Source: Clostridia bacterium (GTDB lineage Bacteria; Bacillota; Clostridia; TANB77; CAG-508). From it: a stretch of 64,000 bases of DNA. Positions 1-64,000 of this stretch are shown here, piece by piece. Location: contig JAFWMA010000010.1 of assembly GCA_017510825.1 (NCBI GenBank), forward strand, positions 21,647-85,646. The letters are read 5' to 3'. Positions within the stretch are counted from its first letter, which is position 1. The number at the start of each line of letters is the position of its first letter. Made by a program: the position numbers and the translations under genes. The notes beneath the pieces were generated by a model that saw nothing but the letters and a program-made list of their open reading frames with translations, ran no database searches and was not told where the DNA came from.

Positions 1-1
1 A

Positions 2-178
2 ATAAATATAAATCATATAGTTTTACCTAACAGAGCTCATAATGATAGAGAAGCATATGAACTAAAAAGAAAAAATCTTAGATTTATAAATGCTCGAGTT
101 ATACAAGAGGATCAAGAGCAAATAATTTGTTTAGCTTTTGATAAAAGGCTACATAAGGAGAGAGAAATTTTTAGGTAA
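2..178 (+). CDS. 3' end of an unidentified ORF entering from upstream (partial)
   Basis: Frame open from the window edge to TAA 176-178; C-terminal peptide ...NARVIQEDQEQIICLAFDKRLHKEREIFR; no family recognised. Confidence 0.3.
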   Translation: MNINHIVLPNRAHNDREAYELKRKNLRFINARVIQEDQEQIICLAFDKRLHKEREIFR

Positions 179-280
179 TAGAAGTGTACGGTATCTTGTA
201 ATTGGAACAAGGCTGATTGAATGAAAAAACTAGACAATATAGTATAATTATTATTTAATAGAACCAATAGAGGTGAAAAA

Positions 281-598
281 ATGATTAAATTGGAGATATT
301 AAATTTTATCAGAAATAATAAACAATATTTGGAAGACTTTATAACTAGGAGCACTTATCATTCAAATGCAATAGAGGGGTCAACTTTAACTTATGCAGAA
401 ACCTATGCTGTGCTATATAATGACAACAGCCTACTAAAAAATAATATACCACCTGCTGTAATAGCTAAAGATGATAGAGTAAAATACTTTGAACTACTAA
501 GAAATCAAGACGAAGATGGTTTAGCAGAATGGATAAAAGAGTTATCTAAAGAAGAAGGGGAAAGAACAAATAGATTTAAACAAGAAAAAATCTCATAA
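281..598 (+). pseudogene. Fic/DOC-family remnant (N- and C-terminal segments only, catalytic core missing)
   Basis: STYHSNAIEGSTLTYAETYAVLY matches the conserved IEGxxLT helix of Fic proteins, but the 105-aa product lacks any HxFx(D/E)GNGRxxR motif. Confidence 0.5.
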
Positions 599-620
599 TG
601 GTATATTGTGAGATTTTTTT
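586..620 (+). terminator. Rho-independent terminator after the Fic remnant
   Basis: AAAAATCTCA...TGAGATTTTTTT stem-loop followed by a T-run. Confidence 0.6.
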
Positions 621-711
621 GTGTTTACATAAATTTGTAATTTTACATAATTTATGGTATAATACTAATAGTTGCATTAATTGTAGATAGCTTATATAAA
701 GGAGAATTTGA

Positions 712-2127
712 ATGAGTTATATTGATTGGGATGATTTTGATGATTATGAGATTTCTAAAAACATAGTACATTTAGACCAGTATGATATGTATTATGTTAA
801 TTTTAAGATGAAAGATGGAACATCAAAAACAGTTAGGGTGTTTTGTGATAAAGGCTCAATTCCTGAACCTTATACAAAAAAACACAAAGAGCAAGAGGCA
901 TGGTATGAAGCTTTTGATAGCAATTTAACTGAAGTTATTGGCATGCAATTAGTGGGCAGGGATGGTCTAATGAATCAACAGGGGAGAGATGATTATATAT
1001 ATAGAGGAAACTTTTCTTGCGGATGGAACGATATTTATTATCCTATTTATGATGGCAAAACAAGAACAAAACTGGATTTATTTGAAGACAATTTATTTAG
1101 AACACAATTACAAGTTCAAGCAATAGAATGCCAGCAAGCTAGTAGAAGGAGTAATGGAGTTGAAACACGAGAATATACAAGGTATAGTTCAACGACACCA
1201 GCTCAAAAATTAAATGGAAAAGGTAAACACTATGCAATATCAGACGTTCACGGAATGTATGGTTCATATGACGAAGCAATTAAAAGAATGTCACCAAATG
1301 ACCATTTATATATAATTGGAGATGCTATAGACAGAGGAAGTGAAGGAATAAAAATTCTTCAAGACATAATCAGAAGAAAAAATGATACACGTAATAATCC
1401 AGAAATAACTTTCTTATTAGGAAATCATGAATGGCAATTTTTACATTGTTTAGCTTTAATGCAACATTTTGACTTAACAGAACAAGAAGTTGAAGCATTA
1501 GCAATGTGGAGACACTTTGAAAACGGTGGAGTTGATAAACAAACTTTTAGAGATTGTTATTTTTCTAGTTCTATTAGTGCAGCAAAAAAAGGTGTTGATA
1601 AAAATGATATATCTTGGTTTTATGCTTGGTATTTATATAATGGAGGCAGAAAAACTTTGCCAGATTTTCTAGAACTAGATAAAAAACAGCAAGATAATAT
1701 AGTATACTTTTTATCTAATTCGCCACTTGCACTATCACAGGAAATAGAAGGAAAAAAATATTTATTTGTTCATGCAATGCCTCCAGAAAGAGAAGAGCTT
1801 CTTCAATGTTTAATGAATGGAAACGAAGTTAATCTAGATAATATTGATCAAAGAACACTAAATGATGATGCTCATACAATGTTGGAGGGAAGAGAAAAGA
1901 AAATAGGTACTTATACTTATGGGCTTGCTAAAAGACATGGATTTACAACAATTTGTGGACATGAACCAACAATAGGAAAGATTGTAAAAAATCCTGATAA
2001 AGGTTTTGTGAGAATTGATGCAGCATGTCCAAGTGGTTGGTATGGTGGAAAACTAGCATTATACTGCATTGAAGATGGAAAAACGCAATACATTGATTCA
2101 CAAGAAAGAGAAGGAACTGATAGATAA
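712..2127 (+). CDS. PPP-family metallophosphoesterase (lambda-phosphatase/PrpE-like) with unknown ~170-aa N-terminal domain
   Basis: Motifs ISDVHG, IGDAIDRG, LGNHE in canonical order; RBS AAGGAG upstream. Confidence 0.8.
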   Translation: MSYIDWDDFDDYEISKNIVHLDQYDMYYVNFKMKDGTSKTVRVFCDKGSIPEPYTKKHKEQEAWYEAFDSNLTEVIGMQLVGRDGLMNQQGRDDYIYRGNFSCGWNDIYYPIYDGKTRTKLDLFEDNLFRTQLQVQAIECQQASRRSNGVETREYTRYSSTTPAQKLNGKGKHYAISDVHGMYGSYDEAIKRMSPNDHLYIIGDAIDRGSEGIKILQDIIRRKNDTRNNPEITFLLGNHEWQFLHCLALMQHFDLTEQEVEALAMWRHFENGGVDKQTFRDCYFSSSISAAKKGVDKNDISWFYAWYLYNGGRKTLPDFLELDKKQQDNIVYFLSNSPLALSQEIEGKKYLFVHAMPPEREELLQCLMNGNEVNLDNIDQRTLNDDAHTMLEGREKKIGTYTYGLAKRHGFTTICGHEPTIGKIVKNPDKGFVRIDAACPSGWYGGKLALYCIEDGKTQYIDSQEREGTDR

Positions 2128-2167
2128 GGAATATTAGACTTAGAGCTCCATATTAATTAAGAAGAAT

Positions 2168-2220
2168 AAAGAGAGGTAATTATTAATCTATGGATTGTAA
2201 ATACCTCTCTTTTAGATTTT
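2168..2220 (+). terminator. Rho-independent terminator
   Basis: AAAGAGAGGTA...TACCTCTCTTT stem then T-rich tail. Confidence 0.65.
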
Positions 2221-2229
2221 TAAACATAT

Positions 2230-2286
2230 AAAAAACGTGAAAAAATCACGAAAACAGCAATAAAAAACGTGAAAAAATCACGAAAA
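2230..2286. promoter_or_regulatory. Two identical 25-bp boxes, each containing the palindrome CGTGA-N5-TCACG (candidate operators)
   Basis: AAAAAACGTGAAAAAATCACGAAAA at 2230-2254 and 2262-2286 (32-bp spacing), ending 3 bp before the -35 of the next promoter. Confidence 0.5.
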
Positions 2287-2288
2287 GC

Positions 2289-2317
2289 TTGACTGAATAT
2301 ATAATTTAAGGTATAAT
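2289..2317 (+). promoter_or_regulatory. Sigma-A type promoter of the AAA ATPase gene
   Basis: TTGACT-17 bp-TATAAT. Confidence 0.6.
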
Positions 2318-2340
2318 GTTTATAAGGAGTGTAATGATTA

Positions 2341-3633
2341 ATGAAAAGAGAGATATATAATAAGTTAATAGAATGGAAAAATAATAATATAAATATGCCA
2401 TTTATGCTTGTAGGTGCTAGACAAACAGGGAAAACCTATATTTTAAATGAATTTTGCAATAATGAATTTGAAAAAAATCTGTATATTAATCTTGACAAAT
2501 CAGAAGATATTAGAGAAATATTTGAGGAAACACTTGAGCCAGATACAATAATACAAAATATTGAAGCTTTAAAAAACATATCAATAGATATAAACAACAC
2601 TATAGTCTTTTTAGATGAAATTCAAGTAAGTGAAAGAGCAATTAGTTCATTAAAGTATTTTTGTGAGAGTGAAAAACCATACAAAATAGTTTGTGCTGGA
2701 AGCTTATTAGGTGTTAAAATAAATAGATTTAAAAGTTCATTTCCAGTTGGAAAGGTTTGGATAGACTACTTATATCCTATGAAATTTAATGAATTTTTGC
2801 TGGCTATAGGAGAAGAAAAATTACTTGATTTGATAGAAAATGGATATAAAGATATGGAACCTATAATAGAGGTCAATCATAAAAAAGCTTTAAAATTATA
2901 CTATGATTATATCTGCATAGGAGGAATGCCTGCATCTATTTTACAGTATATTGAGAATGGTAAAAGCATTGCCAATATAGATGATGACTTGCTTAGAATA
3001 ATAATAACTTCATATTTAGCAGATATGGCAAAATACACAGAAAATACAGAGAGCATAAAAAACACAAAAATTTACAATTCCATTCCATCGCAGCTAGGCA
3101 AAGAAAATAAAAAATTCAAGTATTCATTAGTAGAAAAATCGGCAAGAAGTAGAGAATATGATTCATCTTTAAATTGGTTGCTCTCAAGCAATATGATATT
3201 AAAATGCGATGGGGTTGAAAATCCTAAATCACCATTAAAAGCAAACAAAGTGGATAATTTTAAGATATACTTAAGTGACATGGGGCTTTTAAGAGTTCTA
3301 GCTAATATAGACAAAACTGAAATCTTATTAAATAAAAATATGATTTATAAAGGTGCAATTACAGAAAATTATGTAGCACAAGTATTATATGCAAAACATC
3401 ATGAATTGTTTTATTGGCAACAAGGAAATCAGTATGAAGTTGATTTTCTAATCAATATGGAAGGAGACATAATTCCAATTGAAGTTAAAGCAGGAGACAA
3501 TACTACTTCAAGAAGCTTAAATCACTATATAAGTAAATATAAGCCTAAGTATAGTATTAGAGTATCAACGAAAAACTTTGGGTTTAGCAATAATATAAAA
3601 TCTGTGCCTTTATATGCGGTACATTTAATATAA
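2341..3633 (+). CDS. AAA-family ATPase (AAA_14/DUF4143-type architecture)
   Basis: Walker A GARQTGKT, Walker B IVFLDEIQ, 430 aa, typical length and layout of this family. Confidence 0.8.
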   Translation: MKREIYNKLIEWKNNNINMPFMLVGARQTGKTYILNEFCNNEFEKNLYINLDKSEDIREIFEETLEPDTIIQNIEALKNISIDINNTIVFLDEIQVSERAISSLKYFCESEKPYKIVCAGSLLGVKINRFKSSFPVGKVWIDYLYPMKFNEFLLAIGEEKLLDLIENGYKDMEPIIEVNHKKALKLYYDYICIGGMPASILQYIENGKSIANIDDDLLRIIITSYLADMAKYTENTESIKNTKIYNSIPSQLGKENKKFKYSLVEKSARSREYDSSLNWLLSSNMILKCDGVENPKSPLKANKVDNFKIYLSDMGLLRVLANIDKTEILLNKNMIYKGAITENYVAQVLYAKHHELFYWQQGNQYEVDFLINMEGDIIPIEVKAGDNTTSRSLNHYISKYKPKYSIRVSTKNFGFSNNIKSVPLYAVHLI

Positions 3634-3645
3634 GAGGAGATTTAA

Positions 3646-5193
3646 ATGGTAGATTATATAACGATAATAGGTGGAGGTTTAGCTGGGTGTGAAGCGGCTT
3701 ATCAAATTGCAAAAAGAGGAATAAAGGTGAAATTGTATGAGATGAAACCAGCTAAGTTTTCACCAGCTCATAGTAATGAAAATTTAGCTGAAATTGTGTG
3801 TAGCAATTCATTTAAGTCAGACTTGCTAACAAATGCATGTGGACTATTAAAAGAAGAACTACGAATGATGGATTCACTCCTAATAAAAATAGCAGATCAA
3901 ACAAAAGTCCCTGCAGGACAAGCACTAGCAGTAGATAGAGAGGAATTTGCTAAAAAAGTTACAGAAGAGATAAAAAACAATCCATTAATTGAAGTGATAA
4001 ATCAAGAGATTACATCAAAAGAAAGATTTGGAGACGCTTCTCAAATCTTACAAAACGAATCTCTAAGATTTGGAGATACTTCCCCAATTTTACAAAATAA
4101 AACTGCAGACTTGCCAAAAACCCCCGTCCCTAATGGCACTAATGGCAGGAATCTGCCAAAAACCTCCGTCCCTAATGGCAGATGCTTGGAAGAATTAATA
4201 GGAGAAGGAATCGTAATAATTGCAACAGGTCCATTAACATCAGATGCCTTATCAGAAGGAATTAGGAATCTAACAGGAGAGGAAGATTTACACTTCTACG
4301 ATGCTCAAGCTCCAATAGTTGAAAAAGATTCAATTGACTTTAATATAGCTTTTTATGGAAACAGATATGAACAAGAAAAGAAAAAAGATGAAACTATTGA
4401 ACAATGGAAAGAGAGATTAACTAATCAATCAGAAGAAACACAAAGTTATATAAACCTACTTATGAATGAAGAAGAATATAATAAATTTTATAATGAATTA
4501 ATTAATGCAGAAGTTGTAACACTAAGAGATTTTGAAAAACGAGAAATCTTTGAGGGATGTATGCCAGTTGAAATAATGGCTAAGAGAGGGATAGATACTT
4601 TAAGATTTGGGCCACTTAAGCCAGTTGGTTTTGATGATCCACGAACAGGAAGAAGGCCTTATGCAGTGGTTCAATTAAGACAAGACAATTCTCAAGGTTC
4701 ACTATATAATATTGTAGGATTCCAAACAAATTTGAAATTTGGAGAACAAAAGAGGGTATTTAGTATGATACCAGGATTAGAGAGTGCTAATTTTGTGAAA
4801 TATGGTGTGATGCACAGAAATACATTTATTAATTCAACTAGATTATTAGATAATACATATAATTTTAAGGAAAATAAAAACATTTACTTTGCTGGACAAA
4901 TTACAGGAGTAGAAGGGTATGTAGAATCAATTGCATCAGGATTAGTATCTGGTATAAATGCTGTAAGAAGCTATAAAGAAGAAGAAAAAATAATATTTGA
5001 TGAACAAACTATGTTAGGAGCATTAGCAAAATATATATCAACACCTAACGACAAGTTCCAACCAATGAATGCAAACTATGGAATTTTACCACCTTTGAAA
5101 GAAAAAATAAGAGATAAAAAGTTAAGGTACAAAACATTAAGCGAAAGAAGTTTAAAAATAATTCACGGTATGCTTTATGTAGTAGATAAGTGA
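3646..5193 (+). CDS. trmFO: Methylenetetrahydrofolate--tRNA-(uracil54-C5)-methyltransferase TrmFO, with in-frame insertions
   Basis: FAD fold IIGGGLAGCEAAYQ, VCSNS, FEGCMPVE, VGFQTNLKFGEQKRVF, GQITGVEGYVES; 515 aa versus ~435 aa for typical TrmFO. Confidence 0.93.
   Translation: MVDYITIIGGGLAGCEAAYQIAKRGIKVKLYEMKPAKFSPAHSNENLAEIVCSNSFKSDLLTNACGLLKEELRMMDSLLIKIADQTKVPAGQALAVDREEFAKKVTEEIKNNPLIEVINQEITSKERFGDASQILQNESLRFGDTSPILQNKTADLPKTPVPNGTNGRNLPKTSVPNGRCLEELIGEGIVIIATGPLTSDALSEGIRNLTGEEDLHFYDAQAPIVEKDSIDFNIAFYGNRYEQEKKKDETIEQWKERLTNQSEETQSYINLLMNEEEYNKFYNELINAEVVTLRDFEKREIFEGCMPVEIMAKRGIDTLRFGPLKPVGFDDPRTGRRPYAVVQLRQDNSQGSLYNIVGFQTNLKFGEQKRVFSMIPGLESANFVKYGVMHRNTFINSTRLLDNTYNFKENKNIYFAGQITGVEGYVESIASGLVSGINAVRSYKEEEKIIFDEQTMLGALAKYISTPNDKFQPMNANYGILPPLKEKIRDKKLRYKTLSERSLKIIHGMLYVVDK
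4024..4190. repeat. Repeat-derived in-frame block inside trmFO (2 x 42 nt + 2 x 42 nt)
   Basis: AGATTTGGAGACGCTTCTCAAATCTTACAAAA.../AGATTTGGAGATACTTCCCCAATTTTACAAAA... then two GCCAAAAACCYCCGTCCCTAATGGCA units; CCGTCCCTAATG is the reverse complement of CATTAGGGACGG in the glmS leader repeat. Confidence 0.75.
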
Positions 5194-5410
5194 GTAGCAT
5201 TTTTAAAATATATATTTTAAGATATGTATATAACTATGAGTGATATGTAATGATTGTTACAATAATATTACAATTATATTAAAATTATATTAAAAAATAG
5301 AAAACTGCTTGAAATTACTAGTGAATTTTGTATATAATTATTTTGTAATATTGTATATTATGACAATAAGAAAAAGTAATGCTATATTGCTAAAAAAGAT
5401 AATATCTAAG

Positions 5411-5439
5411 TTGACATAAAATACAAAAAATGGTATAAT
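5411..5439 (+). promoter_or_regulatory. Sigma-A type promoter
   Basis: TTGACA-17 bp-TATAAT with a TG motif just upstream of the -10 (TGGTATAAT). Confidence 0.6.
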
Positions 5440-5472
5440 TAATATTAGATGGATTAAGAAAGGAGAATTAAA

Positions 5473-5607
5473 ATGGATGAAAAATTAATAGATGTATTTA
5501 AAACAATGTCTTCAGAAGAATTAGCCGATTTGAAAATTGAAAGTGAAGAAGTTATTATGGAAGCAGATGAGTTAATTGCAGAATGTGATGAAGCACTTAA
5601 TTCTTAG
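5473..5607 (+). CDS. Small acidic protein (44 aa), unknown function
   Basis: AAGGAGAA RBS 7 nt upstream; MDEKLIDVFKTMSSEELADLKIESEEVIMEADELIAECDEALNS; below the ORF-track cutoff. Confidence 0.5.
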   Translation: MDEKLIDVFKTMSSEELADLKIESEEVIMEADELIAECDEALNS

Positions 5608-5635
5608 AATAATTAAAAATGGAGGGGAATAAGAT

Positions 5636-6799
5636 ATGAGTGAACAAACTTATAGAGATTTTAAGGATAGAAATGAAGAATATGTAAAAATTAAAAAGCA
5701 ACTTGAATTAGCTAAAACTAAAATTCATAATTTAGGTATTTCGTTAGAACAAATTAATCTTAGAAAAGAACAACTTAAGCTTGAATTAAAAAGAAAAGGA
5801 TTGTCTGATTCTGAAAGAGATAGTATTAAAACTGGGATTAAAGACTGTGATGTTACTATTAAAAGTATTAGAGAAGAAACAATTCAACAAAGAAAGATTC
5901 CTGAAAAAGTTAAGAGTATGATAGAGGAAATATCAAGAGATCCTGCTATTAAACAGGCGGTTGATAAACATCTAGTTAGGGGTTATGCAAAAAAGGTGAA
6001 AAAGGTTCAGGAGAAAAAAGTCAAAACTGAAACTTTATTAGCATTAATCCAAGAGCATCCTTCAATAAAAGGTCCTCTTAGAGGAATGTTTGAATCTATA
6101 AAAAGCATTAAAGAATTAACTAAGGTGTTAATGACACTAGACCCAGTAGCTGATCATGATTTAATAGATGCTACAAAGTCAAATATCAAAGATAAAAAGG
6201 ATATACTTGATAAGAGTAAAGCAGAACTAAAAGCTTTTCTTTCTAGAAATGATGTTGACATAGATATTTCAGATATAATGAAAATGACTAATAAAGGCTA
6301 TAAATTAGATGGTAATGGTCGTATTGATGTTGAAAAAACATTGAACAGGCAGATGAAAGGATATGATAAGCAAATTGCTCATTTTGATAATGCTATTAGA
6401 CAAATAGATCCTTCATATAGTGTAACACAACAAGCTCAAGGTCAGAGTAATTTACCTAGTGAAGATATTAAACCATGGCAATTAATAAAGAGATTTAAAA
6501 GATGGAGAGCAGAGAGAAAAGCAAAAAGAGAAGAGAGAAGAATTGAGGAATCATATTTAGAAGAAAGTGATGAACCTGAAGGAAGTGGAACTGATTTGGG
6601 AGATACTACAGTTATAGAAGGAAGAGATGGAAGACAAGGAAATAGTCGAGAACAGGCTCAACAAAAAATTCGTGAAAATATATTTAAATATGATATCGTT
6701 AATGATTTGGTTGCACAAAGAGAAGAAGAATATAGAAAGCAAGCTAGAGAAATGCGAAGAAATAGAAATAATTCAAATGATAGAGATGATGAAAGATAA
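5636..6799 (+). CDS. Charged coiled-coil protein, unknown function
   Basis: 387-aa ORF, GGAGGGG RBS, K/E/R-rich heptad-like sequence; no family recognised. Confidence 0.7.
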   Translation: MSEQTYRDFKDRNEEYVKIKKQLELAKTKIHNLGISLEQINLRKEQLKLELKRKGLSDSERDSIKTGIKDCDVTIKSIREETIQQRKIPEKVKSMIEEISRDPAIKQAVDKHLVRGYAKKVKKVQEKKVKTETLLALIQEHPSIKGPLRGMFESIKSIKELTKVLMTLDPVADHDLIDATKSNIKDKKDILDKSKAELKAFLSRNDVDIDISDIMKMTNKGYKLDGNGRIDVEKTLNRQMKGYDKQIAHFDNAIRQIDPSYSVTQQAQGQSNLPSEDIKPWQLIKRFKRWRAERKAKREERRIEESYLEESDEPEGSGTDLGDTTVIEGRDGRQGNSREQAQQKIRENIFKYDIVNDLVAQREEEYRKQAREMRRNRNNSNDRDDER

Positions 6800-6848
6800 T
6801 ACGTTTAAGAGGGTTTGTTATGTTGGACAAATCCTCTTTTGATAAGGA

Positions 6849-7457
6849 GTGAATATGAAGCATTTTATTTTTGATATGGGAGGAGTTCTTGTAAAGCCAA
6901 TTCCTCATGAATTAGTTAAAGACGAAATAAGTTATGTTAAATGCGACACAGAAGAAATGAAAGATTTTTTTTGGAATACATTTTTTGAGTATGAAAAAGG
7001 TAATTTAAATACTAAAGAATATGTACATAAACTTCAGCCATATTTCAATAAAAATAATATTACTCCTGAAGAATATGAAAAAACATATTATGATATAGGA
7101 AAAAAATATGGTGGAACTTTTGAAAATGCATACAGTGAATTAAGAAAATTAAAAGACGAAGGGTATAAAGTTTATTTACTATCAAATCTTCATGAAGTTA
7201 GTTTTAAAGATTTCTCAAAAATTTTTGATACTAGTGTTTTTGATAAGCTTTTTTTGTCTTATGAGATAGGAATGATAAAGCCTGATAATAGTATTTATCA
7301 ATATGTAATTAATAAAATACATGATGACCCAAAAGAAATGTGCTTTTTTGATGATAAATTAGAAAATATTGAATCTGCAAAAAGAAATGGAATGAATGCT
7401 ATACAAACTACAGGGGATATACTTGATGATAACATTGAATTTGCTAAAAAAATGTGA
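6849..7457 (+). CDS. HAD-superfamily hydrolase
   Basis: Motif I FDMGGVL, motif II LLSN, motif IV FFDD. Confidence 0.8.
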   Translation: MNMKHFIFDMGGVLVKPIPHELVKDEISYVKCDTEEMKDFFWNTFFEYEKGNLNTKEYVHKLQPYFNKNNITPEEYEKTYYDIGKKYGGTFENAYSELRKLKDEGYKVYLLSNLHEVSFKDFSKIFDTSVFDKLFLSYEIGMIKPDNSIYQYVINKIHDDPKEMCFFDDKLENIESAKRNGMNAIQTTGDILDDNIEFAKKM

Positions 7458-7634
7458 TGAATGAAATGATCTTTAATGAGGATGTATTTTTTTGACCAAA
7501 GTAAATTAGAGGATTTTTATAGTGATATGATGATTTGTGATTGCAAGTGCAATATTGGAATTTAAATAGTAGAATAAGCATTGACGTTTTTTGGGGAATA
7601 TACATAGATACCAATAAAAAACAACTAAAATCAC

Positions 7635-7663
7635 TTGACTTTACGGTAAATAGATGATAAAAT
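7635..7663 (+). promoter_or_regulatory. Candidate str-operon promoter
   Basis: TTGACT-17 bp-TAAAAT about 110 nt upstream of rpsL. Confidence 0.45.
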
Positions 7664-7774
7664 AATACTGTTGCAAATTATATGTAACAGTATTATTTTT
7701 ATGTAGAAAATAAATCATCTTTGATGAAAATTTCTACAAGTAATTTTTAATTATAGAACGGAGGTGAAATTTAA

Positions 7775-8188
7775 GTGCCAACAATTAATCAATTAGTTAG
7801 AAAAGGAAGAAAAACTTCAAAAGCTAAGTCAAAATCACCAGCTTTGCAACATGGCTTCAACTCTATGAAAAACAGACAAACTAATGCTAAGTCACCACAA
7901 AAAAGAGGTGTTTGTACTGTAGTAAAGACTGTAACACCTAAGAAACCAAACTCAGCTTTAAGAAAAGTTGCGAGAGTTAGACTTTCAAATGGATATGAAG
8001 TTACTTCTTATATTCCAGGTATTGGTCATAACTTACAAGAGCATAGTGTTGTTCTTATAAGAGGTGGAAGGGTTAAAGATCTTCCTGGTGTGAGATACCA
8101 TATTATAAGGGGAACTCTTGATACAGCTGGTGTTAAGGATAGGATGCAAGCTCGCTCGAAGTATGGAGCTAAGAAACCTAAAAAATAG
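7775..8188 (+). CDS. rpsL: 30S ribosomal protein S12
   Basis: GTG start after GGAGGTG; [12 protein letters not shown]...[16 protein letters not shown]...VRYHIIRG. Confidence 0.98.
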
Positions 8189-8311
8189 TTTTTGTTGTGA
8201 AAAGTGTCATTCTACTGCGTTAAAATAATTTTCTAAGACCTCGACATACAGATGTATAGTCTCGTCCTTTTAAAATTATTTTGCCTTGTATAACTTGCTT
8301 TTGACAACAAA
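8189..8311. repeat. ~123-bp palindromic MITE-like element, copy 1 (rpsL-rpsG spacer)
   Basis: Termini TTTGTTGTGAAAAG / CTTTTGACAACAAA, inner arms AAAATAATTTT / AAAATTATTTT, centre ATACAGATGTAT. Confidence 0.75.
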
Positions 8312-8312
8312 C

Positions 8313-8440
8313 TGTTTGTTGTGAAAAACTGCATCTTATGTTGTCAAAATAAAATAAAAAAAAACTTCGACGTACACCACGTACAGTCTCATCTTTTTTA
8401 TTTTATTTTTCTTAGTAATATTTGTTTTTGACAACAAAAA
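8313..8440. repeat. ~128-bp palindromic MITE-like element, copy 2 (diverged core, same termini)
   Basis: Termini TTTGTTGTGAAAAAC / GTTTTTGACAACAAA; inner A-run/T-run arms; centre GTACACCACGTAC. Confidence 0.7.
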
Positions 8441-8754
8441 TATTGAAAAGAGAAGTTTCTAGCTTCTTAGGAAATTTGGTGCAATATAATTGATAATTTG
8501 GTTAGTACTTAAATTTGAAAATAGATTGCACTAGACGGAGAAATTTGAGAAGATATTAAAGTATTAAATTTCTAAGAGTACCTTGATGTTTTTATAAACA
8601 TTACAAATAAGATTTTAAGAATTTAAAATTAGACACGAGCAGAACAAGGAAGATGATGAGCTACTACGAAAACTATATTGATATATGTTGAGGAGGAGCG
8701 AAGAAATCTGACACAGTAATGTGAAGTGTATCATTTTAAAAGGAGGGAAGAATA

Positions 8755-9225
8755 GTGCCAAGAAAAGGATATGTAGCAAAAAGAGAAATTTTACCAGATC
8801 CTATATATAACAGTGTTAAAGTTACAAAGCTTATTAACAATGTTATGTTAGATGGTAAAAAGACTGTTGCACAAAAAATAGTTTATGATGCATTTGAAAT
8901 TATCAAAGAAAAAACTGGAAAAGATCCACTTGAAGTATTTGAAGAATCATTAAATCAAATTATGCCAGTTCTTGAAGTTAAAGCTAGAAGAATTGGTGGT
9001 GCAACATATCAAGTTCCACTTGAAATAAGACCTGAAAGAAGACAAACATTAGGTTTAAGATGGTTAGTTTTATTTGCTAGAAAAAGAAATGAAAAAACTA
9101 TGGCAGAGAGATTAGCAGCTGAAATAATGGATTCACTTGAAGGTAATGGTGGAGCTTTCAAGAAGAAAGAAGATATGCATAAGATGGCTGAGGCTAACAA
9201 AGCTTTTGCACACTACAAATTTTAA
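8755..9225 (+). CDS. rpsG: 30S ribosomal protein S7
   Basis: GTG start after AAGGAGGG; [20 protein letters not shown]... Confidence 0.98.
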
Positions 9226-9229
9226 AATT

Positions 9230-9397
9230 GCGGTGAAAAGTGTCGTTCTTTTGTATAACTTGCTTTTGACTCTAATTTTATAAAAAAATAAGAAGTAAAA
9301 AGCTATGTTCTACTGCGTTAAAATAATTTTCTAAGATCTCGACATACAGATGTATAGTTTTGTCCTTAAAAATTATTTTGCCTTGTATAACTTGCTT
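9230..9397. repeat. Composite of the same element family (core-deleted copy plus a ~90-nt copy)
   Basis: 9308-9397 matches 8210-8300 with only about 6-7 differences by eye; 9230-9270 joins the left end GTGAAAAGTGTC to the right end TGTATAACTTGCTTTTGAC. Confidence 0.75.
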
Positions 9398-9417
9398 CTA
9401 GCTTCCAAAAATATCAT

Positions 9418-9546
9418 AGTGAAAATAACATTTTCGCCAAAAACGAGTATTGCGAGGCAGAAAAAGGTTTTAAGTGTGAAATAGTATTTGAGGTACATTG
9501 AGGGCTTAAAAGATTTTTCTAACGAAGCAAGACGAAGTTTTTCACG
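9418..9546. repeat. Further palindromic element in the rpsG-fusA spacer
   Basis: AGTGAAAATAACATTTTCG...CGAAGTTTTTCACG outer arms; CGAGGCAGAAAAAGGTTTTAAG vs CTTAAAAGATTTTTCTAACGAAG inner arms. Confidence 0.55.
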
Positions 9547-9571
9547 AAAATTAGAAGAGAGGAGAAAATAA

Positions 9572-11665
9572 ATGGCTAACAGTGGAAGAGAGTTTCCTTT
9601 AGAGAAAACAAGAAATATAGGAATAATGGCTCACATTGATGCTGGAAAGACCACTACAACAGAAAGAATTTTATTTTATACTGGTAGAACTCACAAAATT
9701 GGTGAAGTTCATGATGGTCAGGCAACAATGGACTGGATGGCTCAAGAGCAAGAAAGAGGTATTACAATTACTTCTGCTGCAACAACTTGCCATTGGAGAG
9801 AACATAGAATTAATATAATTGATACTCCAGGTCATGTTGATTTTACAGTTGAAGTTGAAAGATCTCTTAGAGTTCTTGATGGTTCAGTGCTAGTATTAGC
9901 AGCTAAAGGTGGTGTGCAACCACAATCAGAAACAGTTTGGAGACAAGCTGATAAATATAAGGTTCCAAGAATCGTATATGTTAATAAAATGGATATTACA
10001 GGAGCAGATTTCTATCTTTGTATTGATCAAATGAGAGATAGATTAGGATGTCATCCTGTTCCAATACAATTACCAGTAGGTAAAGAGGATTATTTCCAAG
10101 GGATCGTTGATTTAATTAAGATGAAAGCTTATATTCAATCTGACGAAGACCAAGGAAAAGAAATCAAAGAGCAAGACATTCCAGCTGATATGCTTGAAGA
10201 AGCTCAAAAATATAGAGATGAGATGATCGAAGTTGTATCAGAACAAGATGATGAGTTAATGATGAAGTATTTGGAAGGTGAAGAACTAACTGAAGAGGAA
10301 ATCAGATTGGGTCTTAGAAAAGGAACAATTGCAAATAAAATAGTTCCAATGACTTGTGGTTCATCATATAAAAATAAAGGTGTTCAAGAATTGCTTGATG
10401 CTATTATTGACTACTTACCAGCACCAACAGATATTGAAGACGTTAAGGGTGTTGATGAAGATGGAAATGAAGTTACAAGAGCAACTGATGATAATGCACC
10501 ATTCTCAGCTTTAGCATTCAAGATTATGACTGACCCATTTGTAGGAAAATTATGTTTCTTCAGAGTTTATTCTGGAACATGTGATTCTGGTTCAACAATT
10601 TATAATGCTACAAAGCAAAAGAAAGATAGAATTGGAAGAATTCTATTAATGCATGCTAATAACAGGCAAGATATTGATAAAGTTTATGCTGGAGATATTG
10701 CTGCTGCAGTTGGACTTAAAGAAGTTGGAACTGGAGATACTTTATGTGATGCTGAAAACCCAGTTATACTTGAATCAATGGAATTTCCAGAACCTGTTAT
10801 AGATATTGCTATTGAGCCTAAAGATAAGGCAAATAGTGAAAAACTTGGTATTGCATTAGCAAAACTTGCAGAGGAGGATCCAACATTCAAAACGTGGACT
10901 GATAAAGAATCAGGTCAAACAATTATAGCTGGTATGGGTGAGCTTCATCTAGACATTATAGTTGATAGACTTAAAAGAGAGTTTAAAGTTGAATGTACAG
11001 AAGGAAAGCCTCAAGTTTCGTATAAAGAAACAATTAGAAATAAAGCTAGAGTACAAGGTAAGTTTGTACGTCAATCTGGTGGACATGGACAATATGGTGA
11101 TGTTTGGTTTGAAATGGAACCATTAGAGCCAGGTTCAGGAATTGTATTTGAGAACAAAATCGTTGGTGGTGCTGTTCCTAAAGAATACATTAAACCAGTT
11201 GAGGAAGGAATGAGAGAAGCTGCTTTAACAGGTATTCTTGCTGGATATCCTGTTATTGATTTCAAGGTTACATTAGTTGATGGATCATACCATGAAGTTG
11301 ACTCATCAGAAATGGCCTTCAAAGTTGCAGCATCTATTGCTTTTAAAGAAGGTTGTAAGCAAGCTAAATCAGCTCTATTAGAACCTATTATGAAAATTGA
11401 AGTAACTGTTCCTGAAGAATATATGGGAGATGTTATAGGAGATATTAATGCTAGACGTGGTAGAATGGAAGGTATGGAAGCACAATCTGGAAATCAAGTA
11501 ATTAGAGGATTTATTCCTTTATCAGAGATGTTTGGATATGCAACAGATCTACGTTCGAAAACACAAGGTAGAGGAACATATTCTATGGAACCATCTCATT
11601 ATGAAGAAGTTCCAAAATCTGTTCTTGATCAAATTGTTTCTGCTAGAAGCAAGAAAGAAGATTAA
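9572..11665 (+). CDS. fusA: Elongation factor G
   Basis: [17 protein letters not shown], 697 aa. Confidence 0.98.
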
Positions 11666-11844
11666 TTGAGGTTAAGTTATATGTCTCTGTGATAAGTTGA
11701 TTATACTTATAAAATAGGTTAAATAATAATAAATTTATTTATAATACTTGCATTTTTTAAAGAAATGTTATAAAATGTAAGGCAATAAAATTGGTATTAA
11801 TTTTTATTAATAAATTTTTAAAGTTTTAAGGAGGAATTTAAATT

Positions 11845-13047
11845 ATGGCTAAAGAAGTATTTGTTAGAAGTAAGCCACACGTAAATATTGGTACAATTGG
11901 TCACGTTGACCATGGTAAGACAACAACGACAGCTGCCATTACAAAATGGTTAAGTTTACAAGGAAAGGCACAATTTGAAGATTATGCAGCAATTGATAGT
12001 GCTCCAGAAGAAAAAGAAAGAGGAATTACAATTAATACAGCTCATGTTGAGTACGAAACAGAGAATAGACACTATGCTCATGTTGACTGCCCAGGACATG
12101 CTGACTATGTTAAGAATATGATTACTGGTGCTGCTCAAATGGATGGAGCTATATTAATAGTTTCAGCAGCTGATGGCCCAATGCCTCAAACAAGAGAACA
12201 TATACTACTTGCAAGGCAAGTTGGTGTTAAACATATTGTTGTATTCCTAAATAAATGTGATATGGTTGACGATCCAGAATTATTAGAATTAGTTGAAATG
12301 GAAGTTAGAGACTTATTATCAAGCTATGATTTCCCTGGAGATGAAATTCCAATAGTTAAAGGTTCTGCTTTAGTTGCTCTAGAAAGTAGCTCTAAAGATC
12401 CAGAAGCTGAGGAATATAAATGTATAAAAGAATTAATGGAAGCTGTAGATAGCTATATTCCAACACCTGAAAGACCAGTTGATCAACCATTCTTAATGCC
12501 AATTGAGGATGTTATGACAATTTCAGGACGTGGTACAGTTGTTACAGGTAGAGTTGAAAGAGGACAACTAAATGTTCAAGAAGAAGTTGAAATGGTTGGA
12601 CTAAGTCAAGAAAGAAAGAAAACGGTTGTTACTGGACTAGAAATGTTCAGAAAAACATTAGATCATGCAGAAGCTGGTGATAATGTTGGTGTTCTATTAA
12701 GAGGAACACAAAGAGATGAAGTTGAAAGAGGTCAAGTTCTTGCAAAACCAGGAACAATCAACCCACATACTAAATTTACATCTCAAGTTTATGTATTAAC
12801 AGCTGATGAAGGTGGACGTCATACTCCATTTTTCAATGGATATAGACCACAATTCTACTTCAGAACAACTGATGTTACAGGAACAATCAAGCTTCCAGAA
12901 GGAACAGAAATGGTTATGCCTGGTGACAACATTGATATGGAAATCGAATTAATTACTCCTATTGCAATTGAAAAAGGATTAAGATTCGCTATCCGTGAAG
13001 GTGGAAGAACAGTAGGTTCAGGTGTTGTTGCTGATATAATTGAGTAA
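11845..13047 (+). CDS. tuf: Elongation factor Tu
   Basis: [21 protein letters not shown], 400 aa. Confidence 0.98.
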
Positions 13048-13061
13048 TAATAAAAATATTC

Positions 13062-13092
13062 AAAAAAGGGCGGCCTCTGGTCGTTCTTTTTT
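13062..13092 (+). terminator. Terminator after tuf
   Basis: GGGCGGCC-TCTG-GGTCGTTC hairpin (with G-U pairs) followed by TTTTTT. Confidence 0.55.
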
Positions 13093-13217
13093 GTGGTTGT
13101 AATTACACTTATGTGAAAATAATGTGAAAAATAAAAAAATATATTGACAAAATATATTTTTTGAGGTAATATAAGTAAACTGAAATTAATAAGATATACA
13201 CAAGGGAGGATTTTTAT

Positions 13218-13703
13218 ATGGAAAGTGAAGAAGTACTATTAACTCAAGAAGGATATAATAAATTAGAAAGTGAGTTAGAACAATTAAAAACAGTTGAAAG
13301 AACAGAAATAGCTGAAAGGATTAAAATTGCACTTGGTTATGGTGACTTATCTGAGAATTCAGAATATGATGAGGCTAAGTCCGCTCAGGAGCTAAATGAA
13401 AATAAAATTCTTGAGCTAGAAAATAAAATTAGACGTGCTAAGATTATTGATGCATCAGAGGTTGATACATCAAAAGTTCAAGTAGGAAATATGGTTAAAG
13501 TACATGATATAGCTTTTGATGAGGATGTTGAATACACTATTGTTGGGTCAACTGAAGTTGATTTAGCACAGAATAAAATATCAAATGAATCACCAATTGG
13601 TTCTGCCTTAATTGGTGCTAGAAGAGGTAAGATTGTTGAAGCTGAATTACCAAATGGAACAACAGCTCAATTCAGGATCTTATCAATTAAAAAAGCAAAA
13701 TAA
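13218..13703 (+). CDS. greA: Transcription elongation factor GreA
   Basis: LTQEGYNKLESELEQLK...GDLSENSEYDEAK, 161 aa. Confidence 0.95.
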   Translation: MESEEVLLTQEGYNKLESELEQLKTVERTEIAERIKIALGYGDLSENSEYDEAKSAQELNENKILELENKIRRAKIIDASEVDTSKVQVGNMVKVHDIAFDEDVEYTIVGSTEVDLAQNKISNESPIGSALIGARRGKIVEAELPNGTTAQFRILSIKKAK

Positions 13704-13739
13704 TTGACTTTACTTGTTAAATAGTGGCATAATACTATT

Positions 13740-13990
13740 GTATGGCGTTGAAGATGAAAGTAAATTTGTGTAAAAGTTTTATGAGAGAATAAGTATCGTG
13801 GCTGGAAGTACTTAAAAACTTAAATTTATGAAACACATTGGAGCTAGAGTTTTATTAGAGTGGAAATTATATTTTCAAATAGGGTGGTACCGCGGAATGT
13901 TTTTCGTCCCTGTAATGTTTTAATTATTAAAAATTAGGTAGTAAAAAGTACTTAGTTTTAAGATTTAGAATATTACAGGGATTTTTATTT
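13740..13990 (+). promoter_or_regulatory. T-box leader (tRNA-sensing riboswitch) upstream of aspS
   Basis: Promoter TTGACT-18-CATAAT (13704-13733); AGUA in stem I; T-box AAAUAGGGUGGUACCGCG at 13877-13894; terminator CCCTGTAAT...ATTACAGGG + TTTTTATTT (13907-13990). Confidence 0.88.
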
Positions 13991-14060
13991 ATATGTTTTT
14001 ATGATACTAATGGTACAACAAAATAAAAGGGAATTTTATGTATAGAGAAGGGATTTTATT

Positions 14061-15821
14061 ATGAATAAGTATAGAACTTATAATTGTTCAGAAATAAGAG
14101 AGGAAAATATTGGTGAAGAAATTAAGCTTGCAGGGTGGGTTGACACAATCCGTGATTTAGGTGGAATTTTATTTATGGATTTACGTGATCAATATGGAGT
14201 AACTCAAGTTGTTTTTTCTGGAGATGAAGAAAAAGTTAATACTGCACAAAGAATACCAATTGAATCTACGATTACTGTAAGTGGAATTGTAAGATTAAGG
14301 GAAGATGAAACAGTCAATAAAAAAATACCAACAGGTATGGTTGAATTGTTTGTAGATAGTTTTGAAATTTTGGGAAAAAGAACTAAATTGTTGCCTTTTG
14401 ATATTGAAAATAATAAAAGAGTTAAAGAAGATCTAAGACTTGAATATAGATTTCTAGACTTACGTGCAAGAAAATCAATTGAAAATTTAAAACTAAGAGC
14501 TGAATTAATACAATTTTTAAGAAATCAAATGATAGGACAAGGTTTTTTAGAAGTTCAAACTCCAATACTAACAAGTTCGTCACCAGAAGGTGCAAGAGAT
14601 TACTTAGTACCTAGTAGAGTGTATCCTGGTAAATTTTATGCACTCCCTCAAGCACCGCAACAGTTTAAACAATTACTTATGGTTTCTGGAGTTGATAAAT
14701 ATTTTCAAATAGCTCCATGTTTTAGGGATGAAGATGCAAGGGCAGATAGATCACCTGGGGAGTTTTATCAGTTAGATATGGAAATGGCTTTTGCGACTCA
14801 AGAAGATGTTTTTGAAGTTATGGAAAAAGTTATTTATAATACTTTTAAGAAATTTTCTAGTAAGAAAGTTGATGAAGTTTTTGAACGAATTTCTTATGAG
14901 GATGCAATGATTAAATATGGAACAGATAAACCTGATTTGAGAAATCCATTGGAAATTAAAGATGTAACTAATATTTTTAAAAAATTGGATATAAAAGTTT
15001 TTAATAAAAAGATTGTTAGAACAATTACTTTACCAGATGGAGCAAAACAGACGAGGACTTTCTATGATACAATTACTAATTTTGCTATAGATAAATGTCA
15101 TGCAAAAGGATTAGCTTGGCTAAAAGTATTGTCTGATGGTACTTTGCAAGGACCAATAGCAAAACTAATAGATGATGAATCAAGAGATAAATTATTAAAG
15201 CAAACTGGAACTAAGCCAGGAGATAGTATTTTCTTTATTGCAGAGAGAAAGGGAATATTAGAAAAAATTGCTGGCCCTGTTCGTGAAAAGTTAGGAATAT
15301 TGGCTGATTTGCTTGAAAAAGATTGTTTTAGATTTTGTTGGATAGTTGATTTTCCAATGTTTGAAGCTGATGAAAATGGAAAAATTAAATTTAGTCATAA
15401 TCCATTTTCGATGCCACAAGGAGGTTTAAAAGCTTTAAGTGAAAAAAATCCTTTAGATATATTAGCTTACCAATATGATATAGTTTGCAATGGAGTAGAA
15501 CTTTCTTCAGGGGCTGTAAGAAATCATGATCCGGAAATAATGGTAAAAGCATTTGAAATAGCTGGTTATAGTGAGGAAGAGCTGAAACGTAAATTCTCAG
15601 CATTATTTAATGCTTTTCATTATGGAGCTCCTCCTCATGCAGGAGTTGCACCTGGATTAGATAGAATGCTAATGTTACTTGCTGAAGAAGAATCAATTCG
15701 TGAAGTGATTGCTTTTCCAATGAATAGTAAGGCTGAAGACTTATTGGTTGGAGCACCTAGTGTTGTATCTGAAAAACAGTTAAAGGAAGCTAATATAAAA
15801 ATAATTGAAAATAATAATTAA
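14061..15821 (+). CDS. aspS: Aspartyl-tRNA synthetase (bacterial type, possibly non-discriminating)
   Basis: Class II motifs FRDEDARADRSPEF-like (CFRDEDARADRSPGEFYQLD), GLDRMLMLL; 586 aa. Confidence 0.95.
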   Translation: MNKYRTYNCSEIREENIGEEIKLAGWVDTIRDLGGILFMDLRDQYGVTQVVFSGDEEKVNTAQRIPIESTITVSGIVRLREDETVNKKIPTGMVELFVDSFEILGKRTKLLPFDIENNKRVKEDLRLEYRFLDLRARKSIENLKLRAELIQFLRNQMIGQGFLEVQTPILTSSSPEGARDYLVPSRVYPGKFYALPQAPQQFKQLLMVSGVDKYFQIAPCFRDEDARADRSPGEFYQLDMEMAFATQEDVFEVMEKVIYNTFKKFSSKKVDEVFERISYEDAMIKYGTDKPDLRNPLEIKDVTNIFKKLDIKVFNKKIVRTITLPDGAKQTRTFYDTITNFAIDKCHAKGLAWLKVLSDGTLQGPIAKLIDDESRDKLLKQTGTKPGDSIFFIAERKGILEKIAGPVREKLGILADLLEKDCFRFCWIVDFPMFEADENGKIKFSHNPFSMPQGGLKALSEKNPLDILAYQYDIVCNGVELSSGAVRNHDPEIMVKAFEIAGYSEEELKRKFSALFNAFHYGAPPHAGVAPGLDRMLMLLAEEESIREVIAFPMNSKAEDLLVGAPSVVSEKQLKEANIKIIENNN

Positions 15822-15894
15822 AGGTCTATTTATAAAAGTAGGTTTTTATGATACTATGGATAATATAAATTTTGTAATAAGGAGAAAGATTAAA

Positions 15895-16467
15895 ATGGCA
15901 AATTCTAAAATTATAATTGTTGAAGGACCACAAGGGGCAGGTAAAACTACGATTACTGATTATATTAGAAATGTAGTTCCATATACAAACTTATATAGAT
16001 TAAGTGGAACATCAGATTCAAGTAAACAAGGTAAAGTAAAAGCAGTAAAAATGTATGAAGATTTGATGAACTATATGGAAAATCTTGAAAATATGAGTAT
16101 AAATTTATTATTTGATAGAACTTTTTTTACAGAAGAAATTTATTGTAGGCTTGGGTTTAAAGCATATTCTTTTACAGATGAATATGAAAAGCTTTTAGAA
16201 AGACTGAGTAAAATGGATTTTGAAATTTTTTATATTACACTTTACTTGAAAAATACTGATGAGTACAAAAAAAGACTTCAAAGAGAAGGAAAGGCAAATA
16301 TTAAATATGCTGAATTTGATATTCAAAGTAGTATTAATCAGCAAAATGCTTATTTGAAAATGGCTGAGGAGATTAAATCAAAATATAGTATAATTAATGT
16401 TGTTAATTATGATACTAGTAGGGAGATTGAAATTACATTTGATGAAATTAAACAATTACTTAAATAG
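15895..16467 (+). CDS. P-loop kinase-like protein (dNK/dNMP-kinase fold)
   Basis: Start moved to ATG 15895 behind AAGGAGAA; VEGPQGAGKTT Walker A, FDRTF, lid-like KKRLQREGK. Confidence 0.7.
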   Translation: MANSKIIIVEGPQGAGKTTITDYIRNVVPYTNLYRLSGTSDSSKQGKVKAVKMYEDLMNYMENLENMSINLLFDRTFFTEEIYCRLGFKAYSFTDEYEKLLERLSKMDFEIFYITLYLKNTDEYKKRLQREGKANIKYAEFDIQSSINQQNAYLKMAEEIKSKYSIINVVNYDTSREIEITFDEIKQLLK

Positions 16468-16627
16468 TTGTTTGATAAAAAAGTAATATTGGTATATAAT
16501 GTGAAGTATGATGATATTGAACAAGAACTGGAAAATTAAAGTTAATAGGTAGCAAAAGATAGAAATTGTTATATATAGATATTTAATAAAAAAATGTGTA
16601 TTATAAGTGGAAGGAGTGGTGATTTAT

Positions 16628-16915
16628 ATGAAGATAAGTAAAGAAGAGTTGTTACATATTGCGAATTTATCAGATTTAAAGATTTCGGAAAGTGAAATTG
16701 ATAAATATTTAGAAAATTTAGAAGACATTTTGGAATATACAAATGTGCTTGAAAGTGCATCTATTGAGGAATTAGATGAAACGATTGGTGCAAATGATAA
16801 TGAAAATGTTTTTAGAAAAGATGAAATCAAAGAATTTGAGGGTAGAGATGCTTTATTGCAAAATGCACCTGATTTAGAAGATGATATGTTTAGAATTCCA
16901 AAGGTGATTAATTAG
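16628..16915 (+). CDS. gatC: Asp/Glu-tRNA amidotransferase subunit C
   Basis: Start at ATG 16628 after GGAAGGAG; MKISKEELLHIANLSDLKISESEIDKY; directly precedes gatA/gatB. Confidence 0.9.
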   Translation: MKISKEELLHIANLSDLKISESEIDKYLENLEDILEYTNVLESASIEELDETIGANDNENVFRKDEIKEFEGRDALLQNAPDLEDDMFRIPKVIN

Positions 16916-17002
16916 ATTTTAAAATATAAAATAATTAGACTTTGGTATAGGTAATTATTACTGAAAAATTGTCATGGTTAAAAGTATGGAAGGAGATATT
17001 AA

Positions 17003-18466
17003 ATGGAAGAAATTACGACATTAACTGTTCATGAGCTTTCGAAAAAACTAGAGAATAAAGAATTAACTTCAGAGAAAATTGTTGAGGCTTATGCAAAAAG
17101 GATTGAAGAAAAAGAAAAGGATGTAGGTGCTTTTGTAACAGTTACGGCGCAACAAGCTTTAGAAGAAGCTAAAAGAATTGACTCTGAAAATATAGATAGA
17201 GAAAATAATAAATATGCAGGTATACCGATAGGAATTAAGGATAATATATGTACAAAAGGAGTTAAAACAACTTGTTCATCAAAAATGCTTGAAAACTTTG
17301 TTGCTCCTTATGATGCAACAGTTACTCAAAAAATAAATAGTGAAATGCTACCAAGTTTAGGAAAACTAAATATGGATGAATTTGCTATGGGAAGTTCTAC
17401 TGAAAACTCAGCGATAAAGGTAACTCATAATCCATGGGATTTAAATAAGGTTCCTGGAGGGTCATCAGGTGGTTCTGCAGCTGCTGTTGCTGCAAATATG
17501 GTTCCATGGGCTTTAGGATCAGATACTGGTGGTTCAATTCGTGAGCCTGCATCTTTTTGTGGAGTTGTGGGGTTAAAACCTACTTATGGTTTGGTTTCGA
17601 GATATGGATTAGTTGCTTTTGCATCATCTCTAGATCAAATTGGTCCTATAACAAAGGATGTTGAAGATAGTGCAATTTTACTAAATATGATAGCTGGCCA
17701 TGATGAAATGGATTCTACTTCATATGATATTCCAAAAATAGATTATACAGCATCATTAAAAAATGATATTAAAGGAAAGAAGATTGGAGTTCCTAAGGAA
17801 TTTTTTGGAGAAGGAATAAATGAAGAAGTAAAAACAAAATTAAGAGAGGCTATTGAAATATATAAAGAATTAGGTGCTGTTGTTGAAGATTGTTCATTAG
17901 ATGTAGCAGAATATTCTCTAGCAACATACTATATAATTGCTTGTGCGGAAGCTAGTTCAAACTTAGGTAGATTTGATGGAATTAGATATGGTTATAGAGC
18001 TAAAGATTTTTCAAATCTTAAAGAATTGTTTACTAATTCTAGAACTGAGGCTTTTGGAGATGAAGTTAAGCGAAGAATTATATTAGGTACTTATGTGCTT
18101 TCATCAGGATATTATGATGCATATTATAAAAAAGCTCAGAAAGTTAGGACTCTTGTAAAAAATAAGTTTGATGAATGTTTTAAGAAATATGATGTACTTC
18201 TAACTCCTGTTGCTCCAACAACAGCATTTGAAATTGGCTCAAAATTAAATAATCCAATGGAAATGTATTTAGCAGATATTTGTACTGTTTCAATTAATAT
18301 TGCAAGTGTTCCTGCAATATCAATTCCATGTGGTGTTGATAGTAAAGGTATGCCGATTGGTATGCAGTTGATTGGTAATAGATTTAATGAAGAAACGATT
18401 CTTAATGTTGCTTATGCATTTGAACAAAAAATAGAATTTAGAGAGAACTATAAGCCAAGTTGTTAG
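17003..18466 (+). CDS. gatA: Asp/Glu-tRNA amidotransferase subunit A
   Basis: Amidase signature [12 protein letters not shown], 487 aa. Confidence 0.96.
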
Positions 18467-18571
18467 AAGTTTTGAATGTGCTAAAATATCAAAATGATTT
18501 GTGATTTTTGAGAGAGATTTTTGAGAATTTGCTAAAAGTTTAGTTATTAATAGAAAGGAATGAAGTTTTAT

Positions 18572-20011
18572 ATGTCAAGAGAAGATTATGAAGTTGTTAT
18601 TGGATTGGAAGTACACGCGGAGCTTTCAACAAGAACAAAAATATTTTGCTCATGTTCAACAGAATTTGGAGCAAATGAAAATACACACGTGTGCCCAATT
18701 TGTACAGCAATGCCTGGAGCTTTACCAAAGTTAAATGAAAAAGTGGTTGAGTATGCAGTTAAGGCTGGATTAGCTACAAATTGTAGTATATCACAAGATA
18801 GTAAAAATGATAGAAAGAATTACTTTTATCCGGATTTACCAAAATCATATCAGATTTCTCAATTTGACAAACCACTTTGTAATCATGGATATGTTGAGAT
18901 TGAAGATGATGATGGAAATAAGAAAAAAGTTAGAATTTTGAGAATTCATATTGAAGAAGATGCTGGAAAATTAAATCATGATGAATATTCAAGTGGAAGT
19001 TTAGTTGATTTAAACAGAGCTGGAGTACCTTTGATTGAAATTGTTTCAGAGCCAGATTTGCGTTCATCAGGAGAAGCAGATAGATATTTAAAAAAATTGA
19101 AATCTATTCTTCAATACATAAATGTATCTGATTGTAAAATGGAAGAAGGTTCTTTGAGAGCTGATGTTAATGTTTCTATTCATAAACCAGGAACAGAATT
19201 AGGAACTAGACATGAGATGAAAAATATTAATTCTTTTAAAGCAATTCAAAGAGCAATTGAATATGAGATAGATAGTCAAATAGATGATGCAGAAAATGGT
19301 AAAGTTATTCAACAGGAAACTATGAGGTGGGATGACTTAGAGGGAAGAACTTTTCCTATGAGAAGTAAGGAAGATGCTCAAGATTATAGATATTTTCCTG
19401 ATCCTGATTTAGTTGCTATTAAATTGTCAGATGAATATATTAATAATATAAAGGAAAACTTACCAGAACTTCCAGAATCAAGAAAAGTTAGGTATATGGA
19501 AGAGATTGGTCTATCAGAAAAAGATGCTGATGCTTTAGTTAGCTCAAGAAGGTTTTCTGATATTTTTGAAGAAGCGGGAAAAATATGTAATGATTATAAA
19601 TCTGTTTGTAATTGGCTAACTTCGGATATATCAAGAATACTAAATGAAGGAGAAATGGATCCAGAGGAAATTCCTTTTAAGGCAAAAGAATTAGCAGAAT
19701 TAGTAAGTTTGATTAATGATGGAACGATTAGTTCTAAAATTGGGAAGAAGGTTTTAGAAGAATTATTTAAAGAACCACGTTCTCCTAAAAAAATAATAGA
19801 AGAGAAAGGTTGGGTTCAGATTTCGGATGAATCTGAAATTAAAGAAGTAGTAATGACAGTGCTAGAGGCAAATCCTCAGTCAATTGTTGATTTCAAAGCG
19901 GGAAAAGATAGAGCCTTAGGATTTTTAGTTGGCCAAGCAATGAAAGCAACTAAAGGAAAAGCAAATCCTCAAATGCTTAATAAGATGTTTTTAGAAGAAT
20001 TAAAAAAATAA
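18572..20011 (+). CDS. gatB: Asp/Glu-tRNA amidotransferase subunit B
   Basis: YEVVIGLEVHAEL, C-terminal GatB/YqeY tail; ATG 18572 preferred over 18560 on RBS spacing. Confidence 0.95.
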   Translation: MSREDYEVVIGLEVHAELSTRTKIFCSCSTEFGANENTHVCPICTAMPGALPKLNEKVVEYAVKAGLATNCSISQDSKNDRKNYFYPDLPKSYQISQFDKPLCNHGYVEIEDDDGNKKKVRILRIHIEEDAGKLNHDEYSSGSLVDLNRAGVPLIEIVSEPDLRSSGEADRYLKKLKSILQYINVSDCKMEEGSLRADVNVSIHKPGTELGTRHEMKNINSFKAIQRAIEYEIDSQIDDAENGKVIQQETMRWDDLEGRTFPMRSKEDAQDYRYFPDPDLVAIKLSDEYINNIKENLPELPESRKVRYMEEIGLSEKDADALVSSRRFSDIFEEAGKICNDYKSVCNWLTSDISRILNEGEMDPEEIPFKAKELAELVSLINDGTISSKIGKKVLEELFKEPRSPKKIIEEKGWVQISDESEIKEVVMTVLEANPQSIVDFKAGKDRALGFLVGQAMKATKGKANPQMLNKMFLEELKK

Positions 20012-20029
20012 TTGAGTTTTAGCCATTAA

Positions 20030-20220
20030 GGACTGTCCAAAATTGCAAAGGTTTTGGAGAAAGATTGTCCAAAGTTGCAAATATTTTGCAAAAAAGGTTG
20101 TTCCAAGTTGCAAACGTTTTGCGAAAAAGGGTCATCCCAAACTGCAAACGTTTTGCGAAAAAGGGTCGTCCCAAACTGCAAATGTTTTGCAAAAAAGGGT
20201 CGTCCCAAATTGCAAAAAAA
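20030..20220 (+). repeat. Head-to-tail array of 5.7 units of the 33/34-nt REP-like repeat
   Basis: Units start at 20030, 20063, 20096, 20129, 20163, 20197; consensus GGGTCGTCCCAAACTGCAAACGTTTTGCGAAAAA; units become closer to consensus 5' to 3'. Confidence 0.9.
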
Positions 20221-20397
20221 TTCAATAAATTTCCAGTGTAAAAAATTAAAAAATGAACATCCTAAATATTGAAAAAGAATTAATTCATAATAATGAATTA
20301 CATTAGGTAAAAATTCTTATAGAGTAATTTGTTAATTAAATTGTTTTATTAGAATAATGCTTAAGCTTTTTCAAAAATATTTTAGGAGGTGTATATC

Positions 20398-20577
20398 ATG
20401 GCAACAAGAAATAATGAACCAGAAGCTTTAAAGAAGTTTAAGTATGAGGTTGCTAACGAAGTAGGAGTTTCTCTAAAAGATGGATATAATGGTGATATTT
20501 CTGCAAGAGATGCTGGAAAAGTTGGTGGAAACATGGTTAAGAAAATGATTAAACAAGCAGAATCTCAATTAAGATAA
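20398..20577 (+). CDS. Small acid-soluble spore protein, alpha/beta type
   Basis: AGGAGGTG RBS; MATRNNEPEALKKFKYEVANEVGV...GDISARDAGKVGGNMVKKMI. Confidence 0.92.
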   Translation: MATRNNEPEALKKFKYEVANEVGVSLKDGYNGDISARDAGKVGGNMVKKMIKQAESQLR

Positions 20578-20619
20578 TTAACCTAAAATAATACAAATGA
20601 TTTAAATAATATGAGTGTT

Positions 20620-20654
20620 AAAACGAGGAATGCTGTGAAGCATCCCTCGTTTTA
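20620..20654. terminator. Bidirectional terminator between convergent genes
   Basis: AAAACGAGGAATGC-TGTGA-AGCATCCCTCGTTTT. Confidence 0.8.
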
Positions 20655-20688
20655 TACATGTAGTTAAACAACGTGCATTTGAACGTAA

Positions 20689-21297
20689 TTATAGATAAGG
20701 TAGTTGTAAGTTTTTTGTAATTTCACTAAGAACAATGTCAAACTTTTCTTGTTTTGTAAGGTTGGTTGTATCCAATTTAAAGAAAGGCTGACTATATTGT
20801 TGCATAAAACTGTTTACAATATTGTTAAAGTGACTCACAAATCTGTAGGTTACAATTCTACCTTCTCCACCTCGTCGTTTGATTGCTTCTTCAGGTGTAG
20901 TAGTAAGATAGACAATTTGATCAGGGTTTGGAACTCCTGAATGTGTAAAAAATGCGTTGCATATTTCAAGGATTTCTCGAGATATAGCTTTTATGCTGTA
21001 ATAGTATTGGTTCCAAACCATTGAATCAACAATTCCTCTATCAATGAGGATAACATCATACTCTGTGCAGAATTTAGCTTCTAATAGTTTAGTCAAGGTG
21101 CGATATTTCATCCAAAAATGTGCTTCAATACTTCCTTTAGGAATAATTTCAGGAACTATTTCAGCAGATTCCCGAATTATCTCTACCGAAAAACTTTTAG
21201 AAAGTTCTTTTTTTAACTGATGTATCACTGATGTTTTTCCTGCTTCTGGTGTACCCAAAAATTCAATCATGTAGGGTGTAGATGGTTGTATATTCAT
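20689..21297 (-). CDS. P-loop kinase-like protein (deoxynucleoside-kinase-like)
   Basis: GTPEAGKTS Walker A, LIDRG, lid IKRRGGEGR. Confidence 0.7.
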   Translation of the reverse strand: MNIQPSTPYMIEFLGTPEAGKTSVIHQLKKELSKSFSVEIIRESAEIVPEIIPKGSIEAHFWMKYRTLTKLLEAKFCTEYDVILIDRGIVDSMVWNQYYYSIKAISREILEICNAFFTHSGVPNPDQIVYLTTTPEEAIKRRGGEGRIVTYRFVSHFNNIVNSFMQQYSQPFFKLDTTNLTKQEKFDIVLSEITKNLQLPYL

Positions 21298-21449
21298 ACA
21301 AATCCCTCATTTCATAATAGAAGGTTAGCTGTTGTGCATATAGTATCATTTTATGGCGCAAAAGTAAATACTTTTATTGAAATTTATTAATGTTTGATAT
21401 ATAATTGTTGATGATAAAAAGATAAAAAATTGAATTGGAGGATGTAGAA

Positions 21450-22007
21450 ATGTATAGAGGGAAAGATAAAATTGAATATGCAATTTATTATGCTACAAAA
21501 GCTCATAAAGGGCAAACTCGAAAGGTTGAGGATGTTGATATGATATTCCATCCGTTTACTGTAGGTATGATATTGAAAAGAAATGGGTGTGATGATGATG
21601 TAGTAACTGCAGGTATTTTGCATGATGTTGTAGAAGATACTCCTCATGAGTTTGATGATATAGAAAAAGAATTTGGAAAAACGGTAAGAGATTATGTTTA
21701 TGATGCATCAGAACCAGATAAATCTTTAGATTGGGAAGAACGAAAAAAACATACAATCGAACATATAAAAAATGCACCACTAGGATCAAAGTTAATAGTT
21801 GCTTGTGATAAAATAAGTAATTTAGAAGATTTATCAGATTGTATTGAATTGTATGGTGAAGAGAAGTCTATAGGTTCATTAAAAAGAGGAAAAGATAAAC
21901 AAAAATGGTATTATACAAGTGTTTATGAGAGTTGTATTTATGGTCAAGATGAAAATCATCCTATTTTTAAGAGATATAAACAAGTATTGGAGAAACTATT
22001 TAACTAA
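21450..22007 (+). CDS. Stand-alone RelA/SpoT-type HD hydrolase (small alarmone hydrolase-like)
   Basis: HKGQTRK...FHPFTVGMIL...GILHDVVEDT matches the SpoT/Mesh1 HD hydrolase core; start at ATG 21450 after GGAGGA. Confidence 0.8.
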   Translation: MYRGKDKIEYAIYYATKAHKGQTRKVEDVDMIFHPFTVGMILKRNGCDDDVVTAGILHDVVEDTPHEFDDIEKEFGKTVRDYVYDASEPDKSLDWEERKKHTIEHIKNAPLGSKLIVACDKISNLEDLSDCIELYGEEKSIGSLKRGKDKQKWYYTSVYESCIYGQDENHPIFKRYKQVLEKLFN

Positions 22008-22085
22008 TAAATAGATAAAGTAGTGGAAATGGAGTTTTTGAACAAAAAAAATATCAAAAGCTCCCTCCCCTCTACTTTGTTTATT

Positions 22086-22631
22086 TTATATTTCTAACTG
22101 ACATCCTAAAAAATTACTAGCAACTTTTGCTATTTCAATTTCTGCATTGCTTATTTTTCGATTTTGTTCTTTTGAAATTAAAATAACACTTCCAATAACT
22201 TCGCTATCTGATATTATAGGTGTTATTATTTTATGTTTTTCATTAATTGGTCCGTCTTTAATAATTGAAATTTTTTTAGTTCCTTCATCGATTGCCGTTT
22301 TTCTACTATCAATTATTTTTTCAAGTTCTTCACTTATTGGAACTTCAAGTAAGTCTTTTTTTGATGTTCCGGATACTGCAACAACGGAATCTTTGTCAGT
22401 AACTATTGAAATTAAGTTTGTTGTATTATATAGACTGTTAACGTATTGTTCAGAAAAATTTGTTAATTCACCTATTGGTGAATATTTTTTTAAAATAATG
22501 TTTCCTTCCTTTTCTGTAAAGATTTCTAAAGGAGTTCCTTCTTTTATCCTTAAAGTTTTTCGTATTTCTTTTGGTATAACTATTCTACCTAAATCATCTA
22601 TTCTTCTAACTACTCCAGTTGCTTTCATCAT
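22086..22631 (-). CDS. spoVT: Stage V sporulation protein T (AbrB-type N-domain + GAF-like C-domain)
   Basis: MKATGVVRRIDDLGRIVIPKEIRKTLRIKEGTPLEIF, ~180 aa as in SpoVT. Confidence 0.88.
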   Translation of the reverse strand: MMKATGVVRRIDDLGRIVIPKEIRKTLRIKEGTPLEIFTEKEGNIILKKYSPIGELTNFSEQYVNSLYNTTNLISIVTDKDSVVAVSGTSKKDLLEVPISEELEKIIDSRKTAIDEGTKKISIIKDGPINEKHKIITPIISDSEVIGSVILISKEQNRKISNAEIEIAKVASNFLGCQLEI

Positions 22632-22784
22632 ATATAAATCCTTTCTAAAATATTTTTAAATTATATAAATATTATTACTAAAATTAGAAAAAATATACAT
22701 AAATTGAAATGAATAGGTATTTTTTTAGGGAAAAATGTGATATAATGACGTAAGATTAATTTGACTTGAAAGGATTATTTTTTT

Positions 22785-24365
22785 ATGAATAAGTTTTATG
22801 TTACAACACCAATTTATTACCCAAGTGGAAAGTTTCATATTGGAACCGCTTATACTGAAGTTTTAGCAGATATGGTTAAGAGATATCATGTTTTAAAGGG
22901 AGAAGAATCGTTTTTGCTTACAGGAACAGATGAACATGGACAAAAAATAGAGAATAAGGCTAGAGAGGCTGGAATGGAACCAAAGGAGTATGTAGATATT
23001 CAAGCTGAAAAAGCAATAGAACTTTGGAAAAAAATGAAAATTGATTATGATAAATATATTAGAACAACGGATGATTTTCATATAGAGGCAGTTCAAAAAA
23101 TATTTGAAAAATTCTTGAAACAAGGTGATATTTATAAGGGAGAATATGAAGGCTGGTATTGTGAACCTTGTGAAAGTTATTTTACAGAAACTCAATTAGT
23201 AGATGGTAATTGCCCTGATTGTGGTAGAACTGTATATAAGATGAAAGAAGAAGCATATTTCTTTAAAATGAGTAAATATGTTGGTAGATTAGTTAAATAT
23301 TATGATGAAAATCCTGATTTAATAAAACCATCATACAGAAAGCAGGAGATGATTAATAATTTTATTAAGCCAGGCTTAGAGGATTTATGTGTTACTAGGA
23401 CTTCTTTTGATTGGGGGATTCAAGTTAAAAGTGATCCTAAACATGTTATTTATGTATGGCTTGATGCATTGACAAATTATATAACTGCATTAGGCTATGA
23501 ATCAGAAGATGATAGTTTGTTTAAAAAGTTTTGGCCTGCCGATGCTCAAATTGTTGGAAAGGACATTGCAAGATTTCATTTGATATATTGGCCAATATTT
23601 TTGATGGCTTTAGATTTACCACTTCCTAAAACTATTTTTGTTCATAATTGGGTTACTATGAAAGATGGAAAAATGTCTAAATCAGTGGGAAATGTAATTT
23701 ATCCAGAGCAATTAATTGACAGATATGGACTAGATGCTACTAAATATTATTTAATTAGGGAAGTACCCACATCTTCAGATGGATTATTTACTCCTGAGGG
23801 ATTTGTTGAAAGATTTAATTCAGATTTATGTAATGATTTAGGAAACTTATTAAATAGAAGTATCGCAATGTGTAACAAATATTTTGATGGAAAACTTGAT
23901 GGATATAATGGATTAAAAAATGATGTAGATTTATCATTGGAAGAAATGGTTAAAACTACAATTGAAAATTTTGACTTAGCTTTTAGTAATTTTGAATTTG
24001 CTAATTCACTGAAAATTATTTGGAAATTAGTTTCAAGAACTAATAAATATATTGATGAAACTGAACCATGGAAACTTGCAAAAGATATGGAATCAGAAGA
24101 TAATCAAGAAAAGCTAAAATCAGTGATATATCATTTGATTGCAACATTAAAACAAATTGCTATTTTAATAAGACCCTTGATGGAAGAAACTTCTGATAAT
24201 ATGCTTAGACAATTAGGTTTGTTAAGTGAAGATATAGTGTGGAATCAATTGCAAAATTATAAAGAATTAAAAGATATAAGAGTAATTGAAAAAGGAGAAC
24301 CATTATTTCAAAGAGTTGATGCTAATGAAGAGATTGAGTATATTAAAAGTTTAATGAAAAAATAA
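22785..24365 (+). CDS. metG: Methionyl-tRNA synthetase (short form)
   Basis: PSGKFHIGTAY (HIGH), KMSKS, Zn knuckle CEPC...CPDCG. Confidence 0.96.
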   Translation: MNKFYVTTPIYYPSGKFHIGTAYTEVLADMVKRYHVLKGEESFLLTGTDEHGQKIENKAREAGMEPKEYVDIQAEKAIELWKKMKIDYDKYIRTTDDFHIEAVQKIFEKFLKQGDIYKGEYEGWYCEPCESYFTETQLVDGNCPDCGRTVYKMKEEAYFFKMSKYVGRLVKYYDENPDLIKPSYRKQEMINNFIKPGLEDLCVTRTSFDWGIQVKSDPKHVIYVWLDALTNYITALGYESEDDSLFKKFWPADAQIVGKDIARFHLIYWPIFLMALDLPLPKTIFVHNWVTMKDGKMSKSVGNVIYPEQLIDRYGLDATKYYLIREVPTSSDGLFTPEGFVERFNSDLCNDLGNLLNRSIAMCNKYFDGKLDGYNGLKNDVDLSLEEMVKTTIENFDLAFSNFEFANSLKIIWKLVSRTNKYIDETEPWKLAKDMESEDNQEKLKSVIYHLIATLKQIAILIRPLMEETSDNMLRQLGLLSEDIVWNQLQNYKELKDIRVIEKGEPLFQRVDANEEIEYIKSLMKK

Positions 24366-24447
24366 TGGATTATAATTATATTATAGATAGAGGTAATTAA
24401 TTAATGCTAAGAAATATTAAATAATTTATTTAATAAAATAGTATAAT

Positions 24448-24480
24448 AAAAAACAGGTCTTGGGTAAAGACCTGTTTTTA
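24448..24480. terminator. Bidirectional terminator (metG / glmS)
   Basis: AAAAAACAGGTCTT-GGGTA-AAGACCTGTTTTT. Confidence 0.85.
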
Positions 24481-24503
24481 TCAATTATTAATAGTTCATA
24501 TAA

Positions 24504-26342
24504 TTATTCTACGGTTACTGATTTAGCTAAATTACGTGGCTTGTCAACATCAAGTTTTTTACATTTTGCAATGTGGTATGCTAGTAATTGTAAAGGAATT
24601 ACAGATAATACAGGTGAAATTAGAGAAGAGCAATCAGGTATTTTAACAATTGATTCTTCATTAATATTGCTTGAATTTATGTCAATATCTTGATTTGATA
24701 TAAGAATTATATTAGCTCCTCTTGTTACAACTTCATCTAGATTACTCAATGTTTTACTGCTTATTGAAGGATTTGTTATTATTCCAATTACTGAAACACC
24801 ATCTTCAATTAGTGCAATAGGTCCATGTTTAAGTTCACCAGCAGCATAGGCTTCTGAATGAATATAAGTTATTTCTTTAACTTTTAAAGAACCTTCCATA
24901 GCAACTGCATAATCATTTATTCTACCAATAAAGAACATATTTTTATCTTGATAAATTTGATTAGCTATGTTTTTTACTTTATCACAATTATCTAGTATAT
25001 ATTTTATTTTGTCAGGTAATTGATTAAGATCATTTTTTAATTTTTCAAAATCAGCTGTATTTGATAGTCCAAGCTTTTCAGATATGAATAAAGCTAGTAT
25101 TGTAAGTAATGTTACTTGACAAGTGTAAGCTTTAGTTGATGCAACTGCTATTTCAGGTCCTGCATGTGTATATAAAACAAAATCTGATATTCTTGTAATG
25201 GAACTTCCTATTACATTTACAATTGAAAGTGTAGTTGAGCCAGATTTTTTTGCTAGTTTTAGAGCAGCTATTGTATCAGCTGTTTCTCCTGATTGGCTAA
25301 TAAATATACATAGAGTTTTTTCATTAATTAAGGGATTTCTATATCTAAATTCTGAAGCCATATCAACTTCACAAGGAATTTGAGTAAATTTTTCAAAAAT
25401 ATATTTTGTTGCAATCCCAGCGTGCATTGCAGTTCCGCATGCGACTATATATATTTTATTATATTTATTTACATCTAAGCTGTTTAATGGTAAATTAATG
25501 TTTCCTTCTTTATTAAATGAAGTTCCAATTGTTTCACGAATAGCAGTTGGCTGTTCATAAATTTCTTTAAGCATATAATCATCATATCCATTTTTTTCAC
25601 TTGCTATAGCATCCCATTCAATGTTTTTTATTTCTTTTTCAATTATGTTTAAATCATAATTATAAAAAGTAATGGAGTCTTTTTTTACTTCTGCAATTTC
25701 ATAATCTTCCATAAAATAAAAATCTTTTGTATATGAAAGTATTGCAGGAATGTCAGATGCTATGTAGTTTTCGTTTTTACCAACGCCTATTACTACTGGG
25801 CTATCTTTTTTTACTACTATTATTTCATCTTTAAGTAAAGGTGAAGTGATTTCGAGTGCATAGCTACCTTCAAGTTTTTTTAAGGCTTCAGTAACAGCAA
25901 ATAATACTCCTTTTTTGGTGTTTTTATTGTAAAAGTAGTGGATTAAGTTAGGTATTAGTTCAGTATCAGTTTCAGAATGAAGTGCATATCCCTTTTTTTC
26001 AATGAATGATTTTAGCTCATCATAGTTTTCTATTATACCATTATGAACAACAGTAAATGTATTGTTGTTATCAGTATGAGGATGAGAGTTAATTTTAGAG
26101 GGCATACCTCTTGTTGCCCATCTTGTATGAGCAATGCCAATTGAACCTGTTAGAGATTCGAGTTCTGAGTTATCTTGTAATTTCTTTACTCTTCCCATAT
26201 CCTTAACTATTTTTAGAGAATTGTCATTGTTTAAAACAGCAAGCCCTGCTGAATCATATCCTCTGTACTCAAGTGAAAGCAATCCATTAATAAGCACTGG
26301 TACAGCTTTCTTTGTACCAATGTATCCAACGATTCCACACAT
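24504..26342 (-). CDS. glmS: Glutamine--fructose-6-phosphate aminotransferase
   Basis: True start MCGIVGYIG (ATG 26342) behind GGAGG; C-terminal ...AKSVTVE; 612 aa. Confidence 0.97.
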   Translation of the reverse strand: MCGIVGYIGTKKAVPVLINGLLSLEYRGYDSAGLAVLNNDNSLKIVKDMGRVKKLQDNSELESLTGSIGIAHTRWATRGMPSKINSHPHTDNNNTFTVVHNGIIENYDELKSFIEKKGYALHSETDTELIPNLIHYFYNKNTKKGVLFAVTEALKKLEGSYALEITSPLLKDEIIVVKKDSPVVIGVGKNENYIASDIPAILSYTKDFYFMEDYEIAEVKKDSITFYNYDLNIIEKEIKNIEWDAIASEKNGYDDYMLKEIYEQPTAIRETIGTSFNKEGNINLPLNSLDVNKYNKIYIVACGTAMHAGIATKYIFEKFTQIPCEVDMASEFRYRNPLINEKTLCIFISQSGETADTIAALKLAKKSGSTTLSIVNVIGSSITRISDFVLYTHAGPEIAVASTKAYTCQVTLLTILALFISEKLGLSNTADFEKLKNDLNQLPDKIKYILDNCDKVKNIANQIYQDKNMFFIGRINDYAVAMEGSLKVKEITYIHSEAYAAGELKHGPIALIEDGVSVIGIITNPSISSKTLSNLDEVVTRGANIILISNQDIDINSSNINEESIVKIPDCSSLISPVLSVIPLQLLAYHIAKCKKLDVDKPRNLAKSVTVE

Positions 26343-26389
26343 GTGAAAACCTCCTTTATATAGGTTCACAGCTAGGTGATGTTGAATTT

Positions 26390-26739
26390 GTTACAAACTA
26401 TTTTCAATTTGAGAAATAATTTTTTTATTGTAGTTTGCTTTTTGCCAACATCTCTTGACAGTAGCATGCCATAGAATCATCCGCCGAATATTTCGATAAA
26501 TTCTATCCTCGTCAGCTGAGAAAATTAGGTCACTGGGGACGGAGCACTTGGCCCACTTTTGGGTCATTAGGGACGGAGCATTTTAGTTAAAATTAGAACA
26601 ATAAAGCAATAAGTAGATTTGTTTTATTATATTTATTGACTTGTTGGGACAGATTTAATTAAAAAGCTCTGTCCCTAATGACCCAAAAGTGGGCCAAATG
26701 CTCCGTCCCCAGTGACCTAATTTTCTCAGCTCTGGCGCT
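26390..26739 (-). ncRNA. glmS ribozyme (cis-regulatory) with greatly enlarged P1
   Basis: Minus strand A|GCGCCAGAGCU...AGCUGACGAGGAUAGAAUUUAUCGAAAUAUUCGGCGGAUGAUUC plus a downstream P4-like hairpin GCAAACUAC...AUAGUUUGU; located in the glmS 5' UTR. Confidence 0.85.
26514..26731. repeat. Inverted doublet of GGGACGGAGC-type repeat units (66-bp arms, 86-nt loop)
   Basis: 26514-26579 vs reverse complement of 26666-26731 differ at 2 of 66 positions. Confidence 0.92.
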
Positions 26740-26765
26740 TGATATTATTTTGTGACCTAACATAT

Positions 26766-26794
26766 TTTATACACTATAATTAAAAAAAGTGCAA
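26766..26794 (-). promoter_or_regulatory. glmS promoter
   Basis: Minus strand TTGCAC-17 bp-TATAAA, placing the start ~20 nt upstream of the ribozyme cleavage site. Confidence 0.6.
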
Positions 26795-26902
26795 GTGTTT
26801 TGTGTGAAAGTATTTATTCCTGATTGTACAAATAATGTTCAAATATATTGATTATGTAGTATTTTTATGGTAAAATAAATGAAGAAATCATGGAGGTATT
26901 TT

Positions 26903-27388
26903 ATGGGAGAATCAAAGAATTTAATAATTGGAGTAATAGTTGTTGTAATAGCTGTGGCTTTAATTGGAGTGGGAGTTTATTTTTCGTTTTCTAATTCTGA
27001 TGATAAGTTGACTAAAAAAGATAATGAAAGTGTATCAATTTTTTCAGATAAAGAAGAAACAGTAAAAAAAGAATTAGAAAAGTATATTAAAAATGCAAAT
27101 GAAAGTTCTATAGAAGAAGTAAATTTTGATGAAGTAAAGATTTATACAAAAGAGGAAATTGAAAATAATGAGTTACTTAAAGATTATGATTTGAAACCAG
27201 AAGATATTGTTTTTGAAGTTAATTATAGTTTAAAACTTTTAGATGGATATAATGGAGATATAATGCAATTTACAGCAGGAACTGGTGAGATAGATGGCCA
27301 ATGGGTAAAAAATAAATATAATTGCGGAATTGTTAGATATAATGCTGATAATGATTATACTATAACAGATTTTGGAACTGGTTTCTAA
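26903..27388 (+). CDS. Membrane-anchored hypothetical protein
   Basis: Start ATG 26903 after GGAGG; N-terminal TM LIIGVIVVVIAVALIGVGVYF. Confidence 0.7.
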   Translation: MGESKNLIIGVIVVVIAVALIGVGVYFSFSNSDDKLTKKDNESVSIFSDKEETVKKELEKYIKNANESSIEEVNFDEVKIYTKEEIENNELLKDYDLKPEDIVFEVNYSLKLLDGYNGDIMQFTAGTGEIDGQWVKNKYNCGIVRYNADNDYTITDFGTGF

Positions 27389-27521
27389 AGATTAAGAAAC
27401 ACAATTAATTGTTAATTTGCTTAAAGATTAATTAAGTAGATAAGAACTAAATATTCTATTATTGTTTTAGGCTTATATTAAATGGAATGTTGTTAAAGTT
27501 ATTTAAAGGTAAGGAGAAAAA

Positions 27522-27824
27522 ATGATTGAAGTAAATAGTGAAAATTTTGAAAATGAAGTTATGAAAGAGGACAAGCCTGTTGTTGTTGATTTTTTTGCAA
27601 CATGGTGTGGACCATGTAAGGCACAAAGTCCAATTTTAGAAGAAATGGACAAGGAGAATGATAATATTAAATTTGTAAAAGTTGATGTTGATAAAAATGC
27701 AGAATTAGCAGATAAATATGATATAATGAGCATACCAACAATAATTGCTTTTAAAGATGGAAATGTAGTTAAACAATTTGTTGGGTTAACACAAAAGGAG
27801 CAAATTTTAGAGGTGTTAAAATAG
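27522..27824 (+). CDS. trxA: Thioredoxin
   Basis: WCGPCK active site, 100 aa. Confidence 0.95.
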   Translation: MIEVNSENFENEVMKEDKPVVVDFFATWCGPCKAQSPILEEMDKENDNIKFVKVDVDKNAELADKYDIMSIPTIIAFKDGNVVKQFVGLTQKEQILEVLK

Positions 27825-27894
27825 ATTAATTTAAATGATGTTGTTTCATTCCTGCTAACTTGAGCGGCTGTGAATTGTAACAAACCAACAAACA

Positions 27895-27929
27895 AAAGCA
27901 AGAATTTTTTAAAATTTCTTGCTTTTTTT
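27895..27929 (+). terminator. Terminator after trxA
   Basis: AAGCAAGAA-loop-TTCTTGCTT + TTTTTT. Confidence 0.75.
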
Positions 27930-27989
27930 ATGGGGGTATAGTAAAATATATTGTGTAATGGAATAAAGATTTATTAGTTGAGGCAATAA

Positions 27990-29015
27990 ATGAAAAATAT
28001 AAAAGACTATGATTTAGATGCTTTAAAAGAAGAAATGAAACAACTTGAAGAAAAGCCTTTTAGAGCAGAACAAATTTTTAAATGGTTATATGTGGACAAA
28101 GTAAAATCATTTAACGAAATGACTAACTTGTCTTTAGAACTAAGGGAAAAACTTAAAGAAAACTATGACATTTGTAATTTTACAATAGAAAGAAAGCTAG
28201 AATCTAAAGATGGAACAAAAAAATATTTATTTGGTCTAAATGATGGAAATGCAATAGAAACTGTACTTATGGAATATCATCATGGAAAATCTGTATGTGT
28301 ATCAACACAAATAGGATGTAAAATGGGATGTAAGTTTTGCGCTTCAACAGGTATTCCATTTGTAAGAAATATAACATCAGGAGAAATAGTTGAACAAATT
28401 ATTGCAATAGAACAAGATAATAATTGCAAAGTTTCAAATGTTGTATTTATGGGAATTGGCGAACCAATGGACAATTTTGAAAATGTAATTAATGCAATTG
28501 CAATTTTGAATAATCATAAAGGAATGAATATTGGAGCTAGGCATATAAGTGTATCAACAAGTGGAATAGTTCCCAAAATATATGAATTTGCAGATAAAAA
28601 TATTCAATGTACGCTTTCAATATCACTTCATAGTGCAAATGATAGAATTCGCTCAAGTATGATGCCAATAAACAAATTGTATAATATAGGTGAGTTAATG
28701 AAAGCTTGTAAATATTATATTAATAAAACTAATAGAAGAATTTCTTTTGAATATGCGTTAGCAAAGGATAATAATGATAATTTGAAAGATGCAAAGGAAT
28801 TAGTTGATTTGCTAAAAGGAATGTTGTGTCATGTTAACCTAATTCCAATTAATAAAGTTGAAAATGGAAATTACAAAAAAAGTTCATTATATAATATTAT
28901 GAAGTTTAGAGATTATCTGAATAATAATGGTATTGTAGCAACAATTAGAAGAGAACTAGGTTCAGATATAGATGCTGCTTGTGGACAGTTACGAAGGAAG
29001 AATTTAAAAGAGTAA
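27990..29015 (+). CDS. rlmN: 23S rRNA/tRNA A2503 C2-methyltransferase (radical SAM)
   Basis: CKMGCKFC radical-SAM cluster, GIGEPMDN, C-terminal DIDAACGQL. Confidence 0.93.
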   Translation: MKNIKDYDLDALKEEMKQLEEKPFRAEQIFKWLYVDKVKSFNEMTNLSLELREKLKENYDICNFTIERKLESKDGTKKYLFGLNDGNAIETVLMEYHHGKSVCVSTQIGCKMGCKFCASTGIPFVRNITSGEIVEQIIAIEQDNNCKVSNVVFMGIGEPMDNFENVINAIAILNNHKGMNIGARHISVSTSGIVPKIYEFADKNIQCTLSISLHSANDRIRSSMMPINKLYNIGELMKACKYYINKTNRRISFEYALAKDNNDNLKDAKELVDLLKGMLCHVNLIPINKVENGNYKKSSLYNIMKFRDYLNNNGIVATIRRELGSDIDAACGQLRRKNLKE

Positions 29016-29121
29016 AAGAAATGGTAGTTTATGAAGAAATAAATTCTAGTGATACAAAATATAATCCACTAAAGAAAAATGTATTTTTGTATGAGATAAA
29101 AATTAAAAAAGGAGAATTTTA

Positions 29122-29856
29122 ATGACATTAGCTTTTGCGACCTCAGATGTGGGAAAAGCCCGAGAAATAAATGAAGATTACTTTTTTATTAGCTTTCCAG
29201 ATGATCCAGTTCAAATATATATAGTAGCAGATGGAATGGGTGGATATAATGGTGGAGAAGTTGCTAGCAGACTAGCTGTTGATACTGCCAAAAAATATAT
29301 TTTAAGTAATTATGAAAAGGTTAATAAAAATAGAGAATCTTTAATTGAATTAGTTAAGAATAGTACTCAATATGCTAATATGGTTGTGTATGAAAAGGCT
29401 CAATCTAGAAAAGAGCTAAATAAAATGGGAACAACTTTGGATGTTTGCTTGATTCATCAAAATAGAGCTTTTATTTCACATATTGGGGATAGTAGAATTT
29501 ATAGATTAAGAAAAGAGTTTTTTAGAAGATTAACTAAAGATCATTCTTATGTACAACAGTTAGTTGATGAAGGAAAAATTTCTAAACAAGAAAGCTTAAA
29601 TCATCCAGATAAAAATATGTTGATGAAAGCATTAGGGGTATCATCTTTTATTGAACCAGATGCAATGGTAAAAGGATTTCTAAAAGGTGATGTAATATTA
29701 ATGTGTTCAGATGGATTATCAAATATGGTATCTGAAAAAGATATTGTGAGAATTATTAAAGAAAATCCAACAGATGCTACAAAAATGCTTGTTCAAACAG
29801 CAAATGATAATGGAGGAAGAGACAATATAACTGCAGTGTTGCTAAGAAGTCAGTAA
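29122..29856 (+). CDS. stp: PP2C-family Ser/Thr phosphatase
   Basis: ADGMGG, DSRIY, SDGL, DNITAV motifs; precedes prkC. Confidence 0.92.
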   Translation: MTLAFATSDVGKAREINEDYFFISFPDDPVQIYIVADGMGGYNGGEVASRLAVDTAKKYILSNYEKVNKNRESLIELVKNSTQYANMVVYEKAQSRKELNKMGTTLDVCLIHQNRAFISHIGDSRIYRLRKEFFRRLTKDHSYVQQLVDEGKISKQESLNHPDKNMLMKALGVSSFIEPDAMVKGFLKGDVILMCSDGLSNMVSEKDIVRIIKENPTDATKMLVQTANDNGGRDNITAVLLRSQ

Positions 29857-29912
29857 TTTTGCAATTTGGGACGACCTTTTTCAGCAAAAAAATTGCAATT
29901 TAGGACACTCCT
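29857..29912 (-). repeat. Two REP-like units (reverse orientation) immediately after the stp stop
   Basis: TTTTGCAATTTGGGACGACCTTTTT and TTGCAATTTAGGACACTCC; a further palindrome TGCAAAAAAACTGCATTTTTTTGCA lies at ~29955-29985. Confidence 0.85.
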
Positions 29913-30032
29913 TATTGTGTAAAATTGAAAAAATAATTGAGTAATTAAAAAGGTCTGCAAAAAAACTGCATTTTTTTGCATAAAGCCTGTATTTAATTGC
30001 ATGTTTAACCTTAATGAAAGGAAATAAAAAAA

Positions 30033-32015
30033 ATGAATGTGATAGGAAAAATCATAGGAAATAGGTATGAAATTATTAAGGAAGTTGGATCAGGTGGTAT
30101 GGCAACTGTATATAAGGCTAAAGATCATGTGCTGAATAGAAATGTTGCTGTTAAAATATTGAGAGATGAGTATACAACAGATGCTGACTTTATAAAAAGA
30201 TTTAATACAGAAGCTCAGGCTGCTGCTAATATGCAACATCCTAATATTGTTTCAATTTATGATGTTGGTCATGAAGAGGAAAGTAATCTTTATTATATTG
30301 TAATGGAGTTGATTAAAGGGAAAACTTTAAAACAAATAATTAGTAAAGATGGTGTTCTTTCTTGGAAATGGTCAGTTAATATTGCAATTCAAATTGCATC
30401 TGCTTTGGAATTAGCACATAAAAATAGTATAGTACATAGGGATATTAAACCTCATAATATAATTATCACTGAAGATGGAGTTGCTAAGGTAACTGATTTT
30501 GGAATTGCAAAAGCTGTTTCAAATTCAACTATAACTGCATTTGGAAATACTATAGGTTCTGCTCATTATTTCTCACCAGAGCAGGCAAAGGGGAGTGTAA
30601 CAACTGATGAAAGGTCAGACATTTATTCATTAGGTGTTGTTATGTATGAAATGATTACTGGAAAGGTGCCGTTTGATGCGGATACACCTGTTGCAGTTGC
30701 CCTAAAACATATGCAGGAAGACCCAATAGAACCAATTGAAATAAATGATGAAATTCCAACTGCTGTTAATGATATTGTAATGAAGGCAATGCAAAAAGAT
30801 CCTATAAATAGGTATCAATCTGCTACTGAAATGTTAGCTGATTTAAGTGAGGCATTAAAAGATCCAGATGGTGATTTTGTTATTATAGAAAACAAAGATG
30901 GTGGATATACAAGGATAATGCCAGCTGTATCTGATGATGATATTGAAAGGAAAAAAGATAGAACAAGGACTAAAGAAAAAGATGGTTTTTTTAAACAACA
31001 TCCTAAGGCTAAAATAGCGATTATTATTTTAGGATTGATTGCTTTATTTGTTGTAGTATTTTTAATTACAAAATTAGTGCTTGATGGTGGTGGAAAGAAA
31101 AAAGTTGATGTTCCAGATTTGAAAGGAAAGACTCAAGCACAGGCTCAAAAAATAGTGGATGATTTGAAACTATCACTTGAAATAGGAGATCCACAACCAA
31201 GTAGTACTGTTGAGGAAGGAAAAATTATTTCGCAGGATCCAGAGTATAAAATGGGTGCACAAATTGAGGAAGGCTCAAAAATAAAGATTGTATTGAGCAA
31301 AGGACCTGAAACAAGTGAATTGCCGAATTTTGTAGATCAGAATATAGATGATACTAGAAAAAAAGCAAAAGAACTAGGTATTGAATTGGAGGAAACAAAG
31401 GAGAATAGCTCTACAGTTAATGAAGGTTTGATAATTAGTCAGGATCCAAAAGCGGGAACTGAAGTTAAAGCAGGAGATAAAATTAAAGTAGTTGTAAGTG
31501 CTGGAACTAAGAAAACAAAAGTTCCAACAGTTATAGGAATGGATGAAGGAACAGCTACTGCAACATTAAAAAATGCTAATCTGAAAGCTAATGTAAGTTA
31601 TAAGAGTGATGATAGTAAAGAAAATGGAAAAGTAATATCACAAAGTATAGATCAAGGCAAGGAAGTTGTAGAGGGAAGTACTGTTGATATTGTTGTTAAT
31701 AAAATAGAGGAGAAGAAACAAAGAAGCGTTAAAATCGAAGTTGAGGTTCCAAAATCATCTTCATCTGATTCATCTACAACTAATACTTCTGTGGGAGGTG
31801 ATTCTAAGGATGTTAGAGTTTTAGTTTTGGTAAATGGAAACAAATTATTTGATAGACTATCAAAACCTGGAGAAACAATTGATTGTGGTAAAGTATATGG
31901 AACAGCTGATGAAAAGAAAGAGGTAGAAGTCAAAGTTGATGGTAAAACAGAAAAAACTATAAGCTTTACAATGGATGAATATTATGATGGTGGAACAGTT
32001 AATATAAAACTATAG
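30033..32015 (+). CDS. prkC: Ser/Thr protein kinase with PASTA repeats
   Basis: GSGGMATVYKA, HRDIKPHN, DFG, TM segment, three PASTA-like repeats. Confidence 0.94.
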   Translation: MNVIGKIIGNRYEIIKEVGSGGMATVYKAKDHVLNRNVAVKILRDEYTTDADFIKRFNTEAQAAANMQHPNIVSIYDVGHEEESNLYYIVMELIKGKTLKQIISKDGVLSWKWSVNIAIQIASALELAHKNSIVHRDIKPHNIIITEDGVAKVTDFGIAKAVSNSTITAFGNTIGSAHYFSPEQAKGSVTTDERSDIYSLGVVMYEMITGKVPFDADTPVAVALKHMQEDPIEPIEINDEIPTAVNDIVMKAMQKDPINRYQSATEMLADLSEALKDPDGDFVIIENKDGGYTRIMPAVSDDDIERKKDRTRTKEKDGFFKQHPKAKIAIIILGLIALFVVVFLITKLVLDGGGKKKVDVPDLKGKTQAQAQKIVDDLKLSLEIGDPQPSSTVEEGKIISQDPEYKMGAQIEEGSKIKIVLSKGPETSELPNFVDQNIDDTRKKAKELGIELEETKENSSTVNEGLIISQDPKAGTEVKAGDKIKVVVSAGTKKTKVPTVIGMDEGTATATLKNANLKANVSYKSDDSKENGKVISQSIDQGKEVVEGSTVDIVVNKIEEKKQRSVKIEVEVPKSSSSDSSTTNTSVGGDSKDVRVLVLVNGNKLFDRLSKPGETIDCGKVYGTADEKKEVEVKVDGKTEKTISFTMDEYYDGGTVNIKL

Positions 32016-32040
32016 AATAAAGTCTGTATTAAATAAATTA

Positions 32041-32064
32041 AGGCGAGCAATGCTCGCCGATTTA
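32041..32064 (+). terminator. Candidate terminator after prkC
   Basis: GGCGAGCA-ATGCTCGCC hairpin, weak T tail. Confidence 0.5.
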
Positions 32065-32264
32065 ATTATAAGCTGTTAAAAAAATAGAGATATAATTCAG
32101 ATGATAATTTAAAGAAATTGCATAACAAAGAGATGAAAATATAGAAAATAATAAATAATAAATAATAAAAAAATAAAAGTATTATTATAGGATAGGATAA
32201 TTGTATTGATTGAATGGTATTGTAAATTTATGTATAATGAAATAAAAAGGAGTTATAAACAGTT

Positions 32265-33647
32265 ATGGTAGAAAATATGGAAACTTTGGTATCACTTTGC
32301 AAAAATAGAGGATTTGTTTATCCAGGGTCAGAAATCTATGGGGGATTAGCAAATTCATGGGATTATGGACCTCTAGGGGTTGAACTTAAAAACAATATTA
32401 AGGAAGCTTGGAGAAAGAAATTTGTACAGGAACAAAAAAATATTGTTGGATTAGATTCTGCAATTATAATGAATCCAGAGGTATGGGTTGCATCAGGTCA
32501 TGTTGGAGGATTTTCAGATCCACTAATTGATTGTAAAAATTGCAAAACCAGACATAGAGCGGATAAATTAATAGAAGAATGGGCTCACGAAAATGGTAAT
32601 GATATGATTGCTGATGGAATGAGTAATGAAGAACTAATTAACTTTATCAAGGAAAATTCTATTCCATGTCCTAATTGCGGGAAAACAAATTTTACAGATA
32701 TTCGCAAATTTAATTTATTGTTTAAAACATCTATTGGTGTTACAGAAGATAATAAGTCTGAAGTTTATTTAAGAGGTGAAACTTGTCAAGGAATTTTTGT
32801 TAATTTTAAAAATATTATTAGAACTTCAAGAAAAAAAGTTCCAATGGGTATTGCTCAAATTGGAAAAGCATTCAGAAATGAAATAACTCCTGGAAATTTT
32901 ATTTTTAGAACTCGTGAATTTGAACAAATGGAACTTGAATTTTTCTGCAAACCAGGAACAGATTTAGAATGGCATAAATACTGGAAAGAGTTTTGTAAAA
33001 ATTGGTTATTAAGTTTAGGTATAGAAGAAGGAAATATTAGACTTCGTGACCATTCAAAAGAGGAATTGTCATTTTACAGTAATGCTACAACAGATATAGA
33101 ATTTGCATTCCCGTTTGGATGGGGAGAACTTTGGGGAATTGCTGATAGAACGGATTATGATTTAAAACAGCATGCAGAATATTCAAAGCAAGACTTATCA
33201 TACTTAGATCCAACAACAAACGAAAAGTATATTCCGTATGTAATTGAACCATCACTTGGAGTTGATAGAGCAATGCTTGCAATACTATGTAACGCATATG
33301 AGTTGCAAGAGTTAGAAGATGGAGATAGCAGGGTTGTAATGCATTTACATCCAGTACTATCACCTTTCAAATTAGCAGTTTTACCATTATCTAAAAAATT
33401 GAGTGATAAAGCAAACGAAGTTCATGAAAAATTATCAAAGAAATTTAATTGCGACTATGATGAAACAGGCTCAATTGGAAAAAGATATAGAAGAGAAGAT
33501 GAAATAGGTACGCCTTTCTGTGTAACAGTAGATTTTGATACACTAGAGGACAATCAAGTAACAGTAAGAGATAGAGACACAATGGAACAAATCAGAATGC
33601 CTATTGTTGAAGTAGAGAGATATATAAGTGAGAAAATAGAATTTTAA
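32265..33647 (+). CDS. glyQS: Glycyl-tRNA synthetase (alpha2 type)
   Basis: [32 protein letters not shown], 460 aa; exact start (32265/32277/32280) uncertain. Confidence 0.95.
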
Positions 33648-33656
33648 TGTGTATAG

Positions 33657-33743
33657 TAAGGGATGACTCTTTGTGTGTAGTTATATAATACAATAAAAAT
33701 CAAAGAAGGTATAAAACAAATATGACTAAGGGATAGCGCTTTG
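33657..33743 (-). repeat. Two degenerate REP-like remnants
   Basis: TAAGGGATGACTCTTTG (33657-33673) and TAAGGGATAGCGCTTTG (33727-33743) resemble TTTGGGATGACCCTTTTT of the array. Confidence 0.4.
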
Positions 33744-33751
33744 AAAAAATT

Positions 33752-33942
33752 ATGCCAGAATATTTAAAACATGATATAGACGAATATATGAAATATCAAG
33801 ATGATCCAGCATGTACTGTTATTGCTTGCTTGATGAGATTTATGGCTCGACTAATTCAGCATATTGGGATAATGAAATTTCAGAAGAGCAAGCAAACTAT
33901 TTAAGAGACAAATATTATTTTAGACATGGGAAGGATAAATAA
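33752..33942 (+). pseudogene. Possible frameshifted small gene
   Basis: MPEYLKHDIDEYMKYQDDPACTVIA... continues plausibly in the +2-shifted frame as LLDEIYGSTNSAYWDNEISEEQANYLRDKYYFRHGKDK*. Confidence 0.3.
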
Positions 33943-34074
33943 TGGAATTAGTAAATTTTTCAAGTTGCAGAATAGATAACACTAGAATTTGAGCTTGTCA
34001 AGTTTAGTGTGGTGCGACTGTGCGAAGAAGGATGCGAAGAGTGACACCTACTTTTTGACTTAACATAATTAGAT

Positions 34075-34139
34075 ATGTCAATATATAGCAATAACTAAAA
34101 AAGCTAATTGCTACATATTGACATTTTATTTTGTGTTTT
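34075..34139 (+). terminator. 18-bp AT-rich hairpin + T-tract (terminator-like)
   Basis: ATGTCAATATATAGCAAT / ATTGCTACATATTGACAT (1 mismatch) followed by TTTATTTTGTGTTTT. Confidence 0.5.
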
Positions 34140-34189
34140 GAGGGACACTTTCCGAAAACAGGTCATTGCTGTTTGTGAAAGGTGTCTCC
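34140..34189. repeat. GGGACAC-type palindromic element
   Basis: GAGGGACACTTTCCGAAAACAG pairs with CTGTTTGTGAAAGGTGTCTCC; resembles the AGGACACTCC variant at 29903. Confidence 0.5.
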
Positions 34190-34235
34190 AGAAACATCAC
34201 CTAAAATACTTTTTTCACAAATCTTTCTTAAAGTA

Positions 34236-34264
34236 TTGCCACGAAAGGTAAAAAATGATAAAAT
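34236..34264 (+). promoter_or_regulatory. Candidate ileS promoter
   Basis: TTGCCA-17 bp-TAAAAT. Confidence 0.5.
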
Positions 34265-34317
34265 ATAATGGCGAATATAGTAAAAAAACAACTTTAGACA
34301 GAGAGAGGAGAATTGCT

Positions 34318-37107
34318 ATGAGTGAAGAAAAGAAAAATTATGGTGAAACTTTAAACTTGCCAAAAACTGATTTTCCAATGAGAGGAGGGCTTCCTAAAAA
34401 AGAGCCTGAAATTCAAAAAGAAGTTTTTGAGAATGGATTATATGAAAAAGTATTAAAGAAAAATGCAGGACATGATCATTATGTGTTGCATGATGGACCT
34501 CCATATGCAAATGGAGAAATTCATGCAGGGCATGCATTAAATAAAGTTTTAAAAGATACTATAATTAGATATAAATCAATGAGAGGATATTATTCTCCTT
34601 TTATTCCAGGGTATGATACTCATGGAATGCCAACTGAAAAGAAAGCAATTGAAAAATTAGGATTAGATAGAAATAAAATTCCTGTAACAAAATTTAGAGA
34701 TACTTGTAAGGAATTTACGGCTAACTACAAGGATGTTCAAACAGAAGGATTTAAAAGACTTGGTGTTCTAGCAGACTGGGATAATCCATATATAACTTAT
34801 GATACAAAAATGGAAGCAAGGCAAATTGGTATTTTTGGTGATATGTACAAAAAGGGATACATCTATAAAGGATTGAAACCAGTGTACTGGTGTACTGACT
34901 GCGAAACTGCATTAGCAGAAGCAGAGATTGAATATAAAGATTTAACATCAACATCTGCATATGTAAAATTTCTAGTTGATGACGCAAAAGGTGTATTTGA
35001 ATGTAAAGATGTTTCATTTGTAATTTGGACCACAACACCATGGACTTTGCCAGGAAACACAGGTATTACGATAGGAAAAGATTTTGAATATAGCTTAGTA
35101 AAGGTTACATATCCAGAAGGACTAAAAGCTCTAGATGGAACTGATTCAGAGAAATTAATTATTGCAACAGAATTGCTTGGAAAAGTAATGGAATTAGCAG
35201 GAATTGAAGAATATAGAACAGTAAAAACATATAAGGGAAGTGAACTTGAGGGAATTCTTTGTAAACATCCATTTTTAGATAGAACTTCAAAAGTTGTTAT
35301 GGGAAGCGAAGTAACAGTAAATGTTGATTTAGAAGAAGGAACGGGTTGTGTTCATACAGCACCTAGCTATGGTAAAGAAGACTATGCACAGGGATTGAAG
35401 GATAATTTACCAATTATAGTTACTGTAAATGGAAAAGGAATTCAAGGAGAAGGAGCTGGTCCATTTAATGGAATGTTTTATGCTAAATCAAATAAAGAAA
35501 TTGTAAAGTGGCTTGAAGAAAACAATTATTTACTTAAAGAAACAAAAATAGAGCATTCATATCCACATTGTTGGAGATGTAAGAAACCTGTTATATTCAG
35601 AGCAACAGATCAATGGTTTGCTTCAATTGATGGGTTTAGAGATGATGTTTTGAAAGCTATAAAAACTGTTACATGGCACCCAGACTGGGGTGAAGACAGA
35701 ATGACTGAAATGATAAAGGGAAGAAATGATTGGTGTATATCAAGACAACGTACATGGGGAGTTCCACTTCCAATATTCTATTGTAAAGATTGCAATGAGC
35801 CTTATGTAACAGAGGAATCAATTAACAAAATTCAAAATATAGTAAAAGATGAAGGCACAAATGTATGGTGGGATAAAGATGCAAAAGACTTAATGCCAAC
35901 AGGAGCAAAATGTGCAAAATGTGGTTGTACAGAATTTATAAAAGAAAAAGATATTATGGATGTATGGTTTGACTCAGGATCAACACATCAAAGTGTATTA
36001 GTTGAAAGAGGACTAGACTATCCAGCTGACTTATATTTAGAAGGAAATGACCAATATAGAGGATGGTTCCAATCTTCATTACTTACTTCAGTTGCAACAA
36101 AGAATAAAGCTCCATATAAAGAGGTTTTATGTTGTGGAATGGTTGTAGATGGTGAAGGAAAGAAAATGTCTAAAAGTTTAGGGAATGGAATTGCGCCTGA
36201 GGTAGTTTGTAGCAAGTATGGTGCAGATATAATGAGACTTTGGGCTTTATCATCTGATTATGCATTAGATGTTAACTTATCAGATGATATATTAAAAGGT
36301 ATTTCAGATGTATATAGAAAAATTAGAAATACTGCAAGATATATTTTAGGAAATACATTTGATTATAATCCAGATGAGCCTGTTGATTATGAAGATTTAG
36401 AAGAAATAGACAGGTGGGCACTAACAAGATTAAATAGATTAATAGATAATTGTATAAAAGAATATGATAGATTTAATTTTAAAGCATGTTATCATCATGT
36501 AAACCAATTTTGCGTAGTTGATATGAGTAGTTTTTATCTAGATATAATAAAAGATAGATTATATACTGAAAAAGCAGATTCAATATTAAGAAAGTCTGCA
36601 CAAACAACAATGTATTATATTTTAGATGCTTTAGTAAAAATATTAACACCTATGACTTGCTTTACTGCAGAAGAAATATGGAAAGAAATGAAACATACTA
36701 AAGAAGAAAAAGTTGAAAGTCCAATGCTAACAGATTATCCAGAAGTAAATTTTAAATGGAGTGATGAAAAGTTAGCTAAAAAATGGGAAAAGATTATTGA
36801 GATAAAAAATATAGTATCTAAGCAATTAGAATTATCAAGAGCAGAAAAAATGATAGGAAATGCATTGGATGCTCAAGTAACAATAAGAGCTAATCAAGAA
36901 GAATATAAATTTTTGAAAGAAAATGAAAAACTAGTTAAAGAATCATTAATAGTTTCAGAATTAAAACTAGTAGCAAAGGATAATTTAAAGGAGATTGAAG
37001 TATCAGTTGCACATGCAAATGGTGAAAAATGTGAAAGATGTTGGCAATATCATGAACATTTAACAAAAGAAGGATTGTGTAATCGTTGTGCAAAAGTTTG
37101 CAGTTAG
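34318..37107 (+). CDS. ileS: Isoleucyl-tRNA synthetase
   Basis: Start ATG 34318 after GAGAGGAG (MSEEKKNYGETLNLPKTDFPMRG); HAGH (HIGH-type), KMSKS, C-terminal CERCW...CNRC. Confidence 0.96.
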   Translation: MSEEKKNYGETLNLPKTDFPMRGGLPKKEPEIQKEVFENGLYEKVLKKNAGHDHYVLHDGPPYANGEIHAGHALNKVLKDTIIRYKSMRGYYSPFIPGYDTHGMPTEKKAIEKLGLDRNKIPVTKFRDTCKEFTANYKDVQTEGFKRLGVLADWDNPYITYDTKMEARQIGIFGDMYKKGYIYKGLKPVYWCTDCETALAEAEIEYKDLTSTSAYVKFLVDDAKGVFECKDVSFVIWTTTPWTLPGNTGITIGKDFEYSLVKVTYPEGLKALDGTDSEKLIIATELLGKVMELAGIEEYRTVKTYKGSELEGILCKHPFLDRTSKVVMGSEVTVNVDLEEGTGCVHTAPSYGKEDYAQGLKDNLPIIVTVNGKGIQGEGAGPFNGMFYAKSNKEIVKWLEENNYLLKETKIEHSYPHCWRCKKPVIFRATDQWFASIDGFRDDVLKAIKTVTWHPDWGEDRMTEMIKGRNDWCISRQRTWGVPLPIFYCKDCNEPYVTEESINKIQNIVKDEGTNVWWDKDAKDLMPTGAKCAKCGCTEFIKEKDIMDVWFDSGSTHQSVLVERGLDYPADLYLEGNDQYRGWFQSSLLTSVATKNKAPYKEVLCCGMVVDGEGKKMSKSLGNGIAPEVVCSKYGADIMRLWALSSDYALDVNLSDDILKGISDVYRKIRNTARYILGNTFDYNPDEPVDYEDLEEIDRWALTRLNRLIDNCIKEYDRFNFKACYHHVNQFCVVDMSSFYLDIIKDRLYTEKADSILRKSAQTTMYYILDALVKILTPMTCFTAEEIWKEMKHTKEEKVESPMLTDYPEVNFKWSDEKLAKKWEKIIEIKNIVSKQLELSRAEKMIGNALDAQVTIRANQEEYKFLKENEKLVKESLIVSELKLVAKDNLKEIEVSVAHANGEKCERCWQYHEHLTKEGLCNRCAKVCS

Positions 37108-37151
37108 AGGGAGCGCAATTTTTGCAATTTGGGACGACCATTTTTTGCAAG
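37088..37151 (-). repeat. REP-like units overlapping the ileS 3' end and flanking the RAYT gene (left flank)
   Basis: GCAAAAGTTTGCAGTTAGAGGGAGCGC then CAATTTTTGCAATTTGGGACGACCATTTTTTGCAAG. Confidence 0.85.
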
Positions 37152-37262
37152 AATTTTGAAAAAACTTAAAATATGATTATGATATATGTTTATAAATAAT
37201 ATTAATTAATGATTAGTAAATAAGTGGGGGTATTATTCTAATCAAAGATTGGAGGTAATAGT

Positions 37263-38006
37263 ATGCCTAGAATTTCTAGAGAATCATTAATAGGGAAAAA
37301 TGTTTTTCATGTTATGACACAGGGAATAAAAAAAGAGAACATTTTTAAATATGAAAGAAAAAAATATGAATATATTAAACTAATGAAAAAACTAAAAGAT
37401 GATTATAATATAAAATTGATTTCATATTGTATGATGGATAATCATGCGCATATATTAATTAATACAAGTAAAATAAAAAGTATGACTGAGTTTATGCACA
37501 AATTAAATACACTATATGGAATTTATTATAATAAAAGTTTAGATAGAATAGGTTATGTTTTTAGGAATAGATTTGAAACTCAGCCAATCATAAATATTAG
37601 TTATTTGCATAACTGTATACTATATATACACAATAATCCTGTCAAAGCAGGAATTTGTGAAAATGCTAAGCAATATAAGTTTTCTAGCTATTATTATTTC
37701 TATAAAGAAAACAATAATATCTTTAAAAGATTGTTTAAAAATCTTAATGAATATAATATGGCGCATAAGAGGGCTATTAGAAAAGTCTATTTAATAGAAG
37801 ATGAAGACGATGTAAAAAGAGAAATTGTGAGCGAAATTACGGAGTACCTTAGATTAAATAAAAGAAATAAAATAGAGTTAAAAGCGGATAAGGAATTATT
37901 GAAACCAATTGCTAAAAGATTAAAAAATATCTATGGTCTCTCAAATGAAAAAAATGGTAAATATTTAGATGTTAGTAGAGAAAAAATAAGATATATTTTA
38001 AAATAG
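37263..38006 (+). CDS. REP-associated tyrosine transposase (RAYT; HUH/Y1, IS200-like fold) with C-terminal HTH-like tail
   Basis: HUH motif MMDNHAHILI, catalytic-Tyr motif LYIHNNPVKAG, YVFRNRF; flanked by inverted REPs; no tnpB partner. Confidence 0.85.
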   Translation: MPRISRESLIGKNVFHVMTQGIKKENIFKYERKKYEYIKLMKKLKDDYNIKLISYCMMDNHAHILINTSKIKSMTEFMHKLNTLYGIYYNKSLDRIGYVFRNRFETQPIINISYLHNCILYIHNNPVKAGICENAKQYKFSSYYYFYKENNNIFKRLFKNLNEYNMAHKRAIRKVYLIEDEDDVKREIVSEITEYLRLNKRNKIELKADKELLKPIAKRLKNIYGLSNEKNGKYLDVSREKIRYILK

Positions 38007-38007
38007 A

Positions 38008-38128
38008 GGGGGACCTTTTAGAAAAAGTTTGATAAAAAAGATGGGCTATTTTAACGAAAGTTTGCTAAAATAGGTCGTCCCAAATTGCAATTTTTTGCTA
38101 AAAAGGGCTGTTCTAAATGACAAAGAGG
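38008..38128 (+). repeat. Array of four ~32-33-nt REP-like units (right flank of RAYT)
   Basis: Units at 38008, 38040, 38073, 38105; the third is near-consensus, the others degenerate. Confidence 0.8.
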
Positions 38129-38136
38129 ACGTGGAA

Positions 38137-39243
38137 ATGAAACTTAGTGAATTTAATTATGATTTGCCTGAAGAACTGATTGCTCAAGTTCCAATTCAGA
38201 ATAGAGACCAGTCAAGATTGATGGTATTAGATAGAAAGAGTAAAAAAATTGAAGATAGAATTTTTAAAGAGATAATTGAATATTTAGAGCCAGGAGACTG
38301 TTTGGTAAGAAATAATACTAAAGTTATTCCTGCAAGATTATATGGAAAAAAAGAAACTGGTGCAAATGTTGAGTTTGTCCTTTTAAAAAATATAGAAGGT
38401 GATATTTGGGAAGCGATGGTAAGACCGGGAAATAAACTTCATTCTGGTGCTAAGGTGTTCTTCGAAATAGAAAACAAACAGAAAGTGGAGCTTAGAGAGT
38501 CTGAAAACAAAATATCTAATAAGAATATAGATAATGTAGAGAAAAGTTCTAAAACATTGTTAGTTGCAAAAATTCTTAGTTCCACTGATGATGGAACAAG
38601 AATTGTAAAGTTTTCTTATAATGGAATTTTTAATGAAATTCTTGATCAAATTGGGTTAATGCCATTACCACCATATATTCACGAATCTTTAAAGGAAAAA
38701 GATAGATATCAGACAGTTTATGCTAAATATAATGGATCTGCAGCGGCTCCAACAGCAGGACTTCATTTTACTCCAGAGCTTATTGATAAAATTAAAAAAA
38801 AGGGAGTTGAAATTGCAAATGTAACTTTGCATGTTGGGATTGGGACTTTTAGACCTGTTAAAGAAGAGAATATTGAAGATCATAAAATGCATACTGAGCA
38901 TTATCAAATAAAAAAGGAAGATGCTGATAAAATTAATAAAGCAAAAAGAGATGGAAAAAAAGTAATTGCAGTTGGAACAACATCTTGTAGAACTTTGGAA
39001 TCTGTTGCAGATGTAAATGGAATTGTAAAAGAATGTGAGGGAGATACCGGTATTTATATATATCCTGGATATAAATTTAAATGTGTTGATTCTTTAATAA
39101 CTAATTTTCATTTACCAGAATCAACATTGATAATGTTAGTTTCTGCATTTGCGGGAAGAGAGTATGTAATGGAAGCATATAGGTATGCTGTGAATGAAAA
39201 GTATAGATTTTTTAGTTTCGGTGATGCAATGCTTATTAAATAA
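38137..39243 (+). CDS. queA: S-adenosylmethionine:tRNA ribosyltransferase-isomerase
   Basis: Start ATG 38137 ([17 protein letters not shown]); the track start at 38095 lies inside the REP array; C-terminal [11 protein letters not shown]. Confidence 0.95.
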
Positions 39244-39255
39244 TAAAACAAATGA

Positions 39256-40464
<1,209 letters not shown>

Positions 40465-40467
40465 AAT

Positions 40468-42162
40468 ATGGCTTTAATCCAAGAAGAATCAAATAATAAC
40501 GAAAATAAAGTCAAGAGTTTAAAACATAGTTTAATTGTTATTATTATTTTTGCTTTTTTACTAATTATCGTAGCAATTGTAATTTATGTTTATTCTATTA
40601 ATGTAGCTACTGTACAACGTAAGGTATTAATTGATGGGACAAGTAATACAAAACTTGCAAATGATGAGGATGTTTTTATTGTTGAAAATGATAAAGTATA
40701 TACTTCTATAAAACTGATAGCAGATGCTATAGGTTATAAGTTTTATCCAGGTGAATATCAACAATATACAGAGGATGAATCAAGTTGCTATGTTACTAAT
40801 CAAAAAGAATTAGTAACTTTTACTGCAGGGTCAAAAGAAATAAGAAAATATCCTCAGCTTTCTAAGTCTGAGTCACAATTATTTGATTTAGATGAAGAAG
40901 TTCAGGATAGAAAGAATAGCCTTTACTTAAGTGAAAAAGGAATGGAAAGAGCATTTAATACAATAGTTAAGTATACAAAGGATAATAATACAATTTCATT
41001 AACTACCTTAGGATATTTAACAACTAATGTTACTACTCAAGTTAAAAATGCGTATTTAATAAAAAAAGAAGGTGAAACTGAAAATAATGAAATGACAGAA
41101 TCTATTTTGTTTAATAATCAAAAAGCATTATTAGCTAATTTAGTTGTTACACAAAATGATAGTACAAAGTTGTTTGGAGTTACAAAAACAACAAATGGTG
41201 AAATGAATAGTATTATTTCAGAAAGATATAAGGTGATTGAATTTATTGAGGGAGCGAATGATTTTATTGTAAAGACTGAAGATAATAAATATGGAATTAT
41301 TGGAAATGAGGGATTTCCAAAAATAAAACCTGCTTATGACGAAATACAAGAACTTGATAAGGATTTGGGATTGTATTTAGTAACAAGTAATGGAAAACAA
41401 GGTGTTGTAAATCAAAATGGAAATGATATTGTATATCAAGAATATGATCAAATTGGTTTAGATGCTGATAATGGAGACAAAAATGTTAAAAATAGATATT
41501 TATTGTATGGCAATTGTATTCCTGTTAAATTAGATAAAAAATGGGGGTTGATTGATAAAAATGGAAATAAGATATTAAATATAGAATATGATGGTATAGG
41601 ATGTAAACTTTCTTCAACTCAAGCAAATACTACTGGAATTGTTTTAATACCAGATATGGAAGCTATTGTTGTTGAACAGGATATGAAAAAGGCAGATGGC
41701 AATTCGGTAGTGAAAAAATATGGAATTGTAAATTCTAAAGGAGAAAAGATTACTGATATTGCTGCAGATTCAGCATATGCAATTACTATAGATAATAAGG
41801 TTACATATTATTTATCTGTGGATAATCAGATGATTGATATTGTTGAGTTTTGGAATAAGTATAAATATGGTAATAATAATCAAACAGAAAATCCACAACA
41901 GCAATCTCAGGAACAGCAACAATTAGAACAGCAACAATTGCAACAGCAACAATTAGAACAGCAACAATTGCAACAGCAACAATTAGAACAACAACAATTG
42001 CAACAGCAACAATTAGAACAACAACAATTGCAACAGCAACAATTGCAACAACAACAATTGCAACAACAACAATTGGAACAGCAACAATTGGAACAGCAAC
42101 AACAACAGCAACAGCAACAAACAGAACAACAGTTTTTACAGTATTCTCAATTTGTTAATTAG
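40468..42162 (+). CDS. Membrane-anchored WG-repeat protein with C-terminal poly(QQQLE/Q) tail
   Basis: N-terminal TM; KYGIIGNEG, KQGVVNQNGNDI, KWGLIDKNGNKI, KYGIVNSKGEKI repeats. Confidence 0.85.
   Translation: MALIQEESNNNENKVKSLKHSLIVIIIFAFLLIIVAIVIYVYSINVATVQRKVLIDGTSNTKLANDEDVFIVENDKVYTSIKLIADAIGYKFYPGEYQQYTEDESSCYVTNQKELVTFTAGSKEIRKYPQLSKSESQLFDLDEEVQDRKNSLYLSEKGMERAFNTIVKYTKDNNTISLTTLGYLTTNVTTQVKNAYLIKKEGETENNEMTESILFNNQKALLANLVVTQNDSTKLFGVTKTTNGEMNSIISERYKVIEFIEGANDFIVKTEDNKYGIIGNEGFPKIKPAYDEIQELDKDLGLYLVTSNGKQGVVNQNGNDIVYQEYDQIGLDADNGDKNVKNRYLLYGNCIPVKLDKKWGLIDKNGNKILNIEYDGIGCKLSSTQANTTGIVLIPDMEAIVVEQDMKKADGNSVVKKYGIVNSKGEKITDIAADSAYAITIDNKVTYYLSVDNQMIDIVEFWNKYKYGNNNQTENPQQQSQEQQQLEQQQLQQQQLEQQQLQQQQLEQQQLQQQQLEQQQLQQQQLQQQQLQQQQLEQQQLEQQQQQQQQQTEQQFLQYSQFVN
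41911..42120 (+). repeat. Coding tandem repeat, 15-nt period (30-nt super-period)
   Basis: (GAACAGCAACAATTA/CAACAGCAACAATTG)n, ~14 units, encoding QQQLE/QQQLQ. Confidence 0.9.
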
Positions 42163-42182
42163 AGAATGAAAGGAAATAAACA

Positions 42183-42462
42183 ATGAATGCTGAAGAAATA
42201 ATTTCAACAATAGTTATAGTTTTCATTATTCTTGTAATATTTTATTTTGCAACATGGCAAAGAAGAAAACAGCAAAAAGAAGTAAAAAAAATGCAAGAGA
42301 ATATAAAAAAACGGAGATTCTATCATTACTTTTTCTGGTTTAACGGGGAAAGTAGACGAAGTTCTTGAAGATAGAGTAATTGTGAAAACATATCCAGATA
42401 AAGTTAGCTTATCAATTGAAAAGTGGGCAATTGCTGGTATAGATGATAGAAAAATGGAGTAA
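42183..42462 (+). pseudogene. yajC: Preprotein translocase subunit YajC, interrupted by a +1 frameshift in an A7 run
   Basis: N-part TM + QRRKQQKEVKKMQENIKK in frame 1; GDSIITFSGLTGKVDEVLEDRVIVKT... from 42313 in the next frame; A7 run at 42305-42311. Confidence 0.75.
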
Positions 42463-42506
42463 TAAAACTAAATATTCCTCATATATTCAAAATAGGAGGA
42501 ATGTAA

Positions 42507-42917
42507 ATGAAAAATAAAAAGACCAATAATACAGAAGATAAGGCTAAAAAAAATAATTTAGTTTGTGTCATAAAAGGAATACTAATATCGATATTAAGTA
42601 GTTTATTATTATTGTTTTTTATGTCAATCATATTAGCTTATTCAAATACTTCAGAAGCAGTTATTCCTGTTGCAATTATTGTAATATCTTCTATTAGTAT
42701 ATTGATGGGAAGTGCTTTTAGTACGAAGAGTATAATGAAAAATGGTTTGATAAATGGAGCAATAGTTGGATGTGTATATATACTGATATTATATTTATTA
42801 TCAAGTATAATAATGGTAGGATTTAATTTGAATATGAAATCACTAATAATGATGTTAGTATCAATTGTTATAGGTATGACTGGTGGTATAATAGGTGTCA
42901 ATATAAGAAAAAACTAA
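42507..42917 (+). CDS. Small polytopic membrane protein
   Basis: 136 aa, four predicted TM helices, AGGAGGAA RBS. Confidence 0.6.
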   Translation: MKNKKTNNTEDKAKKNNLVCVIKGILISILSSLLLLFFMSIILAYSNTSEAVIPVAIIVISSISILMGSAFSTKSIMKNGLINGAIVGCVYILILYLLSSIIMVGFNLNMKSLIMMLVSIVIGMTGGIIGVNIRKN

Positions 42918-42955
42918 AAATAGCCTTATAGGCAATCAGAAAGGAATAATATAAG

Positions 42956-44443
42956 ATGAAAATGCAGAAAAAAGTAAACATAGTTTTAGTTATTTTAGTA
43001 ATTATACTAGTGTCTCTAGTATCATTTGGAGGAATTTATTATAAAAATAAAAATGAGTATACTAATAAATTACCAAGTTATATTTTGGGAACTGAACTAC
43101 AAGGATATAGGCAAGTTACTTTAGCTGTTAAAGAAAAGGATAAAGCAGCTGAGACAGATGATTCTAGTGGTGAAGAAAAAACATCTGAGAATAATGAAGA
43201 AGAAAAAAGTGAAATAGAAAATGAGTCGAATAATTTAGAAGAGAGTAAAGAAGAAAATAAAGACTCAGAAGACCAAGAACCTAACTATTATGCAGATGAT
43301 TTTAAGAAAACAGCTGAAATATATAGAGCTAGATTTAAAAGTTTAAAAGTTGATAATTTTTCTGTAATATGTGATGAGGATACAGGAAATATTGTGATTT
43401 CTTTACCAGAAAATGATCAAACAGATATTATTCTTTCAGATATTACACAAATTGGTGAATTTACTATAAAAGATAGTGATACTCAGGAAGTATTATTAAA
43501 TAATGAAGATGTAAGTAGTGTAAAAATTGGTACTCAAGAATCAATGTCAGGTACAAAAACTTATATGAGCATTTATTTCAATAGTAAAGGAACAAGTAAA
43601 TTTAAGGATGTAACAAAGGAATATCAAAATACAGTATCTGAGAATACTGTACAAAATACAGTTGAAAATAAAACTGAAGAAGAGAGTAATGAAGTAGACA
43701 ATGGGGAAGAAACAAATACTGCAGATGAGAATAGTAATACCGAATCTGCAGAAGATAAAAAATCAAAACAAGTAACCATTAATGTTGATTCTACAACTAT
43801 GTTAACGACAGATTTTTCTGAAGTAATAGATAGTGGAGTTTTATCTTTAACTTTAGGAAATGCAACTTCTACAGATGAAGTTTCAAAGGACGAGCTATAT
43901 AGTGCGTATAATTTGGGAGCGATAATAGAAAATAGTCCCCTTCCAGTAGAATATCAAGTTGAAGGAAATTCTTATATTTCTGCGTTACTTGAAACTAATA
44001 AATTAAACTTTATAATTTATATTGAAATTGGAATAGCTCTTCTTATTTCATTAGTTTTGATAATAAAATATAGAATTCAAGGATTATTAACAAGTATTTT
44101 ATCAGTAGGTTTTATTGCAATATTATTAATAGTGATTAGATATACAAATGTAGTTTTATCTTTAGAAGGGTTATTTGCAATTGAGATTTGCTATTTATTA
44201 AGTTGTATTTTCGGAGTGCTAAAATCTGAAAATAACGTTAAAGATGCAACAGATAAAGAAAAGACTAAAGCATTTAAAACTATTATGAAAAAATATACAA
44301 TTATATTAATGCCTGTTTTAATTATAGGTATTGTATGTTCATTCACACAATGGTCACAACTTACAAGTTTGGGAATGATATTATTCTGGGGTGTTTTAAT
44401 TAGTTGGATTTATAATATTACTATAAGTAAACTAATAGATTAA
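42956..44443 (+). CDS. secD: Divergent SecD-like protein
   Basis: TM1, LGTELQGY (cf. LGLDLQGG), KYRIQGLLT (cf. YYRxPGL), six TMs, position after yajC; the MAVDANI-type TM4 motif is absent. Confidence 0.6.
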   Translation: MKMQKKVNIVLVILVIILVSLVSFGGIYYKNKNEYTNKLPSYILGTELQGYRQVTLAVKEKDKAAETDDSSGEEKTSENNEEEKSEIENESNNLEESKEENKDSEDQEPNYYADDFKKTAEIYRARFKSLKVDNFSVICDEDTGNIVISLPENDQTDIILSDITQIGEFTIKDSDTQEVLLNNEDVSSVKIGTQESMSGTKTYMSIYFNSKGTSKFKDVTKEYQNTVSENTVQNTVENKTEEESNEVDNGEETNTADENSNTESAEDKKSKQVTINVDSTTMLTTDFSEVIDSGVLSLTLGNATSTDEVSKDELYSAYNLGAIIENSPLPVEYQVEGNSYISALLETNKLNFIIYIEIGIALLISLVLIIKYRIQGLLTSILSVGFIAILLIVIRYTNVVLSLEGLFAIEICYLLSCIFGVLKSENNVKDATDKEKTKAFKTIMKKYTIILMPVLIIGIVCSFTQWSQLTSLGMILFWGVLISWIYNITISKLID

Positions 44444-44480
44444 TTCAATAACAAATACAAAAAATATTGATGAAAGGATT

Positions 44481-45101
44481 ATGACAATGAAAAATAAAGT
44501 ATTATTTGTAATAATTGGAATAATATTTATAATTGCAATTATAATGACTTTGGTAAAGGGAATAAGTGTTGATACATTTTATGGTGAAGGATACACTATA
44601 AGTTTTACAGAAAAAAATACTATAGATTTAAATGAAATTGAAAAAATAGTGAAAGAAATATGGGGAAATAGTTTTAGCGTACAAAGGTTAGAATTTTTTA
44701 ATGATAGTGCAAAAATAAAAGTTAAAGATTATACAGATGAGCAAATTACTAAATTAAAAGATAAACTAAATGAACAATATAATTCTGAGCTTGAAGAAAC
44801 TAGTTTCAAAATTGAACATGTTTCAAATGTTAAGATAAGAAATGTAATAACACCATATGTAATACCTGTAATTTTATCACTTGTTATTGTTATGCTTTTC
44901 TATGCAATTCGTTTCAGAGGTGCTAAAAAAATGATTGAATTGTTATTTTGCTTGTTGGTGATTGGTGGATTATTTTATAGCATTATAGTAATAGCAAGGA
45001 TTCCATTTAGTGCTGTAACAATGCCTTTAGCAATGTGCGTATATATTTTAACTGTTTTAGGTCATACGTCTATAAGTGAAATAAGACAAAGTAATGAATA
45101 A
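44481..45101 (+). CDS. secF: Truncated SecF-like protein
   Basis: TM1, GISVDTFYGEG (cf. GIDFxGG), AIRF; only 206 aa and 4 TMs. Confidence 0.5.
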   Translation: MTMKNKVLFVIIGIIFIIAIIMTLVKGISVDTFYGEGYTISFTEKNTIDLNEIEKIVKEIWGNSFSVQRLEFFNDSAKIKVKDYTDEQITKLKDKLNEQYNSELEETSFKIEHVSNVKIRNVITPYVIPVILSLVIVMLFYAIRFRGAKKMIELLFCLLVIGGLFYSIIVIARIPFSAVTMPLAMCVYILTVLGHTSISEIRQSNE

Positions 45102-45216
45102 TACTTGAGTTTTTGACATAAAAATGCAAAATTTGACTTTTTTTACATTTTTCCTTGATTTGGCAATAAAAATATGTTATAATATTATTGTATTAAGTTG
45201 ATAGGAGGTAAAATGT

Positions 45217-45465
45217 ATGAAAGCAACAGGGATTTTAAGAAAAATTGATGGATTAGGAAGAATTGTTATTCCAATGGAAATTAGAAACAAATTAAATATT
45301 TCTCAAAATGATCCACTTGAAATACATGTTGAAGGAAACTCAATTGTATTAAGAAAATATGAACCTGATTGTACATTCTGTGGAAGTTCTAAAAATGTAG
45401 TTGAATACAAAGGTAAGAATGTTTGTGAAAAATGTATTAAAGAACTTGGAAATGTAGAAAAATAA
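45217..45465 (+). CDS. abrB: AbrB-family transition-state regulator with C-terminal Cys4 motif
   Basis: MKATGILRKIDGLGRIVIPMEIRNKL SpoVT/AbrB swapped-hairpin domain; CTFC...CEKC. Confidence 0.8.
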   Translation: MKATGILRKIDGLGRIVIPMEIRNKLNISQNDPLEIHVEGNSIVLRKYEPDCTFCGSSKNVVEYKGKNVCEKCIKELGNVEK

Positions 45466-45477
45466 ACTATAACTATA

Positions 45478-45503
45478 AGAACAGTTTATGCTGTTCTTTT
45501 TTT
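45478..45503 (+). terminator. Terminator after abrB
   Basis: AAGAACAG-TTTATG-CTGTTCTT + TTTTTT. Confidence 0.8.
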
Positions 45504-45638
45504 TGGGGGGAAAATTCTATTTTTCTAATAACGAAGACGGGTTTTAAAAGAAATTGGTTATAAAAGTGAATATTTATTGTGGATATATGGTTTTGATGTT
45601 CCATATACCAATAACTTAATATTTTTTGGAAAAAACTC

Positions 45639-45685
45639 TTGACAAAACGAACAAATGTATGTATAATAAAACAAACAAAAGTTCT
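45639..45685 (+). promoter_or_regulatory. recN promoter with two LexA(Cheo)-box-like sites
   Basis: TTGACA-17-TATAAT; CGAACAAATGTATG (45648-45661) in the spacer and AAACAAAAGTTC (45673-45684) just downstream, versus GAAC-N4-GTTC. Confidence 0.5.
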
Positions 45686-45703
45686 ATAAAATAGGAGTTA
45701 AAA

Positions 45704-47323
45704 ATGATTACTACATTACATATTAAAAATATTGGTATTATTGAGGATTTGAATGTTGAGTTAAGTGAAGGATTAAATGTTTTTACTGGTGAAACAGGCG
45801 CTGGAAAGACTTTAATTATAGATGCAATTAATATTATATCTGGTGGAAGGTTTTCCAAAGAAATGATAAGAAGAGGGGAAAAATATTCTTTTGTGGAAAT
45901 GAATTTATTTCTTCCTGAATATGACAATTCTATTGAAGGAAATATTATTGTTAGTAGAGAGATACATACTAATGGAAGAAATTCTTGTAAAATAAATGGA
46001 AGGCTTGTTACTGTTACAGAATTGAAAAGTTTTATGAATGGTGTAATTGATATTCATGGACAGAATGATAATCAAAAGATTTTGAATCCGATTTATCATA
46101 TAAATTATTTAGATAATTTTGCTGGAAAAGAATTAAAAATTTTAAATAAACAGTATAATGAACTTTATTGTGAATATTGTAGTCTTAGGAAAAAGCTAAA
46201 AGAAAACTTAGGTGATGAAAAAGAAAAGCAAAGGAAGCTTGATCTGCTTCAATACGAATTTGATGAAATAGATAGTGCAAACTTAAAAGTTGGAGAAGAT
46301 GAAGAGCTAAAAGAAAAAAGTAAAATATTTGAAAATGCTGAAAAAATCACATTAAGTATAAGTGAGTCTAGTTTGTGTAGCCAAAATGCTATTGATGAAA
46401 TTAATAGTGCAATAAAGGCAGTAGAAAAAATTAGCCATTTGGACAGTAAGTATGATGATAAGCTTTCTGAGTTGAAAAATATATATTATGAAATAGAGGA
46501 ATTTAGTAGAGATTTATCTTATATGACGGATGATGTTGATTTCAGTGAAGATGAAAGAGATGAAATAGAACAAAGGTTAGATTTAATTGCTTCACTTAAA
46601 AGAAAATATGGAAGTAGTATTGAGGAAATATTGGAATATAAAAATAAAACCGAAGCTGAAATAGATTATATAAATAATTTAGATGAAGAAAATAGTAAAT
46701 TAAAGAAACAATTAGAAATACTTGAATTAAAAATGGGTAATTTATCAGGAGAGATTCATAAAAAAAGGATAGATGTTTCTACAATTTTAAATAAAAAAGT
46801 TAATAAGGAATTAAGTGATTTGGAAATGTCTAGTGCAAAATTTACTGTTAATGTTGAAAAAACTGAAGAATTTAATGAATATGGCAAAGATAAAGTACAG
46901 TTTTATATATCAACTAATGTTGGTGAAGATAATAAAGAATTAAATAAGGTTGTATCTGGTGGAGAGATGTCAAGAATTATGTTAGCTATAAAAACAGTGT
47001 TAGCTAACACTGATAGTACGCCTGTAATGGTGTTTGATGAAATTGATACTGGAATAAGTGGAAAAGCGGCTAAGTCTGTTAGCCAAAAGTTAAAACTAAT
47101 TGGAGAAAATCATCAGGTGATATGCATAACTCATCAACCTAGTATTGCGGCTAAAGGTGATAATAATTATTTTATTAGCAAAGAAACGATTAATGATAGA
47201 ACGCATACTCAGATAAAGAAATTAAATGAGAATGAAATAATAAATGAAATTGCTAGAATTGCAAATGGTGATATAACTGAAATTGCATTAAAGCATGCAT
47301 TAGAGCTTAGAAAGTTAGCATAA
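45704..47323 (+). CDS. recN: DNA repair protein RecN
   Basis: LHIKNIGIIEDL...FTGETGAGKT, coiled-coil middle, SGGEMSR, VFDEIDTG. Confidence 0.93.
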   Translation: MITTLHIKNIGIIEDLNVELSEGLNVFTGETGAGKTLIIDAINIISGGRFSKEMIRRGEKYSFVEMNLFLPEYDNSIEGNIIVSREIHTNGRNSCKINGRLVTVTELKSFMNGVIDIHGQNDNQKILNPIYHINYLDNFAGKELKILNKQYNELYCEYCSLRKKLKENLGDEKEKQRKLDLLQYEFDEIDSANLKVGEDEELKEKSKIFENAEKITLSISESSLCSQNAIDEINSAIKAVEKISHLDSKYDDKLSELKNIYYEIEEFSRDLSYMTDDVDFSEDERDEIEQRLDLIASLKRKYGSSIEEILEYKNKTEAEIDYINNLDEENSKLKKQLEILELKMGNLSGEIHKKRIDVSTILNKKVNKELSDLEMSSAKFTVNVEKTEEFNEYGKDKVQFYISTNVGEDNKELNKVVSGGEMSRIMLAIKTVLANTDSTPVMVFDEIDTGISGKAAKSVSQKLKLIGENHQVICITHQPSIAAKGDNNYFISKETINDRTHTQIKKLNENEIINEIARIANGDITEIALKHALELRKLA

Positions 47324-47325
47324 TG

Positions 47326-47352
47326 AGCCTATTATATAGGCTTATATTTTTT
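47326..47352 (+). terminator. Terminator after recN
   Basis: AGCCTAT-TATA-TAGGCT + ATATTTTTT. Confidence 0.7.
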
Positions 47353-47510
47353 ACATAACGTATTTACAAATTTTCGTAATTAGTATATAATATATAAGTA
47401 TAATTTTATTTGAAGTAATGTGTAGTTTGAGTATTAATTGGCAATTTGTCCAATTCTTTTTCAAACTTATATATGACTTTTAGCAATTTTAGAAAGGAAA
47501 TTAATGTTAA

Positions 47511-49004
47511 ATGGATAATAACAACAATGAAAATCAAGAATTAGATATGAACAATTTGATGAAGGTTAGAAAAGAGAAATTAGATAAATTGAAAGAAGAA
47601 GGTGTTAATCCTTTTGAAGTTACTAAATTCAATAGAACACATACTAGTAAACAAATTATAGATAATTATGATGAACTAGAAGATAAAGATGTTACAGTGG
47701 CTGGTAGATTAATGGCTAAAAGAATTATGGGTAAGGCTTCTTTTTGTCATATACAGGATGCTGATGGAAGAATTCAAAGCTATGTAAGCATTAATGACTT
47801 AGGTGAAGAATCATATAAAAGATTTAAAGAATATGATATTGGGGATATAATTGGACTTACTGGTTTTGTTTTTAAAACAAGAACTGGTGAGGTTTCTATA
47901 CATGCAAAAGAAGTTAAATTATTGACAAAATCATTAAGACCGTTACCAGAAAAATTTCATGGATTAAGAGATAATGATTTGAGATATAGACAAAGATATG
48001 TTGACTTAATTGTTAATCCTGAAGTTAAAGAAACCTTTATTATTAGAAGTAAGATTTTAAAAGAGATTAGAGCCTTTATGGATAAGAAGGGCTATATGGA
48101 AGTTGAAACGCCTTCTCTTACAACCGTTTCAACAGGAGATGCTGCAAGACCATTTACAACACATCACAATACCCTTGATTTAGATATGTATTTAAGAATT
48201 GCTCCAGAATTAAATTTAAAAAGGTTAATTGTTGGAGGCATTGACAAAGTATTTGAAATAGGAAAAAACTTTAGAAATGAAGGGATGGATATAAAACATA
48301 ATCCTGAATTTACAAACATGGAGTTTTATTCTGCTTATGAAGACTATAATGATATGATGAGTATAACAGAAGAACTTATTTCAACTGTAGCACAAAATGT
48401 TTTAGGAACTACTAAAATTCAGTATGGAGAGTATGAAATTGATTTAACCCCTAAATGGAAAAGAATTACAATGATTGAAGCCATAAAAAATGAAACTGGT
48501 GTAGACTTTGATAGAATAAGAACAGATGAAGAAGCTCAAAAAATTGCTAAAGAAAAAGGTGTTGAATTTGAAGATTTAAAAAATACAAGAGGACATATTA
48601 TTAATGAATTTTTTGAGACTTTTGTTGAAAAAACCTTAATTCAACCAACATTTATTATGGATTATCCAGTTGAAGTATCTCCTCTAACTAAGAGGAAAAA
48701 AGAACAACCAGAGTTAGTTGAGAGATTTGAGTTGTTTATTGGTGGAACGGAATATGCAAATGCTTATTCTGAATTAAATGATCCAATAGATCAATATGAA
48801 AGATTATTAAAACAAGTTGAAGCGAAAGAGAAAGGTGATGAAGAAGCTGGAGGAATGGATGAAGATTTTGTTAATGCTTTAGAGATTGGATTACCTCCAA
48901 CAGGTGGAGAAGGAATTGGAATTGACAGATTAATTATGCTTTTAACCAATTCAGCATCAATTAGAGATGTTTTACTTTTTCCTACTATGAAGCCTTTATC
49001 TTAG
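47511..49004 (+). CDS. lysS: Lysyl-tRNA synthetase (class II)
   Basis: [21 protein letters not shown], 497 aa. Confidence 0.96.
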
Positions 49005-49034
49005 GGTAAATATCATTGAAAAGGGAGAAAATGA

Positions 49035-49772
49035 ATGTATTTTAGTTTTTCTAATCCGTGGATGATAGGATTATTGGTAATATTAGTAATTCAAAATTTA
49101 CAAAGATATATGTATGGCTCTGGAAGTATTCTAGAATTGTTAATATCTATTCCAGGTTTGTTAATTGCAATAACATTTCATGAATTTGCTCATGCCTGGG
49201 TTGCCGATAAGTTGGGTGATGATACTCCTAGAAATCAAGGAAGATTGAGTTTAAATCCATTGGCTCATTTAGACCCATTTGGAGCAATACTTATGTTATT
49301 TGCTGGATTTGGATGGGGAAAGCCAGTTACAATAAATCCAAGTAATTTTAATAGAAAAGTATCTATCAAAAAAGGAAATGCTTTAGTTTCTCTTGCAGGA
49401 CCTGCAATGAATTTTATTTTAGCGTTATTGTTCTCTGTAATATTTGGGTTAATATATAAATTTGCGGATGGTTTTATATTATCTAGTGTAGGAAAAGTTG
49501 TTATGATTGCTTTGCAATATACAATTTTTATGAATGTTGGTCTTGGAGTGTTTAATCTAATTCCATTGCCTCCGTTAGATGGTGCAAAAATATTACTGGG
49601 TGTGTTACCAGATAACGCAGTAAGATGGTATAAACTACATGAAAGTTTTTTATATATTGTGTTTTTAGTTATTTGGATAACACCTATAGCTTCTTATATG
49701 ATTGCTCCAATTATTAGTTTTATTGATGCTAAACTATTGCAATTAATTATAATGATTGCTGTGGGATTGTAA
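49035..49772 (+). CDS. Site-2 protease family (M50) membrane metalloprotease
   Basis: HEFAHAW HExxH, NLIPLPPLDG. Confidence 0.85.
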   Translation: MYFSFSNPWMIGLLVILVIQNLQRYMYGSGSILELLISIPGLLIAITFHEFAHAWVADKLGDDTPRNQGRLSLNPLAHLDPFGAILMLFAGFGWGKPVTINPSNFNRKVSIKKGNALVSLAGPAMNFILALLFSVIFGLIYKFADGFILSSVGKVVMIALQYTIFMNVGLGVFNLIPLPPLDGAKILLGVLPDNAVRWYKLHESFLYIVFLVIWITPIASYMIAPIISFIDAKLLQLIIMIAVGL

Positions 49773-49801
49773 TATTATGCTTTTTATGAAAGGACTAGAA
49801 T

Positions 49802-50800
49802 GTGATAAATAAAGATATTATTATACTTGGAATTGAGTCAAGTTGTGATGAAACAGCAGTTGCAGTTGTAAAAAATGGTAGAGAAGTTTTATCGAATGTT
49901 ATAAATACACAAATTGAAATTCATACAGAATATGGTGGAGTAGTTCCAGAAATAGCATCACGAAATCATATTCGAAACATTTCTACTGTATTTATTGAAT
50001 CCATAAACCAATCTGGAATAGGTTATGATGATATTGATGCTATTGCATGTACTTATGGACCTGGATTGGTTGGAGCATTGTTGGTTGGATTATCTTATGG
50101 AAAAGCATTAAGCTTTGCTCTAGGTAAGCCTTTGGTTGGAGTAAATCATATCGAAGGGCATATAGCATCAAATTATATTACATATCCTGAACTAAAACCT
50201 CCATTTGTATGCGTTATGATGTCTGGAGGAAATACACAAATTGTTTTAGTAAAAGATTATACTAGTTTTGAAGTTCTTGGGAAGACTAGAGATGATGCTG
50301 TTGGAGAAGCTTTTGATAAGGTAGCTAGAGTTGTAGGTTTGGGATATCCAGGTGGACCAAAAGTAGATGAATTAGCAAAACAAGGTAACGATACTATAGA
50401 TATGCCTAAAACACATTTTGAAAATCTTGATTTTAGTTTTAGTGGAATTAAAACAGCAGTTATTAATTTAAATCATAATAATCCTAAAATTAATAAAGCA
50501 AATTTGTGCAAAAGTTTTGAAAAGACAATTACAGAAATATTGATAGAAAATACTAATAAAGCAGTTGATATCACAGGTGTTAAGACTGTTGTTTTAGCAG
50601 GAGGGGTATCTGCTAATAGTTATATTAGACAGGAATTTTTAAACTTAGAAAAAGATGGTCTTAAAGTTTATATGCCAGAGATGAAATTGTGTACTGATAA
50701 TGGTGCAATGATTGCTTCTGCCGGTTATTATAGTTTTATTAATGGGAAAAGGGATGAATTATCATTGAATGCTGTACCGAATTTGAAACTTAGTTATTAG
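49802..50800 (+). CDS. tsaD: tRNA N6-adenosine threonylcarbamoyltransferase
   Basis: GTG start; ILGIESSCDETA, VNHIEGH, 332 aa. Confidence 0.94.
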   Translation: MINKDIIILGIESSCDETAVAVVKNGREVLSNVINTQIEIHTEYGGVVPEIASRNHIRNISTVFIESINQSGIGYDDIDAIACTYGPGLVGALLVGLSYGKALSFALGKPLVGVNHIEGHIASNYITYPELKPPFVCVMMSGGNTQIVLVKDYTSFEVLGKTRDDAVGEAFDKVARVVGLGYPGGPKVDELAKQGNDTIDMPKTHFENLDFSFSGIKTAVINLNHNNPKINKANLCKSFEKTITEILIENTNKAVDITGVKTVVLAGGVSANSYIRQEFLNLEKDGLKVYMPEMKLCTDNGAMIASAGYYSFINGKRDELSLNAVPNLKLSY

Positions 50801-50819
50801 GAAAGGAATTATTAAATTC

Positions 50820-51527
50820 ATGTCAGTTTATGCAATAGGAGATTTACATTTATCATTTAATGAAGAAAAACCAATGGATATCTTTGGTCAGAAGTGGAAA
50901 AAACATGAAATACAAATTGAATATAATTGGCTTAGAACAATAAAAAATGATGATTTAGTAATTTTACCAGGAGATTTTTCTTGGGCAATTAATATACAAG
51001 ATGCATTAAAAGATTTTCAGTTTTTAAATAGATTACCTGGAAAAAAAGTTTTTATTAAAGGAAATCATGATTACTGGTGGACAACTTTAAAATCGATGTA
51101 TGAGTTTTTGGATGAAAATGAAATAGATAGTGTTGATTTTATAATGAATAATGCTATAGAGTACGAAAATGTTATTGTTGTTGGAACTAGGGGATGGTCA
51201 TTTAATGATACTGAAAATAGTGAAAAAATGCTTAATAGAGAAGTAATTAGATTAAAAAATTCAATAAATTATGCAAAAGAAAACTTTGATTTAAATAAGA
51301 AGATAATATGTGCAATGCATTATCCACCAATTACTAAAACCATGGTTGAAGAAAATATACAAAGTGATTATTTAGAATTATTAAAAAAATATGATATTAA
51401 AAATTGTTTGTATGGCCATTTGCATGGAATGTCGCATTCTGAAGCGGTTGAAGGGGCTATAGATGGAGTAAATCTTAAACTTGTTAGTAGTGATTATTTA
51501 AATTTTATTCCTTATAAAATTGCTTAA
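50820..51527 (+). CDS. Metallophosphoesterase
   Basis: GDLHLS, GDFSW, GNHDYWW, GHLH. Confidence 0.8.
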   Translation: MSVYAIGDLHLSFNEEKPMDIFGQKWKKHEIQIEYNWLRTIKNDDLVILPGDFSWAINIQDALKDFQFLNRLPGKKVFIKGNHDYWWTTLKSMYEFLDENEIDSVDFIMNNAIEYENVIVVGTRGWSFNDTENSEKMLNREVIRLKNSINYAKENFDLNKKIICAMHYPPITKTMVEENIQSDYLELLKKYDIKNCLYGHLHGMSHSEAVEGAIDGVNLKLVSSDYLNFIPYKIA

Positions 51528-51614
51528 ATATTTATTAAAAATTTGTTAGATAATGTTAATATATTATTTTAGTAATAAGTAATAAAAAATGAAACAAAGG
51601 AAGGGAATTGTTTG

Positions 51615-52892
51615 ATGAAAAAAAGAACTATTAAAATTAATTTTGGTGTAGCTATTGTATCAGTATTAATAATTATTTTAATAACAATATGTTTGATAAT
51701 TTTTTTAGGAAAAAACAATAATGATAATAAACAAGCTAGTGCTAGTAATAGTATTGAGGAAGAAACTAAAACTTCTCCAGCGAAAAAACAAAATGCAATG
51801 GATATTGAAGTGCCAATAACAAAGCAAAATCCTTTAAAAGCTGTTAATATAGAAAAAGTTATAGAGGAAAATGAAAAAAATATTCAAAGGGAAACTATAG
51901 AAAGACAAGAGGCTGATGTTGAGTTTAATACGCAATATAGAGAGAATAATTCATTAGCAAAAGGAAAGATTCAAACTATACAAGAAGGTCAAGATGGAAA
52001 ACAAAATGCAATAATTAAAAATATATATAGAAATGGAGAACTTGTAACATCTAATCAAATTTCTTCTGAAATCACGAAAGCTTCAATTGATAAAATTGTT
52101 GAAATTGGAACTGCTGCATATTCAAGCAATTATGTGCCAATAGTAGGTGATGAATTAGAAGTAACATCACTAACTTTAGCTGTAAGGATTTCAGCAAGCA
52201 ATGACGCTGATAAACTAATTACTCTAAACAAAGGCGATAAGGTAAAGGTTAAAGAAGAAAAGGATGATTGGTATAATATAAGTTATTCTTCATATTCAGG
52301 ATGGGTACCGAAAGATTGTCTTAAATTTGTACCACCTAATGCAGAAAGTGATGGAGATGAGAATAATCCACAATTTACGAAAGAGCAATTAACTCAAGAT
52401 ATTGGATTTAGTATGTTATTGAATAGAAAGAGTGGGCTATCAATTGATCAATACAAAAAAATATTTGAGGATGAGTCAAATGATAAAAATAATGTTTTTA
52501 AAGAAAATGCCGAATATTTTTACTATGCAGAGCAACAATATAATATTAATGGACTATTTGTTGCTGCAATAGGAATACATGAAAGTGGATGGGCAACGTC
52601 AACAATTTCACTTTCAAAGAAAAATTTATTTGGATATAGGGCTTATGATAGAGATCCGTACGGAAGTGCATCTGCTTTTGAAAACTATTCAGAAGGAATA
52701 GACTTAGTTGCTCGTGTTTTAGTTAAGTATTATTTAAATCCACCTGGAACACCTATTTATGGGGGAGAAACAGCATCAGGAGCATATTATAAAGGCTCAA
52801 CTGTTACAGCTGTAAATAAATCATATGCTACAGATAAAAATTGGGCGAATGCAGTATATAAGTGGATGTTATATTTATATAATAAATTGTAA
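51615..52892 (+). CDS. Cell-wall hydrolase: TM anchor + G5-like + SH3b-like + N-acetylglucosaminidase domain
   Basis: VAAIGIHESGWATS...NLFGYRAYD glucosaminidase motif; DDWYNISYSSYSGWVPK SH3b-like. Confidence 0.82.
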   Translation: MKKRTIKINFGVAIVSVLIIILITICLIIFLGKNNNDNKQASASNSIEEETKTSPAKKQNAMDIEVPITKQNPLKAVNIEKVIEENEKNIQRETIERQEADVEFNTQYRENNSLAKGKIQTIQEGQDGKQNAIIKNIYRNGELVTSNQISSEITKASIDKIVEIGTAAYSSNYVPIVGDELEVTSLTLAVRISASNDADKLITLNKGDKVKVKEEKDDWYNISYSSYSGWVPKDCLKFVPPNAESDGDENNPQFTKEQLTQDIGFSMLLNRKSGLSIDQYKKIFEDESNDKNNVFKENAEYFYYAEQQYNINGLFVAAIGIHESGWATSTISLSKKNLFGYRAYDRDPYGSASAFENYSEGIDLVARVLVKYYLNPPGTPIYGGETASGAYYKGSTVTAVNKSYATDKNWANAVYKWMLYLYNKL

Positions 52893-52993
52893 AATTATAC
52901 TTGATATTTTTTTGAAGTTAGTGTATTATTATAAGGAATGAAAAATAACTAAGACTTATTGAGATAACAAATTATAGAAAGGAAATCTTAATA

Positions 52994-53398
52994 ATGAAGA
53001 AGGTAGCAAGGGTTTTAGTTGTGCTAATGCTATTATTAGGTACTATATCTTTAACTCCAGTTTATGCTAGTAATCAAATTATTTCAAATGAAACCAAGAG
53101 TAAGTTAGTTGAAATAAAAGATAAAGAGCTGAAATCAATAGAAGATTACAAAGCTACATATGGAGATGGGGTGTATGGAACCGTTGGATATATATTAAAT
53201 AAGATAAGAATTTATAGTATTCCCTTAACTTTTTTAGGAATAGCTATTAGTGTTATATATCAGTTTGTTTTGGGAGCTAGACATGCAGAAAATTTGTACA
53301 AAGGATTTAATTCAATGATAGTAATTGTATCATTGTTTGTAATTTGTCAGGTTTTACCACTAGTTTTTGCGATTGTAATAAAAGGTTGGAGGGGATAA
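52994..53398 (+). CDS. Small secreted/membrane protein (signal peptide + two TM helices)
   Basis: MKKVARVLVVLMLLLGTISLTPVYA signal; two C-terminal hydrophobic helices; stop 4 nt before the next start. Confidence 0.65.
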   Translation: MKKVARVLVVLMLLLGTISLTPVYASNQIISNETKSKLVEIKDKELKSIEDYKATYGDGVYGTVGYILNKIRIYSIPLTFLGIAISVIYQFVLGARHAENLYKGFNSMIVIVSLFVICQVLPLVFAIVIKGWRG

Positions 53399-53401
53399 CT
53401 A

Positions 53402-56400
53402 ATGAAAGTTTTATTTGCTGTTAGTAATGATACTGTAACTACATCTATTGTAAATAAGTATCAACAAACATACAAAGAAATTGTAACAAGTAAAAATGTT
53501 TACTATTTTAATGCAATTGTTAAAGAATTACAAAGAGATAAAAACTATGATTGTATTATCATAGAAGAAGATTTGGAACCAATATCTAATAATAATTATG
53601 AAGCAATTGATAATTTTTTATTTGAAAAATTAGATAGTATAAGTGATGAGGCATCAAAACCAACAGGTGAAGATATTCCTATTGTTTTTGTATGTTCAGA
53701 TAGAAGAACAAAATCTGATGACTTATTAAGAAAGCTATTTAGCATGAGTATATACAATGCTTTAGTAGGAGATGATAGAAGTCTAGATAAAGTTTGTGAA
53801 TTAATGAGCAAACCACGTAATAAAAAGGAAGCCAAAAAGTATTATCAAATTGAAGGTAATCAAGTTGACTATGAGGCACATAAAGATGAAATTGTTAGTG
53901 AGGAACAAATTCAAAATATATTAAACTATTACAAAAAGATTGGTAGTAATGAGAGAAAGTGTGTACAGGCTTTTGACAGTATATCAAAGCAATATGATAA
54001 CACACAACTTAGGATTATTGTTAAATTTTTACCAATGAATGTTAAAGCTATATTGGAATCAAATTCTGCAACATATCAAAGGCTTATGTCAAATGGAACT
54101 GTTTTGTCTAATGGCCAATATAGTCCATATACTCCAAGTAATCCAAAAAAACCTGAGAAACTTGATTTTATTGCAAAAAATGTTGAAGATAATAAAAAAT
54201 TAGATAAACCAGTTGTCATTCCGTCAAATATGAATTATCAACAAATAGGTGGAAATGACAATGGAAATAGTGCTTCTGGATATGGTCAATCAAATGACCA
54301 ACAGCAAGCAAACAATATGAGAAATCAACAGTATATGAGGAATGCCAGTCAAGCACAATATAATAATTATAATAATCCATATGGTACAATGAGAAATCAA
54401 TATGGAAATAATTATAGACCTCAAAATAATAGTCCATATAGTATGGGGCAACAAATGTATAATAGTAGGCAACCAACCAATCCTTATTATAATAATATGA
54501 ATGTTAATCCTTATCATCAAAATATGAATTATAATAATTCTCAAAATAATACGCAACAAAACTTTAATAATATGGGACAACCATATGTTAATAATAATCA
54601 ACTAAATGTAAATAACTCTAATAATGCTACTGCTGATAAAACTACTAATAGTTTAATAAGTCAAGAAAAAAATGGTAGTTTACTCGATGTTAAGCCAATT
54701 GAACCAATGAAACCATTAGGAGAAGATAGTAGTTTAGCAAATAATATAAACAATGAAAATAAAGTAAGTGAGAATAAAGAAGTAAGCCAAGAACAACCTG
54801 AGTCAACTAAGAAAAGAAGAGGTAGACCTAGAAAAATAAAAGCAAGTAAAGGAGACGAAAATGTTGAAACAGCAGTTGTAGAACCTATTAAAAAAAGAAG
54901 AGGTAGACCTAGAAAAATAAAAAATTTTGAAGAACATACAGAGGGAATTCAAAACAACTTATTTGATGAAAATAATAATAAAGAGATTGGAGAAGAGAAT
55001 CCAGCTGTTTTAGAAGAAATTAATAGTAATGATAACATGATTGTTAGTGAATCAAATAAGGGAGCTGATGTTTTAAATAGTAGAAATAATACTGATAACC
55101 TAATTAATAATTCATCAAATATGAATAATAAACAAATTACTCAAAATAGTAATTATGAGATACAACCAAATAAGAAAATTCATCAAACAAATGCAAATGA
55201 AAATAAAACTGTTAATTTATATGATCTAGATATTAATGGCACTGATCCTTTTGATAATATTTATAATAACGAAGCAAGTAATGTATTTGGTAGTAATGCA
55301 CCTGTAATGGGCAATACGCCAGTAATTGGTAATTCGACGATTAATAATCAACCTATTAATAATATACCAACTAATAATGAACCGATTGATAATACATCAA
55401 TAAATAATGAAACAATTGGTACTACACTAATTGATAATGCTACAATACAGCAACCTTCTTTGCTTGAAAATAATGACAATAGTTTAAAAGATTCTACTAT
55501 GTTAATTGAAAAAGATAAAACAAGTGAAGATATTGAAGCTTTAAAGAATACTACAATTGCTGGAAATGGAAAGATAGTTGCTTTTGTTGGAACAAGTAAA
55601 AATGGAACATCATTTATTATTAATAATTTAGCTCAAATGTTATCACAAGATGGCATTAATGTTGCAATATTGGATGTAACTAAAAATAAAAACTCATATT
55701 ATATGTATACAGATAATGATGCTAATAAAGTAAAAGTTGCTACGGATAGCTTGAAAAATTTATCAAATGGGATTGTTAAAGGATTGAGTGTTAAAAATAA
55801 TTTAACAGTTTTCACATCTTTACCAGACCAAATAGACAATGATAATTTGGATAATAAAACTATAATTGAAAAGTTAGCTCAACAATTTGATGTGATATTA
55901 GTAGATTGTGATTTTAAAACAGATTTAACATATTTTATTTTAGCTAATGAAATATATTTAGTTCAATCTATGGATGCTTTGACAATACAACCACTTACTA
56001 AATTTTTAAGTGATTTAAAATTGAAAAATATATTAGATGAATCTAAATTAAAAGTAATTATAAATAAATATATTAAATTAAAAAGATTAGATGATAGAAT
56101 GATTGTTGGTGGTATGTCTAAATATAACGAACCATCAATGACATTGCAAAGGGATTTATTTAATCCTAAAAAGATAACAACTGCGATTATACCTTTTGAT
56201 GATCAAACTTATTTTAAGTACTTAGAGTCTATTGCATTGTGTCAATTTTCTTTAAATGGTTTTTCAAGAGAGGTAATTGACAGTTTAGAAAAACTAAAAA
56301 GTATGGTGTATCCTTTAATTGCTGGTAATAGTGTTAATGGAAGTGGACCATCAAACTATGTCGATTATAATGTAAATGGATATAGTAATCAGACAAATTC

Positions 56401-56461
56401 TCAACATTTTTCAAGTAACGTTAACGATACATTGAATAAGATGAGAACAAATAACTTTTAG
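53402..56461 (+). CDS. 1019-aa multidomain protein: receiver-like N-domain, Q/N/Y-rich low-complexity region, two AT-hooks, C-terminal MinD/ParA-like domain with atypical Walker A
   Basis: KKRRGRPRKIK at 54809-54841 and 54890-54919; KIVAFVGTSKNGTS (55589-55612) ... VILVDCD. Confidence 0.85.
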   Translation: MKVLFAVSNDTVTTSIVNKYQQTYKEIVTSKNVYYFNAIVKELQRDKNYDCIIIEEDLEPISNNNYEAIDNFLFEKLDSISDEASKPTGEDIPIVFVCSDRRTKSDDLLRKLFSMSIYNALVGDDRSLDKVCELMSKPRNKKEAKKYYQIEGNQVDYEAHKDEIVSEEQIQNILNYYKKIGSNERKCVQAFDSISKQYDNTQLRIIVKFLPMNVKAILESNSATYQRLMSNGTVLSNGQYSPYTPSNPKKPEKLDFIAKNVEDNKKLDKPVVIPSNMNYQQIGGNDNGNSASGYGQSNDQQQANNMRNQQYMRNASQAQYNNYNNPYGTMRNQYGNNYRPQNNSPYSMGQQMYNSRQPTNPYYNNMNVNPYHQNMNYNNSQNNTQQNFNNMGQPYVNNNQLNVNNSNNATADKTTNSLISQEKNGSLLDVKPIEPMKPLGEDSSLANNINNENKVSENKEVSQEQPESTKKRRGRPRKIKASKGDENVETAVVEPIKKRRGRPRKIKNFEEHTEGIQNNLFDENNNKEIGEENPAVLEEINSNDNMIVSESNKGADVLNSRNNTDNLINNSSNMNNKQITQNSNYEIQPNKKIHQTNANENKTVNLYDLDINGTDPFDNIYNNEASNVFGSNAPVMGNTPVIGNSTINNQPINNIPTNNEPIDNTSINNETIGTTLIDNATIQQPSLLENNDNSLKDSTMLIEKDKTSEDIEALKNTTIAGNGKIVAFVGTSKNGTSFIINNLAQMLSQDGINVAILDVTKNKNSYYMYTDNDANKVKVATDSLKNLSNGIVKGLSVKNNLTVFTSLPDQIDNDNLDNKTIIEKLAQQFDVILVDCDFKTDLTYFILANEIYLVQSMDALTIQPLTKFLSDLKLKNILDESKLKVIINKYIKLKRLDDRMIVGGMSKYNEPSMTLQRDLFNPKKITTAIIPFDDQTYFKYLESIALCQFSLNGFSREVIDSLEKLKSMVYPLIAGNSVNGSGPSNYVDYNVNGYSNQTNSQHFSSNVNDTLNKMRTNNF

Positions 56462-56469
56462 AAAAGGAG

Positions 56470-57663
56470 GTGTTCTTTTTGGAGATTGCAGCATTATGTT
56501 TTATCATATTGTTAGTAGTAATTGTAATAGTATTGGTAATATATAATTATTTTGTGCATAAAAAAATAGAAACATTTTCAACTTTAAATCAGAGAGTAAA
56601 AAATCTAAATGTATTACAAGAGTTTATGAACACTTTAGGAGAAAATGCAACAATTACTGAAAAATTAGAAAATATTAATGATATAATGATAAATAAATAC
56701 TCTATAAAGTATTCAACTATAGTAGTATTTAATGGTGCAGAATATGAAATTAAAGCTTCAAATGTGGATTCTAAACATTGGAGTAGTTTAAAGAATTTAC
56801 AAAATGATCCTGTTTTTTCAGAAAGTATTCAAACTGCAACACCTAAATATGTAACAGTTGATAATGATAATGAGAAACTACCATATCAAAAAATGGAATT
56901 TGGTAGAGCAAAATGTGCAATGTTTTTTCCTTTATATATAGATAATGTTTACATTGGGTATTGGATTATTGAGGGAAGTATAGCACATGAATTTGATAAA
57001 TTAGATACAACAATATTAGGTGTTGTAAGGGATAACATTGTTACAATTCTTAAAGCTGTTTCAACTCAGTCAACCCTTGAAAATTTGGTTAGAGATGATC
57101 AATATTCAGGGCTTAAGTCTGAAGAATACTTATATGGAGAAGGAAAAAAAGTAATTGAACAGTATACAACATCTGCGATTTGTATCTTTAAGATAACTAA
57201 TTTACCTATGGTTAATACTGAAATTAGTAGGAAAACTGGTGACAATATGGTAACTTATGTTTCAAATTTTGTAAAACAAAATTTGTCTCAAAATTATATT
57301 TTTGTAAGATATATGGGACCTAAATTTGCTATTGTATTTTCGGGTGCAGACATTAAAGGTGTATCAAATTTTATGAGAGATATGAAACAGAAGATTGAGA
57401 TGATTAATGTACAATATGCAAGTGATTATAAAGGTAATGACAATCCTGATAATAATGGAAATAATACTAGTGGTGAACAAGTAAATTCAAATCAGGGATT
57501 TCAACCACAACAGCAAAACAAAATACCATCTCCTAAGGTTGTAAGACCTCAAATTAGGGCAGTAATTTCTACATATTATAAAGGTACATCTTTGGATGGA
57601 GCATTAAAAAAGATTGAAGATTTTGTAGATAAATCTAATGAAAATTCTGTTAGTGTAGTATAA
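56470..57663 (+). CDS. Membrane protein with sensor-like domain and degenerate GGDEF domain
   Basis: DQYSGLKS...FKITNL...RYMGPKFAIVF (GGDEF replaced by MGPKF, 57313-57327); the real start may be TTG 56479 given the RBS position. Confidence 0.75.
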   Translation: MFFLEIAALCFIILLVVIVIVLVIYNYFVHKKIETFSTLNQRVKNLNVLQEFMNTLGENATITEKLENINDIMINKYSIKYSTIVVFNGAEYEIKASNVDSKHWSSLKNLQNDPVFSESIQTATPKYVTVDNDNEKLPYQKMEFGRAKCAMFFPLYIDNVYIGYWIIEGSIAHEFDKLDTTILGVVRDNIVTILKAVSTQSTLENLVRDDQYSGLKSEEYLYGEGKKVIEQYTTSAICIFKITNLPMVNTEISRKTGDNMVTYVSNFVKQNLSQNYIFVRYMGPKFAIVFSGADIKGVSNFMRDMKQKIEMINVQYASDYKGNDNPDNNGNNTSGEQVNSNQGFQPQQQNKIPSPKVVRPQIRAVISTYYKGTSLDGALKKIEDFVDKSNENSVSVV

Positions 57664-57690
57664 GAGGGGATAAGAAAGGAATTAATAATT

Positions 57691-57945
57691 ATGTCTTTAG
57701 ATGAAACACGTAGTTTCAAGGTTGAAAAAATTGAAAATGAAAAAACTAAAGAAATTCTTAAAGAAGTATATGATTCACTTAAAGAAAAGGGATATAATCC
57801 TATAAACCAAATTGTAGGATATATTTTATCTGGAGATCCAACATATATTACAAGTCATAATGGAGCTCGTAGTTTAATTAGAAGAGTTGAAAGAGACAAA
57901 TTACTTGAAAAAATGGTTAAGGAATATATTGAAGTTGATGAGTAG
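57691..57945 (+). CDS. ireB: IreB-family regulatory phosphoprotein (UPF0297/DUF965)
   Basis: 84 aa, [33 protein letters not shown]; precedes ruvX as usual. Confidence 0.82.
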
Positions 57946-58366
57946 AATAATAGGAATTGATTATGGAAAAGTGAGAACTGGATTAGCAATAACGGATGCC
58001 CTTGGGATAACTGCCCAAGGGCTTGAAACAATTATTTCAAATGGTAATGATAAGATTATTTTAAAAAGATTGGCTGAGTTAGTAGAGGAATATGAAATTG
58101 ATAAGTTTGTTATTGGTAATCCTATTAATATGGATGGAACTGAAAGTGATAGATCGAGAGAAACTAGAGATTTCATACATAAGCTTAAATCTAGATTTAA
58201 TGCAATTGAAGTTATAAGTGTTGATGAGAGATTAACTACAGTTGAAGCTCATAAAACAATGAATATTTTAAATATTAATAAACATAAAAAAAAGCAATTG
58301 GTTGATACAATTTCTGCTGTTTATATATTAGAAAATTATATTAATAAAGCTAAAAGTGAGAAGTAG
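57938..58366 (+). CDS. ruvX: Holliday-junction resolvase-like nuclease YqgF/RuvX
   Basis: [20 protein letters not shown]; 8-nt overlap with ireB. Confidence 0.9.
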
Positions 58367-58409
58367 AATGTAAAAATGTTTATTTTTCTTACTTTTTTAG
58401 ATGTTTACC

Positions 58410-58438
58410 TTGACTTTAGGGGAAAAAGGTTGTATAAT
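58410..58438 (+). promoter_or_regulatory. S10-operon promoter
   Basis: TTGACT-17 bp-TATAAT. Confidence 0.65.
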
Positions 58439-58444
58439 AAATAA

Positions 58445-58715
58445 GCATGTTAATGATAGCGGTGAAGTAGGATGTGGCTACATACCTATTAAATAGGTAA
58501 TGGAGGGAACTCCTATGGAGTATGTCATGGCAAAGACCAGGCGGCAAGTTTTATAAATATAAAGCACTTTAGCCCAAGGATTCATGCAAAACTTGGGATT
58601 TTATATTGGTAATAAAAAGAAACACCAGGGTGCGTTTATAACTTCCGACCAAAAATAAAAAAATACATAGTGTGAATGCTATTAAACACAATGTATTATG
58701 AAAAGGAGGTATATA
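58445..58715 (+). promoter_or_regulatory. Long structured 5' leader of the S10 operon (unclassified)
   Basis: Hairpins ACCTAT-TAA-ATAGGT, GGAG-GGAA-CTCC, CCCAAG...CTTGGG, AATACATAGTGTG...ACACAATGTATT abutting the RBS. Confidence 0.45.
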
Positions 58716-59075
58716 ATGGCAACAACTAAGAAAACGGAGAAAAAAGAAACTAAGGTTGCAACAACAGCAAAGAGTGACAAGATTAGGATTAGACTTAAAG
58801 CTTATGACCATGTTGTTTTAGAACAGTCTGCTGAGAAGATAGTAGATACTGCTAAAAGAACAGGTGCTAAAGTTTCTGGACCTATTCCTCTTCCAACTGA
58901 AAAAGAAATTGTAACAATTTTACGTTCTCCACACAAACACAAAGATTCAAGAGAACAATTTGAGTTAAGAACTCATAAAAGAGTTATTGATATTTTATAT
59001 CCTACTCAAAAAACTGTTGATAGCTTAATGAAAATTGAATTACCAGCAGGTGTTGATATAGAAATCAAATTATAA
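58716..59075 (+). CDS. rpsJ: 30S ribosomal protein S10 (with ~15-aa Lys/Thr-rich N-terminal extension)
   Basis: AGGAGG RBS; ...[30 protein letters not shown]. Confidence 0.96.
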
Positions 59076-59245
59076 TCTTAGAGATTAAAAATTAGAGGTT
59101 AAATGTTAGAGCCTCTGTAAATATATCTAGCAAAACTAAGCTGAGTTAGAGATTTAGAAGTTAGAGGTTAGAATTGAAAATCTAATATCTAACCACAAGT
59201 GTGAAGTACATGTGGCTAAAATCTAATAATCTAGATCAGCCAATA
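59076..59245. repeat. Structured rpsJ-rplC spacer rich in TTAGAG / TCTAA motifs
   Basis: TTAGAG at 59078, 59092, 59106, 59146, 59161; TTAGAA twice; complementary TCTAA motifs downstream; hairpin GGTTAGA...TCTAACC. Confidence 0.55.
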
Positions 59246-59259
59246 GTTAGGAGGTTAAA

Positions 59260-59889
59260 ATGAAGAAAGCATTAATAGGAAGAAAAGTTGGAATGACACA
59301 AATATTCGATGAAAAAGGACAAATCATTCCTGTAACAGCAATAGAGGTTGGACCATGTACTGTTGTTCAAATTAAAACAGTAGATCAAGATGGTTATGAT
59401 GCTGTTAAATTAGGTTTTGGAGAAGTAAAAGAAAAGAAACTTAATAAACCTCAATTAGGTCAATTTAGAAAAAGTAAGTTAACACCTAAAAAGTATTTAA
59501 GAGAATTTAGGTTAGATTCTATTGAAGGATTAAAAGTTGGTGATGAACTTAAGGCAGATGTATTTGAAGTAGGAGATAAAGTTGATATTCAAGGTACTTC
59601 AAAAGGTAAAGGATTTCAAGGTGTAATTAAACGTCATGGACAACATAGAGGTCCAATGGGACATGGTTCAATGTATCACAGAAGACCTGGTTCAATGGGG
59701 TCTACATCAACTCCAGGTAGAGTTTACCCAGGTAAAAAACTACCAGGACATATGGGTGTTGAAACTGTAACAATTCAAAATCTTGAGGTTGTTAAAGTTG
59801 ATTTAGATAAAAATGTTATTTTAGTTAAAGGAAGTGTTCCTGGAGCTAAAAAATCTATATTAAAAATAAAATCAAGTGTAAAAGCGTAG
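59260..59889 (+). CDS. rplC: 50S ribosomal protein L3
   Basis: [16 protein letters not shown]..., 209 aa. Confidence 0.97.
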
Positions 59890-59906
59890 GGAAGGAGGAA
59901 AAGTAA

Positions 59907-60530
59907 ATGCCTAAAATTGATGTATTAAGTGCAGACGGTAAAAAAGTCAAGGAATTAGAATTAAATAATGAAGTATTTGGAATTGAACCAAATGAGAATG
60001 TTGTACATACAGTAATTTTAAACTACCTTGCAAATCAAAGACAAGGAACACAAAATACAAAAACAAGATCTGAAGTTTCTGGTGGTGGAAGAAAACCATG
60101 GAGACAAAAGGGTACAGGTCGTGCAAGACAAGGTTCTATTAGATCACCACAATGGGTAAAGGGTGGTATTGCTCTTGGACCAAAGCCACGTTCATATACA
60201 TATAGAATTAATAAAAAAGAAAAAAGGCTTGCGATTAGATCTATATTAAGTTCAAAAGTTTTGGAAAAACAACTTACAGTTGTTGATAAAATTGAACTAA
60301 AAGAAATTAAAACGGCTGATATGGTTAAAACATTAGATAACATTAAAGTAACTGGAAAAACTCTAGTTGTATTACCAGAAAATAATGAAAATGTTCAAAA
60401 ATCATTAAGAAATATTAAAGGAGTTAAAGCTTCAATTGTTAACACAATAAATGCTTATGATTTAGTAAAATATGAAAATCTAGTTTTAACAGTGGATTCA
60501 GTTAAAAAAATAGAGGAGGTGTACGCATAA
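59907..60530 (+). CDS. rplD: 50S ribosomal protein L4
   Basis: GGGRKPWRQKGTGRARQGSIRSPQW. Confidence 0.97.
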   Translation: MPKIDVLSADGKKVKELELNNEVFGIEPNENVVHTVILNYLANQRQGTQNTKTRSEVSGGGRKPWRQKGTGRARQGSIRSPQWVKGGIALGPKPRSYTYRINKKEKRLAIRSILSSKVLEKQLTVVDKIELKEIKTADMVKTLDNIKVTGKTLVVLPENNENVQKSLRNIKGVKASIVNTINAYDLVKYENLVLTVDSVKKIEEVYA

Positions 60531-60871
60531 TGTTGCCTGAAGATATTATTATAAAGCCAATAGTTACTGAAAAAAGTAATGATGAGGTACAATTTGGGAA
60601 GTATACCTTTAAAGTAAATAAAAAAGCTACAAAGGTAGATATTAAAAGAGCTTGTGAAAAACTTTTTGATGTTAAGGTTATAAAAGTTAACACAATTTCT
60701 GTAAAAGGAAAAGAAAAGAGAGTAGGAAGAAGTGCAGGTATGACTTCTGATTGGAAGAAAGCTATTGTTACAATTGATACCAATCCAAATGATCAAAAAT
60801 ATACAGGTAAAGGTGGAAAAGTAACAAAAGTTTCTAAAAAGTATAAGGATTCTATTGAAGGAATTATTTAA
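60530..60871 (+). CDS. rplW: 50S ribosomal protein L23 (C-terminally extended)
   Basis: TAATG overlap with rplD; IIKPIVTEKS...KYTFKV...WKKAIVT then ~18 extra residues. Confidence 0.95.
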   Translation: MLPEDIIIKPIVTEKSNDEVQFGKYTFKVNKKATKVDIKRACEKLFDVKVIKVNTISVKGKEKRVGRSAGMTSDWKKAIVTIDTNPNDQKYTGKGGKVTKVSKKYKDSIEGII

Positions 60872-60996
60872 TTATTCCATAATTTGTTTTTTACTGTGTC
60901 AATATTAATTAAAAACGCGGTTACGTATAACATATACGCGCTATTGCCTTTTTAATTAACATTTCTTAGTGAAAATCCAAATTCTGAAATAATTAA
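60868..60996. repeat. ~129-bp palindromic MITE-like element starting at the rplW stop codon
   Basis: Outer arms TTAATTATTCCATAATTTG / CAAATTCTGAAATAATTAA; inner ATTAATTAAAAA / TTTTTAATTAA; centre CGCGGTTACGTATAACATATACGCG. Confidence 0.7.
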
Positions 60997-61079
60997 AAAA
61001 ACGAAAACTAGCGAGAAATAACTCGGATAATAAATTTTAACTGTAGGTGAAGCAGGAAAATTTTCACTAAATTTTAAAT

Positions 61080-61172
61080 AAGGAGGTTAAGATTTTTTTA
61101 AACATAGAAATTAATTATTTAATGTTGATAATTAAGTTATATAGTGTTTTAAAAGTCTTGTAGAAGAAAATG
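61080..61172 (+). promoter_or_regulatory. rplB translation-initiation region: SD and AUG separated by a ~74-nt hairpin
   Basis: AAGGAGG 61080-61086; stem arms 61087-61105 / 61143-61160; UAGAAGAAA then AUG 61170. Confidence 0.5.
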
Positions 61173-61997
61173 GGAGTAAAGAAATTTAGACCAACAACTC
61201 CATCATTAAGAAATATGACTGTTTCAGATTTTTCAGAAATTACAAAGAAAACTCCTGAAAAATCACTTCTAACAGCAAAAAAGAAAAATGCTGGTAGAAA
61301 TGCACAAGGAAAAATAACAGTTAGACATCAAGGTGGAGGAAATAGGCAAAAATATAGAATTATTGATTTTAAAAGAAATAAAGTTGAGATGGAAGCAACT
61401 GTTATGGGAATTGAATATGACCCAAATAGAAGTGCTAATATTGCTTTAATAAAATATGAAGATGGAACTTTAAATTATATTATAGCTCCAAAGGGATTAA
61501 CTGATGGAGATAAAGTCATTTCTTCAGATAAAGCAGATATTAAACCAGGAAACTGTATGAAATTAGAGAATATTCCTTTAGGTACTTTAGTTCATAATGT
61601 TGAAATAAACCCTGGTCAGGGTGCAAAATTTGTTAGAAGTGCAGGACAATCAGCACAATTAATGGCTAAGGAAGGAAAATATGCTCATTTAAGATTACCA
61701 TCTGGAGAAATGAGATTAGTTTTAGCTGTTTGTAAGGCTACTATTGGAGAAATTGGAAATGATGACCATAAAAATATAAAAATAGGAAAAGCAGGAAAGA
61801 AAAGACATATGGGAATTAGACCTACAGTTAGAGGTTCTGCTATGAACCCTAATGACCATCCACATGGTGGTGGTGAAGGTAAGGCTCCAGTAGGTCATCC
61901 AGGACCACTTACACCTTGGGGTAAACCAGCACTTGGATATAAGACTAGAGCAAAACATAAGAAATCGAATAGATTAATAACAAAGAGACGTAAATAA
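61170..61997 (+). CDS. rplB: 50S ribosomal protein L2
   Basis: [12 protein letters not shown]..., GGGEGKAP, 275 aa. Confidence 0.97.
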
Positions 61998-62012
61998 TGG
62001 AAAGGAGATAAT

Positions 62013-62288
62013 ATGTCAAGGTCAAGTAATAAAATGCCATTTGTTGCTCCTGAGTTATTAAAGAGAATAGAAGCAATGAATGAAAGTGGAGAAAAGAAAG
62101 TTTTAAAAACTTGGTCAAGAGCTTCAACAATTTATCCACAAATGGTTGGACATACAATTGCTGTTCATGATGGAAGAAAGCATGTACCTATTTATATACA
62201 AGAAGAAATGATTGGACATAAACTTGGAGAATTTGCACCAACAAGAACATATAAAGGCCATGCTGGAAGCAAAAATGCAACTAAATAA
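62013..62288 (+). CDS. rpsS: 30S ribosomal protein S19
   Basis: [30 protein letters not shown]. Confidence 0.97.
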
Positions 62289-62388
62289 GCAATAGCAGCT
62301 CTTAGATAATCACAAAGTATAATTCGAAAGTGTTTTGAAGATGTTATAAGAGAAAATAAAGAGAAATTTAATAAGGAGGTAAAAGTAA

Positions 62389-62916
62389 GTGGCAGACGAG
62401 AAAAAGAAAAAAGTAGATACAAAAAAAGTTGAAGAGAAAAAAGAAACTTCTAAAAAATCTACAACAAAAAAAGCTGAAGAGTCTAAAACTGTAAAAAAGG
62501 AAACAACTACACCTAAAACAAAAGCTCCTGCTAAAAAAGTTGCTCCTAAGAAGGAAGTTAAAAAGAGTATTGATGAAGAATTAGTAGCAACTGCAACTGT
62601 AAAATATGCAAGAATTTCTAGCAGAAAAGTAAAAATAGTAGCAGATTTAATAAGAGGTAAAAATGTAGATGAAGCTTTAGCAATTTTACAATTTACACAA
62701 AAAGCAGGTAGTGAGATTTTAATAAAATTGTTAAACTCGGCTATAGCTAATGCTGAAAATAATAATCAGATGACTCATAGTAAGTTATATGTAGCAGAAA
62801 TATATTCTAACCAGGGCCCTACATTAAAGAGAATTAGACCAGCCGCAAAAGGTAGTGCAGTTAGAATCAGAAAGAGAACTAGCCATACAACTATAGTTCT
62901 TAAAGAAAGAAATTAA
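62389..62916 (+). CDS. rplV: 50S ribosomal protein L22 with ~60-aa Lys-rich N-terminal extension
   Basis: GTG start 9 nt after AAGGAGG; core ATVKYARISSRKVKIVADLIRGKNVDEAL begins at residue ~68. Confidence 0.93.
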   Translation: MADEKKKKVDTKKVEEKKETSKKSTTKKAEESKTVKKETTTPKTKAPAKKVAPKKEVKKSIDEELVATATVKYARISSRKVKIVADLIRGKNVDEALAILQFTQKAGSEILIKLLNSAIANAENNNQMTHSKLYVAEIYSNQGPTLKRIRPAAKGSAVRIRKRTSHTTIVLKERN

Positions 62917-62937
62917 TTAAAGGAGGCCAAAAACAAA

Positions 62938-63627
62938 ATGGGACAAAAAGTAGATCCACGTGGATTTAGGGTTGGTATAATTAATGACTGGAATTCAAAA
63001 TGGTATGCTGATAAAAAGCACTATGGAGAGTACCTTGTTGAAGACCATAAAATCCGTGAATATATAAAGAAAAAATTGTATGTTAGTGGAATTTCAAAAA
63101 TTGAAATTGAGAGAACATCAAAATTTGTTAAAGTTAATGTGTATACTGCTAAGCCAGGTTTAGTTATTGGAAAAGGTGGAAATTTAGCAGAGAGTTTAAA
63201 ATCAGAAATTGAAAAAATGATTGGAAAACATGTTAACCTAAATATTGTTGAAGTTAAGGATGTGGATACTAATGCACAATTGGTTGCAGAAAATATTGCA
63301 TCTCAACTTGAAAGAAGAATTTCATTTAGACGTGCTATGAAGCAGTCTATGCAAAAAGCTATGAAAATGGGAGCTAAAGGAATTAAAGCTGCTTGTTCAG
63401 GTAGATTAGGTGGTGCCGATATGGCAAGAACAGAGTTTTACAAAGATGGAACAGTACCACTTCAAACTCTTAGAGCTGATATAGATTATGGCTTTGCAGA
63501 AGCAGATACAACCTATGGAAAAATAGGTGTAAAAGTTTGGATTTATAAAGGCGAAATTCTTCCAGAAAAGAAAGACAAGAGAGTGGAAGGAGGAGATAAC
63601 CATGCCATTAATGCCAAAAAAGACTAA
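62938..63627 (+). CDS. rpsC: 30S ribosomal protein S3
   Basis: [14 protein letters not shown]..., KH domain GKGG, 229 aa. Confidence 0.97.
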
Positions 63628-64000
63628 GTTTAGAAAACAACAAAAAGGTAGAAATAGAGGTAAAGCAACAAGAGGAAATAAAGTTGCTTATGGTGAATAT
63701 GGAATTCAATCATTAGAATTAGGACAAATTACTTCAAATCAAATTGAAGCTGCCCGTGTTGCTATGACTAGATATATAAAAAGAGGTGGAAAAGTTTGGA
63801 TTACAATATTTCCAGATAAGCCATTAACAGCTAAACCTATTGGTACTCGTATGGGTAAAGGAAAAGGAGCTGTTGAGCGTTGGGTTGCAAATGTTAAACC
63901 TGGAAGGGTTATGTTTGAAATAGCTGGTGTTCCAGAAGATGTTGCTAGAGAGGCTTTAAGGCTTGCAGGCTCTAAACTATCTGTTAAAACTAAATTTGTA
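63602..64000 (+). CDS. rplP: 50S ribosomal protein L16 (3' end cut by the window)
   Basis: [20 protein letters not shown]...; overlaps the rpsC end; not in the ORF track because no stop lies in the window. Confidence 0.93.

Follow-up and report, generated by a model that had tools for sequence, protein, structure and literature searches.

Why does the trmFO gene of an uncultured ruminant-gut bacterium carry a block of short repeats, in frame, between two segments that are near-contiguous in other TrmFO proteins, and where did that block come from? The question was raised by a sequence-only reading of the window – the whole 64-kb stretch of DNA analysed here – which took the entire block to be derived from repeats found in the intergenic regions nearby. 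We find that its two halves appear to differ in origin. The gene and the parts of the insert are as follows:

3646..5193, plus strand: trmFO coding sequence, intact, 515 aa (sequence, HMMER, motif columns and model match)
4012..4173, plus strand: net insertion relative to the 14-residue form of the loop, residues T123-P176, 54 codons
4024..4065, plus strand: A1 unit (RFGDASQILQNESL), from repeat comparison
4066..4107, plus strand: A2 unit (RFGDTSPILQNKTA), 80% identical to A1
4108..4149, plus strand: B1 unit (DLPKTPVPNGTNGR), repeat-derived, with a 27-nt core at 4112-4138; repeat family D3
4130..4147, plus strand: 9-nt tandem duplication (CTAATGGCA twice) inside B1
4150..4191, plus strand: B2 unit (NLPKTSVPNGRCLE in the trmFO frame), repeat-derived, with its core at 4154-4180

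The encoded protein matches Thermus thermophilus TrmFO (3g5q) in three collinear blocks with an E-value of 1.9e-120 (phmmer), the best structural match of its predicted model is 3g5s (E 3e-42 to 3.1e-42), and PF01134 is on record for an identical protein. The FAD motif GGGLAG is conserved, and the catalytic-type cysteines are C52 (in VCSNS) and C305 (in EGCMP), which we take to correspond to Cys53 and Cys226 of Bacillus subtilis; G9, G11, G14, C52 and C305 are invariant in the alignment columns of 75 relatives, window included. Sequence and fold similarity together identify the product as a predicted TrmFO, the folate/FAD-dependent tRNA m5U54 methyltransferase. Describing the gene as essential, as had been done, is an overstatement, as T. 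thermophilus can do without TrmFO according to a review (PMC6418473).

HMMER alignment to the 3g5q chain places query residues 4-123 on 3-122 and 186-244 on 125-183, with about 60 extra residues between them; with T. thermophilus TrmFO as the reference the extra segment is aa 124-185. The boundaries of the net insertion were reasoned from alignment of the conserved loop motif G-D-K-I-x-L-K-E-L. The repeat-bearing block is thus at the site originally proposed and adds about 54 codons. It is not ancestral, because in the orthologue alignment 59 of the 75 relatives carry just 11-14 residues between E121 and I189 (14 residues in 24 and 11 in 35), compared with 67 in the window. The remaining relatives include some with unrelated inserts of 21-49 residues at the same site; low-complexity, N/K/Q-rich inserts found there bear no likeness to the repeat, and the fragment P0199 has a long K/N/D-rich one. 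When a 140-aa segment across the insert was used as query, all matches were TrmFO fragments; A and B units were lacking in every one, and several had other unrelated inserts at this position.

The anatomy of the block is largely as first described. The quoted peptide, RFGDASQILQNESL / RFGDTSPILQNKTA / DLPKTPVPNGTNGRN / LPKTSVPNGRCLEE, is present in the TrmFO translation, and at the DNA level two 42-nt direct repeats are followed by two more. The A repeats match at 4023-4062 and 4065-4104 with 42-nt spacing and 80% identity, and the B cores (4112-4138 and 4154-4180) have the same spacing and are 96% identical over 27 nt. N169, the last codon of the 15-aa segment in the earlier description, lies at 4150-4152, and the LPKTSVPNGRCLEE segment at 4153-4194; from NGRC onward B2 probably overlaps the ancestral loop. 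The 9-nt duplication in B1 takes a 33-nt repeat period to a 42-nt period, each divisible by 3. Within the window both the A and B patterns are unique to this insert (chance expectation 0.00 matches), and the trmFO frame is the only open frame through it; FGDASQILQNESLR is an example of a peptide spanning a junction of the insert. The two pairs differ in composition, with 33% GC in A and 51% in B, against 31% for the remainder of trmFO.

The candidate source of the insert is a 33-34-nt repeat with the core GGGTCGTCCC / CCGTCCC, present at five intergenic loci within the 64 kb:

20035..20234, plus strand: intergenic repeat array, 34-nt period, about 5.4 units, each TGCAAAAAAGGGTCGTCCCAAAYTGCA plus a 7-nt spacer
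29857..29916, minus strand: intergenic repeat dimer, directly after the stop codon of the ORF at 29122-29856
37119..37161, minus strand: intergenic repeat copy
38045..38123, plus strand: intergenic repeat copy, the nearest match to the trmFO insert of allele P0003
39237..39335, plus strand: intergenic repeat dimer

The first array adjoins the 3′ side of an ORF ending at 20011 and is free of stops in 5 of 6 reading frames, and trmFO is the only coding sequence in the window that contains the repeat. The units have a weak 5-7 bp stem (TGCAAA/TTTGCA), a 3-nt loop and a quasi-palindromic GGGTCGTCCC core, and are arranged head-to-tail; because single units fold weakly, on a par with shuffled sequence (z -0.2 to -0.4), the term palindromic fits the family only loosely. 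A 182-nt intergenic array is open in five of its six reading frames, compared with a mean of 0.93 open frames in random 167-nt segments of the window (P = 0.001 for at least five). A scan of GTDB representative genomes with AAAAAGGGTCGTCCCWAA gave only 20 single matches scattered among unrelated taxa, and the family is therefore absent from the representatives scanned; a literature search with the core sequences found unrelated primer sequences only.

Several lines of evidence support derivation of the B pair from this family. A profile built from the intergenic copies alone matches 4099-4180 on the plus strand (E 0.03 in a 270-kb search), B1-B2 aligning to it as a dimer that has 8 additional bases. 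In a targeted control, B reaches 9.4 bits and none of 2000 random segments of the window exceeds 4.2; each B unit also exceeds its own dinucleotide shuffles in the plus orientation (p 0.004 or less) and not in the minus (p above 0.7). The pair is direct, not inverse, relative to the intergenic arrays. In the closely related allele P0003 this site is occupied by a near-canonical dimer of the repeat in that same frame, and the dimer matches the intergenic profile at E 7.3e-8, reaches a local alignment score of 59 (null 21 +/- 2.7), and is about 78% identical over 63 nt to 38045-38110 of the window; in a three-allele DNA alignment, B2 in the gene frame aligns with P0003 TGCTAAAAAGGGTCGTCCCTAATGACA. 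The window's own B match, taken alone, is borderline in a whole-window search (E 0.03), and the argument draws its strength from P0003 and the targeted controls.

The A pair gives a different result. It has no match to the intergenic repeat profile on either strand, p is 0.06-0.8 for five A-like units compared with the repeat in direct and reverse orientation, local alignment gives p about 0.25, and a profile of the A unit finds matches inside trmFO only. Thus the proposal that the whole insert descends from the intergenic repeats holds for the B pair, for which profile, shuffles and P0003 concur, and fails for the A pair, whose likeness to the reverse-oriented repeat is at chance level. A metagenome scan for the A-unit pattern AGATTTGGAGAYRCTTC yielded 120 single matches, none extending past the 17-mer; the one longer match (L114) sits in a cysteine-rich ORF that is unrelated. 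In P0004, a more distant allele, a single A-like unit sits at the equivalent codon position and B is missing. The A pair has the appearance of loop sequence particular to this lineage that has undergone tandem duplication. It may instead come from a second palindromic repeat family, unsampled in the 64 kb of genome in view, a possibility kept because the A1 hairpin (AAGATTTGGAGA/TCTC-AAATCTT) is significant, with z -2.7 against shuffles. Origin of A from the conserved TLRFGPLKP segment of trmFO was also considered and rejected, its only support being an exact match of 10 nt (TAAGATTTGG), at chance level.

We therefore favor, with reasonable though incomplete confidence, a composite insert of two origins that sits in a permissive loop as a nearly neutral passenger. 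This loop connects the strand that ends in ...EVINQEI to a short helix and strand (LEELIGEGIVIIATGPLTS); it is probably surface-exposed and would tolerate almost any peptide in this clade. The 3′ half of the insert (B1-B2) would be an in-frame dimer of the interspersed 33-34-nt family, oriented like the intergenic arrays, in which a 9-nt duplication within B1 lengthened the period to 42 nt without disturbing the frame; we infer that this dimer entered trmFO by insertion. The 5′ half (A1-A2) would be the loop segment duplicated in tandem (42 nt, or 14 codons). The repeat presumably survived within the gene because its consensus is free of stops in five of six frames and because it landed in a permissive loop. 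The insert would be translated as a disordered loop, neutral or nearly so, and would then change fast by gain and loss of units, small duplications, and replacement or recombination. What the analysis establishes within this account is the anatomy, the homology of B to the repeat family, the variability of the site, indels that keep the frame, and a prediction of disorder.

The sequence-only reading had proposed a different arrangement, modeled on a second insertion in the window:

26514..26731, minus strand: a distinct but related repeat subfamily in the P1 loop of the glmS ribozyme, core GGGACGGAGCA, 34-nt units, 2+2 inverted

The link between the two loci is real: CCGTCCCTAATGG of the B pair occurs twice in the trmFO insert and once, with one mismatch, in the glmS insertion (26564-26576, minus strand; chance expectation 0.00), and B2 and the glmS insertion have an exact 14-nt match, CTCCGTCCCTAATG, in common. 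The whole trmFO block had been read as a decayed 2+2 inverted doublet with A in reverse, B forward, and the architecture of the glmS insertion. Sequence likenesses can be found for this interpretation, with reversed A1 reading CGTC-T-CCAAAT beside the repeat CGTCCCAAAT, the A-like unit of P0004 reading TTGGGGACACC beside the reversed repeat TTTGGGACGACC, and the P0003 insert having an inverted pair, GGGACGG...TCGTCCC, and folding as one hairpin (z -2.9). Nonetheless we regard it as improbable, given the chance-level results for A in the profile, shuffle and local alignment comparisons, the GC content of A, which is that of ordinary coding DNA, and the folding of the two loci. Neither within nor around 3900-4300 is there a long inverted repeat, including any linking A to B, and the trmFO insert as a whole forms small local hairpins only (z -2.9), whereas the glmS insertion is one hairpin with 102-nt arms (z -20, -143 kcal/mol).

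A further alternative to the composite passenger is that the insert has been co-opted, either as a flexible Lys/Pro/Asn-rich arm altering tRNA or partner binding, or through mRNA hairpins in A1 and B2 that modulate translation or decay. Consistent with this, both hairpins fold better than shuffles (z -2.7 for A1 and -3.1 for B2, whose core stem is ATCTGCCA/TGGCAGAT), the identical allele is found again in many samples, and pN/pS in the insert is 0.28 for the window versus P0002, a value resting on 12 substitutions only. Against it, sliding-window profiles show the insert region to be the fastest-changing stretch of the 5′ two-thirds of trmFO, which is otherwise 90-100% identical among close alleles; copy number is unequal among close relatives, and elsewhere among the relatives the insert is often absent or of unrelated sequence. 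In the predicted model, residues 128-177 have pLDDT below 50 and several 10-residue blocks flanking the insert average 94-95, so the insert is predicted to be a disordered loop. An exhaustive HMMER search of 1.84 billion cluster representatives found no related peptide in other proteins, the sole match being a 621-aa protein that carries a Pro-rich tandem repeat and is unrelated. Taken together, these observations make co-option unlikely. A word-indexed protein search with the 67-aa insert found nothing, self included, the method being insensitive to so short a query. Conservation of B2 between the window and P0002 proved not to be unusual, as the whole 5′ two-thirds is 90-97% identical between them.

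Comparison of alleles bears on how often this site has been entered. Three forms are seen among close relatives – AABB (window), AAB (P0002 and P0125), and the repeat dimer (P0003) – and all length differences are multiples of 3, AABB and AAB differing by 42 nt. The inserts of the window and P0003 are 52-72% identical, with flanks at 90-100%, and may not share a single origin; candidate explanations are separate insertion events, gene conversion by a different repeat copy, and a tract brought in by recombination. Independent insertions would account for the very different inserts of the two alleles if the TrmFO loop were a recurrent landing site for a family that had evolved to be tolerated within genes, being stop-free in five of six frames and found in the glmS P1 loop as well. 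Such elements would routinely give rise to disordered peptide arms and to extensions of RNA in molecules of essential pathways in this uncultured Firmicute lineage, a broader proposal that we consider quite doubtful.

No interspersed repeat would be needed at all if the block had arisen in an unconstrained loop solely through slippage and tandem duplication within the locus, its repeat likeness being coincidental or convergent. The A pair behaves exactly so, a single 42-nt unit separates AABB from AAB, and the site is variable, with N/K/Q-rich inserts in relatives that are unlike the repeat. As an account of the whole block, however, slippage is already disfavored and we judge it very unlikely, because the P0003 insert matches the intergenic copies, the B units exceed composition-matched shuffles, and, in a window of 29% GC, the GC-rich CGTCCC core is seen elsewhere only at repeat loci.

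That repeats were wrongly assembled into trmFO, or that the gene is dead and its frame open by accident, is scarcely credible: an NCBI-derived call for the same locus (P0121) is N-terminally truncated at 407 aa, but the ORF is full, with all catalytic and cofactor motifs present, pN/pS outside the insert is 0.14-0.18 (0.18 for the window versus P0002), and the window allele recurs on 13 contigs, in five members of its 90% cluster. P0001 and P0122 account between them for 10 contigs, one of 150 kb in the case of P0122, and L024, from another sample, differs by 1 nt across trmFO; recovery in independent assemblies argues that the insert is not an assembly artefact.

The event itself is of a known kind. 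Rickettsia palindromic elements (RPEs) had been named as the only well-known precedent, although intragenic REPs encoding 20-82 aa have been catalogued in several phyla (PMC3733652; PMC3184786). GTAG/CGTC REPs are mostly intergenic, located just 3′ of ORFs, and occasionally in-frame within genes (Di Nocera, De Gregorio, Rocco 2013, PMC3733652); more than half of the intragenic inserts are dimers or groups encoding 20-30 aa, clusters encode 43-82 aa, the host genes include RNA-related enzymes, and no Firmicutes are named in the survey (PMC3733652). The window repeat is similar in being short, interspersed, intergenic just 3′ of ORFs, and in-frame in the gene of an RNA-related enzyme, and most of its copies contain the CGTC tag (within GGGT-CGTC-CC). 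It differs from the CGTC REPs, which have an 8-9 bp stem starting with A/T pairs, a 4-5 nt loop, a CCA tail, and mainly head-to-head dimers (PMC3733652), in having a 5-7 bp stem, a 3-nt loop and head-to-tail units. The RPEs, as summarised from Ogata et al. 2000 in PMC3184786 and PMC3733652, are single palindromic units of 105-146 bp present in many genes per genome. The trmFO insert resembles them in lying in-frame in a conserved gene and adding a peptide to a protein that is kept, presuming that it is translated; it differs in that the units are about 33 nt, the repeat is in one gene within 64 kb, the insert appears repeat-derived in only half of its length, and its peptide is found in no other protein.

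Small repeats such as MITEs and BOX elements also fuse in-frame with chromosomal ORFs (Delihas 2011, PMC3184786), and the trmFO insert shares with these a small interspersed element with an open frame inside a coding sequence; neither terminal inverted repeats nor a target-site duplication was seen around it, at 3900-4300 or in the allele alignment. It also behaves as a coding VNTR, with a 42-nt period divisible by 3, AABB and AAB alleles, and a predicted disordered loop, except that the B units would have been seeded by an interspersed repeat and are not purely local sequence. No new mechanism is revealed and no function of the insert is indicated; what is new is the host and the gene, in-frame repeat insertion now being seen in an uncultured ruminant-gut Firmicute of high AT content and in a flavoenzyme that modifies tRNA. 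Together with its intermediate alleles, the locus suggests a route from short interspersed repeat to protein sequence, in which a stop-free repeat enters a loop that tolerates it, the frame is restored through small duplications, and units then come and go. Elsewhere in this genome the same repeat super-family also occupies a tolerant ribozyme loop, and this glmS-leader element is more MITE-like than the trmFO insert.

The trmFO gene is intact, and its product aligns with the solved TrmFO of Thermus thermophilus (3g5q; E 1.9e-120) in three collinear blocks, with residues 4-123, 186-244 and 265-504 matching 3-122, 125-183 and 183-422. This leaves approximately 60 additional residues (124-185) at the place where a sequence-only reading had reported an in-frame block, and its description of two 42-nt direct repeats (A1 and A2) followed by two more (B1 and B2) is likewise borne out:

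3646-5193, forward strand: trmFO, intact ORF of 515 aa (ORF reading)
4023-4062 and 4065-4104: A units, 42-nt spacing, 80% identity
4112-4138 and 4154-4180: B cores, 42-nt spacing, 96% identity
4130-4147: perfect 9-nt duplication, two copies of CTAATGGCA

The A and B patterns occur at no second place in the window (chance expectation 0.00 matches), and CCGTCCCTAATGG is present twice in the trmFO insert and once more, with one mismatch, within the glmS ribozyme insertion. An assembly artefact can be dismissed: the allele recurs in five sequences of its 90% cluster and on 13 contigs in total, and a trmFO from another sample differs from it by a single base. In a public gene call (P0121, 3970-5193) the start is placed at an internal Met, and the 407-aa product lacks the FAD-binding N-terminus, a truncation that looks like an annotation error. 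A second segment extra to the T. thermophilus protein, the 20 residues KKKDETIEQWKERLTNQSEE (aa 245-264; 4378-4437), is kept in all 75 relatives examined and is a clade feature rather than a recent insertion.

The window also contains an interspersed repeat family with a period of 33-34 nt, consisting of the unit TGCAAAAAAGGGTCGTCCCAAAYTGCA and a short spacer. It occupies five intergenic loci, all between ORFs and mostly right after a stop codon:

20035-20234: array of ~5 units
29857-29916: repeat locus
37119-37161: repeat locus
38045-38123: repeat locus
39237-39335: repeat locus

In this 29% GC genome, 182 nt of the array (20035-20216) can be read without a stop in five of the six frames, compared with a mean of 0.93 open frames in 167-nt segments drawn at random from the window, where five or more has a probability of 0.001. 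A scan of GTDB genomes for the repeat gave chance-level matches only, and its core sequences are absent from the searchable literature.

The sequence-only reading had derived the whole insert from this family, a view that stands for the B pair and finds no support for the A pair. An nhmmer profile built from the intergenic copies only, and run against the window and four related loci (~270 kb, both strands counted), matches two places outside the intergenic loci: the trmFO insert of P0003, a close relative of the window's allele (L002 10361-10427; E 7.3e-8, 29.6 bits) and window 4099-4180 on the forward strand (E 0.03, 11.5 bits), where B1-B2 corresponds to a repeat dimer plus 8 extra bases. 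In a targeted profile test B-B scores 9.4 bits, against a best of 4.2 among 2000 random 96-nt window segments. Compared with dinucleotide shuffles, B1, B2 and the B unit of P0002 each match the repeat in the forward orientation (p 0.004 or less) and not in the reverse (p >0.7). Pairwise local alignment of the P0003 insert with the repeat at window 38045 scores 59 (null 21 +/- 2.7), and in a three-allele DNA alignment B2 lies in the same reading frame as TGCTAAAAAGGGTCGTCCCTAATGACA of P0003. The 8-9 bases by which the B period of 42 nt exceeds 33-34 nt are the 9-nt duplication, and the GC contents (B 51%, A 33%, remaining trmFO 31%) are in line with the profile and shuffle results. From these comparisons we conclude that the repeat family, in direct orientation, is the origin of the B half. 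For the A pair, previously read as the repeat in opposite orientation, no similarity above chance is seen: the targeted profile, on both strands, matches neither A-A, the A-like unit of P0004, nor the P0005, P0019 and P0029 inserts; five A-like units give p 0.06-0.8 against shuffles in both orientations; and local alignment gives p ~0.25. Derivation of the A half from the family is thus not detectable by sequence comparison. A metagenome scan for the A unit yielded chance-level matches only, and two peptide searches found A or B modules in no other protein.

Nor does the insert have the proposed 2+2 inverted architecture of the glmS insertion (26514-26731), which lies within the following element:

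26415-26750, reverse strand: glmS ribozyme (RF00234, 60.3 bits)

No long inverted repeat joining A to B was found in the insert, whose RNA forms local hairpins only (-40.9 kcal/mol, z -2.9), with a small one each in A1 (z -2.7) and B2 (z -3.1), whereas the glmS element folds as a single continuous hairpin (-142.9 kcal/mol, z -20). The glmS P1 loop has 197 nt against 8 nt expected by the RF00234 model, and its insertion is a near-perfect long hairpin with 102-nt arms (86% complementary), made of 34-nt units of a related subfamily (core GGGACGGAGCA) in a 2+2 inverted arrangement. In L025, from the relative whose trmFO allele (P0006) lacks the insert, this P1 loop (6192-6227, reverse strand) holds one canonical unit, TGTGCAGAAAAGGGACGTCCCAAATTGCACA, as also in L027; repeat occupancy of the P1 loop is thus common to the clade, with differing contents.

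Alleles without the trmFO insert exist, the interval E121-I189 spanning 11-14 residues in 59 of 75 relatives versus 67 in the window. Those with longer loops are varied:

Window, P0122-P0124: A A B B
P0002, P0125: A A B, one 42-nt unit fewer
P0003: near-consensus repeat dimer only
P0004: single A-like unit TTGGGGACACCTTCCAAA (peptide DIGDTFQ), B absent
P0019, P0029 (full length), P0127, P0199 (fragmentary gene calls): unrelated N/K/Q-rich inserts

Since the residues after B2, N-[DG]-[KR]-[YC]-L-E-[ED]-L, align with G-D-K-I-x-L-K-E-L of the 14-residue loops (24/75 relatives), the net insertion is T123-P176 (4012-4173). Across the 5' two-thirds of trmFO the three close alleles share 90-100% identity, but window and P0003 share only 52-72% across the insert. 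Turnover in this region therefore exceeds what point mutation allows, and the contrast with P0003 could stem from a separate insertion event, from gene conversion by another copy of the repeat or from a recombination tract of foreign origin. The P0002 gene diverges strongly at its 3' end (58-85% identity), suggesting that it is recombinant. Its contig carries a transposase pair of IS3 type (HTH_Tnp_1 and rve; L001 4568-5805) ~2.8 kb downstream of trmFO.

Several features would help to explain why the insert survives, among them the stop-free frames of the intergenic array. Within the insert the gene's own frame is the sole open frame, and the indels between alleles, namely the 9-nt duplication and the 42 nt separating AABB from AAB, have lengths divisible by three. 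TrmFO keeps an invariant FAD motif and two invariant conserved cysteines, and pN/pS is 0.28 in the insert (12 substitutions only) versus 0.14-0.18 in the rest of the gene. The predicted structure, whose best structural match is TrmFO 3g5s, has pLDDT 27-34 at residues 128-177, against averages of 94-95 in several of the 10-residue blocks that flank them, and we infer that the loop is solvent-exposed. The insert is best read as an interspersed repeat captured in frame in a permissive TrmFO loop. The gene had been called essential, but T. thermophilus TrmFO is described as non-essential (PMC6418473).

Rickettsia palindromic elements are not the only well-known precedent, as had been supposed: a catalogue of REPs lying in frame within genes covers several phyla, with dimers encoding 20-30 aa and clusters encoding 43-82 aa, and places the Rickettsia elements RPE-4 and RPE-6 among the CGTC-tagged REPs (PMC3733652); small-repeat in-frame fusions with chromosomal genes have also been reviewed, citing Ogata, Delihas, Croucher, Hot and Fewer (PMC3184786). 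The trmFO insert is a further case of such capture, whose history can be read from its intermediate alleles; there is no sign of a new mechanism or function. Assignment of the window family to the CGTC-tagged REPs was rejected, as it shares the tetranucleotide but fails their stem, loop, tail and dimer rules.

The source bacterium is uncultured. Its relatives were assembled from metagenomes, in records named with the prefix XIEF21-1, which we take to denote a ruminant gut study. P0006 belongs to MAG GCA_017510245.1, and a BofA gene near its trmFO, a sporulation-gene marker, suggests a spore-forming Firmicute. In L024, which shares the window's allele, metallophosphoesterase and AAA_14/DUF4143 ATPase genes lie between a conserved 316-aa gene and trmFO, and window ORFs of 471 and 430 aa (712-3633) have equal lengths; both genes are absent from the P0003 locus (L002 8979-9929), so they were inserted locally, on the upstream side of trmFO. 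ORF 40468-42162 contains a 15/30-nt coding tandem repeat (41852-42149; unit AACAGCAACAATTAGAACAGCAACAATTGC, ~13 copies) that codes for a Gln-rich repeat. Another direct repeat family (8197-8438 and 9295-9408; 58-85 nt, 66-84% identity) flanks ORFs 7775-8188 and 8755-9225, probably rpsL and rpsG, and may represent a shared leader or regulatory sequence.

Follow-up and report, generated by a model that had tools for sequence, protein, structure and literature searches.

The leader of the cell-wall gene glmS, on the minus strand of the DNA analysed here (64 kb in all, hereafter the window), carries what is most likely a functional, GlcN6P-dependent glmS ribozyme, its catalytic competence presumed from sequence, and the P1 hairpin of this ribozyme has grown roughly tenfold through the addition of short, selfish, palindromic repeat units. 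We favour, at a probability of roughly 60%, the reading in which a working ribozyme bears these repeats as a tolerated passenger that colonised P1 before the relative L031 split off and that has no separate job. The leader runs in the order conserved promoter, ribozyme, ribosome-binding site (RBS) and glmS, with the following features, all on the minus strand:

26766..26794, putative sigma-A-type promoter (-35 TTGCAC at 26794-26789, 17-nt spacer, -10 TATAAA at 26771-26766)
26732..26740, cleavage-site strand AA|GCGCCAGA, matching the invariant AGCGCC of RF00234 (alignment posterior probability *)
26721..26731, 5' strand of the native P1 base, AGCUGAGAAAA, aligned to the model P1 and pairing with 26514-26524
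26666..26720, 5' arm of the P1 extension, two sense 34-nt REP-like units UUAGGUCACUGGGGACGGAGCAUUUGGCCCAC / UUUUGGGUCAUUAGGGACAGAGC (period-34 direct repeat, pairing table)
26580..26665, palindrome centre, AT-rich (inverted repeat I1, pairing string, folds)
26525..26579, 3' arm of the P1 extension, two antisense units (repeat and pairing analysis)
26514..26524, 3' strand of the native P1 base, UUUUCUCAGCU (model alignment and pairing table)
26450..26513, catalytic core, P2/P2.1/P2.2/P3 region GACGAGGAUAGAAUUUAUCGAAAUAUUCGGCGGAUGAUUCUAUGGCAUGCUACUGUCAAGAG, all upper-case RF00234 consensus residues matched
26377..26449, P4/P4.1 peripheral domain (fold; homologous domains of L004 and L033, whose P4.1 cmscan places correctly)
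24504..26356, RBS AAGGAGG (26356-26350) and glmS coding sequence (ORF list, Pfam, homologues)

A preliminary description of this DNA had placed a glmS ribozyme on the minus strand in the 5' UTR of glmS, with its cleavage-site strand and catalytic core split by a repeat-derived palindrome. Covariance analysis bears out both points. RF00234 was matched by cmscan at 26750-26415 (minus strand), scoring 60.3 bits where the gathering score is 37 (E 2e-11), in an alignment that covers model positions 1-167 and bridges the insert as a 197-nt insertion in the P1 loop. An Rfam scan of the whole 64-kb window returned this as the sole family above its gathering score. Plant miRNA-precursor matches on the insert in a low-threshold scan (24-66 bits versus gathering scores of 85-200) were rejected as generic long-hairpin matches. 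The preliminary description had staked its claim on an RF00234 hit after excision of the insert; the model matches even the insert-bearing sequence, and P1 length, atypical here, is no defining feature of the family. The cmscan alignment matches A|GCGCC, with the scissile bond at A26739|G26738, as well as every invariant residue of the core (GACGAGGA, UUAUCGA, UCGGCGGAUG and ACAAA), and the ACAAAUUCAACAUC segment is recovered when P4.1 is aligned as in L004 and L033. Short-P1 relatives, which stand in naturally for an excised insert, score 95.6-101 bits versus 60.3 in the window, a deficit we attribute to the insertion penalty and to a misaligned part of P4.1, where cmscan was forced into a 20-nt deletion.

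Minimum free energy (MFE) folding resolved P4 as GAUGUUGG/(U)CAACAUC and P4.1 as GCAAACUA/UAGUUUGU, each of 8 bp, with the P4.1 loop enlarged to about 30 nt (26401-26430); L031 shows the same P4/P4.1 architecture. The ribozyme had earlier been taken to end at 26390, but P4 is closed by CAACAUC at 26384-26378, moving the real end to near 26377. From there 34 nt lead to the glmS ATG at 26342, which opens a 612-aa reading frame with the N-terminus MCGIVGY and Pfam GATase_6/7 and SIS domains. The putative promoter, TTGCAC-17-TATAAA, lies 26 nt upstream of the cleavage site, is kept in all five aligned relatives and would start the leader at about 26761-26758. A consensus promoter scanner missed it because the scanner demands T at position 6 of the -10 hexamer. 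Transcription starting beyond AGCGCC, which would have left the cleavage-site strand out of the mRNA, had been raised against the ribozyme; the only good promoter lies upstream of AGCGCC, and the promoter scan found no promoter-like sites within the insert. Plus-strand sites in that scan are on the side of the divergent gene. At the leader 5' end, UUAGGUCAC equals the first 9 nt of the window's outer repeat unit; it was rejected as a repeat remnant, being conserved in relatives that lack the repeat.

Pairing of AGCUGAGAAAA with UUUUCUCAGCU closes P1 in its expected place, between cleavage-site strand and core, and the insert extends this stem; the helix begins 8 nt past the 5'-OH end. When recomputed, pairing between arms 26666-26731 and 26514-26579 gave the same 64 Watson-Crick (WC) pairs, 1 G-U and 1 A-C as first reported. 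The G-U falls at 26698/26547 and the A-C at 26670/26575, so that the helix runs in the order 33 WC, G-U, 27 WC, A-C, 4 WC, a continuous helix of 61 bp or one of 66 bp including the A-C mismatch. The stability of this mega-helix is -141 kcal/mol. The MFE of 26400-26760 (minus strand) is -164 kcal/mol versus -75 +/- 5.5 for shuffled sequences (z = -16.3), and 0 of 100 shuffles was as good. Alignment and fold together support the proposal that the palindrome occupies the apical part of P1 and lengthens its helix, and the doublet reported in each arm proved to be a direct repeat of 34-nt period. The segment between the arms had been called an 86-nt AT-rich loop. It is AT-rich, but it is a decayed inner palindrome rather than a loop: about 24 of 36 further positions of 26580..26665 pair, a local hairpin GGGACAGA/UCUGUCCC lies within it, and the apical loop is only about 14 nt. 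Accordingly, inverted repeat I1 has 102-nt arms that are 86% complementary with 14 nt between them, complementarity falling from 97% in the outer 66 nt to about 67% in the inner palindrome. The insert as a whole is a decayed 218-nt palindrome of 34-nt hairpin units with a GGGACG (CGTC) core. It ends in TTAGG...CCTAA and is flanked by GAGAAAA/TTTTCTC; a target-site duplication, as expected of a MITE, is unrecognisable, because these flanks are complementary, not direct, and are themselves the native P1 stem.

Related units occur throughout the window. About 14 units with a GGGACG or GGGACA core are found at seven loci in the 64 kb (4124-4177, 20035-20216, 26525-26720, 29868, 34142, 37131 and 38077), with a common layout of left stem, WTTRGGGACR, T-run and right stem, and with CGTC (within GGGACG) invariant in most. 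Outside glmS the relevant features are:

4015..4200, plus strand, in-frame insert of about 60 aa in trmFO, with two opposite-strand units of the CTGCCATTAGGGACGGAGGTTTTTGGCAG type (cores 4124-4133 and 4166-4175)
20035..20216, minus strand, intergenic tandem array of unit TTTGCARTTTGGGACGACCCTTTTTYGCAAAAC (period 34 nt, 5.4 copies, TRF score 217)
37117..37152, plus strand, GGGACG-core hairpin unit left of the RAYT gene, TTGCAATTTGGGACGACC... (sequence comparison)
37263..38006, plus strand, RAYT-type IS200-like Y1 transposase gene, 247 aa (Pfam PF01797, E 1.8e-9)
38060..38097, minus strand, GGGACG-core hairpin unit right of the RAYT gene, inverted relative to the left unit

The transposase carries HUH (NHAHIL) and YIHNNPVKAG motifs. 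Its best NCBIfam match is NF047646, REP-associated tyrosine transposase, at 57.3 bits (E 1.5e-15), under the curated cut-off of 80; the IS200 model gives 17.8 bits on the same protein. An 18-nt core is the same, in opposite orientation, in the two units that flank it. Inverted units also surround terminator-type hairpins, at about 34133-34193 in the window and at the glmS terminator in L029 and L031, and the P1 insert is itself a REPIN-like inverted doublet able to form a long hairpin. Because related units are dispersed in the window and include an inverted pair around a RAYT-type gene, we regard the family as REP/REPIN-like. The preliminary description had the same repeat family inside trmFO. 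That holds for a related subtype: only the core (A)TTAGGGACGGAG, the T-run and the hairpin layout are shared, and the stems differ. Residues 124-185 of the trmFO query have no counterpart in T. thermophilus TrmFO (PDB 3g5q). The exact P1 subtype, with GGGTCA...TGGCCC stems, has no copy in the 64 kb apart from glmS, so its mobility is presumed from related subtypes. Scans of JGI metagenomes gave no matches to the repeat unit TGGGGACGGAGCAYTTGGCCCA or the clade core GACGAGGATAGAATYTATCGAAAT. An antisense unit reads CGTC-CCCAG-TGACCCA-AAAG-TGGGCCA, which would place a CGTC tag ahead of a 7-bp stem closed by a 4-nt loop, although unit boundaries are ambiguous in tandem arrays. As indirect signs of mobility, hairpin loops are oppositely oriented in L004 versus L035 and in L029 versus L037, and the number and sequence of units vary even between strains with 99% identical GlmS (L031 versus L032 and L034).

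A genome-contig scan for GlmS found one close relative, L004, the remaining matches being Bacteroidota or archaeal GlmS proteins. Comparison of related glmS leaders, as the preliminary description had advised, separated relatives with a long insert (L031, L032 and L034) from those with a single unit (L029 and L037) and those with short P1 helices (L033, which scores 101 bits, and L038). The long inserts, in relatives whose GlmS is 80% identical to that of the window, are orthologous, sit at exactly the same P1 position and comprise 2 sense and 3-4 antisense units; the L031-type insert also folds to a long P1, with 59 WC and 3 G-U pairs over 66 positions (MFE z = -15.7). On these alignments the insert is old and predates the split of the window species and the L031 lineage. 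Fourfold-degenerate glmS sites are 54.5% identical between the window and L031, whereas leader identity over aligned positions is about 98% in the core (62 of 63), 97% from promoter to cleavage site, 91% in the arms and 82% in the centre. The contrast between core and fourfold sites argues that selection on the core continued in both lineages with the insert present. The cleavage-site strand shows no differences from L029, L031 or L037. Two double-sided compensatory changes, AAAAUUAGG/CCUAAUUUU in the window versus AAACUUGGG/CCCAAGUUU in L031, sit just distal to the native P1 base, in the first pairs of the extension. As an internal control, a sister repeat unit just upstream of the -35 hexamer has decayed to 27/37 identity, its GGGAC now reading GGAAT in the window. 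At the same P1 site two nearer relatives of the L031 species are reduced to one unit each, sense in L029 (72.8 bits) and decayed antisense in L037 (66.5 bits); both ribozymes are intact, so the long helix is dispensable. In a neighbour-joining tree of GlmS the window branches outside every relative at 77-80%, whereas by leader similarity and synteny it groups with L029, L031 and L037; given this conflict the tree was left unused for dating the insertion. A single ancient insertion may not be the sole history, and the leader may have been transferred between lineages.

P1 differs from one glmS ribozyme to another, and crystallisation constructs have carried a substitute for its loop. Multiple P1 deletions are tolerated, the main role of P1 being to nucleate folding (PMC7125110). 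In the passenger reading, a REP/REPIN-like palindrome of 34-nt GGGACG-core units would have colonised P1 in the common ancestor with the L031 lineage. Two sense and then two antisense units surround the decayed centre, and the transcript would zip them into a coaxial extension of P1 that, from the predicted geometry, is directed away from the catalytic core. With the extension pointing away, the AGCGCC strand would still be delivered to the core. GlcN6P binding would then lead to self-cleavage at A26739|G26738, as in Bacillus, and the glmS-bearing fragment would be left with a 5'-OH end and decay 5'-to-3' through RNase J, in line with degradation of the 5'-OH cleavage product by RNase J1 (PMC3997798). 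The insert would persist because P1 tolerates it, and its arms would stay complementary because an insert unable to close P1 would hinder ribozyme folding; arm-to-arm template switching or gene conversion may also keep the arms alike. Any additional function of the insert is most likely absent. We favour the passenger because the core stayed under selection and because two lineages lost most of the insert yet kept the ribozyme. Nevertheless, the arms, at 91% between species and 97% within, are conserved beyond pure neutrality, and this could equally reflect selection on the helix itself. A passenger also obliges us to assume that RNase III cutting is absent or harmless, since near-perfect dsRNA of more than 60 bp is an expected substrate.

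These counterpoints lead to a reading that we hold possible but tentative, in which the mega-helix is a selected extra layer of control acting through RNase III cutting or RNase J hindrance. RNase III requires roughly 20 bp of dsRNA, and the uninterrupted 33 WC, G-U, 27 WC run of P1 goes well beyond this. Cutting of the duplex of about 60 bp would uncouple the cleavage-site strand from the mRNA or leave a two-piece ribozyme held by the remaining P1, comparable to rRNA intervening sequences, and would give a glmS fragment whose 5'-monophosphate is buried in duplex. Alternatively, the stable helix would hold back RNase J and thereby alter the extent to which self-cleavage reduces glmS expression. 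In favour of such control, the arms are conserved above neighbouring neutral sequence and above the sister unit outside the ribozyme, and two species retain the long form although long DNA palindromes are unstable. Insertions at 23S rRNA helix tips offer a parallel, since RNase III removes them and function is retained (PMC4990558). Moreover, of the four positions in the outer 40 bp of L031 that are not Watson-Crick pairs, three read G-U on the mRNA strand; however, over both species G-U versus A-C mismatches stand at 4 versus 2, which is not significant as a test of the strand under selection. Further points against a tuned structure are that L029 and L037 are down to one unit with the ribozyme kept, that L033 and L038 have a short P1, and that unit number differs between arms and between strains with 99% GlmS identity, a pattern of array drift. 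Neither rnc nor rnj was found among the ORFs of the 64-kb window.

A bolder form of this idea, which we consider unlikely, is that the REP-derived mega-helix has been co-opted, so that a double-strand-specific activity on P1 gates GlcN6P sensing by a second input. Candidates for it are RNase III and proteins that bind the repeat or are related to RAYT. Possible outcomes are a two-piece, trans-acting ribozyme or a 5'-OH fragment shielded from RNase J, and selection for such a role would show in how unusually well the arms are conserved and kept self-complementary across species.

It is improbable that transcription partly ends at the insert, as at an intrinsic terminator or attenuator, so that some transcripts stop before the core and glmS expression is constitutively lowered. 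The hairpin contains GC, ends in CCUAA and is directly followed by the U-rich UUUUCUC (26524-26518). The single-unit P1 of L029, UUUGGGCCA...UGGCCCAAA then UUUUUCAG, is even more terminator-like, and related GGGAC units bracket both the glmS terminator of L029 and L031 and the terminator-like hairpin at about 34133-34193 in the window. On the other hand, the helix ends in weak pairs (UAA/UUA) where the U-tract begins, the tract is short and interrupted and corresponds to GUUUCUC in L031, and it is the conserved 3' strand of native P1, which pairs with GAGAAAA. Only one glmS copy was seen, and it must be expressed. A terminator scan gave no site, though its 3-8-nt loop limit would exclude the P1 hairpin anyway and makes it uninformative here.

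More doubtful still is that the insert disabled the ribozyme, leaving the core as a relic and glmS constitutive or otherwise controlled. Such a view could draw on the low cmscan score relative to short-P1 relatives, and on the fold of the 5' arm by itself into two local hairpins (-32.6 kcal/mol) that might catch the cleavage-site strand while transcription proceeds. However, the insertion penalty and the P4.1 misalignment account for the lower score, and every invariant residue is present. A relic would have decayed, whereas two species that carry the insert, and whose synonymous sites approach saturation, share a core that is about 98% identical. Finally, an assembly artefact (a chimeric join or de Bruijn graph hairpin collapse) can be set aside: although the contigs of L032, L034, L035 and L036 break inside or beside P1, where assemblers evidently struggle, the same 218-nt palindrome stands in three independent ENA assemblies from different assemblers (contigs of 30-55 kb) whose leaders differ by one base, outside the insert (14 contigs carry the same GlmS), and L031 has an orthologous, non-identical version.

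With the glmS ribozymes of B. subtilis, B. anthracis and Thermoanaerobacter tengcongensis the element shares A|GCGCC, the double-pseudoknot core, P3, P4/P4.1 and its 5' UTR position, and the GlcN6P coenzyme, 5'-OH product and RNase J decay are expected here as well (PMC3997798). It differs in a P1 of 218 nt versus about 25-35 nt in the Rfam consensus, L033 and L038, formed as a near-perfect duplex of about 66 bp from mobile-type repeats, and in the enlarged P4.1 loop. We found no precedent for a repeat insertion in a glmS P1 or in riboswitches in the part of the literature covered, and one may exist. Correia/NEMIS, ERIC and BOX elements are co-transcribed into mRNAs, where they form repeat-derived hairpins of the 5' or 3' UTR that can serve as RNase III targets or influence mRNA stability (review PMC3184786); they adjoin regulatory elements, unlike the present insert, which lies inside the helix of a catalytic RNA.

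The repeats share with the REPs, REPINs and RAYTs of Pseudomonas and the BIMEs of E. coli (PMC3116915, PMC3337134) dispersed and clustered intergenic hairpin units, inverted doublets that form long hairpins and a single Y1 gene between two inverted units. Unlike those systems, these repeats inhabit a 29%-GC Clostridia lineage of the ruminant gut, their units recur every 34 nt and form head-to-tail arrays besides inverted pairs, the conserved GGGACG folds as a loop with stems that vary by subtype, copies lie inside a ribozyme helix and in-frame in trmFO, and the RAYT match stands below the curated cut-off. CGTC-tagged repeats, including Rickettsia RPE-4 and RPE-6 (PMC3733652), have in common with them the CGTC core (GACG on the other strand), dimers and clusters, and in-frame tolerance inside functional protein genes. 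In that 2013 survey the CGTC tag lies at an unpaired end beside an 8-9-bp stem with a 4-5-nt loop, and the families are absent from Firmicutes and never flank a RAYT gene, whereas CGTC-containing units here flank a RAYT-type gene. The 23S rRNA intervening sequences (IVSs) of Salmonella, Coxiella and Leptospira are likewise selfish extended stem-loops that prolong a peripheral helix of an essential structured RNA, where insertion is tolerated because the helix tip is solvent-exposed. IVSs are excised by RNase III and leave rRNA fragmented yet functional (PMC4990558); cutting here, in contrast, would change which fragment bears the regulated 5' end.

The glmS leader thus offers a natural experiment on the structural load that a catalytic riboswitch can bear, with a palindrome of about 200 nt and -141 kcal/mol that parts substrate strand from active site in an essential regulator and has been inherited through speciation. 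If cleavage is normal, P1 would accept insertions almost without restriction, which would help in the engineering of glmS-based switches, and annotation pipelines would be affected, as cmscan loses the 5' strand of the ribozyme in L031. If cleavage is abnormal or RNase III processing occurs, this would be the first example in which a mobile repeat has rewired the output of a ribozyme. The findings also extend the REP/RAYT picture to low-GC gut Clostridia, where one family resides in a ribozyme helix, in trmFO and at terminators, and to CGTC-containing units beside a RAYT-type gene, contrary to the 2013 survey (PMC3733652).

On the minus strand upstream of glmS, positions 26740-26731 read AAGCGCCAGA, and from 26513 onward the sequence reads GACGAGGAUAGAAUUUAUCGAAAUAUUCGGCGGAUG. 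Scanning the whole window against Rfam at gathering thresholds returned a single match, the glmS ribozyme (RF00234; 26750-26415, minus strand; 60.3 bits versus a gathering score of 37), with an alignment that covers model positions 1-167 and places 197 inserted nucleotides in the P1 loop. The glmS ribozyme proposed in a preliminary description is thus recognized with its insert still in place, and the leader is a member of RF00234 by every sequence and structure criterion tested. Homology with relatives and folding moved the 3' end from 26390, as first placed, to about 26377, and defined P4 as GAUGUUGG/CAACAUC and P4.1 as GCAAACUA/UAGUUUGU with a loop of ~30 nt. Expansion of this loop causes cmscan to misalign the 3' domain, forcing a 20-nt deletion, and to understate the score. 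Among related loci with GlmS homologues, the expansion is a trait of the group formed by the window (26401-26430, 30 nt), L029 (2866-2940, ~75 nt), L031 (1018-1049, 32 nt) and L037; L004, L033 and L036 have a tetraloop. At its very 5' end the leader carries UUAGGUCAC (26752-26760), which is conserved across all relatives and is predicted to pair with conserved ACCUAGC/GUGAACCUA (26364-26376) just 3' of P4. This pairing would make a helix around the entire ribozyme; neither strand varies, precluding any covariation signal. The same 9-mer also happens to begin the outer repeat unit of the window.

The arms of the P1 insert (26666-26731 and 26514-26579) pair as originally claimed, with 64 Watson-Crick pairs, one G-U (26698/26547) and one A-C (26670/26575), in runs of 33 Watson-Crick pairs, the G-U, 27 Watson-Crick pairs, the A-C and 4 Watson-Crick pairs. 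The supposed 86-nt loop turns out to be the decayed interior of one palindrome, whose 102-nt arms are 86% complementary and separated by 14 nt. The minimum free energy of the leader is -164 kcal/mol versus -75 +/- 5.5 for dinucleotide shuffles (z = -16), and the 218-nt hairpin by itself folds at -141 kcal/mol.

In each arm, two units of the form GGGTCAYTRGGGACGGAGCATTTGGCCCACTTTT follow one another head to tail at a 34-nt period. A common layout of short left stem, WTTRGGGACR, T-run and right stem is found throughout the window; stems vary by subtype (GGTCA/TGGCC, TTGCA/TGCAA, CTGCCA/TGGCAG, GTGCA/TGCAC) around a constant GGGACG core.

4015-4200: insert with two in-frame units in trmFO (3646-5193, plus strand)
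20035-20216: tandem array of 5.4 copies, 34-nt period, between convergent genes
29868 (after a PP2C gene), 37131 and 38077: single units
about 34133-34193: inverted pair of GGGACAC units around a terminator-like hairpin
37117-37152 (plus strand) and 38060-38097 (minus strand): the single units at 37131 and 38077, inverted hairpins with an identical 18-nt core that flank a 247-aa ORF
37263-38006: this 247-aa ORF, a Y1 transposase, IS200-like/RAYT-type

The P1 repeat had been said to occur also inside trmFO; the two are related as a family, but the trmFO copies represent a sister subtype with a different unit. They belong to tandem DNA repeats encoding an in-frame insert of ~60 aa (residues 124-185), without counterpart in Thermus thermophilus TrmFO (PDB 3g5q), that resembles the Rickettsia palindromic elements found inside proteins. 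TrmFO has a second insert of ~20 aa (residues 245-264). Elsewhere, a 15/30-nt tandem repeat (GGAACAGCAACAATT, ~13 copies; 41910-42132) in a 564-aa ORF (40468-42162) with a weak WG_beta_rep match probably encodes a Gln/Asn-rich repeat.

REP/RAYT systems are defined by a transposase gene plus flanking repeats (PMC3116915, PMC3337134). The ORF at 37263-38006 matches Pfam Y1_Tnp (PF01797, E 1.8e-9), and its top NCBIfam model is NF047646, 'REP-associated tyrosine transposase' (57.3 bits, E 1.5e-15, short of that model's curated cut-off of 80), against only 17.8 bits for the IS200 model. The protein carries the HUH (HAH) and YIHNNPVKAG motifs. Because a RAYT-type gene lies between inverted units, the insert is best regarded as an inverted double doublet, REPIN-like in form, from a REP-type family: it works as a REPIN does, and a cognate-type RAYT is present in the window. 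CGTC tags one of two REP superfamilies, which includes the gene-inserting Rickettsia palindromic elements (PMC3733652), and the GGGACG core contains CGTC, which makes these units at most candidate members. In the same 2013 survey CGTC-tagged repeats never flanked a RAYT gene and none were found in Firmicutes (PMC3733652); the locus at 37117-38097 may be a counter-example. Units also occur at other sites in relatives. L029 (7300-7580) contains a MITE-like element with GTGCAATTTGGGACAAACC-type units as terminal inverted repeats and a GC-rich core of ~170 bp that has no Rfam match at gathering thresholds. Inverted GGGACACCTTCC units bracket the glmS terminator hairpin (AAAAACAGGC...GCCTGTTTTT) in L029 (4850-5015) and L031 (2947-3048), lengthening its stem; the window terminator (24440-24480) is plain.

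We compared leaders of GlmS homologues with 69-80% identity.

State of P1 in related loci (GlmS identity to the window; RF00234 score)
L031, L032, L034 (80%): two sense and three to four antisense units around a homologous AT-rich centre, at the exact P1 position of the window insert; cmscan loses the 5' strand
L029 (79%; 72.8 bits): one sense unit, a 19-bp hairpin on P1
L037 (79%; 66.5 bits): one decayed antisense unit
L004 (95.6 bits), L035 (56.8 bits, 5'-truncated) (both 77%): another subtype (TGCAATTAGGGACG...CTGCACA), in opposite orientations
L033 (78%; 101 bits), L038 (70%; 74.7 bits): short canonical P1

P1 is therefore a recurrent home for such repeats in this clade, and L029 and L037 show that most of the insert can go without ribozyme loss. 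The L031 leader also folds with a long P1 (59 Watson-Crick and 3 G-U pairs over 66 positions, z = -15.7). Individual units differ among strains with 99% identical GlmS; loop inversions and unit-number changes point to template switching at hairpins. The P1 unit has its loop reverse-complemented and stem kept between L004 (2817-2850) and L035 (1-30) and between L029 (2737-2770) and L037 (160-195), which suggests hairpin-loop inversion by this route. In L039 (GlmS of L039-L042, 69% identical), the 216-nt intergenic region upstream of glmS has no RF00234 match at the gathering threshold; that lineage may lack the ribozyme or carry one too divergent to match.

Fourfold-degenerate glmS sites of the window and L031 are 54.5% identical, which at 29% genomic GC is close to saturation. 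Conservation of the leader is much stronger. Identity is 97% from promoter to cleavage site, about 98% in the catalytic core, 91% in the 5' arm, 82% over aligned positions of the AT-rich centre and 70% in the P4.1 loop; the downstream intergenic region is unalignable. In the first pairs of the P1 extension, immediately beyond the native base of the helix, two double-sided compensatory changes preserve pairing. The homologous centre and identical insertion point argue for a single insertion predating the split of these lineages. Just upstream of the -35 lies a related, decayed unit (27/37 identity, GGGAC to GGAAT). A GlmS neighbour-joining tree places the window outside all 77-80% relatives, in conflict with leader similarity and synteny (Trx-orf-glmS-metG-spoVT), which group it with L029/L031/L037; either the window lineage has a faster-evolving GlmS or lineages have exchanged the leader region. 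In its leader, P1 insert, P4.1 expansion and gene order the window agrees with these three only, not with L004, L033, L035 or L036.

A working ribozyme carrying a tolerated REP-derived P1 extension is, on these comparisons, the best explanation (probability roughly 0.6). P1 tolerates multiple deletions, its main role being to nucleate double-pseudoknot folding (PMC7125110). The promoter (TTGCAC-17-TATAAA, 26794-26766, minus strand), conserved in five species, predicts a start that precedes the cleavage site by ~20 nt, and a scan found no promoter-like site on the glmS strand inside the insert. The nascent 5' arm could first fold into two local hairpins (-32.6 kcal/mol), which the emerging 3' arm would displace, leaving P1 closed once the core has been transcribed. 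An insert failing to close would be selected against, keeping the arms complementary; arm-to-arm conversion possibly helps. Co-option of the helix, whether for cutting by RNase III or for blocking RNase J, is a less probable, though serious, alternative; RNase J1 degrades the 5'-OH fragment after cleavage (PMC3997798), and neither rnc nor rnj lies in the 64-kb window. That the helix and UUUUCUC act as a partial terminator or attenuator is improbable. A dead ribozyme is still less likely, since the core has hardly changed in either lineage that carries the insert, which shows that the ribozyme stayed under selection while the insert was present. An assembly artefact is scarcely credible: GlmS of identical sequence occurs on 14 contigs, and three loci from different ENA assemblies share the leader (one base differs, outside the insert).

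The closest functional analogy is with intervening sequences at 23S rRNA helix tips (PMC4990558). No new mechanism is demonstrated, and our literature search, itself incomplete, found no earlier report of a repeat element within glmS P1. Four independent short contigs (L032, L034, L035, L036) end within or right beside P1, a pattern that fits the breaking of de Bruijn graphs at inverted or tandem repeats; metagenome surveys of glmS leaders will systematically under-sample repeat-bearing P1 variants. The window provides a clear natural example, documented unusually well, of selfish repeats that live inside a ribozyme helix.

Follow-up and report, generated by a model that had tools for sequence, protein, structure and literature searches.

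Within a 64-kb window (the whole stretch of Clostridia DNA analysed), a gene for a putative Y1/HUH transposase has on its two sides, in inverted orientation, a repeat that recurs elsewhere in the same stretch. A first-pass annotation had read this arrangement as a REPtron, and the question raised by the locus is whether gene and repeats form such a system or whether a transposon, host elements or chance would explain them equally well. The features under discussion are collected in Table 1.

Table 1. Positions of the RAYT-like gene, its protein domains, the repeat units and the related elements in the window.
Feature	Position	Strand	Remarks
Sister family, four units, 42-nt period, two = TGCCAAAAACCYCCGTCCCTAATGGCA	4023..4180		within trmFO (3646-5193)
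Head-to-tail array, 6 units, 34-nt period	20028..20229	-	between convergent gatB and ORF 20689-21297
glmS ribozyme	26415-26750	-	hosts sister-family insertion
Sister family, GGGACGGAGC units, 34-nt spacing	26514..26731		in P1 loop of glmS ribozyme
Doublet, GGGACGACC unit then GGACACTCC unit	29852..29918	+	begins at PP2C phosphatase stop codon
Left flanking unit (TTGCAATTTGGGACGACCATTTTTTGCAA)	37122..37150	+	sense strand of the gene reads GGGACG; 132 nt before ATG
Promoter-like site TTGAAA-16-TATGAT	37156..37183	+	between left repeat and RAYT-like gene; consensus match only
RAYT-like gene	37263..38006	+	247-aa ORF: N-terminal Y1/HUH nuclease, linker, C-terminal HTH
Y1/HUH nuclease domain of RAYT-like protein	~residues 1-145		carries H61-A-H63, Y121, S141
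C-terminal helical HTH domain of RAYT-like protein	~residues 181-246		after linker
Right-flank cluster	38030..38131	-	intact unit and two degenerate neighbours (38030-38063, 38098-38131)
Right flanking unit, inverted copy of left	38062..38090	-	CGTCCC on sense strand, 71 nt past stop
Doublet	39256..39323	-	between queA and tgt

A Pfam profile search matched the 247-aa protein to Y1_Tnp (E 1.8e-9), and H61-A-H63 as well as Y121 (in YIHNNPVKAG) were invariant in an alignment of 36 homologs, confirming the HUH and catalytic-Tyr motifs proposed for this ORF. Likewise invariant was S141, just past the Tyr helix. Because the HUH and Tyr residues are conserved in all 36 homologs, catalysis by the protein appears to be under selection. 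The proposed HTH-like tail was also borne out: the C-terminal domain was helical in an AF2 model (pLDDT 88.9), and at the C-terminus of the homologs we found Sigma70_r4 (9/36), HTH_23 (5/36) and HTH_28 (2/36). A C-terminal profile search returned Xre-like and FliA HTH matches and no DnaA match. Among the NCBIfam models, REP_Tyr_transpos (NF047646) reached 57.3 bits, under its curated cut-off of 80 bits, and outscored transpos_IS200 (NF033573), which reached 17.8 bits (cut-off 55). When the PDB was searched with the family profile, the best match was E. coli TnpAREP (4ER8, E 7.6e-5), with an alignment covering both the Tyr motif and the serine motif, while ISDra2 scored E 0.58. Foldseek on the AF2 model likewise ranked 4er8_A first (E 8.5e-7), with the ISDra2 and IS608 TnpA structures at ~2e-4 or weaker. 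The protein is thus nearer to E. coli TnpAREP than to IS200/IS605 TnpA. Neither tnpB nor a second Y1 gene was found in the 64-kb window, in keeping with the reported absence of a tnpB partner, and the RAYT-like gene occurs once, both in the window and when 19 kb of extra sequence from the same genome is counted.

At the flanks, TTGCAATTTGGGACGACC at 37122-37139 is, as had been stated, the exact 18/18 reverse complement of 38073-38090. The inverted repeat reaches 29 nt at 90% complementarity (37122-37150/38062-38090), and the corresponding nhmmer matches are 37117-37139 on the left and 38073-38102 on the right. The repeat unit is an imperfect palindrome of ~34 nt with the conserved tag GGGAC[G/A] at the hairpin apex. 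The window's own unit folds weakly and its A/T-rich stem is interrupted, so that structure-dependent recognition is less obvious here than in relatives. With 29% G+C, many A/T runs in the genome and A/T-rich unit stems, the inverted 18-mers might be a low-complexity coincidence or an assembly artefact. However, within the unit it is the core that is rich in G+C, and the 18-mer, allowing ≤3 mismatches, matched eight times in the window, with 0.02 matches expected from shuffles. Furthermore, the window sequence was assembled independently in many samples, and the architecture recurs at 77 homologous loci in other species. Chance or artefact, to which we assign a negligible probability, is refuted by the shuffle expectation, the identical other contigs and these 77 loci.

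The homologous loci showed how the flanks are organised. On the sense strand, GGGAC was present within 160 nt upstream of 63 of the 77 genes and GTCCC within 160 nt downstream of 58; the opposite orientations of the tag occurred at 5 and 3 (background 0.046 per 160 nt). At most loci the two flanks were related by inverted repeats 17 to 30+ nt long, with the flank-unit consensus tGnCAAtAGGGACGGnCCTTTTTGnCA. The 155 flank units folded better than shuffles (-4.97 vs -1.66 kcal/mol, Wilcoxon 7e-22), and the tag lay in the terminal loop in 95 of them. Repeat stems changed between species, co-varying with the protein clades, and the apex tag stayed constant. Extra copies of the cognate 20-mer were found beyond the flanks in about one third of the 20-kb loci. 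The relatives' genomes also held nine gene-less inverted pairs, 105-522 nt apart (REPIN-like), which fold as [outer][inner]-spacer-[inner'][outer'], and the glmS insertion in the window is built alike.

In the 64-kb window, an nhmmer model of the unit (threshold E<0.01) retrieved 12 units in five clusters, next to the one RAYT-like gene. Unit clusters were recovered at all three sites where recurrence had been reported (20030-20220, 29857-29912 and 39266-39320), with model matches at 20029-20228 (six units), 29856-29912 (two) and 39271-39319 (two), and the first of these was indeed a head-to-tail array, for which TRF gave a period of 34 nt instead of the 33 nt originally assigned. Within this array, the farther a unit lies from the intact one at 20196, the more its sequence has degraded. 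The doublet at 29852..29918 has the two-unit make-up of the relatives' gene flanks, whereas that at 39256..39323 corresponds in place to the right-flank doublet of the relatives' RAYT genes, ~35 nt before the tgt start. The right-flank cluster stops just short of the true queA start (ATG 38137). All five clusters are intergenic or abut stop codons; a putative unit over the 3' end of ileS (37087-37105) was not significant (nhmmer, E 3.2). The 19 kb of extra sequence contained no further unit copies, and the 18-mer was absent, save chance singletons, from the two public collections scanned. No insertion polymorphism was seen, the organism's other contigs all being identical to the window.

The first-pass annotation had also counted four further sites as variants of the unit and placed the unit inside a ribozyme and a coding sequence. 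Neither view held. The segments 4024-4190 and 26514-26731 were unmatched by the unit model and consist of another unit, ...TTAGGGACGGAGC..., that has only the GGGACG core in common with it; 33657-33743 carries GGGAT instead of GGGAC and its relation to the unit is unconvincing, and 34140-34189 is a separate GGGACAC hairpin. The glmS ribozyme and trmFO elements belong to sister families (GGGACGGAG) and not to the flanking-repeat unit. In the ribozyme, two inverted doublets (REPIN-like) make up the 218-nt near-palindromic insertion, and the units in trmFO are translated in frame as a ~57-aa insertion.

The positions of the repeats bear on a second explanation, namely that they mainly serve the host in regulation or structure, be it as weak terminators acting in both directions, as stabilisers of mRNA 3' ends or as HTH-bound operators, with the flanking copies autoregulating the gene and the Y1 domain no longer mobilising anything. 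All copies in the window directly follow stop codons or separate genes within a single operon, and the relatives' GGGACGNCCC with its trailing T-run looks like a small terminator; yet a consensus scan of 36900-39500 called no terminator at any repeat copy. A predicted DNA-binding HTH would suit an operator, and enterobacterial REPs have host roles of this kind (PMC3733652), but the invariant HUH and Tyr residues, the decaying units within arrays and the turnover of stems around an unchanged apex tag do not fit such roles. The sister elements in a ribozyme loop and in frame in trmFO look like the outcome of insertion rather than a regulatory need. We consider this explanation unlikely.

The exact protein was found in identical context on 10 of the 10 contigs listed (the other 13 of 23 were collapsed as similar places). 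At 40-55% identity, orthologs occupy the interval from queA to tgt and group with the window's gene in a single clade. The window's gene is upstream of queA and the relatives' genes are downstream of it, which indicates that some local movement or rearrangement occurred. Within a genome, paralogs shared 36-45% identity and each was accompanied by repeat stems of its own, and none of 7 genomes contained near-identical paralogs. Matches on plasmids were limited to 15 of 72,556 records and were distant and N-terminal only. Overall, plasmids and phages almost entirely lack the family, one full-length homolog being on a phage-like contig. Together, these data support a chromosomal gene that is single-copy in the window, vertically inherited and bracketed by inverted copies of a cognate repeat.

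A still-transposing, autonomous IS-like 'TIRtron' would instead have the flanks as its ends and the solo repeats as MITE-like by-products of a selfish element. Gene and inverted flanks do resemble a compact transposon, spanning ~970 bp, but there is one copy in 64 kb plus 19 kb, and its context is the same on every contig listed. The shift across queA could reflect mobility, although linkage to queA/tgt has been kept among the diverged, monophyletic orthologs. The distribution of subclass 2.1.2 is patchy, as with mobile elements (Quentin 2018, PMC6006769), and among the RAYT groups Group 1 is the one most like an IS, with duplicates at 6% and a few plasmid copies (Bertels 2017, PMC5581495); the phage-like contig would agree with this, whereas the lack of near-identical paralogs and the few, distant plasmid matches would not. 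On balance, we regard active transposition of such an element as improbable. Since the flanking repeats can be read as termini (Di Nocera's TIRs), whether the locus has 'no IS-like termini', as stated earlier, depends on the definition used.

We favour a REPtron, and propose that a Y1/HUH ssDNA endonuclease-ligase fused to a C-terminal helix-turn-helix would copy or excise the repeats in trans on ssDNA. As a single strand, the repeat is predicted to fold into a weak hairpin that exposes the strand-asymmetric tag GGGAC[G/A]/CGTCCC at its apex, with GGGACG as putative recognition tag. In analogy to E. coli TnpAREP and IS608 TnpA, HUH-bound metal and Tyr121 may generate a 5'-phosphotyrosine intermediate, and the HTH might bind the duplex repeat or direct the protein to the fork. 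The other repeat copies (single units, head-to-tail doublets and arrays) would be non-autonomous and incapable of moving alone; the inverted doublets (REPIN-like) of relatives and sister families would represent a further non-autonomous form. A more far-reaching idea, which we put forward tentatively and rate somewhat below even chances, is that HTH-bearing RAYTs of gut Clostridia run a genuine REPIN-type system with an apical tag, two-unit doublets and derivatives in structured RNAs and coding sequences. If true, this would amount to a separate class of REP recognition that is still active and in which the additional HTH domain possibly does the reading, and would differ from the 2018 survey, which reportedly detected no REP-like sequences for subclass 2.1/TIRYT (Quentin et al. 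2018, PMC6006769). As the HTH-bearing subtype had already been described, the claim to novelty is weaker than the earlier reader assumed.

Going by the published descriptions of the subclass, we consider it likely that the system represents a REPtron whose RAYT is of the HTH-bearing subtype, TnpAY1 subclass 2.1.2/TIRYT; this subtype is probably Bertels' Group 1. TIRYT and TIRtron were described by Di Nocera, De Gregorio and Rocco 2013 (PMC3733652), and Quentin et al. 2018 (PMC6006769) treat TIRYT as the same group as TnpAY1 subclass 2.1. Subclass 2.1.2 is marked by a C-terminal HTH (HTH_23, HTH_28 or Bac_DnaA_C-like), a serine motif after the Tyr helix and a HuH-to-Tyr spacing of 58-67 residues (PMC6006769). 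In the window protein, the step from H61/H63 to Y121 falls within this range, S141 is invariant and the C-terminal HTH extension is present. Group 1 RAYTs occur in Clostridia, and their flanking 16-mers were reported at only ~12 copies per replicon (Bertels 2017, PMC5581495). The original REPtron assignment stands as regards a RAYT-type gene that is not an IS200/IS605 copy and has at its flanks inverted copies of a repeat dispersed in the window, but not as a canonical, GTAG-type system, if canonical denotes the NF047646 equivalog, Quentin subclasses 2.2/2.4/2.5 and Bertels Groups 2/3. Besides the sub-threshold NF047646 score, GT[AG]G is absent from the hairpin's 5' foot, the tag being the apical GGGAC[G/A] instead, and so is the W/Q/R motif (IWQxRFW, which reads GTAG), the aligned segment being VFRNRF without Trp. 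Subclass 2.1 is known to depart from the W/Q motif (Quentin 2018, PMC6006769).

Among known systems, the locus shares the HUH/Y1 fold and presumably the ssDNA chemistry with the TnpA of IS200/IS605 (IS608, ISDra2), but the match is far weaker, tnpB is missing, the gene is single-copy with conserved synteny, and its ends are inverted, whereas theirs are direct subterminal hairpins. CGTC-tagged REPs, mostly of Alphaproteobacteria and reported to lack a dedicated transposase (Di Nocera 2013, PMC3733652), recall the complementary strand, CGTCCC, which places CGTC beside a short A/T-first palindrome in every unit; this is a likeness of four bases. Their tag stays unpaired where a stem of 8-9 bp with a CCA tail ends, while the tag here is apical. 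With the Pseudomonas REPIN-RAYT systems (Bertels and Rainey 2011, PMC3116915; PMC5581495) the locus has in common vertical inheritance without identical duplicates, one cognate repeat family for each RAYT paralog, and a non-autonomous partner of two inverted repeats forming a long hairpin. Those systems belong to Group 2/3, however, the RAYT studied here to a different one, probably Group 1, and head-to-tail arrays are prominent in the window. E. coli TnpAREP (RayT/YafM; REP/BIME; 4ER8; Ton-Hoang 2012, Messing 2012 PMC3479197) offers the best match to the catalytic domain, a common Y-I-x-x-N-P-V-K-x-G motif followed by the serine motif, and the same layout, in which one chromosomal copy of the gene stands between inverted units of a repeat dispersed in intergenic regions, here those of the window. 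Identity in the structural alignment is only 14%, though; the GT[AG]G foot and the W/Q motif, replaced by VFRNRF, are not shared, and the window protein adds a C-terminal linker plus HTH of ~100 aa. TIRYT/TIRtron examples in the published main text come from Proteobacteria and Acidobacteria, unlike this low-GC gut Clostridia lineage, and the hairpin-forming imperfect palindromes with apical tag, the two-unit doublets of 33-35-nt period and the REPIN-like inverted doublets set the present repeats apart. The published TIRYT motif GGGG[AT][CG]A[CG] matched literally in only 7 of the 155 flank units and the overlapping core GGGAC[G/A] in 152. Inverted flanks with a G-rich core are seen in both systems. 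Also common to both are a Y1/HUH protein of RAYT-like type that is extended at its C-terminus by an HTH and carries a serine motif behind the catalytic Tyr, moderately abundant repeat families occurring as singles, dimers and clusters, and the presence in one genome of several divergent paralogs, each of which has repeats of its own.

Pfam assigned the 247-aa ORF proposed in the first-pass annotation to Y1_Tnp (E 1.8e-9), and the NCBIfam comparison of RAYT with IS200/IS605 transposases came out on the RAYT side, with 57.3 bits for REP_Tyr_transpos (cut-off 80) and 17.8 bits for transpos_IS200 (cut-off 55). Homologs of equal length number about 400, nearly all from gut and rumen metagenomes, the nearest outside the species being 62% identical. 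Residues H61, H63, Y121, N125, P126 and S141 were invariant across 36 aligned homologs. Searched against the PDB, the family profile matched E. coli TnpAREP (4ER8) with E 7.6e-5, spanning ...YIxxNPVKxG...S..., and ISDra2 TnpA with E 0.58. The AlphaFold model (mean pLDDT 88.9) predicted an N-terminal alpha/beta domain and a helical C-terminal domain, with a linker of low confidence at residues ~171-180; its top Foldseek match was again 4er8_A (E 8.5e-7, 152 columns), with ISDra2 and IS608 TnpA at ~2e-4 or weaker. The HTH-like tail noted earlier was recovered as well: the C-termini of the homologs matched Sigma70_r4 (9/36), HTH_23 (5/36) and HTH_28 (2/36), and the C-terminal profile matched Xre-like HTHs and FliA regions 3-4 at E 8.5e-4. 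The same profile search gave no DnaA match. An identity as DnaA domain IV was thus unsupported, generic HTH matches alone having been found, and the C-terminal domain is a generic HTH. At the position of the GTAG-reading IWQPRFW segment of E. coli the protein has VFRNRF. By its architecture (HTH, serine motif, HuH-Tyr spacing of 58-60) it would belong to TnpAY1 subclass 2.1.2; it fits neither the canonical GTAG-type RAYTs nor IS200/IS605 TnpA.

In the window, which has a G+C content of 29.4%, the left-flank 18-mer TTGCAATTTGGGACGACC (37122-37139) recurs without mismatch as its reverse complement at 38073-38090, as first described, and the inverted relation extends to 29 nt at 90% complementarity (37122-37150/38062-38090). 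At up to three mismatches the 18-mer had 8 matches in the window, compared with 0.02 expected from dinucleotide-preserving shuffles; the flanking-repeat observation is real and far beyond chance. A profile of the unit (TTTTGCAAAAAAGGGTCGTCCCAAATTGCAAAA), built from the tandem array at 20029-20228 and counted at E<0.01, found 12 units in five clusters, listed below with the other features. These clusters bore out both the head-to-tail arrays and the further copies reported near 20030-20220, 29857-29912 and 39266-39320; the period, given as 33 nt, is corrected to 34, and a unit proposed in the 3' end of ileS was discarded as a non-significant match. All five clusters lie 3' of stop codons or in intergenic positions, and each holds one intact unit with progressively degenerate neighbours. 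A role of the repeats as intrinsic terminators was rejected, as a consensus scan called none at the copies covered. The window's own unit folds weakly as a hairpin because its A/T stem is interrupted.

Coordinates of the features discussed (window positions, except for the two relatives' loci L011 and L017)
Feature	Position	Strand	Remarks
ileS	34255-37107		upstream neighbour of RAYT-like ORF
RAYT-like ORF (247-aa Y1/HUH protein)	37263-38006	+	between ileS and queA
queA	real start ATG 38137		downstream neighbour of RAYT-like ORF; tgt next
Unit cluster	20029-20228		six head-to-tail units; TRF: period 34, 5.4 copies, 84% matches
Unit cluster	29856-29912		two units; profile
Unit cluster, left flank of gene	37117-37139		profile
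Unit cluster, right flank of gene	38073-38102		profile
Unit cluster	39271-39319		two units; profile
glmS ribozyme	26415-26750	minus	60 bits despite insertion; upstream of glmS (24504-26369)
Paralog pair, L011	2814-3572 + 9603-10379
Paralog pair, L017	8992-9750 + 14161-14937

Relatives were scanned with one genome per GTDB species, and the best 80 of 467, mostly uncultured Clostridia MAGs, gave 79 distinct loci. Flank polarity was scored over 160 nt on either side of the 77 genes with enough flank. Upstream, GGGAC stood on the sense strand in 63/77; downstream, GTCCC did so in 58/77. The opposite orientations numbered 5/77 and 3/77, and the background was 0.046 per 160 nt. At most loci the flanks formed inverted repeats of 17 to >30 nt. 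Their consensus, tGnCAAtAGGGACGGnCCTTTTTGnCA, is an imperfect palindrome with an asymmetric centre, and among the flank units (n = 155) 106 carried GGGACG and 46 GGGACA. Folded as single-stranded DNA, these units reached -4.97 kcal/mol versus -1.66 kcal/mol for shuffles (Wilcoxon 7e-22), with the tag in the terminal loop in 95/155; a cleaner hairpin from a relative is GAGTCAAAAGGGACGGCCTTTTTTGACTC. Between protein clades the stems varied and the apex stayed constant, as would be expected from co-evolution of each enzyme with its own repeat. The closest relatives carry two units per side, 33-35 nt apart, the outer with GGGACG and the inner with GGGACA, and within the window this composition is shared by the doublet at 29852-29918. 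These comparative data sharpen what the subtype would recognize, namely a GGGAC[G/A] tag, strand-asymmetric and apical in an imperfect palindrome, kept in one polarity around the gene.

Roughly one in three of the 20-kb loci had further copies of the cognate 20-mer outside the gene flanks. Scanning with AAAAGGGACGRCCYTTTT revealed at least 10 matches in the MAG of one relative (CANSJQ01), spread over four contigs, and, across relatives, at least nine gene-less pairs with gene-flank polarity, 105-522 nt apart. The six pairs that were folded formed long hairpins in which an outer and an inner unit are followed by a spacer and then by inner' and outer'. Gene-less pairs of this kind are the termini of the gene without the gene, like REPINs or MITEs. 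By analogy with E. coli TnpAREP and IS608, the repeats may be mobilised in trans by HUH/Tyr chemistry on single-stranded hairpins. The window 18-mer GGTCGTCCCAAAYTGCAA yielded only single matches in genome and metagenome collections, scattered over mostly unrelated taxa and, by our estimate, about as many as chance would give; this scatter indicates that the species is absent from the collections scanned and that the repeat is lineage-specific.

An IS-like, multi-copy lifestyle, the alternative weighed in the first-pass annotation, was rejected for three reasons: copy number, synteny and scarcity on plasmids and phages. The window holds one RAYT gene, and an extra 19 kb of the same genome contained no second RAYT and no further copies of the unit, with two one-off GGGAC hairpins. 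Among 23 metagenome contigs read that encode the exact protein, the order was ileS-gene-queA-tgt in 10/10 of those shown, and the other 13 were grouped as similar places. In 13 genomes, orthologs of 40-55% identity occupied the queA-tgt interval, and a neighbour-joining tree united them and the window's gene in one clade. The relatives (loci L011-L021) have the order queA-RAYT-tgt, and the window (38137-40464) has RAYT-queA-doublet-tgt. The doublet in the window's queA-tgt spacer takes the position and orientation of the relatives' right flank and looks like a remnant of that orthologous flank; we infer a local, possibly repeat-mediated, rearrangement. Within genomes, paralogs were 36-45% identical, and no near-identical duplicates were seen. 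Two relatives have a second, divergent RAYT paralog ~4-6 kb downstream, 38-40% identical to the first and with flanking units peculiar to it (CGGAACGCTAGGGACACTCC); at this position the window lacks a counterpart. Only 15/72,556 plasmid records had a distant match to the N-terminal domain. Single copy, synteny, divergent paralogs and rarity on plasmids and phages are traits of domesticated RAYTs and not of insertion sequences. Ten other contigs of the organism were 99.96-100% identical to the window and uninformative on insertion polymorphism. The phage collection held a full-length homolog of 30% identity on one phage-like metagenomic contig (MT835484.1, 1185-1931), an unannotated 70.8-kb human-faecal 'Bacteriophage sp.' record of putative viral origin.

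Four further intervals (4024-4190, 26514-26731, 33657-33743 and 34140-34189) had been taken as variants of the unit, and the unit model matched none of them. GGGAC/GTCCC pentamers number only 23 in the 64-kb window, most of them marking repeat elements. The interval 26514-26731 is a 218-nt near-palindrome (arms 26514-26615 and 26630-26731, 86% complementarity) composed of a pair of inverted doublets. Their 34-nt unit, ...GGTCAYTRGGGACGGAGCA..., differs from the one flanking the gene and is of the GGGACGGAGC type. Because of this palindrome the P1 loop of the glmS ribozyme has a 197-nt insertion, compared with 8 nt in the consensus. The build is that of the relatives' gene-less inverted doublets, in sister-family sequence. 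At 4023-4180 four repeat units, two of them TGCCAAAAACCYCCGTCCCTAATGGCA, recur with a period of 42 nt inside a GIDA-family flavoprotein gene (3646-5193, 515 aa), which we take to be trmFO and whose Pfam GIDA match is split in two. Translated in frame, they make up an insertion of ~57 aa; their period is a multiple of three, versus 34 nt for intergenic units. Repeats inside a ribozyme and a coding sequence are therefore present, as had been claimed, but as sister families that share the GGGACG core alone with the gene-flanking unit. The interval 33657-33743 has GGGAT and no convincing relation to the unit. In the ileS leader, 34140-34189 is a separate hairpin whose strong inverted repeat (GAGGGACACTTTCCGAAAACAG...CTGTTTGTGAAAGGTGTCTCC) has GGGACAC as its core; a T-box or other known RNA was rejected as its explanation, given that an Rfam search of 33600-34300 returned no credible match to either. 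One-off intergenic GGGAC hairpins of other sequence types, e.g. TGTGCAATTAGGGACAGGCACTTTCTGCACA, lie elsewhere in the genome (L147:5368 and L145:17908, outside the window). It seems that several small families with a GGGAC tag are present in this genome. Beyond these, 40468-42162 encodes a 564-aa protein with WG_beta_rep motifs and a long C-terminal (QQQLE)n tract, encoded by a 15/30-nt tandem repeat (41910-42131, 95% matches) within which several metagenome contigs break.

The core of the first reading, a RAYT-like gene with a dispersed cognate repeat, stands, and the finding is real; a REPtron of the HTH-bearing RAYT subtype is the probable overall explanation. REP/RAYT systems provide the best example of how a transposase became domesticated along with a non-autonomous repeat population. 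To our knowledge, detailed work on them has nearly all concerned Proteobacteria, and RAYT systems of Bacillota have hardly been looked at. The locus and its relatives offer a clean case from the Bacillota of the RAYT subtype that is least understood, that with an added HTH. They add a polarity rule that holds across the family, the apical GGGAC[G/A] tag, the doublet of two units, REPIN-like derivatives and the glmS and trmFO insertions, and the hairpin unit provides a concrete substrate for biochemistry. For annotation they are a warning: repeats of this kind can enlarge structured RNAs, as in the glmS P1 loop, and proteins, as in TrmFO.

The subtype is already in the literature, and no new kind of system is revealed. 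Di Nocera et al. 2013 (PMC3733652) described RAYT-like genes with long inverted flanks and a GGGG[AT][CG]A[CG] core, named TIRYT/TIRtrons, whose moderately abundant repeat families occur as singles, dimers and clusters. Bertels et al. 2017 (PMC5581495) found the widest distribution, Clostridia included, for Group 1 RAYTs, whose flanking 16-mers numbered about 12 per replicon. The published TIRYT consensus fits literally only 7/155 units here, although the GGGAC core overlaps with it. A link to orphan CGTC REPs, which share four bases at a different hairpin position, is left as speculation. Quentin et al. 2018 (PMC6006769) equated TIRYT with TnpAY1 subclass 2.1, marked by a serine motif and a C-terminal HTH (Bac_DnaA_C, HTH_23 or HTH_28), and did not find REP-like sequences for this subclass; in contrast to that survey, gene-less inverted doublets are present here.

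Follow-up and report, generated by a model that had tools for sequence, protein, structure and literature searches.

A conserved protein of uncultured gut Clostridia combining an atypical receiver, a predicted ParA/MinD fold and a pair of AT-hooks

The locus and its conserved gene order

The window analysed here, a stretch of 64,000 nucleotides from a Clostridia bacterium (GCA_017510825.1, JAFWMA010000010.1:21647-85646), carries on its plus strand a stop-free reading frame (53402-56461) that encodes a protein of 1019 aa and stands among housekeeping genes. The translation contains every peptide quoted in a preliminary description of this locus. The genes of the cluster and the features of the protein are as follows.

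52994-53398, plus strand: small membrane protein, 134 aa, with a signal/TM and two TM segments (TM scan; synteny)
53402-56461, plus strand: the 1019-aa reading frame, comprising pseudo-receiver, helical bundle, disordered linker with two AT-hooks, ParA/MinD-fold domain and C-terminal helix
53402-53821, plus strand: residues 1-140, atypical receiver (pseudo-receiver) of predicted (beta-alpha)5 fold (AF2 secondary structure; Foldseek)
53822-54241, plus strand: residues 141-280, conserved helical bundle with five helices at about 167-229 and a conserved end motif, KPVVIPS
54254-54631, plus strand: residues 285-410, Q/N/Y-rich low-complexity stretch, prion-like in composition and lineage-specific
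54809-54841, plus strand: residues 470-480, AT-hook 1, KKRRGRPRKIK (sequence, orthologue conservation, Pfam)
54890-54922, plus strand: residues 497-507, AT-hook 2, KKRRGRPRKIK (sequence, orthologue conservation, Pfam)
55562-56326, plus strand: residues 721-975, predicted ParA/MinD (SIMIBI) fold domain (AF2 core pLDDT >85; Foldseek; weak Pfam CbiA)
55589-55612, plus strand: variant P-loop G730-T-S-K733-N-G735-T736-S737, between beta1 and alpha1 of the model and recognised by its invariance
56408-56458, plus strand: residues 1003-1019, conserved extreme C-terminal helix (AF2 model) with the motif F[SN]xx[MV]NxTLNKM[KR]xN[YF]
56470-57663, plus strand: membrane-anchored protein with an N-terminal TM, a conserved middle domain and a degenerate GGDEF domain
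57691-57945, plus strand: IreB/ReoM-family phosphoprotein (Pfam E 1.6e-38)
57887-58366, plus strand: RuvX/YqgF nuclease (Pfam E 2e-41), the next gene of the cluster by synteny

The order of the small three-TM protein, the 1019-aa protein, the TM-degenerate GGDEF protein, ireB and ruvX is conserved in about 130 species genomes. Our synteny sample comprised 85 loci of the TANB77 clade and 53 loci of the distant clade (about 138 loci), and the four companions keep their order with the gene in 80-84 of the 85 TANB77-clade loci. The small membrane protein, with which the cluster begins, ends 3 nt before the ATG of the long reading frame, whose ribosome-binding site (GGAGGGG) lies inside the 3' end of this upstream gene; it precedes the long gene in 80 of the 85 TANB77-clade loci, is recognisable in 16 distant loci, and has a 107-aa homologue in L105. 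The gene of the degenerate GGDEF protein, which probably starts at TTG 56479, is present at 84/85 and 31/53 loci, and one clade that lacks it still keeps the long gene and ireB. Its product scores at the Pfam GGDEF threshold (23.8-25.4 bits), carries an invariant YMGPKF in place of GGDEF and has no RxxD I-site five residues upstream; because neither a GG[DE]EF site nor an I-site is present, a link to c-di-GMP is unsupported. Directly after this module stands ireB (81 of 85 TANB77-clade and 48 of 53 distant loci), and a G5-SH3-glucosaminidase wall hydrolase is encoded upstream in 40 of the 85 loci.

Intergenic gaps within the cluster measure 3 nt and 8-17 nt and are accompanied by in-frame ribosome-binding sites, and no terminator-like site was found between 51400 and 59300. 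Ahead of the cluster, a promoter scan gave a 10/12 match (52901-52929), with such matches not being enriched over shuffled sequence (65 vs 54.7 +/- 7.2). Neither the window nor its flanks hold minC/minE (or DivIVA/MinJ) genes. The earlier remark that no pilus genes are nearby extends well beyond this genome, as none occurs in the window or within 8-10 kb across the approximately 138 loci. The association with ireB suggests a connection of the module with cell-envelope growth or division; the ireB-ruvX synteny could also reflect an inherited arrangement of genes that are not functionally coupled.

An intact family with predicted receiver and ParA/MinD folds

The protein is a real, conserved constituent of uncultured gut Clostridia. 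Gene calls on 15 independent metagenome contigs from ENA yield an identical product, residue for residue, and at least 68 full-length orthologues of 720-1400 aa keep the domain architecture, which is retained in a second deep clade as well; since both domains and the hook pair are kept in dozens of orthologues, the architecture is not a product of chance. The family is spread over at least 590 species-level genomes of abundant, uncultured gut Clostridia, all carriers being MAGs. Most database homologues are only 200-490 aa long and cover one end of the protein, which would fit a long reading frame created by an assembly or annotation artefact that fused separate genes. However, these entries begin or break off where N-runs (scaffold gaps) interrupt the linker and are therefore fragments, and the representative protein library contains many members of 700-1400 aa. 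Given the uninterrupted orthologues in at least 68 genomes and the 15 identical copies from independent assemblies, we rejected the fusion artefact as virtually inconceivable, and the single reading frame of the preliminary description stands.

Pfam, NCBIfam and PADLOC, run on the complete protein and on its individual domains, gave sub-threshold CbiA and MipZ matches only and no defence family, PDB sequences searched with phmmer and with three profile HMMs yielded nothing usable for either domain (no chain at E <= 10 with the profile HMM), and viral relatives were not found in IMG/VR. Our literature search returned no paper on a protein of the ParA/MinD type that carries AT-hooks, and none on a gene resembling parA next to ireB. 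The family, having no Pfam, NCBIfam or PDB sequence match, is thus consistent with the previous statement that no described family shows this combination, and it is invisible to annotation pipelines because it lacks a Pfam or NCBIfam model and because assemblies break inside the gene.

The receiver or TadZ-type atypical receiver proposed for the N-terminus was recovered by structure prediction. The AlphaFold model of residues 1-290 shows a (beta-alpha)5 receiver-like core at moderate confidence (pLDDT 74, pTM 0.50), and Foldseek matched it to the ComE REC domain, the N-terminal receiver of CpaE (4n0p, TM 0.71 on target) and BPSS2195 (4dad) with E values of about 1e-3; Pfam Response_reg gave no match in this domain. 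By motif reading, the pattern of a phosphorylatable receiver (an acidic pair after beta1, the phospho-acceptor Asp after beta3, Thr/Ser after beta4 and Lys after beta5) appears not to be kept: beta1 ends in S-N-[DE], beta3 is followed by an invariant E56-[DE]-L-E-P, and beta5 is followed by YNALxG, without a Lys. The adjoining helical bundle has weak HTH_40/RecQ-C-like similarity only.

A MinD/ParA-type C-terminus, also claimed previously, is supported by the model of residues 700-1019 (pLDDT 82), which has a predicted P-loop NTPase fold. Foldseek aligned it to ParA, MinD (structures from Aquifex, Pyrococcus and Archaeoglobus), BcsQ, FlhG, Soj and NifH with probability 1.0, E values of 3e-9 to 1e-6 and TM of 0.6-0.75 on target, in keeping with the seven-stranded MinD/ParA/NifH-type fold, the best match being the orphan ParA-family structure 3ea0. 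Profile searches nevertheless remained below the curated thresholds (Pfam CbiA 18.8-22.1 bits vs a cut-off of 25.4; MipZ 16.6-20.1 vs 20.7), with weak CbiA matches in 44 of 58 family members, and hhalign of the family profile against an E. coli MinD sequence aligned 20 columns at a non-significant probability of 0.6%. Resemblance to ParA/MinD is confined to the predicted fold.

The nucleotide loop deviates from the known patterns. As noted earlier for its GTS end, it lacks the canonical Walker A lysine: the loop reads GTSKNGTS, which does not fit the deviant Walker A xKGGxxGK[ST], and Thr occupies the positions of both the canonical and the ParA signature lysine, with a lysine at loop position 4. 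The family consensus is GxxKxG[TS][TS]F. A loop of the form GxxKxGT[ST] is an unreported solution for a nucleotide loop. The residues that are invariant across both clades (G730, K733, G735, T736, D758, D835 and N888) lie in the nucleotide-site motifs, namely P-loop, switch I, Walker B and N-K motif; AILD758 (switch-I/Walker A' Asp) and VILVD835 (Walker B Asp) both follow predicted strands. The register of these motifs against MinD comes from motif reading, with hhalign as a hint only. The protein probably still makes use of its nucleotide site, in which the lysine has been relocated.

The loss of the Walker A lysine, pointed out in the preliminary description, is not unusual for this architecture, as TadZ proteins have the Walker A-like consensus K/RGGXGXS/T (bioRxiv 10.64898/2026.07.08.737194). 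TadZ of Eubacterium rectale is described in PMC10482377 (citing Xu et al. 2012) as having lost both lysines while keeping ATPase activity, and TadZ thus provides a precedent for a lysine-less Walker A and for an ARD used for localisation (bioRxiv 10.64898/2026.07.08.737194; PMC10482377). Could the protein then be a true TadZ/CpaE that serves as localisation hub for a Tad/Flp pilus whose other genes are found elsewhere in the genome? The same two-domain plan, the CpaE and BPSS2195 receivers among the best N-domain matches, 3ea0 as the best C-domain match and the shared loss of the Walker A lysine (bioRxiv 10.64898/2026.07.08.737194) would speak for it. We nonetheless consider it very unlikely: the gene always stands before ireB-ruvX with no pilus genes within 8-10 kb at any of about 138 loci, GTSKNGTS does not fit the TadZ consensus, no TadZ or CpaE chain in the PDB was matched by HMM, and the family profile, which retrieved only 429 of 1.84 billion proteins, does not reach the large TadZ/CpaE family.

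The protein ends in a helix whose motif is found at the very end of nearly all orthologues and which displays an F1-V5-L9-M12 face. More distant relatives have basic-hydrophobic tails (KKGLF, GLFRRR, SIFRKR) that resemble the membrane-targeting tail of MinD. A crude hydrophobic-moment test against shuffles did not single out the helix (p = 0.23) and likewise left the MinD positive control unflagged. We regard this helix as a candidate membrane-targeting or partner-docking peptide. The helix, the invariant relocated K733 and the conserved neighbours were absent from the preliminary description.

AT-hooks and Q/N/Y-rich sequence in the linker

The two AT-hooks previously recognised in the linker proved real. 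Each has an R-G-R-P core with basic flanks, and at the DNA level the copies (54808-54841 and 54889-54922) agree in all but one of 34 nt, the final 30 nt being identical. Pfam AT_hook (PF02178) marks both stretches just below its cut-off (16.6 vs 17.4 bits) and scored in 23 of 61 relatives; two RGRP hooks occur in 52 of the 56 orthologues with parsed linkers. In a MAFFT alignment of the 16 nearest orthologues the hooks are the sole alignable part of the linker, which in the TANB77 clade is long, acidic and disordered and has the hook pair as its only conserved feature. DNA tethering cannot have been the ancestral function of the family, because its distant members lack AT-hooks. That the hooks are a clade-specific addition to an older family had not been remarked on before.

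The remainder of the linker is of a different nature. Residues 285-410 contain N (32%), Q (15%), Y (11%), S (7%), M (6%), G (6%) and P (6%), against a window background of 6.7% N, 3.5% Q and 4.2% Y, and reach a maximum of 39 Q+N per 80 residues (329-408). A content of at least 30 Q+N in 80 residues is reportedly the criterion of Michelitsch and Weissman (2000) for prion-like sequence. The preliminary description likened this composition to yeast prion domains and put forward a nucleoid-tethered, possibly condensate-forming positioning scaffold. In this reading the prion-like region would drive phase separation, for which a long disordered linker flanked by multivalent binding modules would also be suited. 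The prion-like composition is indeed there, but only 26 of 68 orthologues reach the threshold; other linkers are E/P/K-rich, K/E coiled-coil or PKVE-repeat, one deep clade is almost linker-free, and even among the nearest 16 orthologues nothing besides the hooks can be aligned. Short tandem DNA repeats, such as the 27-nt repeat at 54479-54535, point to slippage-driven drift in an AT-rich genome. Being lineage-specific, the prion-like composition is not the functional core, and the lack of conservation leaves the condensate role weak and, in our estimate, improbable; the segment would be a drifting spacer rather than an active part. Of the overall interpretation given earlier, the TadZ/CpaE-like layout, the AT-hooks, the absence of pilus genes and the single-gene origin are upheld, and a conserved role for the prion-like region is not.

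A possible membrane-associated hub and its relation to known systems

Positioning in bacteria is chiefly the work of ParA/MinD ATPases, and orphan members are now being matched to their cargos. Our preferred explanation, to which we give somewhat less than an even chance as a whole, is that the proteins form an undescribed family within the ParA/MinD superfamily, with the TadZ/CpaE domain plan but outside any pilus system, and act as a membrane-associated hub whose AT-hooks tether AT-rich DNA in the TANB77 clade. The C-domain would still bind nucleotide, since its loop lysine (K733) and its Mg/phosphate ligands (S737, D758, D835) are invariant, and would use it mainly for dimerisation, with a low turnover such as has been reported for TadZ. 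This dimer might be held at the membrane by the C-terminal helix and/or the two neighbouring membrane proteins, the pseudo-receiver may recruit or sense partner proteins, and the hooks would bind in the minor groove of a chromosome that is AT-rich (about 29% GC). A nucleotide-dimerised, membrane-held C-domain joined to DNA-gripping hooks would thereby act as a tethering hub between nucleoid DNA and a site at the membrane.

Alternatively, the protein would serve, independently of nucleotide, as the scaffold of a signalling complex formed at the membrane with the degenerate GGDEF protein. Such a complex would resemble BcsE acting with BcsQ and small membrane proteins in the control of an envelope or exopolysaccharide machine, and DNA binding would be accessory to it. 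BcsQ structures are among the top C-domain matches, a degenerate receiver, a SIMIBI NTPase, a degenerate GGDEF and a small TM protein are all encoded in one cluster, and the upstream wall hydrolase would fit as well. We find such a scaffold unlikely, however, since the cluster holds no glycosyltransferase or secretion genes, the GGDEF gene is absent from one clade that keeps the long gene and ireB, its product has neither of the sites that would support a c-di-GMP link, and two AT-hooks so strictly conserved speak for the importance of DNA binding in the TANB77 clade.

The hub explanation can be carried further, to a form that we deem possible though doubtful: a new kind of device that tethers the chromosome to the membrane or works like nucleoid occlusion, using a MinD/TadZ chassis with the relocated loop lysine GxxKxGT[ST], in which DNA binding would be outsourced to AT-hooks on a long acidic tether, the C-terminal helix and two dedicated membrane proteins would serve as anchor, and co-expression with the PASTA-kinase substrate IreB would couple nucleoid position to wall synthesis or division in genome-reduced TANB77 gut Clostridia. 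ParA proteins normally bind DNA via the surface of the ATP-bound dimer, and the AT-hooks appear to replace this mode, which would make the family a natural experiment. If the tether model is true, it adds a new nucleoid-envelope coupling in Firmicutes, in a group where the classical systems may be missing; should the model be false, the family still offers a clean test case for P-loop rewiring under conservation.

Among the closest known systems, TadZ/CpaE likewise has an N-terminal atypical receiver and a C-terminal atypical ParA/MinD domain whose Walker A is devoid of the canonical lysine, and the CpaE receiver is matched at the level of fold, so that the earlier comparison with this layout is borne out at the level of predicted structure. 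In contrast to TadZ/CpaE, the present family has no sequence-profile link to them, lies outside a tad locus at a fixed place before ireB-ruvX in about 130 loci, shares only the G-x-S end and the missing lysine with the K/RGGXGXS/T loop, and adds a helical bundle, a linker of 160-630 aa with AT-hooks and a conserved C-terminal helix. MinD has the same fold and a short C-terminal helix after a flexible tail, and distant family members have MinD-like tails; unlike MinD, the protein has no KGGxGK[ST] and no adjoining minC/minE, and possesses an N-terminal pseudo-receiver and AT-hooks. BcsE, a degenerate REC-GGDEF protein whose I-site binds c-di-GMP, works with the MinD-like BcsQ and small membrane proteins. 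The BcsQ-BcsE-BcsR/F system thus resembles our cluster in its top-matching NTPase, degenerate REC/GGDEF modules and small membrane proteins, whereas here the modules are split differently among polypeptides, cellulose synthase is absent and the neighbouring degenerate GGDEF lacks the I-site of BcsE. AT-hook proteins such as HMGA and Myxococcus CarD share the canonical [KR]-rich RGRP core, present twice in our protein, where the hooks are instead embedded in a bacterial ParA/MinD-family protein. Noc of Bacillus subtilis and RicO, the origin anchor of S. aureus, recruit chromosomal DNA to the membrane by combining a DNA-binding element with an amphipathic membrane helix (PMC4331003; PMC8429893; bioRxiv 10.64898/2026.03.06.710092). 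This likeness is a functional analogy without homology: Noc is a sequence-specific ParB-family CTPase, whereas the protein described here is built on a ParA/MinD-like chassis with a predicted AT-hook contact to DNA.

Integrity and distribution of the target gene

The gene under study (53402-56461, + strand) reads through 1019 codons without interruption, and gene calls on 15 independent contigs from ENA metagenomes give a protein identical to it at every residue, so it is not a one-off assembly product. At the protein level, searches revealed hundreds of unnamed homologues, all of 200-490 aa, that match one end of the protein or the other. In the loci inspected, N-runs sit within the repetitive linker on the scaffolds of relatives and gene callers restart past the gap; scaffold or assembly breaks fall inside the linker in the related loci L002 (6600-7700), L004 (about 7860-7960), L133 and L137. 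Since assemblies break in the linker, public protein collections hold the gene almost only as 200-490 aa end fragments, and these N- or C-terminal entries (all database entries are affected) hide the full architecture of the family from protein-level searches. Where the sequence was uninterrupted, a single ORF spanned both domains in 68 full-length orthologues (720-1400 aa) from 85 loci, and a 50%-identity representative library contained many family members of 700-1400 aa. The fusion artefact considered in the preliminary description is thereby refuted, with virtually no probability left to it, the short homologues being explained by N-runs and gene-caller restarts. The two-domain architecture is conserved and can be counted as established.

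Relatives occur in at least 590 species-level genomes, the carriers being all uncultured MAGs ('Clostridia bacterium' or 'Clostridium sp. CAG') of animal and human guts; one of them, Clostridium sp. CAG:273, is placed by GTDB in Clostridia; TANB77; CAG-508 (PMC13508870). Of 1.84 billion representatives, the family profile retrieved no more than 429 proteins at E <= 1e-3, and no relatives were found in IMG/VR. Judged by sequence, the family is small and isolated and stays separate from the large ParA, MinD and TadZ families.

Conserved gene cluster and its surroundings

The genes of the window are those of an ordinary chromosome, among them the S10 ribosomal operon, tRNA synthetases, TsaD, Tgt/QueA and a PASTA kinase accompanied by PP2C. 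Genes for pili or for Min or Par systems are absent from the window, in agreement with the earlier remark on pilus genes. The target is flanked by two membrane proteins:

52994-53398: small TM protein of 134 aa, with a signal/TM segment plus two more TM segments, directly upstream of the target
56470 or 56479-57663: GGDEF* protein containing a single TM helix, a middle domain that is conserved and a degenerate GGDEF domain, directly downstream

The small TM gene stops 3 nt before the target ATG, and the ribosome-binding site reads GGAGGGG. For GGDEF*, the TTG at 56479, 8 nt after GGAGG, is a more likely start than the mechanically listed GTG at 56470, and the 394 aa called on other contigs agree with it. 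The protein carries an invariant YMGPKF instead of GGDEF, lacks the RxxD I-site and is followed by IreB and RuvX. This five-gene order is kept in 80-84 of the 85 loci of the TANB77-type clade, the window's own lineage, while genes further upstream vary. In the deeper, distant clade, IreB-RuvX still lies downstream in 48/53 loci and a small TM protein is found that likewise ends in QxLPLV[FY]A; GGDEF* is present in 31/53, the rest having no GGDEF* match and IreB mostly directly after the target. In one distant sub-clade (L086-L103, L129) the GGDEF* gene is read as lost, so that ireB directly follows the target. The sub-clade devoid of GGDEF* and the one nearly devoid of a linker are natural variants useful for dissecting the module. 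No terminator-like sites were detected within 51400-59300, and a promoter-like match at 52901-52929 was not above chance for such AT-rich DNA.

IreB is a substrate of the PASTA kinase and, as ReoM, controls MurA stability in Listeria (PMC7286690). The PASTA Ser/Thr kinase (30033-32015) and PP2C phosphatase (29122-29856) of the window lie 25 kb upstream of the IreB/ReoM homologue (57691-57945), and a kinase-substrate pair relevant to regulation of the cluster is possible. Elsewhere in the window, an IS200-like Y1 transposase domain is encoded between ileS and queA (37263-38006), and an SMC_N/AAA_15/AAA_21-type ATPase of unknown role (45704-47323) adjoins two ORFs with zero Pfam matches (42956-44443, 495 aa; 44481-45101, 206 aa). 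The sole stretch with minus-strand genes is 20000-27000 (20689-21297, 22086-22631 and 24504-26369), where GC skew and AT skew also dip.

Domain folds, nucleotide loop and linker

Pfam returned only sub-threshold CbiA and MipZ matches for the C-terminus, NCBIfam and PADLOC scans of the target gave none, and neither single-sequence nor profile searches reached a PDB chain. Domain structures were predicted from family alignments. The C-terminal model (residues 700-1019; mean pLDDT 82, core >85) matched structures of the ParA, MinD, BcsQ, FlhG, Soj and NifH type (Foldseek probability 1.0, E-values 3e-9 to 1e-6); the worry that a P-loop NTPase fold might be missing is therefore removed. The ParA/MinD-like C-terminus proposed earlier is thus borne out, and the motifs quoted for it (KIVAFVGTSKNGTS, AILD, VILVDCD) are all present. 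BcsQ was among the top structural matches, and the same degenerate modules co-occur at the cluster, which would suit a BcsE/BcsQ-like signalling scaffold acting with GGDEF*; however, one clade dispenses with GGDEF* and no output machine is encoded nearby, which leaves this reading unlikely.

The N-terminal model (residues 1-290; pLDDT 74, pTM 0.50), of lower confidence than the C-terminal one, comprises a (beta-alpha)5 core and, after it, a bundle of five helices. Receiver domains were its best matches, among them that of BPSS2195 (4dad), a protein related to pili, and the one at the N-terminus of Caulobacter CpaE (4n0p, TM 0.71 on the target), in keeping with the receiver-like N-terminus first described. 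By motif reading, neither the acidic pair behind beta1 nor the lysine behind beta5 is present, and an invariant Glu-[Asp/Glu]-Leu-Glu-Pro follows beta3, hence the label pseudo-receiver. The helical bundle showed weak similarity to HTH_40/RecQ-C and nothing stronger.

The consensus of the ParA/MinD loop is G-K-G-G-x-G-K-[ST]. The target loop, between beta1 and alpha1 of the model, reads G730-T-S-K733-N-G735-T736-S737, with Thr at both lysine positions and a lysine at the fourth position instead. Both clades share [FLI][VI]G-x-x-K-x-G-[TS]-[TS]-F. Invariant or nearly so in all members are G730, K733, G735, T736 and F738, D758 after strand 2, D835 behind the hydrophobic Walker B strand, and N888-K889 after strand 184-188 of the C-terminal model. 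These appear to coincide exactly with the residues forming the nucleotide site in SIMIBI NTPases. We infer continued use of the site, probably in binding and dimerisation and not in fast hydrolysis. The sole alignment obtained of the family to MinD was not significant, so that the residues were mapped by their place in the secondary structure and by motif logic. A precedent is offered by TadZ, whose Walker-A-like consensus K/RGGXGXS/T also misses the canonical lysine (bioRxiv 10.64898/2026.07.08.737194); according to PMC10482377, citing Xu et al. 2012, TadZ of Eubacterium rectale still has intrinsic ATPase activity with both lysines lost, and employs a lysine from an adjacent helix. That the target is itself a true pilus TadZ is nevertheless highly improbable, as the locus, the P-loop and the isolation of the family all speak against it.

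Residues 285-410 of the linker are indeed rich in Q, N and Y, as noticed initially (N 32%, Q 15%, Y 11%, remainder mostly S, M, G and P, versus averages of 6.7%, 3.5% and 4.2% in the window's other long ORFs), Q+N peaking at 39 per 80-residue window. Linkers of the TANB77-type clade span 160-630 aa, are net acidic and highly variable in composition, N/Q-rich in the nearest relatives and E/P/K-rich elsewhere. The Q/N threshold is reached by only 26/68 orthologues, while 52 of 56 orthologues whose linkers were parsed have exactly two [KR][KR]xRGRP[KR]K motifs, 20-50 residues apart. Selection thus acts on the AT-hook pair and not on the 'prion-like' composition. In the 16 closest orthologues the two hooks are the sole alignable part of the linker. 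A condensate scaffold driven by the Q/N region, as initially suggested, is contradicted by this lack of conservation and must be considered improbable.

In the target the hooks (KKRRGRPRKIK, residues 470-480 and 497-507) are encoded by 54808-54841 and 54889-54922, which match at 33/34 nt; the final 30 nt (54812-54841, 54893-54922) are identical, confirming the repeats reported previously. Hook 1 of relatives (K[RK]RGRP) differs from hook 2 (RGRGRP), unlike this identical pair, and the contrast suggests a recent duplication or gene conversion in the window's lineage. The linker also contains in-frame tandem repeats at 55343-55446 (30 nt x 3.5, encoding INNxPIxNTx) and 54479-54535 (27 nt x 2, encoding NPYxxNMNx); such short repeats are consistent with slippage-driven expansion. 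The deeper clade (30-45% identity) keeps both domains and lacks AT-hooks, its linkers being as short as about 20 residues in some members and long, with coiled-coil or PKVE repeats, in others; the hooks are a clade-specific gain on an older two-domain protein. A near linker-free version of 570-590 aa occurs in one distant sub-clade (e.g., L105, L111).

In nearly all proteins of the TANB77 clade, a variable tail is followed by the terminal peptide F[SN]xx[MVI]NxTL[ND][KQ]M[KR]xN[YF], modelled in the target as a helix that has F, V, L and M along one face. Deeper-clade proteins end in KKGLF, GLFRRR, RFGLFR, SFIKSIFRKR or KRRGIFG, and some close relatives carry KRGFF just upstream of the peptide; these tails and the KRGFF element resemble the membrane-targeting sequence of MinD. 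The hydrophobic-moment calculation on the helix did not discriminate even the MinD control. The helix is a candidate membrane anchor or partner-docking peptide.

Proposed tether and comparison with known systems

The folds of both domains and the conserved gene cluster are counted as established, as is the selective conservation of hooks, nucleotide-site residues and C-terminal peptide. In the composite model, the C-domain would bind nucleotide and dimerise, the terminal helix and/or the two membrane proteins would hold the protein at the membrane, the pseudo-receiver would recruit partners and, in the TANB77 clade, the two AT-hooks would attach the hub to a chromosome that is AT-rich (about 29% GC). 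Such a nucleoid-to-membrane tether is put forward tentatively, at slightly less than even chances, membrane binding and the biological process served being its weakest links. The fixed association with ireB hints at a role in envelope growth or division.

The ParA/MinD-superfamily chassis with a TadZ-like plan and AT-hooks as such are already known. New are the family itself, for which there is no curated model and, in line with the preliminary description, our literature search found no describing paper, the GxxKxGT[ST] loop, the embedding of AT-hooks within a ParA/MinD-type protein, and the fixed position in a non-pilus cluster of hundreds of uncultured gut Clostridia. TadZ shares the domain plan and the superfamily chassis with the target, and its ARD has been proposed to recruit partners, as the pseudo-receiver may do here. 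Noc, which uses an amphipathic helix to bring DNA to the membrane (PMC4331003), is functionally reminiscent of the proposed tether, although built from unrelated parts.
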